Below, one piece after another: positions 1 through 64,000 of a stretch of 64,000 nt of DNA. The position numbers and the translations under genes are program-made. Each line of letters starts with the position of its first letter. Position 1 is the first letter of the stretch. A model generated the notes under the pieces. It had not been told where the DNA came from. It saw only the letters and a list, made by a program, of their open reading frames with translations, and made no database searches. Location: the NCBI GenBank assembly GCA_048213135.1, contig PS015049.1, positions 128,422 through 192,421 on the forward strand, given 5' to 3'. The stretch is from Reclinomonas americana ATCC 50394 (Eukaryota).

Positions 1-1241
1 CGCTGCAAGACGTGTCAAGACCGAGTTTCTGGTGCAGGTGAGTGTGAGGGTGTGGGGGGAGGGGAAGGGTGGAAAGAGAGAGAAAGCAGGAAGGATCTGG
101 ATATTGTGGGTGTTTGACTGATGCCTCATGGATCATGTTTCTATGCGTTTCTGAGGCTGTCCTCATTAGAGTCCTGTCTGTGTGCGTGTGTCTGCGTGTG
201 CTTGGAGTTTGTGCGTGGTGATTTGTGTGTCGTGTGACTTCATGTGGTGTCTTGTGTACGGACGCACATCATTTGATTTGCGGCTGTCGTGTGTTCACCC
301 CTCCCATGTGTATGTGCTTCGAAACATGTGGGTGTTTGTTTGCTGTCGTGTGTTTCATCTGGGATCGCGTCCCTGGGGTTTGTGGGTGCTTGGCTGATGT
401 TTATGTGGCGAACATCTGCGTTAGCGTTCTTTCGATCTTTGCTTCCCTCTCTCATCACCCTTCCCATCGTAACTTACACTCATCATCCTAAATCTCGAAC
501 CCCCATTCCTTCAAGCGCACATTCGGTCCTCCATCGCTCCTCTCCCCTCTCTTTCCCATTCATTCTTCCCCTCATCACCCTTTCCCTTGTCTCATCACCC
601 TTCCCCCTTCTTCCCCTCGTAGATGCAAGGTGTCGGCAAAACCAACGACGGCGTGCTGGTACTGGGCGCCACCAACCTGCCATACGACCTCGACCCGGCC
701 ATCAGGCGTCGTTTCGAGCGACGTATTTACATTCCGCTGCCCGATCACCGCGCCCGCATGCGCATGTTCGAGATCCACATTGGGAGCACACCACACACGC
801 TGAACATGGAGGATCTGGAGCGCTTGTCGGAGATGTCGGAGGGGTACTCGGGTTCCGATATCTCCGTGCTCGTGCGCAACGCGTTGATGGAGCCCATCCG
901 CACGTGCCGAGTGGCCACACACTTCAAGCGTGTCGACTGCCCCGATCCCGCCAACCCCTCGGTGATGCTGCGCGGCAAGTACGTGCCGTGTTCGCCGGGC
1001 GATCCGCAAGGCACCGAAATGACATTGATGCAAGTGCCACCAGCGGATCTGTTGTGCCCGCCCGTCTCCATGGTTTGGTTCTCCTTCTCCTCTTTCTTCT
1101 TCTTCTTCTTCTTCTTCTGTGCCTCACCGCGCAATGCAGGACGACTTCCTGAAAGCGGTTCGTACCGCCAGACCCTCGGTCAGTGCGAAGGACATTGAGT
1201 TGCACGATCGGTTCACGGAGGAGTTTGGCCAGGAGAGCTGA
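1..1241 (+). CDS. VPS4: AAA ATPase VPS4 (ESCRT-III disassembly), 3' part; exons <1-37, 623-1072, 1140-1241
   Basis: Spliced translation ...ARRVKTEFLVQ|MQGVG...VLVLGATNLPYDLDPAIRRRFERRIYIPLP...GYSGSDI...ALMEPIR...PCSPGDP...|DDFLKAVRTARPSVS...FTEEFGQES* matches the VPS4 SRH, beta-domain and C-terminal helix. Both introns are GT-AG and in frame. Confidence 0.96.
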
Positions 1242-2682
1242 GCACGCACGACGCGGAAAAGAGAAAACCTGTTTGACTGCTGTTTGTTTGAGGATGAAGA
1301 CAATCGTGTACAGATTCGTGGGCAGAGTGGCAAGTGGGTTTTTCTTGACTTTACTTATTGATAGTCGACATGCGCTCGGGAAACGCAACTACTGCCCGCG
1401 GCTGCAGAGCAACATCACACGGGTATTGCGGTAGATGCGTCGCCCTGTGCGACGACGTAACGAAGAGCGGAGAACGACAGACGCAAACACAGGAGAGAGA
1501 GAGAGAGAGACTGACAGACAAACTTAACACGACGAGGAGCGCGCGCACGCACACAACAAAAAAACAAACACACACACACACTCAGAGACACACGAAGAAC
1601 GCGACTGACCATCCACGCACAACACGCGCCACGGACAGATTGATGCGCCACAGCGAAAATCCGCGAACGAGCTTGTGCCGATCGATGCCTTGACGTGGGT
1701 GGGGGGGTCGAGGATCCTCTCCCACAACCACAACCACCACGCAAATGCCGCAACAACACACANNNNNNNNNNNNNNNNNNNNNNNNNNNNNNNNNNNNNN
1801 NNNNNNNNNNNNNNNNNNNNNNNNNNNNNNNNNNNNNNNNNNNNNNNNNNNNNNNNNNNNNNNNNNNNNNNNNNNNNNNNNNNNNNNNNNNNNNNNNNNN
1901 NNNNNNNNNNNNNNNNNNNNNNNNNNNNNNNNNNNNNNNNNNNNNNNNNNNNNNNNNNNNNNNNNNNNNNNNNNNNNNNNNNNNNNNNNNNNNNNNNNNN
2001 NNNNNNNNNNNNNNNNNNNNNNNNNNNNNNNNNNNNNNNNNNNNNNNNNNNNNNNNNNNNNNNNNNNNNNNNNNNNNNNNNNNNNNNNNNNNNNNNNNNN
2101 NNNNNNNNNNNNNNNNNNNNNNNNNNNNNNNNNNNNNNNNNNNNNNNNNNNNNNNNNNNNNNNNNNNNNNNNNNNNNNNNNNNNNNNNNNNNNNNNNNNN
2201 NNNNNNNNNNNNNNNNNNNNNNNNNNNNNNNNNNNNNNNNNNNNNNNNNNNNNNNNNNNNNNNNNNNNNNNNNNNNNNNNNNNNNNNNNNNNNNNNNNNN
2301 NNNNNNNNNNNNNNNNNNNNNNNNNNNNNNNNNNNNNNNNNNNNNNNNNNNNNNNNNNNNNNNNNNNNNNNNNNNNNNNNNNNNNNNNNNNNNNNNNNNN
2401 NNNNNNNNNNNNNNNNNNNNNNNNNNNNNNNNNNNNNNNNNNNNNNNNNNNNNNNNNNNNNNNNNNNNNNNNNNNNNNNNNNNNNNNNNNNNNNNNNNNN
2501 NNNNNNNNNNNNNNNNNNNNNNNNNNNNNNNNNNNNNNNNNNNNNNNNNNNNNNNNNNNNNNNNNNNNNNNNNNNNNNNNNNNNNNNNNNNNNNNNNNNN
2601 NNNNNNNNNNNNNNNGCCCTCCTCTTTTTTTCTCTCTTTCTTCTTCTTCTTCTTCTCACTTGCTGCTCCTCACCCGCCACAG

Positions 2683-3012
2683 GCCTCGGGCAGTGGCATT
2701 TTTGAGGACAGTGCCCCGCTGGTTCCGGGTGCGACCGACACGCGGCTGTTCCTGCACCGACTCGCCCTCAAGTATTGCTGGTCGGCGCGTGGCCTGCAGC
2801 ACGTGTGCCAGGTGTTGGTGGAAGAGGAGGGCTGGTCCGACATGAATCTGTTTGTCGCCAACCTGGACATGGCCCTGCAACGGTGCGAGGCCAGACTCGG
2901 TGCCGGGTACGCGCTCGTTGTGCGTGAAGGTGTGCACCAGATGAGTGCCGGCAGTGGGCTGGCGGAGCTGTCTTCAGCAGCCAGTGCAGCTGCCATGGTC
3001 ACCGTAGACTAA
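2683..3012 (+). CDS. Terminal exon of a hypothetical protein (upstream exons probably in the N gap)
   Basis: Pyrimidine tract and CAG acceptor followed by a 109-codon GC3-rich frame ending in TAA. No family recognised. Confidence 0.55.
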   Translation, partial: ASGSGIFEDSAPLVPGATDTRLFLHRLALKYCWSARGLQHVCQVLVEEEGWSDMNLFVANLDMALQRCEARLGAGYALVVREGVHQMSAGSGLAELSSAASAAAMVTVD

Positions 3013-3279
3013 TATGTTGGCGTGTGGGGTGGTGGTGGTGGTGGTCCTTGGGGACCAAAAAAAAAGAAACAATTCTGTGTGTGTGTGTGTGTGTGTGTGT
3101 CTGTGCCCGTGCTATGCCGGGACACACGTTGCGATGCATTCCTAATCTCTGTGCTTCTCTGCGATCTATCCATAACCTATTTTGTCTCCTTTCCTATCGC
3201 TCTTTCTCTCGTTTTTTCTTGAGCAGTGTGGCGCGCCTCAAGTATGTGTGTGTGTGTGNNNNNNNNNNNNNNNNNNNNG

Positions 3280-6200
3280 GAAGCCCAGACCTGACCACTG
3301 CGCGTCACGCGCACCGTGGACGCCATGCCACCGCCATTCAGACCGGCAGCGCGATGTCGCTTCATCGGCACATACAGCGAGCCGTCGCGATCGCTCTCGT
3401 TGCCCGAGTCGTTGGCGGCCGACGCCAAGGCCGCGGCGTGCGCAGCCGCAGCCGCAGCCGGATTGCTGCCGGAGGCGCGCTTCTTGCCGCTGGACCCCGT
3501 GTCTTCTTGCGACCGCTCGTCGGCGGCGATGTCAGCGTCGTTGGTGTGGCGCCAGGCACCGAGGCCACGCCGAGCGGTGGCAAATGCGGCAGCGCACTCG
3601 CCGTTGGTGAGGTGAATGAGGAGGACGACGAACCGCCGCCAACCGACGACGACAAGCCAGGCATCTGCGAGCCCAGGAAGCTGGCCGCCGACGCCACGCC
3701 GGTGGGGGTGGCTCGAGCATTGGTCATGTTGGAGAGTACCATGGCGGTGGCGGCCGGCGTCGACGGCAGTGGNNNNNNNNNNNNNNNNNNNNNNNNNNNN
3801 NNNNNNNNNNNNNNNNNNNNNNNNNNNNNNNNNNNNNNNNNNNNNNNNNNNNNNNNNNNNNNNNNNNNNNNNNNNNNNNNNNNNNNNNNNNNNNNNNNNN
3901 NNNNNNNNNNNNNNNNNNNNNNNNNNNNNNNNNNNNNNNNNNNNNNNNNNNNNNNNNNNNNNNNNNNNNNNNNNNNNNNNNNNNNNNNNNNNNNNNNNNN
4001 NNNNNNNNNNNNNNNNNNNNNNNNNNNNNNNNNNNNNNNNNNNNNNNNNNNNNNNNNNNNNNNNNNNNNNNNNNNNNNNNNNNNNNNNNNNNNNNNNNNN
4101 NNNNNNNNNNNNNNNNNNNNNNNNNNNNNNNNNNNNNNNNNNNNNNNNNNNNNNNNNNNNNNNNNNNNNNNNNNNNNNNNNNNNNNNNNNNNNNNNNNNN
4201 NNNNNNNNNNNNNNNNNNNNNNNNNNNNNNNNNNNNNNNNNNNNNNNNNNNNNNNNNNNNNNNNNNNNNNNNNNNNNNNNNNNNNNNNNNNNNNNNNNNN
4301 NNNNNNNNNNNNNNNNNNNNNNNNNNNNNNNNNNNNNNNNNNNNNNNNNNNNNNNNNNNNNNNNNNNNNNNNNNNNNNNNNNNNNNNNNNNNNNNNNNNN
4401 NNNNNNNNNNNNNNNNNNNNNNNNNNNNNNNNNNNNNNNNNNNNNNNNNNNNNNNNNNNNNNNTGGGAAGGACGAGTCGGAATCCGAGTCGATGCCATCT
4501 CCCTGCTGGGCAATGGCCGCCGCTGCACGGCTCTTGGACTGGCGTTTCGGCAAGCGACCAGAGGCGGCCGGGCCGAGACCCAGCGTCATCGAGGGCGCAC
4601 GCTGCTTCTTGGTGGAGCTGCTGACATTGTTTGGTGATGGAGCCGTCTGTGGACAACTCGAGTCAGTGCCAAGTGAAGAAATGAAACGACATCAGATTCC
4701 CCTCGGCGACGACAAGTAGACAACTGACAGCAACTCCCCTCTATCACACCTCCCCCATGTCTCGCGCACAGCAGTTGGGGGCAAGAGAGAGAGTTAGAGA
4801 GAGAGAATGGAGGATCACTGTTGTGATGCGAAATTGCAATCGGACACGATTGCAAGACGACTTCTCTGCCTGCGTCGGGGCGAGATGTGCGACCCCCACA
4901 GCAAGACAACTATCCACGCCTACTCTCCCCGCCTCAACTCATCGCAACTGCCCCACTCGGTGCGTGTCGGATAAATACACCCAAATGCACAAGTGGTTTG
5001 TACGTCACATGTGCGCGCGTCCCCTCATTCTCTCCCGCCCGCGCCTTCCCCCTCCCCAGGGAATCTGCACACGCAACTTGCCGCGACGGTGTGTTCTTGA
5101 GCTGTGTCAGCGACGCCATGGCCTCCAGGTCGCTGGTGGTGATCGACTGCGCGTGTCGATACGGGGAAAACGTCGCCGCCACCACGTTCGCCGCCTCGAG
5201 CACATCGGGATCGTGCTGCATCATAAACGCCGGCGACGCGGAGGACGAGACCGACATGTTGATAGTGCCGCCGGCTAGCATCGCAGTGGCCGAGGGCGAT
5301 GCAGAAGGAGGCTGCATGACGGGTCGAGCCGGAGGCGATCCGCCATTGCGGAGTTGCGTGGCGTAGCGTTGCGCGTACGAGATCAACTCGCCGAGCGTGT
5401 CGTGCGAGATGACCTCGACACGCGCCCCTCCACTGCCGCCCTTGCGAACCACAATGCTGCAGACGGAGAAGAAAGGAGCGTCAAAAACACGCGCGCACAA
5501 TGCCACGAATGATCAACCCGAGATTCCCCCACGCTCTCTCGGGTATTTCGACCACGCACCAGTTCTCGTTCTTGAGCTTCTCGCGCAGCGTCAGCGACAG
5601 GTCCTTGTACTGAATGAACTTGGTGTTGACCGATGTCGATGTGGCGATGCTCTGCAGCTCCTGCGCCGCACGTTCCCACTCACTCGCCGAATCGAGCCCA
5701 CCAAATTGTTGCGCTGCAGAAAAACATGCAAAACACACGTTGCCTACAAGTCAGCTCAATCATGATCGCAACTTGCACACACCAAGAAGGAGGAAGGGCA
5801 GTACACATAAAAGTGACGCTAAACAGAACCAAAATGCACATCAGTGACATCAGCTGACACTCACAGACACACACAGACACGCAACACACGCGATGCTCGA
5901 CATGCGCACAACACGCAAAAAGCGACACAAACACAAAGTCAAAAGAGAAAGAGAGCATCGGAACTTGTGAGGAAATGCAACTCGAATATCAAACACGGCG
6001 AAACGAGGCACGTGAGAAAGACACACACAGGAGCAACACATGCACACGCACGCGAGAGAACCGAGCGCGTTTGTGTGCTTTTTTGTGTGTTTGCACCAGA
6101 GATCATGGTGGACATCTCGCGACGCACTCTTTTTTGTGTTTGCCCACACACACACGCACGTGTGCGATGCAAAACGCTCTTGTGTAAAGGGGAGTAAACG

Positions 6201-6754
6201 CACCTCTTCTGCGCGAGCCTCCACTCGGCTGCGGCATGTCGTAGTCGTCGGCGCCGGCGTCCGCATCGTCACTGCGCGTTGTCTGTGTGTGTGTTAAGGC
6301 GCACCTCAAGTGTGTGAGTCGTCGGGAGAATTTGACTGGGCGTTTGTGTGTGCTTGCGCGCAACATCAAAGTGCTGGTGGTGCATGTGCGTGCGAGGGCG
6401 CAGGTCGAACTCGGCCAGCACGACGGCCTGGCGTGGGTCGAGTGGTGGAAGTGGAGGCAGTGGCGATGCGCGATCGTCTGCCAACACCGACACCCCGCTG
6501 TTCACGGCTGCTGCTGGTGGAGGTGGAGGCGGAGGCGGTTGTTGTTGTGTAGAGGCAGAGGCGGCAGCGCTGTTTGCGGCGTTGATGAATGCCATGATGG
6601 CGGGTGAAGGCTGCATTTGGTGCAGGAGGCCCGTAGTTGGAGGCGAGTGGCCAGTCACCAGCATGCCTGCGGTTGTGGTGGTAGTGGAGGAGTGGGAGTG
6701 GTGGTGTGATGGAAGCGTTGAAAGGCCGGGGTCCGAGGAGCTCGCCATGCTCAT
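3280..6754 (-). CDS. Multi-exon hypothetical low-complexity protein (Q/P/A/S-rich, basic KKR patches); possibly nuclear; both ends uncertain
   Basis: Phase-compatible exons near 6754-6365, 6282-6204, 6127-6096, 5713-5560 and 5457-5090, plus coding-like segments either side of the 3773-4463 gap. No domain recognised. Confidence 0.5.
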
Positions 6755-7018
6755 CGCCTACACACACACAAACGCGCGCACACACACGTACACCGCCGAT
6801 CGCTCTGTGGCAAAGTGAGTGCGTGGGATCGGTGTGCGGACTGTGTGTGTGGTGCGGTGCACTCACCAAAACGAAGAGGAAACCAACAGACAAAGGGTGG
6901 GACGGACAGTGACGGTCAACTGCGGGTTTCGTTTGCCGTCAATGCGCCCCGTTCAACACACAAATGCGATCGATGCCGTGGACAACTCGACGTGAGCGAG
7001 CATCGGAAAAATAAAATT

Positions 7019-10000
7019 TCATTTTGCGTTTCCCGTCGCCGGATCGTAATGCGCCACCTCGGGCTCCCGCTGCAGCCGCAACCTCCCTTCTTCTTCTTCC
7101 TCCCACACCTCCACCGTCAGCACACCGCGCTCGGCCTGATCGTCGGACCGCACCACACGCCACGGTCGGCCGTTGCGTGCGATGCGCACCGGCACGCCGG
7201 TCAGTAGGCCGCGACCATTGTCGACGCGCAACGAGTACGCCAGCGGAGCGACGAATTCGGCTCCGTGTAGTGCCCGCTGATCAAAGGCCCACCAGCTGCC
7301 TTCGTCGGCGCGGTCGTGCAGCGTGACCGAGGCCAGGTGCTCGCGGCTGGTGCGCAAGCGGACGTGCAGGAGGAGGCCACCGCGACGGGCGCGCAGACAA
7401 CAAAAGCCCGGCGGCGCGTGTGGCGGCGTCGGTTCCAGTATCCACTCGCTGCCGTCGCTCGGAGCGCCGCCCTCGTCCAGTTGCACCAGAGCCGTCTCGT
7501 CCAACTTGCTGCGCGCCTTGGACTGCCGCACGTGCAGGTAGCGACCGGTGAGCACATTCCGTACGACCACGACCATTTTCTCGTCCTCCGACGACGCGGA
7601 TGGTGCATGACGCAGCGGTGCCTCTATCGCCCACTGACCGGCGCCGCCAATGGTGCACACGGCGGCGTCGTTGACGTCGGCGTGCGCCACGTCCATCTGA
7701 TCGCGACCCAGATCCACTCCCGTGCTGGTCACGGTTCGCGCCACGCCGACCAGCGCACGCTGCTCGCGCGCACAGCGCAAGGCACACACGGCACCCATTT
7801 CCAAGTAGCCGTGCACACGGATGCTGAGCGCGAAGGCGTCGAGACACCACATCTCGTCGTGGCAGCGCAGTTCGCCAGCGCGCGCCAAGTAAATGTGCGG
7901 CGTGACCTCGGCGCGCCCGTCGGGACGATGTCGGAGGCTGATGTGAAAGTGCGGACCACACAGTCGGCCGTTGCCCCAGTCGTCGTGCAGAGGATTGTTC
8001 GCCTCGAAGCCCATGAGCTTGACGCGCCCGACCACGGTGGGGGTGACCCAGTTGGAGTCTAGCAGCGCCTCTCGCACGGCAAACATCCAACTGTGAGCGG
8101 CCGCGGCCTGCACGGCCAGTGCCTGTGCGTCGTTGTTTCGCAACGCGCCGTATCCACCGGCCGCGCGCGGCGCCCACCACGGTTCCGCCGGCGTGCGATG
8201 CGCCACAAAGTGCTCCACTCGCGTGACAATGTCGGCCGCATTCTCGCGCAACATTGTGTGCACCTCCACCGCTCCCCACGGTCCTCGGTAGGACGGAGCG
8301 CGTGGCGGTCGCCCGCTCAGTAGCAGCGGTACACTCGCCTCGACCCAACCGTCTTCGCCATTCGGCGTCAAGTGCACCGACGTGCGCTGCCGATACTCGG
8401 GTCCACTGCTCCACACCAACTGCAGCGGCTCGTCGTTCCACCGCAGACGAATGTTGGCGATGGCCGCGTCGTGGCGGAACCCGACGAGGAAGAACACCAG
8501 TTCGTGGTCCGAAAGAATGGCGTACTGAAAGGCCGAGGCGCGGAGTGTGGCGGCGTCGGGGAGGCGCGAGACGAGATTGCGGTCGGCGAGGAACAGGCGC
8601 AGGGAGTGTGTGTCGATGACTTCGATTTCGGGGCCGTCAGTGTCGGGATCTGCGGGTGGGGCAGCGGCGGCGGCGGCGGCTGCAGAAGTGGTGGTGGTGC
8701 TGGGGCGGATCACGCGACAGCATTGCCAGTGGACGCTGGGCGGAGGGAGAGCGAGGGGTGAGGGAGGAAGAAGGAGAGGAGAAGGTGAACCATGTAGAGA
8801 GAGGCACGCAACTCCGCATCGGTGAATCCTGGCGGAGAGAGAACCTGTCGCACAGGAAGCGGTGAGTGCTATCACTTGAATTGGCCTGTGCGTCGCATCA
8901 CATGAGACGAGCTCACCAACGGTGAAAACGTCTGCGGGGCAACACAGCACCAGTATCAGTACAAAGCAGAGTCGATCGACGAGACCACAGACGGCAGAGT
9001 ACGCACGGCTTTGTGTGTCGGCGATCCACTGGTGACGTACTCCAACGATGCACCACGCTGCTTCATCACCAGCAGAAAGTTGTACGTGACATCGGCGAGA
9101 ACCTCCGAAGCGATCTCTGAAGAGCAGAGGGTGGGCGCAGGGAGACAACCGCCAGCTCGTCACGGCCACCACCCACGCACCGTGCAACAAGGCCTCGCCC
9201 AGTCCCGTGACACACGCACCATGCGAGACGAGAAGCAGATCGTCGTCGGGGAACGCACGCAGGAGCTCGTTGAGTGTCGCAAGCGACCGGGCGTTGCATT
9301 CATCGGCAGTCTCCGCCGCAAACGGCTTGTCCACAACGCTCATGTCGACTGGCGGCGGCATGTCAGTGACCAACGAATGCCCCTCCACGGAGGGAAAAAG
9401 ATCGCCTCACCGCCAGCCGGAAACGGCGACCACTCGGGCTCGTTGGGCACAGTCGCCGAATCCAGCGTGGGAACACCTTTGCGGAACATCAGAGGCGTAA
9501 GCAACTCCCCAATGCCCTGCGAGCCACACCATGAGTTGTCCGCCAAACAACAAGGATCGATGCAAACAAGCACGCAACTCGCGCCAAGTGTGCACCAATC
9601 ACATGCACATTCGCCGCTGCAGCTTGCCATGAGGACAATGTGCACGAGAAAGAGAGAGAGAGGCTATGAATAGGCGCGCAACGATCGATAGCAGAGAGCA
9701 CGGCAGTGGCGGTGTGTCGTGTGCGCAGGAATGGACTGCAGATGAGACGCAGTGGTCGAGGGGAGGAGGCCTCGTGGTGAGCGGCGAGAAGGGAGCGGAT
9801 GACGTGGCCCATGTGGAGGCTGTGTCTTTCGCCGCGCTCGGTCATGGGAGTGTCGTCTGTCGTGGCAAGAGTGAAGAGTGAGAGCGGGAAGACGAGAGAT
9901 GCATGATGTGCTTGTGTGTGACTGGCGCACATGGGTGTGGTGCCTGGTACTTCCATAGGTGGTCGATGTGGTCGCGTCGCTCTCCGTGGCGGAGGATGAA

Positions 10001-10022
10001 CACCAGGCGGCCGTCGCTCATG
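7019..10022 (-). CDS. Histidine phosphatase (PGM-like) domain joined to a large uncharacterised His-rich domain containing a beta-trefoil-like insert
   Basis: MSDGRLVFILRHGERRD...YDTPMTERG...LICSPFLRTRHTA...GIGELL...LLLVSHGACV carries the RHG, SP-x-x-R and SHG motifs. Short phase-consistent exons connect it to a single 1.7-kb last exon (8735-7019). The link depends on a GTTGCG donor at 8812. Confidence 0.7.
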
Positions 10023-11019
10023 GTGGAATGGACGAGGAAAAAAGATGGGCGAGGACAACAGCGGAAGGGACAAATGGGGTCAGCTTGGCAGACATCAACG
10101 AGCTTCCTCTGGCGGGCACAGCGCGGGGTGGGGTGCTTTCTCGTGATCTGACTGTTGCCTGCGATCGCCAGCGAAGTGCTGCAACAAGGATCGTCGAGTT
10201 CGAAATTGACTCTGCTGACCCGAACATCGACTTCTCGAGCTCCTTACGCGACGCTGCGCCTCGGATGAGTATCACTCTGCTGTGCTGCACAGATTCCGTC
10301 TCAAGGCATCGATCGCTACAACATCACGATCGGGGTTTGAGCGCGATTGATATCGATTTCAATGAGGTGTGCGCTCTGCTGCTGCATCCGGATCCTGCTG
10401 AGTAGCTGCTGGCGTGAGGCTGCACGGAAAGGGCGTTCCACGTGTGCTGCCGTCGATCGAAAACACCGGGTGGGAGGCAGGCTATGCATGGGTGTCGATT
10501 TCACGATCGATATCGCAGCGAGTGAGTTCCACGACAAGCTGCGATCGCGATGCACGTGCGGGAACACCACCCACCCACGCACCAGCACCACCACAGTGTC
10601 TTCCTTGTCGTCGAACTCACGTGCACTGTCGTCGATGAGCGAGAAGCCACTCGTCGAGCCCAAATCACGATCGCGATGGCCATGGAGAGCCCTCTTCTCC
10701 GGGTTGATCCGCTTCGTGTACCGCACGCAACGCACCGGCAGAACCTTGCGAAGAGCGTCCATCTGGTCGCCACGAGTGGTGCAGCTAGTTGTGTCACGCT
10801 CCGCCATGACCATGGCCAAGAAGTTTACACAAGAAACGGCGACGGCGACGGACAACTGGCAGTCGACGTTTGCAGCGTGCTCCACCACCACGCTACTGCT
10901 GCACTTCTACAGTCTCCCACCAACACGCATCGCTTCGCTCCACGCAACTTTGTTTTTTTCCGACACAGCAGGACAAATCAATTTGTTCCGACATTGTCGC
11001 ACGCCAAGACAACCCCACC

Positions 11020-12703
11020 ATGTTTCACGACTCGCCCTCCTCCTCCGACACACAGACACCACCACCTCCGCCTCCACCCCCATCAGGACGCCCTCCCACT
11101 CCACTGGCCCTGCTCTTTGGTCAGCGCGGATCATCGCCCTCTGTGCACTCACCAGCCCCCACTGCCAGTGCCACCGGCCCCGCCACGCCATTCTCCCTGG
11201 CGCACCTTCGCGGTCAATCGCCGGCCGCCACACCGACGCAGAACACCAGTGGAGGTGGGTAATCGTGCACCAATTGAAGTTGTACACCAATCCAGTTTGT
11301 TCATTGGCCGACAATGAAAATGCAGCGGCGGCGGCGGCGGCGGCATCGGCGGCGGCGGCGGCCAATTCAACTCCGTCCTTCTTTCGGCGTGTTCCGCAGA
11401 GGTGAGACGGAAGCCAGAAGAGAGAGAGAGTACAGGAAAATTAGTCAGGAAAGGAGACAAGTCTTCACTTGTGTTGAGTTTCTACAGTACTAGTCTGAAC
11501 TCTTCATCTCGTCTTCTGCTGTTCACTTGCTCAACAATCTTCTCTTGTTACTGTTGCTCTCAATCGACTACGACATCCCCCACGTCGTCACCTCTCTTCT
11601 GGCTCCTCTCCTCCCCCTCTGTCACTCACAACAACCCGTCCTCCTCCTCCATATCCCCTCACCAGCCTCGGCATGCCGCCAACCTCCGTGCCGAAGAACA
11701 GCTTCTTCCTCAACCGCCTCCGTCAGCCCCCGCCCCAGCCGCAGGAGCAGGAGCACGCTGAGGATGAAATGGACGGCGGCGGAGACAGCGACGTCGTGGT
11801 GCCGCAGTCACCCGTGCTGCAACGCGACCAGGTGCCTGTGCAAGTGGCCGCACGCTCTGTCGGCCTGCGCCCACCGATGCAGATCCCCACAACTCGCAAA
11901 CGCACCTCGGGAGACGCCTTCGGCTCCGGCAGCGACAACGAAGACGACGACGACGATGAGTACGACGGAGGTGTCGACGGTGGCGACGACGGCGACGAAG
12001 GCCGTTCGATGGATGGCCGCGGCAGCTACCCCGCCTCGCCGGTCGTCAGCATGCGGGTTGACACGCCGGAAAAGTTGCGTCCGTGGTCGGCAGTCGATTG
12101 TCGACATGCTTCCATGCACTCACCACGTGCAATACGGTGCAGACCGGCCATTCGAGCGCCAGCGCCGCCCAAGAAAGCAGTGCAGCCGCTGCGTCCCACG
12201 TCGGCGCCAGCACCACCGCCGCCTCCGCCTCCGCCGCAACGACGGGTTCCCCAGGCACCGCAGCAGCCTGTGCAGAGAAAGTCGGCACCCGTGGCCGGCA
12301 AACCAGCACCACCGCCACCGCCTCCGCAACAGGTGGTCATTGCCAATAGTGCCACGCGTCAGCGCGAGATGGAGGACGTGGAAGATGCCGCCGGCCAGGC
12401 AAGCACGACTGACACTCCGTGCAACACTCTCACATTTCACCTGACACGATCACGCAGGTGGAACACACTGTCGGTCACATGCGCAAGCAGCAGGCGCAGC
12501 ACAAGCAGGAAGTGCGGGCGTTCCAGAGTCGCCACAATGACCTCTTGCGCTTCGTCGCCGAGTCCAAGGCACAGCTCGTCGAACTGAACAGTGCGTACTC
12601 ACACCTCCATACTCCGCCGCCTCACTCGCTCACTCACCGAAAAACAGTGACCATGGTGCGCCTCGACCGCCGCCTCTTGGCACTCGTGTCCACGGCCCCG
12701 TGA
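11020..12703 (+). CDS. Proline-rich hypothetical protein with a C-terminal coiled coil (5 exons; one GC-AG intron)
   Basis: MFHDSPSSSDTQTPPPPP...; introns start at about 11255, 11402, 12399 (GC) and 12591 and all preserve frame. C-terminal heptad-like segment VEHTVGHMRKQQAQHKQEV...LVELN. Confidence 0.6.
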
Positions 12704-12872
12704 TCACCAACGGCGACAGAAGAATGCAAGAAAAGAGCAGAACAAGTACACACACGCACACACACGTCCTACAAGATACCAACAACACACATTCACTGTT
12801 TCACACACACACAGACGTACACCTATTATCACACCGAGAAGGAAAAAAACATCCAGTCACAACTACAATATT

Positions 12873-15800
12873 CTAATCACGCGCCGCTACTTGGCGGCCG
12901 GTACCGATCAAGCGCGGGGTCACTCTGCATCCACAGCAATAAGCATCACCATTTTCAAAAGCGCACAGAGGACGAAAAAGACGCAACGTTCTTGATGGCG
13001 GTCGAGAACTGGCGCGCGAGCTAGCACGTGAACTGGATCGCCGCGCAGACACTAAATCGGCATCCGTAATCACGGGTATCGGTCTCTCGAGGCGCATCAC
13101 CAGCCCATGATTCGTGCGCTCCTGCATCTTGAGCCACGCCTCACTGCCGTCAGGCGCCTCCATCACTACGGAGAAAAAGTGATAAGCAAGGGTCTTGCAC
13201 GCACACACACACACACACATCACTCGAGACGTAACATTGTTTCCGCTGACTGGCGGCAAATGCTCGCGTCCGGGAGTGGTGCGTCGGAGACGCGTGCGAG
13301 GCCGGTGCGTGCAACTGCAGCCCAGGCCGGGATCCATTGGAGGGTGATATAACGGGCAAGTTCACGTGATCGTCCATGTCGGCAAACTCGTACTCGTTGT
13401 AGTACGAGTGCTGCTCGTGAGTGCCGTGATAGTCGTCGTCGTCGTCGCCGCCGTGGTCGTCGTCGCCTCGATCGTCATCGTCGGCCTCGGTAAGCGCAGG
13501 TGTGATGAGACTCGGATTGGCGGCCACCGACTGGCTCGAGGCCGTCCACCTCGTCGACGATGCGTTGCGCGAGGCATTGGTCGGGCTGCCCCACACAATC
13601 TTCGGAGCGGCGCCGTGCACGTGATGGCGCTGGTCCTGCCGCTGATAACGCGACTGCGGCAACCCAGCAGTGGAGGCAGTGGGGATTGAGGTTTGCGTCC
13701 TGCCCGAATTGCTCATGGACAGCATATCCCGCAGCACAGTGACCGACGGCGTGGCCGCGGTGGAGACCGACGACTTGACCCAGGTGCGCGGCGTCGCCTG
13801 CACATCATCCTGCGCAGCCTCCGGCACCCGCCCCGTCACCATCCACCGATGCAGCGACTTGCCGCCCTGCACGCGCGCCGTCCGCACCAGGTCGCGGAGT
13901 TGCGACAGTGACAGATTGCGCGCGGCCACCATCAGCTCCTCTGGTTGCACGGCGGAGCCCGCCAGCACATCCGACGTCACATCCAGCACGTGATGCAGCG
14001 ACTGCTCGCGGTGACTGTGGGGGCGGTCGGGTGAGCGCAGCGGCAAAGTGCAACATTGACTTGACAATCGATTCATACCTTGCCGAGTTCGACAGCAGCG
14101 ATGCCGATGCCGTCTGCAGGTCGAGAGATGGCACTCCGGAACGCGGCCGCGCATGCCGCTGTGTGCCAGTCAGAATCACATCCGACACGGCCGGCGCGAG
14201 AGTGAACAGCGGATCGCCCTTGTCGCGTTTCGACGAGCGCGCCCATGTGGTGGGACTGTGTGTGTGTGCGAGTGCAAGAGTTAGAATTCGCAAAGGGAAG
14301 GAGAAGGGAACGAGAATGCTGCGAAACTTGCAATAGTGCCCGATTCGATCTGTTTCCACAATCTTCTTGCGTTGTCGGTCGACATGGTGGATGCGGTAGT
14401 GGTGCGACTGGTTGAGGAACTCGGAGAGCGACTCGTCGTGCCCGGCGGCCAGGCGCTTGCGGTGAAATGTGCTGGGGTCGCGAGCGAGCATGCTGGCGTG
14501 GGATGGGGCGAGTGGTTTCTGCGGGAAGGGAGAGGAGAGGAGGAGAAGGGTGAGGAGGAGGGAGGGGGAAGAGGGGAAGGCGATGACAGCAGCAGGATGT
14601 GAACGAGCAAGAACATGAAGGTGCTGAGAGGAAGGGGACACGGACGGTGATGATCTGGTGAGAAGAACACGTTGGTTGCGAGGAGAACGGTTGATGACTG
14701 TGAGCGGAAGAGGATAGGGAAGCCAGCAACAGCAGCAGAAGCCAAAGATATGGTGGTGATCTTATGAGAACTGCAGCAGAAGCAACAGGATGCGAACGAG
14801 AAGAATGACAGGAACCCGAAGGTGCTGAATGGAAGAGGAGACGGAAACAGAGAGATGTCGATGATGTGGTGATTGGTTGAGAAGAGAACGGCAGAAACAG
14901 TAACAGAAGCGGGGTGCGAACGAGGAGGAGGACAGGAAATCAAGGCGCTGAGCGAAAGAGGAAACTGCCAGAGAGATGGTGATGATCTGGTGATTGACGA
15001 AGAGAACGGCAGAAACAGTAACAGAAGCGGGGTGTGAAAGAGGAGGACGACACGAAATCAAGGCGCTGAGCGAAAGAGGAAACTGCCAGAGAGATGGCGA
15101 TGATCTGGTGAGAAGAACGTGGAGAAAGGCAGAAACAGAAGAGGAGGCAGGAGGTGAACGAGGAAGACGAGGGGAACATGATGATTTGGTGAGACGAGCA
15201 CGAGGGGAATGGCAGAAACAGAAGCAGCAACAGGACGCGGAGAGGAGCATTAAGAATCCGAGTGGAAGAGGAGACCAGATATCTGCAGCAGGATCATATG
15301 AACCGAGACGAGGTGGAGGAGGAAAGCAAGAAGTTGATGGCGAGAATAGAGGTGATCATCAAACGACCGCAGCAGCAACAACTGGCGAGACTCCCTGCGA
15401 TGCAGTGATTCGCTTCCCCTTTTCGTACATCCCACCGCATCTCACCGGTGCATTGTGCTGCAACCCGGACGCATCCACCAACGACACATTGCTGGCGTTC
15501 CGATCAAACGACGCCGGCGCAATTCCCTTCACAGCATTCTGCGCAGCAAAGCAATGAGGCAAGAGCACAGAAGCTCAACAATGGGACAAAAGCAACGCAA
15601 CCCCATCGGCGGCATCGCACTTGAGAAAGTCCCACGCTTTCTTCTGGTGAGCGGGATTCCCTGCAAGAAAGGAAGAGACAGTAAGAAACAGAATGTACGA
15701 TCTCGCACTCTCTATCTACGCCGCAGACTCTGCAGCTTCTCTCTCTTGCTCACAGCTTCTTGCTTCCGATTGTGCCTCTGCACTCTCCTTCACTCACAAT

Positions 15801-16387
15801 GTTCAGTCTCTCAGTTGCTTCCTGATTCTGCAGCCATCTCTTCCGTTCTCGGGTTGGATCAGCCTGCGCCTGCGTCAGCTTCTCTCACGGTCTCTCTCTC
15901 TGTGTTGCTTCTCGAGTCTGCCCGCACGTCTCAGCCTCTCACAGTCTCATCAGCCTGTCTCTCTATCTCGAGCCTGGTTCTTCTTCTGTCTGTCTCTCTC
16001 CCTCAGCTCTCCTTCTCTCTCTACACTGGCTCGGCCTGAGCCTCTGTGCGCTTGCTCTTTGCTCTCTCTTTCTCTCTCTTGCCTCTTAAGTCTGCCTCTT
16101 CTTCTGTCTGTCTCTTTCCCTGGGTGTCATTCTCTCTCTTCTTCTCTCTCTGCTCTCTCCCCTTCTCACACTCTGTGCACTCCCTCACCTCTTGGCAATC
16201 GATGCTGGCCTCCATTCAACGCCTAACGGATACCAATAAAAAGGCAAGAGAGAAAGGGAAAGAGCAAGATGCGAAGAGTGCAAACCGCACATTAATCAAA
16301 CACACGCACACACACAGAGTGAGTTTCACACACACAAAACACACAACACACTTTGTGTGTGTGTGTGTGTGTGCAGTAACATACCAT
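12873..16387 (-). CDS. Multi-exon hypothetical protein
   Basis: Phase-compatible exons M|ALNGGQHRLPRG NPAHQKKAWDFLKCDAADG|NAVKG...KPLAPSH...IGHYCN PTTWAR...VMEAPDGSEAWLKMQER. No family recognised. Confidence 0.5.
14590..15113. repeat. Intronic tandem repeat with a ~118-bp unit (near-identical copies at 14881 and 14999; degenerate copies upstream)
   Basis: gaagagaacggcagaaacagtaacagaagcggggtg...aaatcaaggcgctgagcgaaagaggaaactgccagagagatgg...gatgatctggtga is directly repeated. Confidence 0.85.
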
Positions 16388-17170
16388 TTCGGAGGTTGAA
16401 AGCGACTTGCGACTCTCTCAATAAAAGTCGGAAGTTTTTCCCTGTGATTGCTGCGAGTTGCTGCTCCTTCTCCTCTCTTACTATGCACAGACACACACAC
16501 GCACGCGCACGCACAGAGAGTGTGTGTGCGTGTGCGCGAGTGATTGCGGTCAAAACGGCGCGTGGCGGGACACGTGACGTTGGATTGCTGTCCGATCGCT
16601 GTGATCGATTTCGGCAGCTTGGACGCACGTGCGACTCTGCGTATGGCAATGGCTGCATGTTGGCGTTGGCGTGCTACTTCTCTTTTTTCCCTTGCCTTTG
16701 TTCGCGACGTCGACGTCGTGGTTCGCGGCCGGCCGACGCGCGCTGTGAGGTCGCGTACACCAGAATGATATGTCCTATTAACCAGTGAGCAACGTATAGC
16801 GCAATGGTCACCTCAGTGATGAATGCCACGTCGAAGCTGCCCGCAGATCGTCGCCGTCAAGAAAAGTCGCTGCGAAATCCACCGCGCAATTCCGCAAAGC
16901 GCAAAAGCCAGCCCACTACATCCGCTGCCTCCAGTTCGACGCCACGCACGCTTTTCTCGCTGCTGGCGACAATGCAGGACCACAGTCCACGTGCACATCG
17001 AGAAAACGTCGAGAAAACTGCATGCAATCCAATATCCGGACATGTACACGCAGTTTCTCTCGAGCTCTCGAGCTCTCAGCAAGCGAGTGGCCACTCCCAC
17101 ACGAGTACACGTATGAACACAACTCCTTATACGCACAGGACAAAGCAATCCTCAATTCTATTCATCACCA

Positions 17171-19820
17171 ATGCAAACGCAAAGATTACCTCTGTTCCTC
17201 CTTCTCCTTTGTTGCATCCTCGTGAGTGTCAGTCAATGTGCACTCGCCGGCACCTCTGTGGGCGTGACTGAGGTGTGCCTGGACATTGTTGGGCGTGGAG
17301 GAGTGGTGGATCCAGTGGCGCCTCCGCGCGGATTGCCTGTGACCTCGGCCGCGTGCAATGACCCCACAGAGACATTCATGTTGGCGTGGTACCCGGCGGA
17401 TGATGGAGATGTGAAGTTGAGGGGATGAGAGAGAGAGAGGAGAGAGAGAGGAGGAGGAGGNNNNNNNNNNNNNNNNNNNNTTTCTCCTGCCTCCACTCTG
17501 TCTCTCTGTCTCTCTCCCTCTCTCCCTCTGTCTCTGTCACTCCTCTCCTCTCTTCTCTCTTGTCTTCAGAGAGACAGAGTCAGACTCACATGCAATCAGC
17601 GACAGAGCACGAGGATGCTTCCTCTCCTGCCTTGTGCCTCCTCTCCCTCTCTCACACACACACCCACTCACCAATCCCTATTCCCTTCACCACAGATCCC
17701 CCCTCTTCTCCTACCTGCAACGCGACTACGAGCTCGCCCTCAAGCGCATGCAACTCAACATCACCTCGCTGCTCGACTACCGCGGCACGGCGCGCTTCAA
17801 TGCGCGCCCGATATCCGGCCGCCGCTACCCGCTGATTGCGCTCTCGCACGACTCGTGCTCGCAGCCGGCCATGTACGCCTTCCTCGGCGAGTACCTCGCC
17901 CTGCAGGGCTACGTGGTGGTGGCGCCAAATCACTACGGGTCGTCGCAGTTGGATTGGGCGGCGAATCCGCTGTTGGATGGGTGCTTCCGCTTGCCGCAGG
18001 TGCTCACCGAGTTGTGGTACGAGTACTACTTCAAGTCACTGTGGTGGCGCCCGCTGGACATTATCGCGGCCATCAATCGAGTCCTGCCGTTCTCGCAGCA
18101 CGACGGCGATCCGTCGTGGTTCAAGGAGCTGGTGGATCCCGGCGCTGTGGTTACAGGTGTGTGTTGCAAAAGGGGGAGAGGTGCTTCAAATGGGAGAAAG
18201 AAAAGAGGTACTCATTGTGTGTGTGACAGTGCTGGGTCACGGACTCGGTGGCTTGTCGGCGTTTTACGCCAGTGGCGTGGACTTGCCGGAGTGCTCGTTT
18301 GGCATTCTGCGTTGCGTTTTATGTTGGTGAATGTCACGCGTAGTTTGTGGGTGTTGACGGTGGCTGGTGGTTTGCGTAGCACTGGTTGGACCGCAGCCGC
18401 AGAATTACCAAGCGATTGTGGAAAAGGTGTGGTTATCAATATCGTCACGCACTATCTCGCACTCTTTCTATCTCCGATTAACACCCTTCCTTCGTCAGGT
18501 GTGCGCCTACCTGACGTCGACATTCGGCAACGGACCGTACCTCTTCAAGGATCAGCGCCTGGTCGCCACTGTGATCTACGGTTTCGTGACATTCGCTCTT
18601 GCTCTCCTCGTCGTACCACCACACTCACCGTCTCGCAGATGCTTGGATGGCACCGAGTGGCCTACAACTCGACACGTCGGATCTGTTCACTCGGCCACTC
18701 TTCTTCTCCACTGACGCCTCGAACAATCCCAACACCGTCGTCACGCAGCAGGTTGGTCGCCTGTGCTCTCTGCTTCCTGCACACACTCGCCGCACTCTCG
18801 ATGTTGTGCACGCATCTGTGCTATCTCTCTCCGTTTCTGTCTCTCTCTCTCTCTCTCACATATCTGCGCATATTTTCTGTGTTTTGTGTCACATAAATCT
18901 GCACACAGGTCTCTGTGCGCTCCTTTTCGTTGCAGTACTCTGTGCTGTCTCATTTCCTCAGTTTCTCATGAATGTATACAATTCTCTTTGTTGTATACTC
19001 CTCCCTCTCTATGTGCTATCCTTTCTGCACACGATTCTCTGTTAGTCGTCCTCCTCGCTCTCTTTTGTCACATAGCACACAGTTCTTTGTGGTCTCCTTT
19101 TCCTTTCTCTCACTATGTGTTTGTCTCTCTCTCTCTCTCTCTTAACTGCCCTCTACGGTCTCCTTTTCACATTTCTGTGCGCCGCAGTGTTCCTCGAAGT
19201 TCTCCGTGCTTGCGTCTCTCTTCGCTTCTCATTCCTGCACACAGTTTCTCTTTCCTTAACTCTCTATTCTCTCTTTCCCTTCTCTCTCTCTCTCTCTCTC
19301 NNNNNNNNNNNNNNNNNNNNNNNNNNNNNNNNNNNNNNNNNNNNNNNNNNNNNNNNNNNNNNNNNNNNNNNNNNNNNNNNNNNNNNNNNNNNNNNNNNNN
19401 NNNNNNNNNNNNNNNNNNNNNNNNNNNNNNNNNNNNNNNNNNNNNNNNNNNNNNNNNNNNNNNNNNNNNNNNNNNNNNNNNNNNNNNNNNNNNNNNNNNN
19501 NNNNNNNNNNNNNNNNNNNNNNNNNNNNNNNNNNNNNNNNNNNNNNNNNNNNNNNNNNNNNNNNNNNNNNNNNNNNNNNNNNNNNNNNNNNNNNNNNNNN
19601 NNNNNNNNNNNNNNNNNNNNNNNNNNNNNNNNNNNNNNNNNNNNNNNNNNNNNNNNNNNNNNNNNNNNNNNNNNNNNNNNNNNNNNNNNNNNNNNNNNNN
19701 NNNNNNNNNNNNNNNNNNNNNNNNNNNNNNNNNNNNNNNNNNNNNNNNNNNNNNNNNNNNNCGTCGTCTCTCTCTCTCTCTCTCTCTCACACTACTTCTC
19801 TTCTTACTCTCTCTCTCTCT

Positions 19821-19873
<53 letters not shown>

Positions 19874-21058
19874 CGTGCACTCACCGCTTTGTCTCCATCC
19901 ACAGCGCTACAGCGACATCTCGCAGTCACAACCGAACCTACCCAAGGCCGAGGTGATTCTCAACGACGGCGGCAACCGTCTCTTCACCGACCTGTGTCAG
20001 CTTCCGCAGTCGGTGCGCACTGACCCGCAAGCATCGAGATTCATCGGTGACACGAGCTTCTGCGACAAGCTGATGACGGACATTGGCACCTACTACAACG
20101 CGATCCAGGTGAGGGCGTCAATCCGCCTCCATTCGCACTGATCTCTCATTCTCCACGCTTTCCTGGTCACTCTTTTTATTGCTCTCTCATTCGTTCTGGT
20201 TGCTTATGGACGTCATCACGCAGTTGTCAATGATTGGTGTTCCGTCAACGTTTCTGTGTCTGTTTCTGAACTCTGTTTCTCGCTCTTTTGTCTCTTCGCT
20301 GCTTGCTTCTCACCTGCTTGATCTTCCTTTTTTCACTCTCCATCTTGTTCACCACTCCTTCTGCTTGCCTGCAGACCGCATCGCGATCTAATGCTTCAGT
20401 CCCCTCTTGTCCATTCCTTTCACTCTGCTCTACCTGCTTGCTTCCTCGCCCACCACTCGTTCAGCTTTCTCTGCCTTGTCTTTCCTTCCCCCCTCCCCCT
20501 TCCCCCTTCCCCCCTCCCCCCTTCCCCCTTCCCTCCCTTCCCCCTTTCTCACCCACTCCCCCCTTCCCCCTCCGGCAGACCAAAACCGACAACTGGGCGG
20601 AGATCTTTGTGCGCCAGAACGTGGCGCTGGCGCGCGACATGTCCCTCCCCAACCTCGCCCAACCAGCGTCCGCCATCAGCAGCGCGACGAGCTCGCACGT
20701 GGCCGAGCTGGCCGAGGTGACGAGCATTGATTTCCGCGTGGCTTTCATTGCCACCACCTCGACGGCCTTTGCCATCATCGCCTGCCTCACTCTGTTTATC
20801 ATGTGCTGCGAGCGTGGTGGAACGCACGCCGACTGGTCCAAGGTTGACGACGACTCGGACGTGGACGATTTTGCTGAGGACGACGACGAGGAGGACGACG
20901 ACGGAGTCGACAACGACGCCACAGAGTTGGGCATTGCGGGGCTCGACGAGGACACGGCGGCGGCGCTGCCAGTGGCCAACTCGACTGTTGATTATGGCAC
21001 AGATTCGCCGGCGCATCACGGTCGGGGGGCGACCCTGCGTCGCACTGGCAAGTCATGA
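17171..21058 (+). CDS. Type I membrane alpha/beta-hydrolase-fold protein (PAF-acetylhydrolase/dienelactone-hydrolase-like), probable pseudoenzyme
   Basis: Signal peptide (LPLFLLLLCCILVSVSQC); motifs AWYPA, RYPLIALSH, YAFLGEYLALQGYVVVAPNH, RPLDI, VLGHGLGG, KDQRLVATV, GGNRLFTDLC; C-terminal TM (VAFIATTSTAFAIIACLTLFIMCC) then an acidic tail. Seven in-frame introns modelled. Confidence 0.8.
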
Positions 21059-21238
21059 GGAAATATGTAGGGAGGTAGTTGGCGAGGATGGCTGCGCAAT
21101 GAATACATCATGGAGAATAGGTTGCATGTCATGCAAGTTTCAACCAGTTGTGTTTTATTCACAGAAAAGAAAACAAGGGGGAGCACGCGACAGCGGCCAC
21201 ATGTGTACAGGAGGGGGAAAAAGTTGTTTGTTGTGTTT

Positions 21239-22739
21239 TTAAAACGCTGGGCCGCGCAGGCGGCGGTCGACCATGGCACGGGAGTGGCTCGCGCGCTCCT
21301 CAAACTCAGCGGCAATCTCTGCCATGCGCTGCTGCATCTCCCGCAGGCGCTCCACAGCCGCCACACGCTCGTCACCGAATCGTGCCACCACGCGATCAAT
21401 GGCCTCGTCGAACGTCACCTGCAGATCGCGGAGACGCTGAATGGCATCAGCACGCTCCGGGTCCGTCAACCGCACTTGCACGGCAAACGTCGCCGCATCC
21501 ATGCGCTCTTGTGTCGCACGCATGCGCTCCACGGCATGTTCGCGATCCTCCTCCTCCTCCTCGCTTGTCTCCTCCTCCTCCTCCTCCTCCTGCTCCTCAA
21601 ACTCGATCAGAGCCGCCGGCAAGGTGGTGACCACCGGCGTCTCACACGTGCTGCCGTCGTGCGTCTCAAAGCACTCGCACATACGCTCCAGCGGGTCGTA
21701 CACGCCATTGTGGTTGCACTCGGCTGNNNNNNNNNNNNNNNNNNNNNNNNNNNNNNNNNNNNNNNNNNNAGCCGTGCACGAATCCAAGCACGGCCTCGTG
21801 CAACAACAACGAGTCGTCGTCGTCGCCGCTGTCGTCACTGTTGTCTTGCACGCGGGCGGCACCGGGGCGCGCGCGCGGCAGCGCACGATCGCAGCGACCG
21901 CCGGCAAAGTGCGCAAAGCAGCGGCACACTCCCTTGTACATGTTCCACACGCCGTGGAACTCGCACTCGGGCGATCCCGCCAGCTGCTCCGCCTCGGGCT
22001 CACCAAACACTGCACGCACACACACACACACACAGTCAGCACACTGCCTCGCCGTCACGCATTCTCCTGTTGATCCGCTCACCATTCAGGCCATCGGTAT
22101 GCGCCGGCTCGACAACAAACTGGCACAAATCGCCGGCAAAGTGCTCAAAGCACACACACTTGCCGGTCCGCGGCTGCCACACACCCTGGCCCTCCGAGCA
22201 CTCGGCCGAGCCCTCCACCAACTCAATCGGATCAATGCCCGTCACCTCTGTGCATGCAAAGTGAGCGACGGAACACAATCACCACTTGTATTGAGTGTAC
22301 TCACCGATATCGGAGCTGTCACGTCCGCCCTCACACTCCACGCCCTCAAACTCCTCAAAGCACAAGCACGTTCCCTTGGCCGGGTTCCACACTCCGCGCT
22401 GGTTGCACTCGGGCGATCCCTCCACAAACTCCATCACAGACACATCTTCGAGGAGAGAGGAGGGGTGTTTGAGCACAAGAAAACAATAGCAGTTTCTTCA
22501 CACAGAGAGAGTCGCTCACCACTCATATCATTCTCCACAAACTCGTCGTCGTCTTCGTTCAAGTCGCGCTCGTCAAAGTGCACCGTCCACTCCGTGTCAT
22601 GGTGCGGCCACTCAGCACCTCGTTGCGCCCCTTCCTCCTCCTCCATGGATTGCGCGTGCGCACCACTGATCGCCATCAGTGCCAGCAGCACCACACTCAT
22701 CACCACCAACAGCAGCACTCGTTGTTGTGTCACACTCAT
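21239..22739 (-). CDS. Secreted protein with four EGF-like repeats and a C-terminal coiled coil
   Basis: Signal peptide VLLLVVMSVVLLALMAISGAHA; four repeats of the form EC..GV[WY].....C.CF...[xG]..C; E-rich helical C-terminus. Three phase-1 GT-AG introns. Confidence 0.8.
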
Positions 22740-23749
22740 TGCTCTCTCTCTCTCTCACACACACGTACACACTCTCAGTCTCTCTCTCTTTCGTCACTCG
22801 TTGTTCCTGCGCCTCTAACTTGTTTGGATCTTCCGCCTCTTCTCCCTCTCTCTCTAAATGACACCTCTAAAAACTCGTTTCCGACCACCTGTGAGTGCGC
22901 GCGCGTGTCACAGCAAGTGAGTGACACAGTGTGACAGGAGGGAAAGAGCGGGTGGTCTGTGCTCACCACGCGTCAACCTCTAATGTGAGAAATATTCCGA
23001 ACTTGGCAAGAGCTGTTGAACTGCGCTGCAAGCGACTCTCATCTCATCTCTTGTCGGGTTTACATTATGTGCGTTGTGTACGTTTTCTNNNNNNNNNNNN
23101 NNNNNNNNNNNNNNNNNNNNNNNNNNNNNNNNNNNNNNNNNNNNNNNNNNNNNNNNNNNNNNNNNNNNNNNNNNNNNNNNNNNNNNNNNNNNNNNNNNNN
23201 NNNNNNNNNNNNNNNNNNNNNNNNNNNNNNNNNNNNNNNNNNNNNNNNNNNNNNNNNNNNNNNNNNNNNNNNNNNNNNNNNNNNNNNNNNNNNNNNNNNN
23301 NNNNNNNNNNNNNNNNNNNNNNNNNNNNNNNNNNNNNNNNNNNNNNNNNNNNNNNNNNNNNNNNNNNNNNNNNNNNNNNNNNNNNNNNNNNNNNNNNNNN
23401 NNNNNNNNNNNNNNNNNNNNNNNNNNNNNNNNNNNNNNNNNNNNNNNNNNNNNNNNNNNNNNNNNNNNNNNNNNNNNNNNNNNNNNNNNNNNNNNNNNNN
23501 NNNNNNNNNNNNNNNNNNNNNNNNNNNNNNNNNNNNNNNNNNNNNNNNNNNNNNNNNNNNNNNNNNNNNNNNNNNNNNNNNNNNNNNNNNNNNNNNNNNN
23601 NNNNNNNNNNNNNNNNNNNNNNNNNNNNNNNNNNNNNNNNNNNNNNNNNNNNNNNNNNNNNNNNNNNNNNNNNNNNNNNNNNNNNNNNNNNNNNNNNNNN
23701 NNNNNNNNNNNNNNNNNNNNNNNNNNNNNNNNNNNNNNNNNNNNNNNNN

Positions 23750-26452
23750 AACTACCGCGGGCCAGCAGCACTGCGAGCACGGAGATGATCACCAGGCCGA
23801 TCATTGCGGGAAGCAGAAAGGAACTGCTGGAGGAGCCGGCAGGTGCCGGTTTTGCAGAGGAGGAGGAGGATGACTGTGGAGCGGCGGCGGAGGATCGAGA
23901 GGCCGCCGAGGGCGTGGCAGACGAGGCGGAGACGGTCGAGGCTGGTGTGGCGACCGCCATATCGACCAGCTGGCCGTAGAGTGCAGTACCCGGGCTGCCT
24001 TCTGCGGAGTAAAGACACATGAGTTTGAGCGTCTCTCACCTCGTGCAATTCCCCCCACTCACTCACCATGCTCGACGAGCTGACCCGAATGTGTGCCGGT
24101 GCGTTCCGTGAGTGGGTGGTTCTCGGCAGTGGCCGCCGAAATGCCACGCAGGCCCAGCAGCTGTTCTAGTCGCTCGCCCATGACCTGCAAGCGCGCAACG
24201 TGAGAGGCGAATCGCTTCCTTAGTTGTCAAGGCCGGAAGAGCGCGCAACATCCATCGAGTCGTCGACAAACAGGTGATCGTTGCACGTCACTTGCGGGAT
24301 GCCGGAATCGACAAACACTCGGCGCGCCAGCGGATACACAAAGTCGGTGTCTGCACGGGAGGCGGATAAGGAGACGCACAATCTACTGCCTCCTGAAGCA
24401 CGCCTGACCTTCGCGTTTCCGCAAATCGACTGCCGGTCGCTCATCTTCGCCAACACCACCACCGGCAAGGTGCACTCGCCACTGCAGTGTGGCACACAAG
24501 TCGTTCTTGACGCACTGCACAGTGGGCGCTTGAGTGTTGCTCATGCACATGGAAGAGATAGAGAAACGAGTGCCGACACAAACCTGCACGGCATCGGCCA
24601 CGCTCACTTTGCCGTCGACAATGCACAACGAGTTGGCACACAGCTGATACCGACACGTGCCACGTGTGGGTTGATTGCTCGCGGCGTCGAAGCCCACATG
24701 GGGGAGCATGGGGTCGCTTGACAACAACTCCACGGTGTGCTGCATGGAGAAAATCAGTCGCTTCTATCGCCACCCGTTCTTGCATGTCCACACCAACCTG
24801 CTTGGCACGACCGAGCTCGTCCACCGTCTTGCCGTCTTGCGCGACCTCGCCGTCAATCAGCGCCACCATGGCCTGAATGCCGTCGCAGTACATGCGTACC
24901 ACACGCTGCGTGAAAGGAGTCAGCAACTGATCGCGGTAGTGTCGCACCGGAAGCATGTTCAAACCTCCAAGTGGGCGTCGATCGCACTGCAATGTGGAAA
25001 CGCGCAAGTGAGTGTGCGACAACCTCGCAAAAATCTGCGGGAGAATCACGCAACGCTGCCGACGCCGCCGACGCCAACACCGGCACGACCAGGTCGATTT
25101 CCAACCGCGACACCAGATGCTGCATCTTGGCCGTCACCGACTGCTGTGTTTTCCATGCAGCGGGTTGCAGGGCCACCACGTTTGGGGGCGCAGCACTCTT
25201 CAGCGTTACTCTGTGAAAGGAGAATGGGGAGAGGATCATTGTCAACCAACTTGTACTCACTGAATTGTATACGCTTCCCTCTGCTCATGTGCAACTCACG
25301 GAATGAGTGGGGCGGTAGAGAGAGAGAGGAGGGGGTAGGAGGAGGAGGAGGAGGAGAAAGAAATAGAACAACAACAACAACAACACCGACACAGAGAAGA
25401 GCGCGCGCGCGCTCTCTCTCTCTTCTACTCGGTCCAACTTGTCGAAGTACAACACAAGATGAGTCTCTGTCTCACTCTCGCACGCTGTCCCTTCCACGTG
25501 CACCGTCGCAGTGTGCTCAAGCACCACTCGGGGAATGCCGCCTTCCAACATGAGCACGTGCAACAGAAATGCACGAGTTCTCTTCACGCTTCCTTTCCTC
25601 AATGCACCATTGAAGCGAGCTTCTATACAGTGATGATGCATGCTGTCTGCGATCGCTCATATCTCCCTTCTCCAGCTGGCAAACGTACATCTGGTTTCAA
25701 AAAGCGCACGGAGAGCTGTCTCTCTCACTCTCCTCTTTCGTACACCCTCTCTCCGCTCTCCCTCTTTAACATGCATCAATCCATCTTGCACATGTCGACG
25801 GAGAGCTGTCTCTCTCCTCCTCCTTCTCCCCCTCCCTTCCCCTCCAGCGTCCACCCAACTTGCGCGTATGCTGATGCATGTGCAACACATAGAACGGATG
25901 CTCCCGCGTGGCCGGACACTCCACTCGCACATGTCGCAGCAGCTCCGACAAGTACTGCGCGTTCTCGCGAAACACATCCGTGTACGTGACCACATACACT
26001 CCCACGACCGTCACACCTCCGGGAAGCAGTCGACTCGCCTGTGCTGTGTGCGTCACGAGACAAGAGAGAGAAAGTGGGAAGACACATGTATGTAGAAGGG
26101 TACCTCGCGGACATGTTGCGCGACCCAGTGTGGTGTCAGAGTCGAGAATGAACGCTCAGCAGCACCTGCATGTGCATTCATCAATCACACGCTCTCTCTC
26201 TTTCTCTCTCTCACTCTCTTATCACACTCACCTGAGGGTGGTGAGGGTGACGGAGCCACGTGGAAGCACACATGGCGATCGCCCAGTGCCTGTGAGGAGA
26301 CAAGTGAGTGCGCGTGTGTGTGAGTGTGCAGAGAGTGTGCACATGTCACTCACCTGGCCAACGAGAATGCCCACGTCAAAGACGGTGCCAGCGCGACACA
26401 GGTCTTCTAGTACGGTGGACACAAGTCGCTGATCGCCGACAAGAGTGGCCAT
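23750..26452 (-). CDS. ODR4: ODR-4 family ER membrane protein (3' end runs into an N gap)
   Basis: VGILVGQ, WVAQHVREASRLLPGGVTVVGVYVV, AVKALKNDL-like CVKNDL segment, PLARRVFV...NDHLF and a C-terminal TM (FLLPAMIGLVIISVLAVLLA) match ODR-4-like proteins. Confidence 0.85.
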
Positions 26453-26769
26453 TGCGTGTGTGTGTGAAAGAGGCAGAAGACAGCTACTGTAGACGGCCTT
26501 TGGGATCGTTATGTAGACGGCTCTTAGCTGCTTGGGCTCGACAACAACAGCAACTTTGGTAATTCCAGATAGCAGCAGAGGTGTAGGATGATCACCATCT
26601 TAAGGAAGCGCCAGAAACAGAGACACTCCAGACGCTGCACGAGAGAAAATCGAAATGTCATGTCAAGACTGTGCTGATGTTTTGTTGTTGAGGGCCATCC
26701 TGCAAGCATCTAAAAAACAAGCATATACAGTCTACAGCAACTTGTACTCCGTCTTCTTCTTCTGGATCA

Positions 26770-28630
26770 TCACTGTTCGGGGTACCGATCGCGCCAGTAC
26801 GAGATGCCATCGGAACTAATGTACGTCATGAGCGTGGCTTCGTAGGCGACGGCCTCTTGCGGTGTGCGCCGGCATTGCTCCTTGAAGACGCGCGGGTTGC
26901 CTACCGTGCATCCGGCGACCGTCAGCGATTCGAGGGCCAGTGGAGCGAGAATCTGTGCACGTAACGTGAGGGGCAGCTAGCGCACTCCGTTTTGGTGACA
27001 CCATCGACACGCACCTTCTCAAACAAGTGACGCGATCGTGGCACGTGGTGGTGGCTGGTGGCCACCAGTACGTGCCGCAGGTTCTTCCAGCCGCGCGACT
27101 GTGCCATGTACCGCACGCAGCCTGCGTTGCCGTATGTGTCGGGTGAACGATCCTCGGCAATCACGTGCCCATCCTGTGTGTGCCGCAGTGAGCTCAGAAG
27201 CTGCAGAAGCCCGTGCTCTCATCAGTGGCGCAACTCTCGGCGCATGCAGCTGCTCGTGCGCGTACTCGCACATCATCTCGGCCTCGGTGCGTGGTAAGTT
27301 CTGCGCTCCCTTGGTGAGAAAGAATCATGAACGAGGAAGTGCACAACAGAGTCACCAACCCGCGGATTGCCGCCCGACATGATCAGCACGGCCCCGTTCT
27401 GTCCGTAAATGTACCTCGCCGATCGCCACGCCGACACGCCGAGACGCACACGGCACTCCAACGCTTGCGCCATGTGGCAGTCGTGCCCCTCGCCCAACAA
27501 CGCCTGTCCGAGCACGACCACCGCCATTGTCGGTCCTTCGTCTGACTCCCCAAAGTCAGCGCGGAGGAACAGGAAACAGAGTGCCTCCCTTGCCAGCACA
27601 CACACCATCGGAGCTCGGCATTGGCGGCGGCACCGACAAGTCCCACTCCACGCGCTCCGTGTTGCCGTTCTCCACGCGATGACCGAGCAGCGTCTGCAAC
27701 ACATACGAATGCGTGACCACGAGTATCACTCGCTCCGGACGGCGACTCAACCAGGTGCGGAAGCCCTGCGCCACGCGCATGAGGAACACTTCGTCGGGCT
27801 CCATGTCGCACCGCAGCGAGCGATCCACGGGCGTGCCGTCGTCAAACCACCTGAGACGCAAAAAATCAGTCAACAATCGGAGCAGAGAAGGCGAGGAGAG
27901 GCCACCGCACCATTCGTCAGCCCACGTCTCCATCTCGTCAAAGCTAAAGTGTGGGAACTGTACGGGAGAGGGTGGTTGAAGCGCATGTCGACACGAGTGA
28001 GGCGAGCTTCGGCGCACTGACCTGTTCTTTGAGCACCGACAAGGGCGTGCCGAAATCGTGCGAGGAGCAGCGTCGCTCGGCCGCCAGTGGACACACCACC
28101 ACGGGAATGCCCGAGTCGGGGTTGTACACACTCTGTGGAGCGTGCGTGGTCTCAGTCGGTGAGAGAGAGAGAGAGACAAGAGAGACGAGTCGCGAGTACC
28201 TCGGTGGTGGTCTGCAGACACCGCGTAAACGGCGACGTGACAATGAGCTGTGGCGGCTCGGCACACGTCGCCACCTCTGTCTCGTACCACTCACGGATCT
28301 TGGTCGCTTGCTGAGAGAATGTGTGTGAGAGAGAGAGCATGCAATCACACCTGTGGCGATCACTTCACCTCCTTGCCGAGGTGATCGAGCCCAGCGTCTG
28401 GCATAATGACAAAGTCCTTGCCAGTGCGACCAGGCAACTCGGCAGCGATCGCCTGATCACACACATTGTGGGTTGCATGCATGCACACGTGGCCACATGT
28501 ACACACACATGCATGCATTCATTCGACGCACTCGCGACAGTTGATTGTACACCGACTGGCAGTGGCGCACAAAGTAGATGGTCTTGCGATGACTGGCATC
28601 GCTGCCTCCACTGCCACTTGCCTCGCTCAT
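26770..28630 (-). CDS. Histidine phosphatase (PGM-like) fused to a DUF218/YdcF-like domain
   Basis: N-terminal: KTIYFVRHCQSVYN, DAGLDHLGKEQA, VTSPFTRCLQT, WLSRRPERVILVVTHS. C-terminal: AVVVLG, LIMSGG, TEAEMM, EDRSPDTYGNA, VATSHHHVPRS. The junction intron is phase 1 (GAT G|AC GAA) with no stop. Confidence 0.8.
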
Positions 28631-29425
28631 CCTCTCGCGCGCGCTTTTGTGATTGCTTTCTGTGTATTTTCGGATCGAAATCCGAACACGACGATGCACG
28701 TGTGAAGCACGCGGACTGACGTGCCCACTATCGCCCTGATCATGAGTATTACACCTTCTTGCACTCTTGTGTTCACCGTGACAGTTGGCGACAAGTGCAA
28801 GTTGCACATTGAAATGTGGCACGCGTCGGTCGTCATGGTTGTACAAGAAGATTGGTTGTCGATTGTTTGGCGCGCGCGCGCGCGCGCGCTCCTGATCTGC
28901 TGTGTGGGTGCGTGGTATGCACACCAGAAGGAGAGGAGGTGCCACGGAAGAGACACAGCATCGATATCGANNNNNNNNNNNNNNNNNNNNNNNNNNNNNN
29001 NNNNNNNNNNNNNNNNNNNNNNNNNNNNNNNNNNNNNNNNNNNNNNNNNNNNNTGCATGTGCGATCGGTTTGTTCCGATTCGTCCCGACTTGCTCTTTTT
29101 CCTTGTCACTCTTCTTCTCCTCCTCCCATGCCCACCCCGCATTGACGCAAACATTGTTCCATTTCACTAAACAACGATGTTCCTGAGAAGCAAGAAGGCA
29201 ATACAACAACAAACAAGACAGCACCACCGACAAAAAACCCTCAAACAGACAAAATCGACGTGGGGGTCGCTCATCCACACGCACACGCCCACGCCCGTTC
29301 CCCAACCCGCCTGACCGCTGATAGCAGCCGACTCTTTACCCGCTCAGAGAACCGCAAAACAAAAGAAGACGAAGAAGAAGACAAAGAAGAAGATGAGACA
29401 CGGAGAAAAAACCGATTGTTGTTGT

Positions 29426-29942
29426 TTAGCAGGCGGCCAGCTCGACGTCCTTCAAGTACAGCTTGAACAGCTGCGTGAGGCTGACGAACTCGCGAATGGA
29501 CTCGGTGGAGGAGCGATTGAGGGCCTTGAACGACTGCTCAATGGTGGAGAGGAAGTCGACGAGCTTCTTGATGTCGTTGTGGAGGGTGGGGAGGGGGCGA
29601 GCGCACTCAACGCGGCCCACCTGCGGAGCATTGCTGCCATGCGCAGCAGTCTGCAGCGCAGCTTGCAGAATGTTCGGGTCATTGGTCGTCGCCAACACCT
29701 GCTTCAGGTGCTGGCAGATCTGGCGGTACTGCCGATACGCGGCAGTCTGTGTATGCGGAGAAAAACGAAATTTGAGTGAGCACGCGTGTTTTTTGCCTTG
29801 CTTCTCCCCCTCCACAACAGCGACTCACCGCATCACGAAGCTGCGCATTGAGCGCACTGACACCACGTTGCGGGGCTGCCGACACGGCGACCACCGCCAC
29901 CACCAGGACGACAAGTGCCGTCAAACACAGCGCAAGTCGCAT
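29426..29942 (-). CDS. Small secreted alpha-helical protein (~144 aa, 2 exons)
   Basis: MRLALCLTALVVLVVAVVAVSA signal peptide; phase-0 GTGAGT...CAG intron; amphipathic helices; ends DVELAAC*. Confidence 0.75.
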
Positions 29943-30337
29943 TGTGTGTGTGTGGGGAAGAAGAAGTAGCAAAAGAGATCGAGTCNNNNNNNNNNNNNNN
30001 NNNNNTGTGTGTGCGTGTATGTGTGTATGTGTGCAAGCAGCTGCGTGTCTCAAGTACGGATCCGCTTACTCCACTCTCTTACACCTCTCGCGAAAACGAT
30101 AAAAACCGATCTGGGACGACCGTCCGTTGTCGCTTTCGGCTGCCACTGTCCGGAGTGCGCCGACCGATCGGATGCACGATGGAATCGCGAGTTGCATATT
30201 TCTCCGCTGCCAAGGTGCAATGCCCCCTCCGTTGCAAGTCACAAAGGGAATCCTCACTGGTGTCTCACTCACTCTCTGTCTGTGTCTGCGTCTGCATTTG
30301 TGTGTCCGTGTTTTGTTGTTTGCACATGTCTTGGCAG

Positions 30338-30573
30338 ATGACCAGCACCAACGCGTCCTTTGTGCAGACCAAGCGGTGAGCTTCTTTCTTCCTTCTCTTC
30401 CTCTCAGTGGTTAACCTCACACACTGTGTGGTTGGGGGGAACAACAGATTCGTCGACGCAGTGCGTCTGTTGAACGAGTTGGAGACTGACGCGACGATTT
30501 TGGCGGGCGTCATTACACACCTGTGCGGAAGCATTCACCTGTCTCTCGGTGCCGTGACCAAGGACGATGACAG
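30338..30573 (+). CDS. Probable COMM-domain protein (COMMD10-like N-terminus), partial; remainder in the N gap
   Basis: FVQTKRFVDAVRLLNELETDATILAGVITHLCGSIHL resembles the COMMD10 start (T.R...AV.LIN.....L..I...LHL). In-frame GT-AG intron 30376-30448. The match is short. Confidence 0.4.
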
Positions 30574-31351
30574 GTGCACACACTCACTCACTCACACACA
30601 CACTCACTCTCACTCACTCTCGCACACACGNNNNNNNNNNNNNNNNNNNNNNNNNNNNNNNNNNNNNNNNNNNNNNNNNNNNNNNNNNNNNNNNNNNNNN
30701 NNNNNNNNNNNNNNNNNNNNNNNNNNNNNNNNNNNNNNNNNNNNNNNNNNNNNNNNNNNNNNNNNNNNNNNNNNNNNNNNNNNNNNNNNNNNNNNNNNNN
30801 NNNNNNNNNNNNNNNNNNNNNNNNNNNNNNNNNNNNNNNNNNNNNNNNNNNNNNNNNNNNNNNNNNNNNNNNNNNNNNNNNNNNNNNNNNNNNNNNNNNN
30901 NNNNNNNNNNNNNNNNNNNNNNNNNNNNNNNNNNNNNNNNNNNNNNNNNNNNNNNNNNNNNNNNNNNNNNNNNNNNNNNNNNNNNNNNNNNNNNNNNNNN
31001 NNNNNNNNNNNNNNNNNNNNNNNNNNNNNNNNNNNNNNNNNNNNNNNNNNNNNNNNNNNNNNNNNNNNNNNNNNNNNNNNNNNNNNNNNNNNNNNNNNNN
31101 NNNNNNNNNNNNNNNNNNNNNNNNNNNNNNNNNNNNNNNNNNNNNNNNNNNNNNNNNNNNNNNNNNNNNNNNNNNNNNNNNNNNNNNNNNNNNNNNNNNN
31201 NNNNNNNNNNNNNNNNNNNNNNNNNNNNNNNNNNNNNNNNNNNNNNNNNNNNNNNNNNNNNNNNNNNNNNNNNNNNNNNNNNNNNNNNNNNNNNNNNNNN
31301 NNNNNNNNNNNGAGGAGGCCGACGACAATGTGTGTAAGTGAAGCACGGATT

Positions 31352-32367
31352 TCATGGTGTCTTTAATCTCGGCTCTGCCGTGTCGTCATCTGCGCCTTCA
31401 TCATCGTCATCATGGTGTTCTTCGTCGTCGCCCGTCTCCTCGACACGCTTCGTGACGTAGCTCCACAGCTCGGCAAACTCCGCAGGCGGCATGATCTGCG
31501 TCAGCGCTCTCCTCACGTCCTTGGCCCGCATCTGTCGCGTATCCTCATCCACCTCCACCTCGGCCTCCTCCGCATCGCCATCGGCTGGAGTGGAAGAAGC
31601 GGAGGACGGACCGCCCACGGCCCGACTGGCCACCTGCTGCAGCAGACCAAACAACACGGCGTGGCATGCCGTAATCGCCTTTTCAGAGATCTTCAGCTCA
31701 CCACCGGTCTGCTTGTGCAGCGCCTCGTACAAGATGGCGCGGAGATCCAGCGGCTCATCATCATCATCATCATCATCGTCGGCATCGGCTTCTTCTTCTT
31801 CATCGTCGTCGTCGTCATCGTCGTCATCCTCCTCCGGTTCCGCCACATAGTCACCATCCTCCTCATCTTCATCCTCCTCTGCGTCGTCCTCATGATTGTC
31901 ATACACCTGTCGTTCCACGGCGGAGAAAATCGACTGGAACGGCATCTGCAGAGGCATCGGCGGAGGAGGAGGAGGCGGCGGTGGTGGCGGCAGAGGCGGA
32001 AACGACAGAGGAACACTCTCCCTGCGCGCTCTCTTACGCGTCGGCGACCCGCGCGCACGCTCCTCCTCCAGTTCCCGCACCAGTCGCGCATTCTCCTTGT
32101 GCAAGTGATCACGCCTGCACACATCTCATCAGCAACAGGCAAAACCCACAGGAGACAACGAGTGGAGACAGCAACTCTTGTGCCACTCTGCTCAGCTCCA
32201 CCTCCAGCTGCCGAATGCGCGTCTGTGAGGTCACCGACAACTGCTCATACTGTGTGCATGCACAGTGAGCAAGAAAAACACAAAAAAAAAGAGAGAAAAG
32301 AGAGAAAGAGAGGCGCAACATGAAAACGCAGAGCGCGGATCTCTTCCTCGAGCGCAAGGCGACTCAT
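31352..32367 (-). CDS. Coiled-coil, acidic protein with a divergent H2B-like histone fold (3 exons)
   Basis: MSRLALEEEIRALRFH|YEQL...VAQE|RDHLHKENARLVRELEEE, RKRARR, poly-P, D/E tract, then AILYEALHKQTGGELKISEKAITACHAVLFGLLQQVASRA...QMRAKDVRRALTQIMPPAEFAELWSYVTKRV. Confidence 0.7.
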
Positions 32368-32451
32368 GAATCACAAAGTAAAGAGCGAAAAGTCGGAAAG
32401 CGTGACAATGCCGCTCGCCACTGTCCGCCACTGTCCCCTCAACTTTGCACC

Positions 32452-35431
32452 ATGGCCGACGCCATTCTCAGTTGCGTTCTCTCATGCTTTCTTCGCTGCA
32501 CATAGACAGGCACCGCGTGGCAGTGAAAACGCAGGCGATTTCGTGTTGAATGTGTTGTGCATGTTGGGTCATGTCCACACACTTGTCTCTCTCACTCACT
32601 TGCTTGTGTGCGTGTGTGCGTGTGTGCAGTCACGTATGGCGCATTGTCGCTGATGGCCGTGACCATTGTGGTCATTGGATGCCGGAACTTGCAGAAGCAG
32701 GTGGTGAGTTGCACACTGTTGATTGTCTCCTGTCTCTCTTCCTGTCTCTCTGTGCGTGTGAGAGTGAGAGAAGAGAGTGTGTGTGTGTGTGAGAGAGAGA
32801 GAGCTGGAGAAGAACGAGAGCGGGAAAGCGAATGAGTTGGTGACTTTGGTCAGTTTGGGCATTGACTTCAACTGGCCTCCGCCCGTGCGTGTTGTCGCAC
32901 GAGTGAGACAGTGATGCACTTAGAAGAAGCAGCATTCAGAGCGCACACGACGTGTGTGATTGCAGTTGTCACAATTGAACACGTGTTACAGGTCGAAAAA
33001 GTCGACTCGTCACAAGCATGGCAGTTCCCGTTTGTGGGCGCAGCGGTGCTTCTCGGTCTGTTCCTGCTGTTCCGGTACTTGCCGCGTGAGTATGTGAATC
33101 TGGTGCTGGGCACGTTATTCTGCGTGCTGGGCATTCCCTCGTTGGCGGCGGCCTTGACGCCGCTTGTCGCCAAGCTCGGTCTGCCGGATAAGTCGGAGCG
33201 GGAGTTTGCGTTGTTGGGTGAGTGGGGGATAGGGGAAAGGAGGAGGGGGAAAGGGGGATAAGGGAGAAGGGGACAGAGAGGAGGAGAAGGGAGGTGATGT
33301 GGGGGAGTGAGGAGAATGATGGCCTCTTGTCAGCATGGTACCCACGTGTGGTTGTTGGACTGATGTGACGATTGGCTTCACCATTCTCGTTCTGTTGTGT
33401 GCGACGGTTGCAGGAGGGTGGAGAGGGAGGAGGATGCAGGAGAAGATGAGACAGAAGAGTGGGGTGTCTTCCTACTTCATCGCTCACGATGGCACTGCGC
33501 CATCATGCGCGCTTTTGCTTGTGTGAGTGACATTCCAGCTGTGTTAACCTGTCAGTGATGAAGGGAAGAGTGAGAGGCAAGATAATCTTTCAACTCGACG
33601 ACACTGCACCATCGAGTGTGTTCTACATGTGTGAACCTGTCATTGTTGAGAGCAAAGAGTGAGAGGGCGACGACAGTTGTTCAACTCGATGGTACTGCAC
33701 CCTTCGGTGGGTTCTAATTTGTGCAACACGAGTGAGGTGTGAACCTGTCAGTGTTGAGAGCAAGGAGTGATAGGGCGACGACAGTTGTTCAACTCGATGG
33801 TATTGCACCCTTCGGTGTGTTCTAGTTTGTGCAATACGGGTGTGCACCTGTCAGTGATGAGAGGGAAGAGCGAGAGGCGACAACAGTCTTACAACTCTAT
33901 GAGATTCTGGACGTGTGTGCTTGTCGACGAGTGAGAATTGTGGTGTACCTCTCTTCATGATGAGCACCTGGAGGGATTCATATGCAGTTGAATTTCGGTA
34001 TGAGCAACATCCTCTTCCTCCCTCTCATTTATCCACATCCACCAGGTGTCGAGTTCGACCTGTCTGCCGCCGGCATTGTCAGCTTGCTGTTGGCCTGCGC
34101 CGTCTCCATCACCTACATGGTCACGAAGAACTGGCTGGCCAACAACATTTTTGGCTTTGGCGTCTCTGGTATGAACAGCCTCATCTCCTCCTCTCCTCCT
34201 CTTCTCCTCCTCTTCTCCTCATTCCCGCCCACCTCACAGTTGTGTACATTGGCGTCATTTCGCTCGAGTCGTTCAAGGTCTCGATCATTCTTCTCAGCGG
34301 CCTCTTCATCTACGACATTGTGATGGTGTTCGGCACGCCACTGATGGTCACCGTCGCCAAGAACTTTGACGCGCCCATCAAGCTGCTCTTCCCGCGCAAC
34401 GTGCTGGCACCCATCTCCGAGTGGCAGTTCTCCATGCTGGGCCTGGGCGACATTGTGATTCCCGGCCTGTTCATTGCACAGATGCGCAGACTCGACGACC
34501 ACCTGCGCGCGGCCAATCCCAAGCGCGGCAACACGTACTACAATGCCACGCTCGGCGGCTACATTTTCGGATTGTTCCTGACCATGCTGGTGATGCATGT
34601 GTTCCAGAAGCCGCAGGTGGGTGGAGTGGCAAGGGAGGGCAAGGAGAAGTGACATCTTGCTGTCGCGTGGGGGTGATCGAGTCAGCATTCTCTTATTTCG
34701 CCATTGGCTGCTCACTTGTGCACGCCTCATCGTCCAGGCTGACTCATCACTCATTCAGAGTCTGCTTGTGGAGCGGGCGTCTCTTTCAGTCTTTCCCTCC
34801 AGCACGTCTCATTGTCAACAGTCTCTGTCTTTTCCGTCGTGCATCTCGCTGGTATCTCTCTTTTTCTCAGTGTGCGTTCACTGTCCCTCTTCCGTTTGCC
34901 TTCTCTCTTTGTCTCGCCCTGTGCTTTCGCCGTTTCCCTCATTCGCATGTCTCTTTCATCCAGGCAGATTCATTCTTGTACGCGTGCATTCGTTGCCGCA
35001 GTCATTGATTTCGCTTGTCTCCACTCTGCCGTCTCGGCCTGTGCATTCACCGTGTCTCTCGCCTCAGCCAGCAGGCTCATTCATGCCTATCCGCATGCAT
35101 TCACGCACTGTCTCTTTCTGATGCGGGCGTCTTTGCCTGCGTTCGCTTTGTCCCTCTCCTCATCCGGGCGCACTCTTTCCCCTGCTTTCATCTCACCTCA
35201 CTCCCTCTCCATCCCTCCCCACAGCCTGCGCTTCTGTACCTCGTCCCCTGCATCATCATCTTCTCCCTCGGCAACGCCATTGTGCGCGGCGAGCTGAAGA
35301 TGCTGTGGGGCTACGTGGAGACATCGACCGAGGTGATTGACGACACCAAGAAGGACGAGAAGAAGGCCGAGGCCGTGGAGGGCGCCACTGCCGCCGCCGC
35401 CGTCGCCGCCGAGTCGAAGAAGGATAAGTGA
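32452..35431 (+). CDS. HM13: Signal peptide peptidase (GxGD intramembrane aspartyl protease)
   Basis: YDIVMVFGT, FDAPIKLLFP, FSMLGLGDIVIPG and PQPALLYLVP motifs; C-terminal KKDK ER-retrieval signal (KKxx). Six in-frame exons. Confidence 0.95.
33547..33900. repeat. Intronic tandem repeat with a ~108-bp unit (4 copies, inner two best conserved)
   Basis: acctgtca(g/t)tg(a/t)tga...gcgacgacagttgttcaactcgatggta..gcacccttcggtg; copies start at about 33547, 33633, 33741 and 33846. Confidence 0.85.
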
Positions 35432-35647
35432 TGAGGGAGGAAGCGTAAACAGTGAGAGGTGGTATAGCGCACAATGAAGAAGAAAAAAAGAAATTAACCC
35501 AAACGTCAACGAATGGAGCGCAGATAACTAATGTACGTTGGTTCTCGTGGCGGCATACACGCACACGGGTGAAAAATGGGGGGAAAAGGTGGGGATCAGA
35601 TTAGCAGTTAAAGAAACACAGACACACACAAGAAAACAACTGTGTGC

Positions 35648-36481
35648 TTATGCCGAAGGCGGCGCCTTGACGACCTCAAACTCGACCGTGATGGCCGCAT
35701 AGTCGTCGACATCAATGCCGGCCTGGAGCACGTCGCCGACCTTGATCGGCCCCACACCCGACGGCGTGCCAGTGAGGATCAAATCGCCCTCCTCCAGCGT
35801 CACATGCCGACTGATGGAGGAGATGAGCTGCGGCACGGAGAAGATCATCTCACGCGTGGTCTCCGCCTGTCGCGGTCCATTGTTGACATTGAGCCAGATG
35901 CGCACGTTTTGCGGGTTCGGGATCATGCTCGGCGGCAGCATGTTCTTGCTGACTCCGCAAAACGTGTCGGCGCCCTTGGCCAGCGCCCAAGGAAGCCCCT
36001 GCTTCTTGGCATCGTTCTGCCACTGCCGCGAGGTCACATCGATCGCGCATACGTAGCCTGCAACGGACTGGCATTAGAGAGACTTGTTTTCCACAAGTTG
36101 TCTTCTGTTTGAGTGCGTGTTTACCTGCAACGTGTGACATGGCATCGGCGGGCTTGATGTTCTTCCCGATGCGGCTAATGACGACTCCCAGCTCGACCTC
36201 GTGATGCAGCTCAGTGAGGCCCTCGGGGAGGAGAATGTGCGGAGGGCGCGCATCGTGTTTCGGGTCCGACAGCAGGTACGACGAGGGCGGCTTGAAGAAG
36301 AACTGCACGTCGGTGGGCACAGGGTTGTTCAACTCCGCGGCGTGGCTGCATGAGTGGAAAGAGTGAGTGAGAGAGAGAGGGAGAGTCAATGAGTGTGTGT
36401 GTGTGTGCATACTCACGCGCGGTAGTTGCGCAGCACGCCAATGATCTTGGAGCCGGGTCGGATCCACAGTGGGTATCGCAT
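35648..36481 (-). CDS. FAHD1: Fumarylacetoacetate hydrolase domain protein (acylpyruvase / oxaloacetate decarboxylase type)
   Basis: KIIGVLRNYRAHAAELNNPVP...FFFKPPSSY...LHHEVELGVVI...GYVCAIDVTSR...AKKQGLPWALAKGADTF...LEEGDLILTGTPSGVGP. Two in-frame introns. Confidence 0.95.
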
Positions 36482-36913
36482 GTGTGTGTGAGAGTGTGTG
36501 TGTGAGAGGAGGGAGAGGAGAGGGGAAAGAGGTGCGCGAATGCGGCGGGAAATTGGTGGTGCAGCAGTCGCCGCCTTGTCGGACAAATCGCTCTCCACTC
36601 TCTCAACTCCGTGCAGGTGCGAGCGTGTGGGAAGAGCTGCGATGCAAGGAGGCTTGTGGAGAGAGACATGGTTTGTGAAAAACAAACCATCGTTGCATGC
36701 GAACAACTTCACATAATGAAATGTCGACGTCCACGTGCTTTTCTTGCGCTTGCTGAATGATTGCATCTTGCCCTCCTTGGCCTCCCACTCACCCACATAC
36801 AACTGGCGCTGTTCGTCGATGATCTCACGAACTTCGCGCAATGAGTCGATATCGACTCGGCACGCCCGTTACTCGATCAATTTTTCACGCGGGAAGCGAG
36901 AGAAAGAGAGAGA

Positions 36914-39900
36914 ATGGTCCACCTCACCGTTCTCTCCAGCCACACCAAGGCGCATGGCGCGCTCTTCCCGGTACCCTGTTTCCCCCTTACTCAATGCGTT
37001 GAATCACTCGTCTGTGCGCTGACGCACGCGCAAACACAGACACCAAGTCGCATTCGTGTGAAGGAACCCGATGGTCTCATGCTGGTCCTCCAAAGCGCAG
37101 CACCGCACACGAGAGTTGCGTCACGCTCTACCTTACTCACTGTTACACCACACTCACCCACTCCTTCGCTTGTCACACAATCACACATTTCCTTCCTCCT
37201 CCATTCCCTCCTTCCTTGACTCCTCTTTCCCTTCTTCCTTCCCTCCCACACTCTCCTTCCTTCTCTTTCCCTCCCTCCCTCCCCACCCCTTCTCCCTCTC
37301 CCCCCTCTCACTTCCCCCTGCTGCAGCCGGAGACGCAGCTCGGCGAACCATCATACTTTGTGTCGTTCTGCGTGGACGCCTCGGGCAAGCATGCGAGTGT
37401 GCTCGACTCGCGCGGCAATGTGTTCTCGTTGTACTTTGAGGAGAATCGTTTTGCATTGATGTCGCGATGTGGAGGCGGAGGCGGAGTGCTCGTGCAGTAC
37501 GCCAGCAGCCAGAAGCCACTGGTGTTGGTGGCACTGCGCAAGTTGTGTTGCACCCTTGCATTCACCATATCTCTTACTCTCCCAGTCTCTGACACGCAAA
37601 GCACAGCTTGCAAGTGCACCTGTACAATGCCATTTCACGCAACTTGGAGGCCACGCTGGTCGGCCTCACTGGCAGCCCGCGCTCGATCTTCTCACACCCC
37701 GATGGAAGCATGTTTGGCCTGTGCAGGTGTGCTTGCTTCTCCTGCCCACCCCCGTCGCCTCCCCTCAACCATTCCTCGCCGCGCAGCAACCATGAAATCG
37801 TGTTGTGGGAGTGCATTCCGAGCTGGCGGCGTGTGGCCATTCTGCGCCGCTCGGTCCGTGCACCCGGCCTGACGCATGCCACATACGATCCACTCGGTCG
37901 TGTGCTGGTCGTGGTCAATGCGCGCGTGTCGCGCATCTTTCTCCTCGACACGCACTCGTTGAGTGTGATTGGTGTGCTTGAACCGTGGGGTGCCGACATG
38001 GAGGGCACCGGTGACGAGAATGATGCCGAGCGTCGTTCCATTGGCAGCGCGTCTGCGACGGGTGCACGCACCGGTGGCGCCACACGCAAGCGCCGTCCAG
38101 GAGACTACCCCGCCGATGTGCTCACCACGTGTGCTTTCTCCTCCGACGGCAAGCTGCTGGCCGCCGGCGGCAAGTCCACCCGACTGTACGTGTGGGAGTA
38201 CGACACGTTCAACTTGCTGAAGATTGTCGACGTGCCACACGTGGCGGTGGGCACGGCGCAGATTCAGTTCTCGCGCGACTCGCAGGTGCGACAGGGGCAA
38301 AGAGTTGGTGCTGCTCAGCAGGAGTCTGTTTACCGACCTCCCTATCTGTTGCAGACCATGTTCTTGTTGGGTCTGGATGGCGCGTTGCGAGCAGTGAGCG
38401 CGTCCTCCTTCAAGATCGAGTTCGAGCTCAGCCTGCCACACGCAGTTGCGCACTGGGCATTCTGCCAGACATACACGCTGCGCTTCGCTTCCGCTCATCC
38501 TCCGTCAAACACCATTGCAGAGTATCATTCAGTTCGAGCTGCAACCGAGCATGGAGCGCATGCTCTTTTGCTTGTTGTCGTCTGGCGAGCTATACTTGTA
38601 CGACGTGGAGGTGGCGCGCACGAATTATCAAAAAGTGCTGCGAGCGCGCAACGTACAAGGCGACACGTTCCTCACGGTGCGATCGCCGGTGCGCGACGAG
38701 GACGAGACGCCGGATCTGTCGCGCTTGCTCAGCCCCGAGTTGTTTGCGCAAGTGCGTTCTGCGTTGTTTTCTCTTCCGTCTCTCCTTCTTCCCTCTCATT
38801 CACACGACACAGGCCACCGCGGAAGCACGCGGAATGCGCACTCCGCCCACCCCGAACACACTCAAGCAGTGGCTGCCCAAGAGCGATGCCGGTCCAGGCG
38901 ACGGNNNNNNNNNNNNNNNNNNNNNNNNNNNNNNNNNNNNNNNNNNNNNNNNNNNNNNNNNNNNNNNNNNNNNNNNNNNNNNNNNNNNNNNNNNNNNNNN
39001 NNNNNNNNNNNNNNNNNNNNNNNNNNNNNNNNNNNNNNNNNNNNNNNNNNNNNNNNNNNNNNNNNNNNNNNNNNNNNNNNNNNNNNNNNNNNNNNNNNNN
39101 NNNNNNNNNNNNNNNNNNNNNNNNNNNNNNNNNNNNNNNNNNNNNNNNNNNNNNNNNNNNNNNNNNNNNNNNNNNNNNNNNNNNNNNNNNNNNNNNNNNN
39201 NNNNNNNNNNNNNNNNNNNNNNNNNNNNNNNNNNNNNNNNNNNNNNNNNNNNNNNNNNNNNNNNNNNNNNNNNNNNNNNNNNNNNNNNNNNNNNNNNNNN
39301 NNNNNNNNNNNNNNNNNNNNNNNNNNNNNNNNNNNNNNNNNNNNNNNNNNNNNNNNNNNNNNNNNNNNNNNNNNNNNNNNNNNNNNNNNNNNNNNNNNNN
39401 NNNNNNNNNNNNNNNNNNNNNNNNNNNNNNNNNNNNNNNNNNNNNNNNNNNNNNNNNNNNNNNNNNNNNNNNNNNNNNNNNNNNNNNNNNNNNNNNNNNN
39501 NNNNNNNNNNNNNNNNNNNNNNNNNNNNNNNNNNNNNNNNNNNNNNNNNNNNNNNNNNNNNNNNNNNNNNNNNNNNNNNNNAGGGTTCTCTCCGCGCTGT
39601 CGTGGTGGACACCGCTGCTCTCCGAGGTGGCCTTCCTGCCCGAGTTGGTGTATCCGTTTGTGGAACTGTTCTCCGGCAGTGTCCTGGATGCGTTCGAGTG
39701 CTCCGCCGCCTTTATCATGAACTGGTGCCGCTACTACTTTGAGTATTGGCCGGCGGCGCCGGTGGACATGATGCACTTTGTGGCCGACTGTCTCCACGTC
39801 TACGACCCCGAGCTGTTTGCGCACTTGGATATCCTGCGCTGCTCACCGGAGGACACGGCGTGGCCGCTATTCCGCACCTCCATGTCGGAGGTGCTGTCGC

Positions 39901-42900
39901 GCGGCGAGTGGCTCCAACTCTTTGATCACGGTGCGCAACAACAACAACACGCTCCATATGTTTGACGAAACTCACCACTCTCGCTTCCGGCCGCAGTAAT
40001 GAGCAACGAACCGCTGTTCTTCTCGTGCGTGGTGGTGGCGTACCACTTGCAGTTCCGGGCGGCGGTTCTGCAAATGCGCGAGCGGGAGCAGATTTCGCGT
40101 TTCTTCCGTCAAGTGAATCCCGTCGACCTGTCAAAGGTGATTGCGCGTGCCATGCGCATCCATCGCGAGATGCGACCGGTGGTGTGCGACGCTCCCGGCG
40201 GCTACCTGCGTGACTTGGGNNNNNNNNNNNNNNNNNNNNTGCCTTCCGGCCCCTCACGCGCGAAGTCTATCCGCCCTTCCACCACTACCCACAGCACGTG
40301 GTCGACTATCACGTCAAGCAGCGTGAGCGATTGCGACGGGAAGAGGAGGAGCTGCTGGCCAAGCGGTGCGACGTCATGTGTTTATGAGTACGGCACACCT
40401 TATCCTTCCCTCACCGTCTGACGTGCGTGCAGTGCCACTGTGCAAGACATTCAACGACGCGCTGCTTCGCTGGAGGTGGAGGAGCGATCGTGGCGAGCTC
40501 GCCAGCGCGCGTTGCAGGTTGCAGAGCAGCAGGCGCGCGATCAGGCTGCCGTGGTCGACTCCAATATGCTGGCGGAGCGCGAACGGTCAGGCTCGCCACA
40601 TGCACCGCGTCCACATTTACAACTGCGCTGACACTTTGTCCCTCCTCGCAGCATGGACTTGGTGGAGCGACAGGCTCGTATTGAACAGCTCGAGGCCATG
40701 CGTCGGGCCACCGAGGCCGCGGCCAGCTACCGAGAGGAGTCGCTGAGACGGGGCGTTTCCGAGCAGGGTGAGTGTGTTGCCTTGTTTTTGTCTGCTCCTT
40801 GCTCTTCACCTGACTGACACCTCCCCCCAGTGAATGCACATATCGAGTCGACGGCGGCACGTCTGGCGTACGAGAGAGACAAGCTGCAGACGGAAAAGTC
40901 TCTGCGTGCCGCCGAGCTGGCCACACAGCAGCGGTGGGAGGAGGAGCACCGACGTCGCGAGGAGGAGTTGTTCCAGCGGCAGCTGGTGAACGATGTGGAG
41001 GCGCGCAAGCGTCGTCTGGAGACCGAGCACGACATGCTGGAGCATCAGCGGCGTGCGGAGGAAGAGGAGCGCATTCGTTCACGAGACTTGCACCGCGAGC
41101 GCAAGGAACGCATGCTGTCGCTTGAGGAGCGCCTGCAGCGCAAGCGCGAGGTGGAGCTCAAGTTGCAGATGCACGAACTCGATGCACAGGTGCGTGAGCG
41201 CTACGCTCACTGTCGCCTTTGTTGTGATGCATGACTCACATGAGTGTCTGCAGCTGCAACGCGACATGGCGGAGCGTGAGCGCCGTCTGCGTGAACTGGA
41301 GGACCGCCACTCTCTGCTGATGGATGAGGACGCCGAGCGGCGGCTGGAACTGGACCGCGCGCGCAGTCGTGCCGACGAGCTGGCGATGCAGGAGATCTCG
41401 GTCAAGGCCAGCGACCGTTTGCGAATTGAGGAGTCGGGCCGTGCACACGAATTCGACGAAGGTGCGCGCCTGCTGGCCGAGCAAATGGAGAGGCAAAAGA
41501 AGGTGAGTTGTTGCAAAACAAGTGTGTTTGGAGGCGGAGAACGCACGCTGAACATCTGTGCGAGTCACAGAGGATTGCAGAGTTGGAGGTCCTGCGCAGC
41601 CGCGGTCGCATTCAGGAGGAGCTGCTGAGTCGCGTGCGCGCAGAGGAGGAGTCGGCGCTGCGCGAGGAGCGCCGTCTGCAACAAATGTTGTTGGAGATGG
41701 ACAATGCTCGGCGGCAGGCGCGTGTCGACGAGTGGGAGCTGGATGCACGAGAGCATGCCACAAAGGTACATTTATGTGGTGATCGTTACGGTGGTGAATT
41801 TTATTGTCACTCATCTATCTATCGCTGTTGCTCCACCCCCAGAGTCAACTCGACCTGCAACGACAGCTGCACCAGACGGCAGATCAGATCTTGATCGAGG
41901 AACGCCAGCGCTTCAACGTGCTGCGCCAGCACCTGGACGAGCGCATGGAGGATGATCTGGCGGTGCACACCATTCGGCAGCCACGGCATCGACACGGCCA
42001 CGTGGATGTCGGGAGCCCGGCCACCGACGACGAGTTTGAGCGACCGCTGCGAGAGGCCGTACATGCTGCCGAGCGTGCACAACTGGAGCGTGATCGGTCG
42101 GACTTGGAGCGACGCCATCGCGAGTTCCTGGACCGCATCGATACTCTCGGACGGTCGCACACGCTTGGTCGCACCTCGGCGTCGGATCGCGACCGACCAC
42201 GCATGGAGTCGCCGGCACCGCTGGTGGGCGGCAGCAGTTTCTCTGCCGAGCACCCTGCCCTGTCGGCCATTCGTGAGACGCTGCGACGCGAGTACGGCTC
42301 GGAAGTGTCGACGATGACCACACCCTCCGGCACCGCCACACCCTCGTCGGGCGGCACCATGTCGTCGCCTTCGTTGACTCCGCCCTCCTCCTCCAGCAGC
42401 AACAGCAGCAGCACTACCAACACCAGTCGCAGTGGATCGGGCAACGACCGCTCCACTCCCGGCAGCGGTAGCAGCAGCAGCAGCAGTGGCAGCGGTAACG
42501 ATCGCGGACGAAGACGTGGAACCGATTCTTCGTCACCGTCACCACCGCCACCGCGCGTGATGGAACAGTTGGCGCGTCACTTTGCCGAGCGTCGCACCGC
42601 GACATCGCACTTGCTGGAGCGCACCGCCGAAGCCGAATCGGCAGCCGGCCGCCGACAAGCAGCAGCAGTAGCCGAAGAAGAGGAGCAGCAGCGGCAGCAA
42701 CAGGACTTGTCGCGTACCATGCGACGACCGGTCTCGTCCGGTCGCAGCGAGATGGTGGAGGCCTCGAGGCGAAGGGTGAGTGTTGGTGACGGTGATGACG
42801 ATGAAAGTGTGCAAAAAGCTCATATATATGTGTGGTGACGACTGCAGGCGAGTGCCGCCACAACGACAACCACCACAACGGCATCGTCGTCGTCCGTGTC

Positions 42901-43093
42901 GCGGAGAGCGACCGTCGGCGTCTCATCGTCGTCGTCGCTCATTTCGTCGACGGCCACCGAGTCGCACGACTCATACCTCAAGGACCTGCAAGCGGAGGCC
43001 TCCGACGTCATTCGCAAGCACCGCCACTCGCGAGGCATCTTGCAAGGCGCACCGGCAGGCGAGAGCACCATGACACGCGTGTCGCCGCCGTGA
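36914..43093 (+). CDS. TBC1D31: TBC1D31/WDR67-like protein: WD40 repeats, TBC domain and long coiled coil
   Basis: WD40 segment CAFSSDGKLLAAGGKSTRLYVWE; TBC segment RVLSALSWW...FLPELVYPFV...NWCRYYFEYWP...AWPLFRTSMSEVLSRGEWLQLFDHVMSNEP is characteristic of TBC1D31; E/R-rich coiled coil follows. About 14 in-frame introns; spans one large gap. Confidence 0.9.
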
Positions 43094-43232
43094 GCACTCC
43101 GAGAGGAAATAGCAGCATGTAAAGGAACAGGTGTTTGTTTTCACTTCATGCTCTCGTGCGTCGGCTCTCTACCATCGGCGGGATACGCCGCAGCTGCGGC
43201 GGCCTCGGATACTGTCTGCGCAACCCACCATG

Positions 43233-43903
43233 TCATTCACTGGGCAAGAACAAGGCGAACAACGAGAAAGTTACCTGCACGGCGAGTGGATCGACACCGG
43301 GAAGCGACGACACGCGCAAGGCCAGAGAGCAACCAGAGCACATGAGCACTGTATCATCGATCGTACGTTGCCACCAGTGCTGCTGCTGCTGCTCCACCTC
43401 GCCATCGGAAGACGACGACGACGAAGATCGAGGAGACGAGGGCGCATCTTGCTCGGCCAACTCCTCTCTCCGCTCCTCCTCCTGCTCCGCACGCGCTGCT
43501 GCCTCCTTCAGCAAGTGCACTCGCTGCAGCTCATACGTCTCTCCACACCGACACGGCCACATCCACACCTCATCCAGCGGATTCCACAGCATCTCATGCA
43601 AAAACACCTCCTCATTCGCCTCCAGCTCATCCGCCGACGGATCTGCACATGAGAAACATAAGCAACGCATCTACATAACGAGCAAGGAGGCGGGAAAGCA
43701 GCACCTCCCGCAGGCAGCGCATCGTCGCTGGTGAGCCGCAGATAGGCCTCATGCAAACGTCGGAACTTGGCAGCTGGATCACTGCCGCTTGCATGTAATT
43801 GCCGATCAGGGTGCAAGTCGCGGGCAAGGCGGCGGTATGCTGAGCGGATCTCGGCCAGTGTGGCGGTGCGAGAGACGCCGAGAATGTCGTATGGTGATGA
43901 CAT
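43233..43903 (-). CDS. DPH4: J-domain plus CSL zinc-finger protein (diphthamide biosynthesis DPH4/DNAJC24)
   Basis: SPYDILGV...IRSAYRRLARDLHPD J domain followed by WPCRCG...CSGCSL. Exact 3' end uncertain. Confidence 0.88.
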
Positions 43904-44496
43904 AAGTTCGAAGTTGGTGGTGGTGTCACTTGGGACATGATTTTCGCGCGCGATTTCGTGGTTCCTCACAAAAAAAGTGTGTGTTTGTGTGTGTGTGAAA
44001 GTGTGTGTGTGTGAGAGAGAGAGTGAGAGTGTGTGAGTGAGAGAGCGCAACGAGGAGGAGAAGAAAGGTGAGTGTGACAAATGTGTGACAAAAGTGTGTG
44101 TGAAAAGTGAGTGAGTGTGTGTGATGAGCGTAGAAAGAGTGTGTGTGTGCTAGTGGGTGTGTAAGTGTGTGTGAGAGTGTGTGTGTGTGTGTGAGGAACA
44201 AAATGTGAGAGTGTGAGAAAAAGTGAGTGATGAAAGTGTGTGAATGTGAGTGTGTGTATGAGTGTGTGTGTGAGTGTGTGTGTGAGAGAGAGAGAGAGAG
44301 ACAAGTGTGTGGAGTGTATCCCATGTGTTTGAGAATGTGATTGAGAAAGTACGTGTCGCGATTTGGTTCTTTTTTCTCAAACTCTTCTCTCACTCACACT
44401 CACTCTCACTCACTCTCACTCTCTCACTCTCTCTCTCTCTCTCACTCCCCTCACTCACTCACCCTCCCTCGACTCAGCACACAATCCGACAACAAT

Positions 44497-47400
44497 ATGT
44501 CCACTCGGCCGTCTCGCAGTGCGGCGTCCAAATCAGCGGCTGGCGGCAACTCGCCGCACTGGACGCGCACTGCTGCCGGACGCCCGCTGAGTAAGCGCGC
44601 AGCGGCGGGAGACAGTGACGGCGACTTTGACGATGGAGCTGGAGGCGACGCGTCGACTGGCCGTGCACGCTCGCAGGCGGGCGCACGACGCCCGTCGTAT
44701 CCGCCTCCGGATCGAGGACGACTGGCGCAGGCGATTGTGACGGTGCTGCGCGAGGCTGCCGCGCCACTGACGATTGAGGAGATTGTGGAGCGCGTGCACG
44801 CGCACGATACCGGGCTCACCACCAAGGCGCACCAGCTGCACGCGTTCCTGGGGCGCGATATTGCCTCCAAGGGCACTGGCTCGGTGTTCCATCGAGTGGT
44901 TCCCGGTGTGTTTTCGCTGCGTGAACTCGGTCCGGTGTCGGACGACGTTCGCGAGGCGTGCTTGGAGCGCGCCAAGAATCGCCCCAAGCACGGCGGCGCT
45001 CGCGTCAAGGTCATCGACGTCATTCAGCAACTGATCCTCGCCGCCGGTCATCCTCTGACGGTGTGCACATTGCATGTCAGCCTCTATGTTTTATCATTAC
45101 TTCGTGAGCCTCCCTCACACTCTTGGACGACTGCAGATTGCGTCGCAGCTGCGTTCGCGCGAGGACGGTGGCATCAGTGTGGACACGGCCGATCACCAGG
45201 TGCACGCACTGATCGCCCGCGACATCTCCAACAAAGGCTCCGGCTCGGTATTTGTGCGCGTGGCCAATGGCGTGTTCACGGTGCCAAGTGTGGGCGTGCC
45301 GCCCGATTATGTCGTTCCCCGTGCGACGTACACCGCCCCATCCTCGTCGTCCTCCACCACAGCAGCAGCAGGGGCGGCGGTGGCGGCGTCGGGTGATCGC
45401 GTTGTGGCGTCGCCAAGCGGTGCCACCAGTCGATCGCTGCAGCCCAACCTGACATCGCTGGTGCGCTGCATCTTGCGACAAACCGACGAANNNNNNNNNN
45501 NNNNNNNNNNCCAATGTCGGTCTCCGACCTGCTCGCACGCCTCGTTGCCACCGGCTCACGGCAACTGTCGCCCAATCTGAGCGAGCACCAGTTGCATGCG
45601 TTTCTCTCACGCAGTGCGCACAACAAGAGCGGGTACGATGTACCGCCCTTCCTGGTGCTGGAGGGTCATCGGTATACGACGCCGGAGAACGTTCAGCTCA
45701 ACGGCTTCCTACATCAGTTCTCGGATGCGACGTGGGTAGGCATGCTCGCTCGCGCTCTGCGCGACAGTGCCCGCAATGCTGGCACCGCGGCGGCCGACCA
45801 GGGCCAGGACCCACCATCCGCATTCATCTATCACGCCGAGCTGTCGGGTGCTGAGGTACTGCAGCTCATTCGCCATCGCCTGACGCTTGCCGACGACCGG
45901 CTGGCACTGCACACACTGCGCGAGCATGTGGAGGCCACTGTTGCGTCGCTGTCGCCACAGGACATGCCGATTGCCATGGCGATCGGCGCCGACGCCGACG
46001 ACGATGCGGCCGTGGTGTACACACTCCGCGAGTTGTATTCTGGACGGCAACAGACCACACGCAGCCCGGCACCCAGTCGGGCCAAGAGCAGTCTGGCACG
46101 CAAGAGGCGCCGCAGCCTGCTTTCCAAGAAGAAGAAGCAGAAACGGGGCGCTGCGACTGCTGCGACTTCTGCCGGTACCAAGCGGAGAAAGACAGCCGGC
46201 TCGGCCGTGGCCACCGAGGAAGGCCACGCCGGTTCAGAGAACGGCGACGACGACGATGCCGACAACGACGGTGACGACGACGACGATGATGACGACGGCG
46301 ATGAGGATATGTCCGCTGCTTTTGGCACCGGCCACGGCGGCGTTGACGACGACGATGACGACGACGGCGACTATCAGATTGCAGAGGGTGACAGCGGCGA
46401 CGACAGTGACGACGATTATGTTGCCGGCATCAGCGGCAGTATCTCGAAGTCGGGCCGAGGCCACAGGAATGGCGCCAATGGCGGCATGCAGCATTCGTTG
46501 CCGGAGACGGTGAGCGGCATGGTTTCTCTCGACAACCTGCCGCCACTGATCACCGAGGAGGAGGAGAGAGCGGCGGCCGACGGGCGCATCAGCACCATGT
46601 TTGATGAGGACGAGGACGAAGAGGACGAGGAGATGAAGACGGCGACGGTGGTGCATGAGGAGGANNNNNNNNNNNNNNNNNNNNNNNNNNNNNNNNNNNN
46701 NNNNNNNNNNNNNNNNNNNNNNNNNNNNNNNNNNNNNNNNNNNNNNNNNNNNNNNNNNNNNNNNNNNNNGGAGGAGGAGGAGAAGACGACGAATAAGGAC
46801 GAAGCGCCGAGTGCTGATGCGACCGACGACGACCATGCCATGGAGCACGCGAATGGCCATCGGCGACACGATGATGCTGATGACGACGGCGACGACGACG
46901 TTGCTGGCGGTGGTGGCGGTCCACAACCAGCGGCCCCTGTGGCGGTCGCGGACCACTCGATGTCGAGTGCCGCAAGTGGTGGCGGCAACGGCGACGGCAA
47001 CGGCAGCAGCAACAGCGGTGATGGCAGCAGTGGTAGTGGTGGTGGGGAGGGTACTGGAGCGAGCGGTAATGGTGGCCAACAAGAGAGCAGCAAGACGACG
47101 GCTGCGGCCGTACAGATGGGATTCGGTGGTGCCAACGAGTTCACTCCTGTGCGCCTGGCGCTGCTCCCCGGTGGCCACCTCAGCCACGCACGTTCCGCCG
47201 TGACTCTGACGCCAGACATGCACACGGAGGTGGAGGAGAGCGAAGACGACTCGGAGGCCATGATGGCGTTGGACGGCGACGGCATTGGTGCGCTGAAAGC
47301 GAGACCGGTAATCAAAGGGTACGTGTACTGGCGACACAATGCATCGATGCCCACGCATTGTCTGACATTGGCGTCTGTGTAGTGTTCGCTCTTCTTCCAC

Positions 47401-47632
47401 CGGGGCTGCTGCTGCGGCAGCGGCGGCGGCGGTGGCGGCTGCTGCCACTGCGGCCAGTGTGGGTGCAATGGTCCGCGATAATACCGAATGCGAACATGCT
47501 CTCACTCTGTTGCAGTTGTCGGGGTGCGTAAAAACGTCAACATCGTATTATCGTGCAGAATGACTGAATCGTCATCTCTGCAGGTTTGCCAACACCTCGT
47601 CGTCACTTTCGCGGTTACCCTCCATGTCGTGA
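44497..47632 (+). CDS. Nuclear protein with tandem HARE-HTH-like winged-helix domains, a basic NLS and a long acidic tail
   Basis: LAQAIVTVLREAAAPLTIEEIVERV...LHAFLGRDIASKGTGSVFHRVVPGVFSLRE plus 2-3 related repeats; RKRRR...KKKKQKR; D/E tracts. Confidence 0.75.
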
Positions 47633-47847
47633 GAACGCAGTTCCGGAGATGGTGGTTGCAAGTTGTATGGTGTTGCTGTTTATCAGTGTCGTTTCCTTTT
47701 CGATTCAATGTGGCGTGCGACCCGCACAATGTAAAAACAGAAAGAATGAACGATCAAATGTCGGAGCGCGTGTCGTGAGTGGGCACACTTTGCGTTGGAA
47801 TTGATTGTGCATTCATTCATTCAAGAATAACAAAACAACTACTAGAT

Positions 47848-50579
47848 TCAGTTGACGACTTCTATCGTCGAGGCGAGATTAACACCCTCACCGCCGTCAC
47901 CAGGAGCCGCGTTAGTATTGAGCAGGCGTGATTGACCTGCATTCGACATCCGTGCTGCTTGTGAGGGGCCGTGCGACGAAGAGCCGCCGCTGCTGTCGCC
48001 GACCACGTCCGGCTCACTGGAGCCAATGGGAGGCAGCACATCCACGGCCGACATGTGACGCGGTCGGGTGCCACTGCCGCTTGCGCCTTCGCGACCCTTG
48101 GTGGGCGACGAGCTGATGGCTCGCCCGGTCGGCTTGCGGCCCTTGCCGGAAGGAGAATTCTGCAGCGCGCACGCACACACATACAATAAACGTGAGTGAC
48201 AACCACGCTGCTCGTACCGCCTACCAAAAAAGACACACCGAGGAGGGGGAGCCGGTGCCGTATGGCGAGTGGGCCAGACGGGCCAATTGCGCGCCCGGAT
48301 GGATTAGTTGCGGATCCTGCAAGTGCGGTGGTTTCATGGATTCAAGTCGTGACTTGCGCGCCGCCATGCTGTCGTTCAGTGCTTTCAACATCATCAGGTC
48401 CGTGTTGATGCTGGCGTCCTGTGAGTGGGTGTGAGGAAAAGGGGGATGGAGGGAAAGGGTGGGAGGGGGAAAGGGAGAGGGTGCAGGGAAAGGATGGGAG
48501 ACGAGGGGGGAGTGACGAGGGGGAGAGACGAGGGGGAGTGACGAGGGGGAGTGACGAGGGGGAGAGACGAGGGGGAGAGAACGAGGGGGAGAGACGAGGG
48601 GGAGAGACGAGGGGGAGAGANNNNNNNNNNNNNNNNNNNNAAGAGAGAGGGCGAAGGGGAAGGGTGGGAGAGACGAGGGGGGAGAGACGAGGGGGAGTGA
48701 CGAGGGGGAGTGACGAGGGGGAGTGACGAGGGGGAGTGACGAGGGGGGAGTGACGAGGTACAGAGAGAAGGGTCACTGGCAATGAGAGTCACGCACCACC
48801 GCCTCGAGGCTTTCTAGCACTGCCAGTTTTGGGAGTGGGTCTGGAAGCAGAAGCATGGGAAGAAGGCTGGGATCCATGTGGGTGGTGGGATCGCGGCTTG
48901 AACTGGGAGTGAGAGGAGAGACAAGGTGAGTGAAGATGAAGGCACATACTGCGTGGCTGGCTTTCTGTCCTTCGCAGATAACGGGTCGTCTCTCTTTCTC
49001 TTTCTTTCTTTCGTGCACGCTTGTCTCAATTCTCTGTTCCTTGCTGCCCCTTTCGCTTCCACTCACCGTAACCGCTGTGCGTGTGTTGCCGTGCGCGTCC
49101 GGGTCGCCGATAATGAACGGACTTGCCTCTCGGCTCCCGGCGGGAGGGCGAGACTCCCCAGATCTGCCAGTTGCTCCAACGTCACTCCGGACAGTGACGG
49201 TGGTGGTGGCGGTGATGACAACCCGCTACCACTGCCACCAGCAGCTCCGCTACCACCACCAGCCATGGTTGCCGCAGGCGTTACACTGGGCGACAAGACA
49301 GACTGCGATTGGGGAGATGAGGTCATCGCAAAGCACGAAACACCATGGTCGATCCACAAACACACCACTTCGGCCTCGCGCTGCTGCAGCTCTTTGCGCA
49401 GCTTGGCAAGCTGCCGTTCCAACCCCTTGATCTGCTGCTCAATGTCGGCAGCACCCTCGTGAGCCCGGGTCTGTTCTCTCGCGCGCACCACGGCGCCGTG
49501 CATGCGGTCCAGGCGATTGCGCAGTTCCACATTCAGGGCTTCCGAGGCGGCGAGTTTCTCCCGCAGCTCCTTCTGCTTGCCGACCACTGATCGCGCCTCG
49601 GTGCGCAGCTGCGTGAGCTGCTGGTGGACCTCGGAGTATTGCGTCTCTGATCGTGCAGAAAGCGGTGGGCGGAGAGGCATGTATGACAGAGAAAGCAAGC
49701 GAGGGGCGATGCCGCACCGTACTTGGCCTTGTCGGTCTCCAGCTGCGCTCTGAGTTCGTCCACCTGCGTCTGTGAGTGCATCCGTTCCACCGTCAGCTGC
49801 TCCTTCAGCTTGGCCACCAGTCGAGTGGCAGTGACACGCTGCACGAGACGAGTCACAGATCAGCAACAAAGATCCACATCGTCAGTGAGAGTAGTGACAA
49901 GAGCGACGCAACATCCTCCAGCAACGTGGCCACCTCCGTCGCCGTCATGCCCTGCGCTCGACGCTGCGCCAGCTCCGCGTCGGAGAGACTGACAGCGGTC
50001 GGATCGAGATTGCGATCGCGGATGAACGATTCGAGCTCGTCAACGCGCCTGACGAAGGGGCAGCAAGGAGAGAGACCAGCAGTCAGCTCGTGAGCCGCGG
50101 GCGATCGTTGCGTTCTTTCTTTCTTCAGTCTCCTCGCTTATCCTTCCCTCGAGCGATCACCTCCTCTCTCTCTCTTCCGTCGAGCGATCTCTCTCTCTGT
50201 GCTTGTGACCCACCTTGCCAGCTCATTGGCTCTCTTCTCCTCCGCATCAGCTCGACTGCGCTCCGCCTGCAGCTTCTCTGTCAAACGACCGACTCGATCG
50301 TCCTGTCCGATTCCGCCGCCACTGCTCTGCTTCCCACTCGTCACTGCGCGTCGTCCGGTGACTGCACTGGCGGACTGAGGCACTGCCGTTGTTGTTACTG
50401 ATGTTGCTGTCTTGTGCCGAGTTGCGACACTGCGTGTGAATCACGGAGAGCAGTTTAGAATGACGTGTCCGCTCAGTGTGTGTGAGTGCGTGTGAGTGTG
50501 ATCGTTGAGCTGTGTGTGTATGTGTGTGTGTGAGAGGAGGACGGAACTCGGCAGAGCTGGCGTCGCCACCGCCAATCAT
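47848..50579 (-). CDS. Long coiled-coil hypothetical protein
   Basis: Heptad-rich exons (LTEKLQAERSRADAEEKRANELAR|RVDELESFIR...LVAKLKEQL...IKGLERQLAKLRKELQQRE) joined by in-frame introns. Start codon tentative. Confidence 0.65.
48490..48758. repeat. Intronic G-rich minisatellite with a ~13-bp unit (GGGGGAG[T/A]GACGA)
   Basis: Tandem copies directly visible, interrupted by a 20-N gap. Confidence 0.9.
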
Positions 50580-50944
50580 CGGCGGAGAGAACGCGTGCGT
50601 GAGAGTCGACAAGTGTCTAAAAGCGCGGTGCTGTTTGTCCCGAATTCGCAACAAAACGTCGACGTAGGCGGCATGCTCCCCCATTTTGCTGCAGCTCATG
50701 AGCATCCTGGTCCGCGATCGATGAAATCCTCCTGTTTGCCCCAAAGAGCGAAAGATCGCAGTTCTCGATTTGCAATTGTTCGAAGTTCCGGTCGTGGTCG
50801 CAAGTCTGCCCTCAAGACTGGTGCTTGTGCTGATGTGCTGGATACACGCATGCCTAGACTTTGCCATCAAGAGAGCTGATGCTTGTTTTGTGAATTCGTC
50901 CGCACGTTGTCCCACCACCACTTCACATCCAACTTGGCGCCAAA

Positions 50945-56484
<5,540 letters not shown>

Positions 56485-56530
56485 CGACGCGTCCGTGGCA
56501 GTGTATTGTCCCCCACGTGCAGATGCTTGC

Positions 56531-59500
56531 TCACTTGCGCGGGGCAGACTTCAGTATGCTGTTGACTCGTATGCGTTCGTAGTGCATCACTCGCCCGTAG
56601 GCATCCTCGTGATGTTGCACCTCGTGCGCCAGGGTGCGGTACGTCTTGTCCGTCGACTCGAACCGAATCAAGCGGCACACCTGTCGGTTCCATCACCAGA
56701 AAGTCAGCAATGGCGATCGGCAGTGTGCTGCATCACGGCCACGGTAACACGCACATCGATGGGAAACGGAAAGGTGACGGAGAGATTCACAGTGCGTTGA
56801 CTCTGCGCAGCAGCACGTTAGCAACGAAACGCAAACGGCAGCTGGTGGTGGACGAAACGGGTCCGGCAGACTCGATGGACTCGATGGTGTCGGCGGGCAC
56901 TGCCTGCGTCTTTGGAGGAGCATGGGGATCCGCCACGCGGAACGAGTCGTCGGTCTGCACATTGACAAGACCCGCGGGAGACACCTCGTATGCCACCGTC
57001 ACTTGCGTGTCCTCGTCGACTGCACGGTAGGTGAAGATGATGAGCGAGTGACAAACAACACCTCTGCCATCTACCGTCGAACGCAACGGTTCATCTGTCG
57101 TCGCAGACAGCGGGAGGTTTGCGTCGGGTGAAAGAGCACTCCGAGCTCCCAGGAAGGCACCACAAAGTCGCCCTTGTCGATGAAACCCTGCGCGCGTATG
57201 TTAGCATGGCGTTCGGTTTGTCGAAGGGAAAAGTGACAAACCCACGCGGCGCCCGTCACATTGTGTGAGCCAAGGAACACCCACGGCACGGTGCGGTCAC
57301 CCTGCTCGCCATCCCCATTGATGGTGGTGTACAGCTTGGCGTGACAGGCGAACGGATGTGGGGCCAGCGATGGCGCTGTGGGTGTCCAGCGGTGGAGCAG
57401 GCGGCGAAGTGGGGCACTCGGCTCGGTTACAAGCTTGTAGCACGAGGCCATCGCGTGTCTGAGGGGAAAGATAAGGGGAAGGAGAAGGGGGAGGAGAAGG
57501 GGGAGGAGAAGGGGGAGGGGAAGGGGATGGAGAGAGATGAATTGTCAGAAGCTAGCCAACCACGGATCTCAAGAACACGCTAACTATCAGCCACGCACAT
57601 CTGCTCTCGATACTCTGCCCTACAAAGATCCCCTACGCACCCAAACATGCTCATCTCCACATCGGCGATACTTGGCCACACAATGCGACACGGCAGGGCC
57701 GACAAGGACGACGGCTGCGTGTCGACACTCGAAACCGCTTCGTCCTCCCCGACAGCTCTCTGCAACGCACATGAGTGACACACTTGACATCATGCCAGGG
57801 GAACGAAGGGTAAAAGACCTGTGAATCCACGAGAAACCAGCGACACAACGACGGGATCAGACTGTCGGCGTGGCGATCGAGCGTGGAAGCCAGCATGAAT
57901 AAGACGCGTTCAGAGGCCGGTGGCTTGTCCGCGATCGGCGGTTCCGCAACCAGCAAGTCATGCAGTGCCAGTGCACCCCACTTGCGCGCTGTGACAGCGA
58001 GAGGAGATTGAGAAGCGAGGGAAGAGAAACAGAGGGCGGGAGGGCGATTTCTTGCCTTCAGGATTGCGTGTGCGATGCGCACCGGAACCCCGATACAAAG
58101 GGTAACGACCGGGTTTGGAAAGGATAAGCGAGACCGCAGCATCGGCGTAGTCATCTGCGACTGACATTCAGAATGTGAAGCTTGCAAAGCTTCTCGTTGC
58201 TGCAGTAACGCAACAGTTCCACACCAGTCGGCCGGTGAGTTCACTAAGTTCCAGCGACTGCAGGTACGCAGCAAGAGTGCGCGAGAACGGCACCATCGGT
58301 GGGCGATCGGCGGCCGGAAACTCCTGCGTAAACGCCCGACGCGCAGTCAACACACGACGGCCTTTCCTTTTTTTGTGTGACCACACATAATATCTCGCAC
58401 CTGCGTCCACACCGTGTTCAATCGCCCATGCCAGTCGACCTCGCGAAAGTTGGCCGTGGTGACAGCCACGCGAACCGACTGCGCCCGTCGCACCACCAGC
58501 AGCTTGACGTGGTGCACGCCGGGTGCGCCAGTGCCGTGTGGGGCCGTCGGCCTGAGCACGAAGCGGTCGGGGAATGGTGATCCGTCGTCCAGCTGCGGGA
58601 GGGGGAAGGAGGAGCAAGGAAGGAGACGGATGAGAACAAGGGAAAGAGCAAGAGAACAAAGAGGGCAATATAGATGCGAATGAGTTAGAGAGAACGACGG
58701 AATTGAGTTGAGGTCAACGAGATGTGACAGCGTGGAACAAACATGCGAAAAAAGATACTAGCGAGCGGACGTGGCAAAGAGGAGAGTGGCACAGAGAGGA
58801 TGAAACGAACTGGCCAATGAGAAAGGGCGTTGTGCTTGGAACCAACATGAAAGAGGGGGCAGAGTGAAACGCAGAGAAGGATGAGCAGGAGGAGACAGCA
58901 AGGATGACGCCAAGCAAACAAGAAAGCAGAAACATGTGTTGCACGTGGACCAACATCAAGTGGGAGGGGATCAAGCAGCAGGAAGATGAGAGACAGAAAC
59001 TTGCGAGTGGTGCAAAAGAGAGAGGAGAAAGTCACAAAAAAAGACAGAAAAGAGTAAGCCAAAGAGAAGGAGGTGCGTCGCAAAGAGGGCGTAGAGTGTG
59101 AATGAGAAAACAAATGAGCAGGGAGGAGACAGAAAGGAAGACGCCAAACACACAAGAAAGCAGACAGGGGTGAAGGAAAGGAGAGACCGACACGGAGGCC
59201 ACTCAATCGAGGGGCGACCAACCATTGTGGAAATGCTCTTTGTCGAGCTGTACACCAGCGTAACAGGAACATGCTGCAGCGCTGCAGTTCACTATCAGCA
59301 TCTATAGAGAGAAACTTGCGCAGTCAACACGCACCCGGGCACTCAAACAACAACCACGTTGGCTCGGCCTCAAACGAGCATAAAAGCACCTCGAGAATAC
59401 CTTGCACCTGCCCAACAACAATGAAAAGAGAGAAAAAGAAGAGAAAGAGAGAAAGACATGGCGCAACTGGTCCAACAAGCTCACTGAGTGTCACAGTCCG

Positions 59501-59821
59501 CTCACTGCCTCGAAGGGTTTCTCCGACAAACAACTGACAATGAAATGCATGAGAATGAGAGACAACTCTCTCTCTCTCACACACACTCTCACACTCAACC
59601 TTTCGTCTCACATACGATGCACTGGCCTTTTCTGCCAGTGCGGCCGCCTGTCGCTCTCCCTCGTGACACACTGTGCGCACGAGATAGAATGTGTGTGGAG
59701 AGAGCTCGTGGTCTGTGTCGACATCGACTCGTGCAGTGGAGGCAGAGGAGGAGGAGGAGGAGGCAAGACGCGAGCGAGGAGGAGAGCTGTCGCGTCGTGC
59801 ACGTTTGCGCAGAGGTTCCAT
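56531..59821 (-). CDS. TDP1: Tyrosyl-DNA phosphodiesterase 1
   Basis: Both HKN motifs present (GVHHVK...VTTANF and CHAKLY...LGSHNVTGAAWG), plus WTQEFP, FSRTLAAYL, VWPSIADV, SWELGVLF and C-terminal TFPFPID...EDAYGR. Confidence 0.93.
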
Positions 59822-59936
59822 TGTGTTTGTGTGTGTGTCAGACAGAGGACGCGACGTGACTCAAAGACACTCTCGTTTCATACAGTTCTCGTTGTCAGGA
59901 ACAGCACACGACGGCAGGTGGGTTGCCAGAGGTCAC

Positions 59937-61245
59937 TCAGACACTCCCTGTCACTGCTGCTGCTGCTCCCTCTTCATCATCGCCAGCGGCATCAATGACA
60001 GCACCAGCAGCAGCTGCAGACAAGGCAGATGGTGGCGGCTGCGCTGGTGGTGGTGCGGAGAGCGGGGTGAGTGCACCACTGGCCGCGAAGAACTCGTCGG
60101 TGGAGGAGGAGTCGCTGTCGTTGCCGGTTCTTGCGTCCAGTCTCCAGTCGTCGTCGGGATCTGCAAAATCGTCGGGCAGCAGCGACACGAGCAGCTGGCC
60201 CACGAATTGGCCGCGTTGCTTTTGTTCCGCCGTGATGTCACTGTGCGGCGTCAAGTGTGAGAGGGACAGAGGAGGCGAGAAGGAGGAGAGAATGGCCAAA
60301 CCTCTCGCCCTTTTGTGATTTGCCGCCCTTGCCGCCGGCGTCTGCCGCCGATTTCGACGACGAACCGGCAGACACCGAAGCAGCGGAAGAGGCACCCGAG
60401 GACTTTCTCTTGGGTAGTGGCACGTTGGTGGTGTCTTGGCCGGAGATGAACTTGCATGCGGGGCTGTGGCGTGCGTGCTCGGCCCTGGGTGGTGAGGGAA
60501 AGGGAAAGGGTAGTGAGGGCAAGGGTGGTGAGGGCAAGGGTGAGGAGGGAGAGGGTGGTGAGGAAAGGGTGAGGAGGGAAAGAGTGGTGAGGAAAAGGAC
60601 GATGAGGGAAAGGGTGGTGAGGGAAAAGGTGGTGAGGGAAAAGGCTATAAGGGACAGGGTGGTGAGGGAAAGGGTGATGAGAAAAGAGTGATGAGGTAAT
60701 GTGTGGTGAGGGAAAGGGCGATAAGGAGAAGGGCGATGAGGGAGAGGGCGGTGAGGGAAAGGGTGGTGAGGGAAAGGGTGGTCAAGGAAGGATGATGAGG
60801 GAAAGGATGGTGAGGAGGGAAAGGGCGATGAGGAGGGTAAGGGCGATCAGGGAGAGTAAAGGGTGATCAGGGAAAGGGCGATGAGGTAAGGGTGGGTGCT
60901 GCGGCGAAAGGACACAGAACAAAGCGAAGAGAGTGTGAGAGAGAAAGAGAGGGCAAGAGAAACAAGACAAGCACTGCACATGGGAAGCGACGGCATGTAG
61001 TTAATCAGAGTGGAGGCAACTGCATCGCGAGAGTATCCGCGGGGGAGAGAGAAAACGGCACTGCTTCGACGCAACAGAGATGGGGGAGTGAAGAAGACAG
61101 AATGAGAGAAATAGCGAGTGAGAGAAGAGCTGCACGAGGACGGCGCATGCAAGCGACGGCATGTTACGGGAAAGGCGAGAAGAGCAAGAGAGGGGCGAGA
61201 CACAGAGAGACATACAGAGAGAGAGAGATGTAAAAACCAGAGATG

Positions 61246-61277
<32 letters not shown>

Positions 61278-62055
61278 TGTAAAGAGAGAAGAGGGAAGGA
61301 GCGAGCGAGGAATAATGGATGGCGTTTGGAAGCGACCACATATTAAGGGTGACACCACAAACAGAGAGTCGAACGATGCAGAGAGAGAGAGAGAGAGAAA
61401 TGCACAACGACAACACGCCGGAACGACAGGTCGTCGCGAACAGATACGAAGGGGATGGTGCTATCACGGAGAGAGAGCGCGGGAGAGAGCGACAAAACAC
61501 AACGACAAGACGTCAGAGCGACAGTTTGTCAACGACAGAGACAAAGCGGATGGGGCTATCACGGACGAGAGTTCACGAGGACGGCAAGAGACAATGCACA
61601 ACGAAGGGTGCAATGCCTTGCATCAGCAAGCAGGGAAAAGCACTCTCCCGCATCGACACACACCATGGATCATCCTCGGGTTCCCACTCCAGTAATGCCA
61701 CATGACACGAGAAGCACTGCAGCGCGCACGAGTCAAATCACTCATTCCACCTCCTCGCCCCTTCTTCTTCTCCTCATGCTCATCAACCACGCACCACCGT
61801 ACGATCGCCACCACCAGGTCGATTGGGATCGGGGTGGAAGAAGAAGCCAGCTGCCGCCAGTGACTCGGGTGTGGCCGCCGTGTTGGAGTGTGGCCATTTG
61901 CTGGAGAAGAAAAGGATGCAACAGAGAGTGAGTGAAGAAGGAGGAGGAGGAAGAGGAGGAGAAGATGATGATGATGAAGAAGAAGAAGAACAAGAAGAAG
62001 GAGAAGGAGGACGAGAAGGACGAGGAGGAGGAGAGAGAAACAGACACTCTTACTC

Positions 62056-62088
<33 letters not shown>

Positions 62089-62186
62089 CACTGAGACTTC
62101 AGTTTCTCTCTCATTTCCTCAGCAAGTCACACACACAGAGTTGTCGAGAGGATGTGTACTTGAGTGTGAAGGTGTGTTCTCCTCCA

Positions 62187-62217
<31 letters not shown>

Positions 62218-63149
62218 TCTCACTCACNNNNNNNNNNNNNNNNNNNNNNNNNNNNNNNNNNNNNNNNNNNNNNNNNNNNNNNNNNNNNNNNNNNNNNNNN
62301 NNNNNNNNNNNNNNNNNNNNNNNNNNNNNNNNNNNNNNNNNNNNNNNNNNNNNNNNNNNNNNNNNNNNNNNNNNNNNNNNNNNNNNNNNNNNNNNNNNNN
62401 NNNNNNNNNNNNNNNNNNNNNNNNNNNNNNNNNNNNNNNNNNNNNNNNNNNNNNNNNNNNNNNNNNNNNNNNNNNNNNNNNNNNNNNNNNNNNNNNNNNN
62501 NNNNNNNNNNNNNNNNNNNNNNNNNNNNNNNNNNNNNNNNNNNNNNNNNNNNNNNNNNNNNNNNNNNNNNNNNNNNNNNNNNNNNNNNNNNNNNNNNNNN
62601 NNNNNNNNNNNNNNNNNNNNNNNNNNNNNNNNNNNNNNNNNNNNNNNNNNNNNNNNNNNNNNNNNNNNNNNNNNNNNNNNNNNNNNNNNNNNNNNNNNNN
62701 NNNNNNNNNNNNNNNNNNNNNNNNNNNNNNNNNNNNNNNNNNNNNNNNNNNNNNNNNNNNNNNNNNNNNNNNNNNNNNNNNNNNNNNNNNNNNNNNNNNN
62801 NNNNNNNNNNNNNNNNNNNNNNNNNNNNNNNNNNNNNNNNNNNNNNNNNNNNNNNNNNNNNNNNNNNNNNNNNNNNNNNNNNNNNNNNNNNNNNNNNNNN
62901 NNNNNNNNNNNNNNNNNNNNNNNNNNNNNNNNNNNNNACTCATTTCCTCAACAAATCACACACAACAATGAGAGTTGTCAAGAGGTTCCTCTGACAATTC
63001 ACAAGCATGCCTCTCTCTCTCTCTCACACACACACACACTCTCTCTCTTCCTGTCTCTCTCTCTCTCTCACACTCAACTTCTCAAATGTTTTGAGTCGCG
63101 CGGCCTCCGAATTCATTGCGCCTCCCGCAAAAGGCACTTCCGCAAACAT
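59937..63149 (-). CDS. Single-BIR-domain protein (IAP/survivin-like) with a low-complexity acidic tail; 5 exons
   Basis: Spliced MNSEAARLKTFENKWPH...PESLAAAGFFFHP...DRTV|CFSCHVALLEWEPEDDPWAEHARHSPACKFI has the exact C-x2-C-x16-H-x6-C spacing. The start codon sits in a GCCACCATG context. Confidence 0.9.
60490..60890. repeat. Intronic degenerate purine-rich minisatellite with a ~15-bp unit (GAGGGAAAGGGTGGT-like)
   Basis: Tandem degenerate copies directly visible inside an intron of the BIR gene. Confidence 0.85.
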
Positions 63150-64000
63150 GGTGGCACTCTCTCAAATAACAAACACACACTCTTACTCACAGTGTGTGCG
63201 CGCGCGTGTGAGTGTGTGTGAGAGAGAGAGTGCGTGTGTGTGTGATGTCCAGTTGTCCGTCTCTCAAAAAGCTTGTTTCTTCCTCTCACTCTCTCTTTGT
63301 GAGTAGAGACAGGCACCAGACAAGTGAACAATGTCGGCGTGTGTGTTGTGGTGTGCCAGAAACAGTGTGTCCTGTGTGTGCGCGACTTCGGAAGTTGTTC
63401 GTCAAGGAGCTCTTCCTTGCACTCAAGCCTTGCGGAACTGTGATTCTGCGCTTTTGCTTGCCCGGCTTCATGGTTGCAGGATTTAAGGGGGGTCCAGAGC
63501 TGCAGAGGAAATTCGACTTCGAGATCAAGTTTTCGTCCAAACAGCAACACAGCTGCATGGTGATCATCATCTTGAGTGAGCTCCAGGTACGGAGATATCT
63601 CAGAGCAGTACGAGGAAAGGCCGAAACTCGTACAACAAGGATACAGCTGTTGCTTGTTTGTTGGTGAATGAATTTGTTGTGTTGTTAAACATGCCATCGA
63701 CGGTTGATCTTATCGCCAAGTCACCACAGTCCTGACGGCAGTGGCAGGTTTGTGTGTGTGGGTTCGCTCTCACAAGCCGAGAACTGCAATCTTTACCGCA
63801 CAGTGGATCTGAACGCAATTACACAGACGCTCAGTACTGAGATGATCACCACGTCGAAATGCTGGTGGCTGATTGGACCTGAACACATCAACTACACATA
63901 CATTCGATTGGCACTGCGATGAGGAGCTGCGACGGGAGGGGGGATAAACAACAATGTCGCTGCTCTTCGCTCTCCTTCTCTGTCTCCTCACTCCACGAGG

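What the first reader, a model, noticed from the sequence alone, without database searches (positions are those of the whole stretch)
31352..32367. Acidic, highly divergent H2B-like histone-fold protein with an N-terminal coiled coil
Seen: AILYEALHKQTGGELKISEKAITACHAVLFGLLQQVASRA aligns by eye to H2B alpha1-L1-alpha2 ([39 protein letters not shown]). QMRAKDVRRALTQIMPPAEFAELWSYVTKRV aligns to alpha3-alphaC ([31 protein letters not shown]). The basic DNA-contacting loop is replaced by a ~27-aa acidic insert, and the fold is flanked by long D/E tracts. Upstream are an SP-T-RKRARR motif (CDK site plus NLS-like) and a ~60-aa coiled coil. Inference: not a nucleosomal histone, but a possible H2B mimic that pairs with H2A/H2A.Z as a chaperone or decoy, or a lineage-specific kinetochore or chromatin factor.
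Basis: partly seen in the sequence, partly recalled or inferred. Interest (0 to 1): 0.72.

Follow-up and report, generated by a model that had tools for sequence, protein, structure and literature searches.

The report
Acidic orphan protein, probable histone fold
A gene of a poorly sampled, intron-bearing protist encodes a very acidic protein whose only ordered part is predicted, at low confidence, to be a self-pairing histone-type fold; no relative was found, so the call is suggestive and not proven.

Summary
They have the stated acidic flanks, a 26-28 aa Ser/acidic insert, an SPTRKRARR motif and a proline run. The "60-aa coiled coil" exists only if one or two short introns with atypical donors are spliced, so the 5' end is unsettled.

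Sequence methods found nothing. Pfam, PDB sequence search, two word-index searches and a full HMMER pass over 1.84 billion representatives gave no true relative.

The fold evidence points one way but is weak:
- Language-model features place the core nearest histone-fold families (0.87, below the 0.9 mark).
- Two low-confidence AlphaFold2 models (pLDDT 51-52) give helix-loop-long helix-loop-helix plus a C-terminal helix.
- Foldseek puts chains from nucleosome and H2A-H2B entries first, but at noise-level E-values (0.28 or more).
- A two-copy ESMFold2 fold passed its controls (0.44 against 0.00) with the contact pattern of a histone-fold handshake.

Best reading: a real, lineage-restricted nuclear protein with a divergent histone fold carrying a C-terminal helix, as H2B and NF-YB do. 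It probably dimerises, and its acidic tracts suit binding basic proteins rather than wrapping DNA. Membership of the H2B family, pairing with H2A and any kinetochore role are untested.

The parts
31352..32114 (-). Last (main) coding exon including the stop codon (31352..31354). It is open in one frame from 32122. The first in-frame ATG is at 31957.
32320..32367 (-). Uncertain, because its donor begins GTT.
32250..32319 (-). Putative intron 1 (70 nt): a long pyrimidine tract ending CACAG, like the 3' ends of the neighbouring introns.
32176..32249 (-). Putative exon 2, coil-like, in a second frame.
32115..32175 (-). Putative intron 2 (61 nt, or 55 nt with the alternative donor at 32169), ending GTGCAG.
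32048..32113 (-). Coil-like E/R/L-rich segment contiguous with the main frame (about 22 aa).
32021..32047 (-). SPTRKRARR: a Ser-Pro-x-Arg site followed by a basic cluster. Reading it as a CDK site plus a nuclear localisation signal is inference from motif knowledge.
31958..31999 (-). Proline run: 13 Pro in 14 residues.
31895..31939 (-). Short predicted helix (residues 7-21 of the 201-aa model), low confidence.
31757..31897 (-). Acidic tract 1: 47 aa, 79% D/E, net -37. Part of it (31755..31828) is an 8.6-copy array of a 9-nt unit.
31706..31744 (-). Predicted helix 1 of the fold (core residues 7-19).
31685..31705 (-). Loop 1 (core residues 20-26). In the two-copy model it touches the pre-helix-3 segment of the other copy.
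31619..31684 (-). Predicted long central helix 2 (core residues 27-48). In the two-copy model it crosses its twin antiparallel around residues 37-40.
31526..31618 (-). Loop 2 with the 26-aa Ser/Asp/Glu insert (net -9). It ends in a short basic stretch directly before helix 3.
31493..31525 (-). Predicted helix 3 (core residues 80-90). In the two-copy model it packs on the N-terminal half of the partner's helix 2.
31433..31486 (-). Predicted C-terminal helix (core residues 93-110), following a Pro-Pro turn.
31355..31438 (-). Acidic tail: 28 aa, 50% D/E, net -12.

Best explanation
This is a real protein-coding gene of a poorly sampled, intron-bearing eukaryote. Its product is about 200-300 aa and very acidic (pI about 4.2).

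The only ordered module is a highly divergent histone-fold domain: short helix, loop, long helix, loop, short helix, followed by a C-terminal helix as in H2B and NF-YB. The domain pairs by the usual handshake, possibly with a second copy of itself. Coil-like N-terminal segments may help the pairing.

The basic cluster after a Ser-Pro site probably sends the protein to the nucleus. The fold itself is mildly basic, but it is surrounded by about 100 residues of D/E-rich sequence and has an acidic insert in loop 2. So the dimer is unlikely to wrap DNA. More probably it binds basic partners such as histones, acting as a chaperone, buffer or decoy, or its acidic tracts mask its own DNA-binding surface.

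Shown directly: the sequence features and the composition. Predicted at low to moderate confidence: the fold and the dimer. Inferred: nuclear location and the binding of histones.
For: Gene:
- The frame is open for 256 codons.
- The core has the G+C pattern by codon position of the neighbouring confirmed exons: 0.69/0.45/0.77 against 0.60/0.40/0.68.
- Upstream coil-like pieces are bounded by a pyrimidine tract plus CAG, as in neighbouring introns.

Fold:
- ESM Atlas features of the 112-aa core gave best clusters carrying CENP-X, CENP-S/CENP-T_C, TFIID-18kDa and CBFD_NFYB_HMF/Histone. The top score was 0.87, all ten best family-bearing hits were in one clan, and recognition was 2951 against the 2300 mark.
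- Two AlphaFold2 single-sequence models agree on the helices, at core residues 7-19, 27-48, 80-90 and 93-110.
- Foldseek of the 201-aa model against the PDB listed 50 rows. Of these, 49 are chains of nucleosome or H2A-H2B-complex entries, 90-101 aa long. By the usual chain order these are H2B, which is recalled, not stated in the table. One row is a chain of a CCAAT-binding complex.
- The core-only model again had two such entries on top.

Dimer:
- Two copies of the core were folded by ESMFold2. The score was 0.44 (three runs: 0.43, 0.46, 0.44) and the best of 3 controls was 0.00.
- The runs agree in at least 87% of contacts, and the partner's pLDDT is at least 63.
- The mark was reached by 21 of 30 proteins solved as pairs of one chain and by 0 of 23 solved as single chains.
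- On eukaryotes it was reached by 17 of 29 pairs, but by only 1 of the 7 with no older solved relative, and by 0 of 30 single chains.
- The listed contacts are those of a histone-fold handshake. Helix 2 meets helix 2 antiparallel (pairs 37-37, 40-40, 33-41, 36-44). Loop 1 (residue 26) meets the pre-helix-3 segment (residue 80). Helix 3 (residues 82-87) meets the N-terminal half of the partner's helix 2 (residues 29-36). The residues involved are hydrophobic: L37, L40, L41, V36, V44, V83, L87, L99, V103.
- This matches the definition of the fold quoted in PMC13088155, of which I read passages.

Composition:
- Whole model: net -53.
- Fold without the insert: net +3, pI 9.4.
Against: No sequence-level support:
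- Pfam gave no histone-fold family even at E up to 10, for the whole frame, the core or either half.
- phmmer against PDB sequences gave 0 hits for the core and only low-complexity hits for the whole frame.
- The word-index searches gave 0 of 116 candidates (near lengths) and 0 of 5 (shorter).
- HMMER over 1.84 billion representatives gave one hit, a 2465-aa tandem-repeat protein matched in 28 weak stretches. I judge it spurious.

The structural signals are weak:
- pLDDT was 51.3 and 52.1.
- No Foldseek match had E at or below 0.001. The best were 0.28 and 2.9.
- The same model against viral structures gave unrelated hits with equal or better E-values (0.023; rmsd 25.8 A) and no histone among the 50 rows listed. 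So E near 0.3 is noise level for this model.

The Atlas signal is weak:
- The score is below 0.9.
- Shared features were 156, below 170.
- The tool states that a third of shuffled proteins also get ten of ten hits in one clan.
- The whole 253-aa exon gave no usable hit.

Other weaknesses:
- The dimer pass may be from the model's memory of histone dimers. It shows likeness, not binding. ESM Atlas and ESMFold2 are not independent of each other.
- Codon usage does not separate the sense frame from the antisense frame.
- The 5' gene model rests on atypical donors.
Confidence: 0.45

Rival explanations
1. It is not a histone fold. The protein is an acidic, mostly disordered nuclear protein with a few amphipathic helices, and the likeness to H2B is chance plus generic helix lengths.
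For: - Every sequence and profile search was negative.
- The models have low confidence.
- Foldseek E-values are at noise level, as the viral-library search shows.
- The Atlas score is below its own lead threshold.
- There was no usable Atlas hit for the whole exon.
Against: - Three different predictors point to the same fold class.
- The two-copy fold passed with 0.44 against 0.00 for the best control. Its contact map matches the handshake in detail and is hydrophobic.
- Helix order and lengths, and the Pro-Pro turn before the last helix, fit the fold.
Confidence: 0.27
2. It is the fast-evolving local orthologue of a known non-nucleosomal histone-fold protein. Candidates are the H2B-like NF-YB/Dpb4(POLE3)/NC2-beta group, a TAF/SPT3-type fold, or CENP-T. 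It would work in that complex with a conventional H2A-like partner encoded elsewhere.
For: - The lineage is divergent and poorly sampled. The neighbouring signal peptide peptidase finds nothing closer than 62% identity over 53% of the query.
- Few ORFs in the window match Pfam.
- The Atlas neighbours are exactly these families.
- One listed Foldseek row is a CCAAT-binding-complex chain.
- POLE3 is described as an H2B-like fold followed by a C-terminal tail needed for H3-H4 binding (PMC6179962, passages read).
Against: - The Pfam models of these conserved families (PF00808, PF15511, PF02269 and others) do not match, even at E up to 10.
- From recall, not tested: none of these families has a coil-like N-terminus, a proline run and an acidic loop-2 insert together.
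- CENP-T-type proteins are not acidic (also recalled).
- No histone-fold partner was found among 449 ORF segments of the window.
Confidence: 0.18
3. It is not a functional gene. It would be a chance open frame over a GC-rich, repeat-expanded stretch of a draft assembly, or a pseudogene or misassembly.
For: - There is no homologue anywhere.
- The antisense strand carries an equally long ORF of 303 aa.
- Codon usage does not discriminate between the strands.
- The scaffold has 17 N gaps, one starting 41 nt after the stop codon.
- Part of the acidic tract is a 9-nt tandem array.
- The upstream pieces are in three frames, joined by atypical donors.
Against: - The antisense reading is the I/V/L/R-rich shadow of the acidic tracts.
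- The sense reading contains about 80 non-repetitive residues that are predicted helical and form a hydrophobic interface.
- Atlas recognition was 2951, above the mark reached by 9 in 100 shuffled proteins.
- The gene sits head to head with a real gene, in a normal gene-dense neighbourhood.
Confidence: 0.1

Closest known systems
Canonical histone H2B
   Same: - Predicted helix 1, loop, long helix 2, loop, helix 3, then a long C-terminal helix after a Pro-containing turn.
- The best Foldseek rows are chains of nucleosome and H2A-H2B entries.
- Basic residues are kept directly before helix 3.
   Different: - No sequence or profile match.
- About 14% identity in the Foldseek alignments.
- No basic N-terminal tail.
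- pI 4.2 and net charge -53.
- A 26-aa acidic insert in loop 2.
- Coil-like N-terminus, proline run and acidic flanks.
H2B-like non-nucleosomal folds: NF-YB, Dpb4/POLE3/CHRAC-17, NC2-beta
   Same: - A histone fold with a C-terminal helix and, in POLE3, a C-terminal tail used for histone H3-H4 binding (PMC6179962, passages read).
- A CBFD_NFYB_HMF-bearing cluster is among the Atlas neighbours.
- One CCAAT-complex chain is among the listed Foldseek rows.
   Different: - PF00808 does not match.
- Those proteins have the fold near the N-terminus and, from recall, no loop-2 insert.
- Their partner is an H2A-like subunit. Here a homodimer is what was predicted, and no partner is known.
Archaeal and bacterial histones (homodimeric histone folds)
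   Same: The two-copy prediction gives a symmetric handshake of identical chains.
   Different: - From recall, those are minimal folds of about 65-70 aa that are basic, bind DNA, and lack a C-terminal helix and acidic tracts.
- No sequence match in a library that includes prokaryotic proteins.
CENP-T (kinetochore histone-fold protein)
   Same: - A long, largely disordered N-terminal part with a Ser-Pro-x-Arg site, and a C-terminal histone fold with extra helix or helices (the CENP-T side is recalled).
- CENP-T_C appears in two Atlas neighbour clusters.
   Different: - PF15511 does not match.
- The extreme acidity is unlike CENP-T (recalled).
- No CENP-W-like partner was identified.
Acidic histone chaperones (nucleoplasmin, NAP1/SET, the acidic segments of FACT, Chz1, Swc5)
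   Same: - Long D/E tracts, with an aromatic residue embedded in the acidic tract.
- A dimerising helix plus a nuclear localisation signal.
- The comparison is by recalled knowledge only.
   Different: From recall, none of these has a histone fold of its own. No family match was found here.

Membership tests
Histone-fold superfamily (fold level) | [quoted passage not shown] | tested here: met
   Two AlphaFold2 models place helices at core residues 7-19, 27-48 and 80-90, but pLDDT is only 51-52. Loop 2 is 31 residues instead of the usual few.
Histone-fold superfamily (fold level) | Handshake dimer in which the central helices pack antiparallel (PMC13088155). | tested here: met
   This is a prediction only. 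The two-copy ESMFold2 score was 0.44 against a best control of 0.00, with pLDDT at least 63 and at least 87% contact agreement. Contacts 37-37, 40-40, 33-41, 36-44, 26-80 and 83-29/32/33/36 were listed. The pass may be from memory of solved histone dimers.
Histone-fold superfamily (fold level) | Significant structural match to a solved histone fold. | tested here: inconclusive
   Top rows come from nucleosome and H2A-H2B entries, but the best E-values were 0.28 and 2.9, with TM-score (normalised to the target) about 0.4. Noise hits in the viral library have similar E-values.
Histone-fold superfamily (fold level) | Match to any histone-fold profile (Pfam clan). | tested here: not met
   No such family at E up to 10 for the whole frame, the core or either half.
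Histone H2B (Pfam Histone, PF00125) | Sequence or profile similarity to H2B. | tested here: not met
   Pfam, PDB phmmer and the 1.84-billion-representative search were all negative. A direct pairwise test was not run because no H2B sequence was obtainable from a tool.
Histone H2B (Pfam Histone, PF00125) | Long C-terminal helix after helix 3. | tested here: met
   A predicted helix at core residues 93-110 follows a Pro-Pro turn, at low confidence. From recall, this feature is not exclusive to H2B.
Histone H2B (Pfam Histone, PF00125) | Basic protein with a basic N-terminal tail that contacts DNA. | tested here: not met
   pI 4.2, net -53, and the flanks are 50-79% D/E.
Histone H2B (Pfam Histone, PF00125) | Heterodimer with H2A or H2A.Z. 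| not tested
   No H2A of this organism, nor any eukaryotic H2A, was available to the complex tool. Only the homodimer was folded.
NF-YB / Dpb4 / NC2-beta (Pfam CBFD_NFYB_HMF, PF00808) | Profile match to PF00808. | tested here: not met
NF-YB / Dpb4 / NC2-beta (Pfam CBFD_NFYB_HMF, PF00808) | H2A-like partner subunit (NF-YC, Dpb3, NC2-alpha). | not testable with these tools
   No histone-fold family was found among 449 ORF segments of at least 80 aa in the window. The rest of the genome is not available.
CENP-T (Pfam CENP-T_C, PF15511) | Profile match and a CENP-W partner. | tested here: not met
   No Pfam match. The family appears only inside two Atlas neighbour clusters, at scores of 0.87 or below. 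The partner was not testable.

The most novel reading that the evidence does not exclude
This would be a new class of histone-fold protein. An H2B-type fold forms a homodimer, or a decoy dimer with H2A-type histones. It is tethered by a coiled coil, carries an acidic insert where loop 2 would meet DNA, and is flanked by DNA-mimicking acidic tracts. Such a protein would be a histone look-alike that captures or buffers histones instead of wrapping DNA, and it would be restricted to a deep, poorly sampled protist lineage.
Probability: 0.15. Interest if true: 0.7.

Novelty: new variant of a known kind. Interest (0 to 1): 0.45.

Why it matters
Histone folds outside the nucleosome (NF-Y, the TAFs, Pol epsilon/CHRAC, CENP-T/W/S/X) are few, old families. 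A further, unrelated-looking histone-fold protein would be new in three ways: an acidic loop-2 insert, massive acidic flanks and a dimerising N-terminus. It would show another way the fold has been reused, perhaps as a histone binder built from a histone-like module.

It would also be a test case for finding folds that sequence profiles miss.

The weight of the case is limited. There is a single gene from one draft genome, with no orthologues, and only low- to moderate-confidence predictions.

Tried and rejected
Sequence and profile searches that found nothing:
- Pfam on the whole frame, the core and each half gave only low-complexity or chance rows: Mito_fiss_reg at the proline run, eIF-3c_N, DUF6139, DUF1641. 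All were below their cut-offs.
- PDB sequence search gave only acidic or proline low-complexity matches for the whole frame, and none for the core.
- Word-index homologue searches found nothing in the near or shorter length classes.
- The full HMMER search returned only P0001, a 2465-aa tandem-repeat translation matched in 28 weak stretches. I rejected it as spurious after reading it.

Other searches:
- Atlas on the whole 253-aa exon gave no usable hit.
- Foldseek against viral structures gave noise only.
- Rfam and tRNA scans of the window, run to place the organism, found nothing.
- A search for a histone-fold partner in the window covered 449 stop-to-stop segments of at least 80 aa, out of 545 of at least 70 aa. 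None matched. Thresholds were E of 1e-3 and 1e-4, so weak matches would be missed.

Ideas considered and set aside:
- The acidic "insert" could be an in-frame 87-nt intron (GTGGGC...CGACAG). I rejected this as less likely. It lacks the pyrimidine tract of the mapped introns, its third-position G+C is typical of coding sequence, and removing it would leave almost no loop 2. This is by-eye reasoning, not tested.
- A frameshift error could replace intron 2. That would put a Cys/hydrophobic stretch inside the coil, so it is less likely.

Papers:
- Three full-text searches found no paper describing this architecture. One search returned 0 papers. For some searches I saw listings only, apart from the two papers cited.
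- PMC4042584 was not held.

Not done:
- Any direct alignment to H2B, because no tool-derived H2B sequence was available.
- HHpred.
- Scans of metagenome and viral contig collections, which were closed.
- A scan of the prokaryote-only genome collection, judged pointless.
Full report
**What is in the sequence.**
On the minus strand, one frame is open from 32122 to the stop at 31352..31354, a total of 256 codons. Its first in-frame ATG is at 31957. From N to C the frame holds:
- a coil-like E/R/L-rich segment (32048..32113);
- SPTRKRARR (32021..32047);
- a run of 13 prolines in 14 residues (31958..31999);
- a short predicted helix;
- a 47-aa tract that is 79% D/E;
- an approximately 80-aa non-repetitive core interrupted by a 26-aa Ser/Asp/Glu stretch;
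- a 28-aa tail that is 50% D/E.

Part of the first acidic tract is an 8.6-copy array of a 9-nt unit. The three-exon model has pI 4.2 and net charge -53. The core without its insert is mildly basic (net +3, pI 9.4). The acidic stretch is inserted ahead of a loop end that is still basic.

**Gene model.**
The window is a draft eukaryotic scaffold with 17 N gaps and spliceosomal introns. The neighbouring signal peptide peptidase is split into at least four blocks when mapped with two homologues. A fumarylacetoacetate-hydrolase-family gene is split by an intron of about 65 nt.

Splicing 32319..32250 (70 nt) and 32175..32115 (61 nt) joins the ATG at 32367 to the main exon and gives 294 aa. An alternative donor at 32169 gives 296 aa. 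The first putative intron ends in a long pyrimidine tract plus CACAG, like the mapped neighbouring introns.

Both donors begin GTT, however. The four introns I could place by homology begin GTGAGT, GTATGA, GTGGGT and GTAAAC. An enumeration found 117 single-intron GT[AG]..AG models that also keep an ATG-to-stop frame through the core. The main exon is therefore solid, and the 5' end is open.

G+C by codon position in the core (0.69/0.45/0.77) resembles the confirmed peptidase exons (0.60/0.40/0.68). My codon-usage score does not separate the sense frame from the antisense frame.

**Relatives.**
None was found.
- Pfam gave no histone-fold family at E up to 10, for the whole frame, the core or either half.
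- PDB sequence search gave nothing for the core and only low-complexity rows for the whole frame.
- Word-index searches gave 0 of 116 candidates (near lengths) and 0 of 5 (shorter).
- HMMER over 1,835,955,588 representatives returned a single protein, a 2465-aa tandem-repeat translation matched in 28 weak stretches. I reject it as spurious.

This absence counts for less than it seems. The conserved neighbouring peptidase finds nothing closer than 62% identity over 53% of the query. Few ORFs in the window match Pfam at all. The lineage is evidently missing from the libraries.

**Fold.**
Four predictions lean the same way, each weakly.

1. ESM Atlas features of the 112-aa core. The nearest clusters carry CENP-X, CENP-S/CENP-T_C, TFIID-18kDa and CBFD_NFYB_HMF/Histone, and all ten best family-bearing hits are in one clan. 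Recognition was 2951, against a mark of 2300 that 9 in 100 shuffled proteins reach. The score is 0.87, below 0.9. Shared features were 156, below 170. The tool says a third of shuffled proteins also get ten of ten. The whole exon gave no usable hit.

2. AlphaFold2 without an alignment, run twice. pLDDT was 51.3 and 52.1, so the coordinates are unreliable. Both runs place helices at core residues 7-19, 27-48, 80-90 and 93-110, the last following a Pro-Pro turn.

3. Foldseek.
   - For the 201-aa model, 49 of the 50 listed PDB rows are 90-101-aa chains of nucleosome or H2A-H2B-complex entries. By the usual chain order these are H2B, which is recalled, not given by the table. One row is a CCAAT-binding-complex chain.
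   - E-values were 0.28-0.79, none at or below 0.001, and identity was about 14%.
   - The core-only model gave 6 matches, with two such entries on top at E 2.9.
   - Against viral structures the same model gave unrelated hits at E from 0.023 and no histone among the 50 rows listed. These E-values are therefore noise level.

4. Two copies of the core folded by ESMFold2.
   - The score was 0.44 (runs 0.43, 0.46, 0.44) and the best of 3 controls was 0.00.
   - The runs agree in at least 87% of contacts, and the partner's pLDDT is at least 63.
   - The mark was reached by 21 of 30 proteins solved as pairs of one chain and 0 of 23 solved as single chains.
   - On eukaryotes it was reached by 17 of 29 pairs, but by only 1 of the 7 without an older solved relative, and by 0 of 30 single chains.
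   - The listed contacts are what a histone-fold handshake requires. The two central helices cross antiparallel at residues 37-40. Loop 1 of one copy meets the pre-helix-3 segment of the other. Helix 3 packs on the N-terminal half of the partner's central helix. The contacts go through hydrophobic residues.
   - This matches the definition quoted in PMC13088155, of which I read passages.
   - The tool warns that such a pass can come from memory of solved complexes. Here that means likeness to histone dimers, which is the question asked, but it does not show that this protein binds itself. Items 1 and 4 share a model family and are not independent.

From recall, not from a call: the segment before and in helix 3 fits the general histone-fold loop-2/helix-3 signature. 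That signature is a hydrophobic residue, then Asp-Val two turns before Ala-Leu. It is common to many histone-fold families, not to H2B in particular.

**What it most likely is and does.**
I put about 0.6 on the core being a histone fold of the type with a C-terminal helix. I put 0.45 on the full reading: a real, lineage-restricted, nuclear, dimeric histone-fold protein whose acidic tracts and loop-2 insert make it a binder of basic proteins, most obviously histones, or a self-masked DNA binder, rather than a nucleosome component.

The sequence features and the composition are shown directly. The fold and the dimer are predicted. Nuclear import, CDK control and histone binding are inferred from motif and family knowledge.

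The rivals are:
- no histone fold at all (0.27);
- a fast-evolved orthologue of NF-YB/Dpb4/NC2-beta, a TAF or CENP-T (0.18);
- not a functional gene (0.10).

**Comparison with known families.**
It resembles H2B and the H2B-like NF-YB/Dpb4 group in predicted topology. It resembles POLE3 in having a tail beyond the fold that could bind histones (PMC6179962, passages read).

It fails the membership tests that could be run. It has no profile match to PF00125, PF00808 or PF15511, it is not basic, and it has no basic tail. Pairing with H2A was not testable.

I therefore file it only at fold level, as a new variant: a histone fold with an acidic loop-2 insert, acidic flanks and a coil-like N-terminus. 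Three full-text searches found no description of such an architecture (listings only, apart from the two papers cited).

**Context.**
The neighbourhood is ordinary and gene-dense:
- a Vps4-like AAA C-terminus (623..1195, +);
- an ODR4-like gene (24856..26155, -);
- DUF218 (26925..27218, -);
- the target gene, head to head with signal peptide peptidase (32866..35428, +);
- an FAA-hydrolase-family gene (35651..36602, -);
- WD40 and RabGAP-TBC pieces (37593..39962, +);
- a DnaJ plus CSL-zinc-finger gene (43236..44149, -);
- HARE-HTH (44341..45393, +);
- tyrosyl-DNA phosphodiesterase (57074..58757, -).

No histone-fold family was found among 449 ORF segments of at least 80 aa.

**Limits.**
- HHpred was not available.
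- All structure jobs ran without alignments.

Noticed in passing
window 49063..49680 (-): A 205-aa ATG ORF gives a weak match to the kinetochore family Mis12 (E 6e-4, 20.1 bits, below the 25.7-bit cut-off). It was not listed at the stricter 1e-4 threshold. It lies 17 kb from the finding, and no link between them is shown.
   Followed up: no
window 33540..33901 (+): Tandem repeats with a period of 91-108 nt (2.1-2.6 copies, 77-85% matches) lie inside the long first mapped intron of the signal peptide peptidase gene.
   Followed up: partly
window 31755..31828: The acidic tract next to the fold is partly an 8.6-copy array of a 9-nt unit. Its length is probably labile and could be affected by assembly.
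   Followed up: partly
window 43236..44149 (-): A DnaJ domain and a CSL zinc finger lie in two adjacent frames. From recall, this architecture is that of the diphthamide-synthesis protein DPH4. The gene is probably split by a short intron.
   Followed up: no
window 44341..45393 (+): An ORF with a HARE-HTH domain (E 4e-6 to 5e-6). From recall, this domain occurs in chromatin and DNA-modification-associated proteins. It is followed by long ORFs with no family match (45511..47382).
   Followed up: no
window 57074..58757 (-): Tyrosyl-DNA phosphodiesterase, in at least two exon pieces.
   Followed up: no
whole window: There are 17 runs of N, from 20 to 853 nt. Few long ORFs have any Pfam match. No tRNA or Rfam family was found. 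The conserved peptidase has no relative above 62% identity. The source lineage appears to be absent from the protein libraries.
   Followed up: partly
window 31412..32323 (+): A 303-aa antisense ORF lies over the target gene. It is I/V/L/F/R-rich, and its weak membrane-protein Pfam rows are far below their cut-offs. I read it as the shadow of the acidic codon repeats, not as a gene.
   Followed up: partly
window 32250..32321 (-): If the pyrimidine tract is read through from the ATG at 32321 instead of being spliced out, it encodes a signal-peptide-like hydrophobic N-terminus. This is probably an artefact of translating a pyrimidine tract. It is an alternative start that RNA data would settle.
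   Followed up: partly
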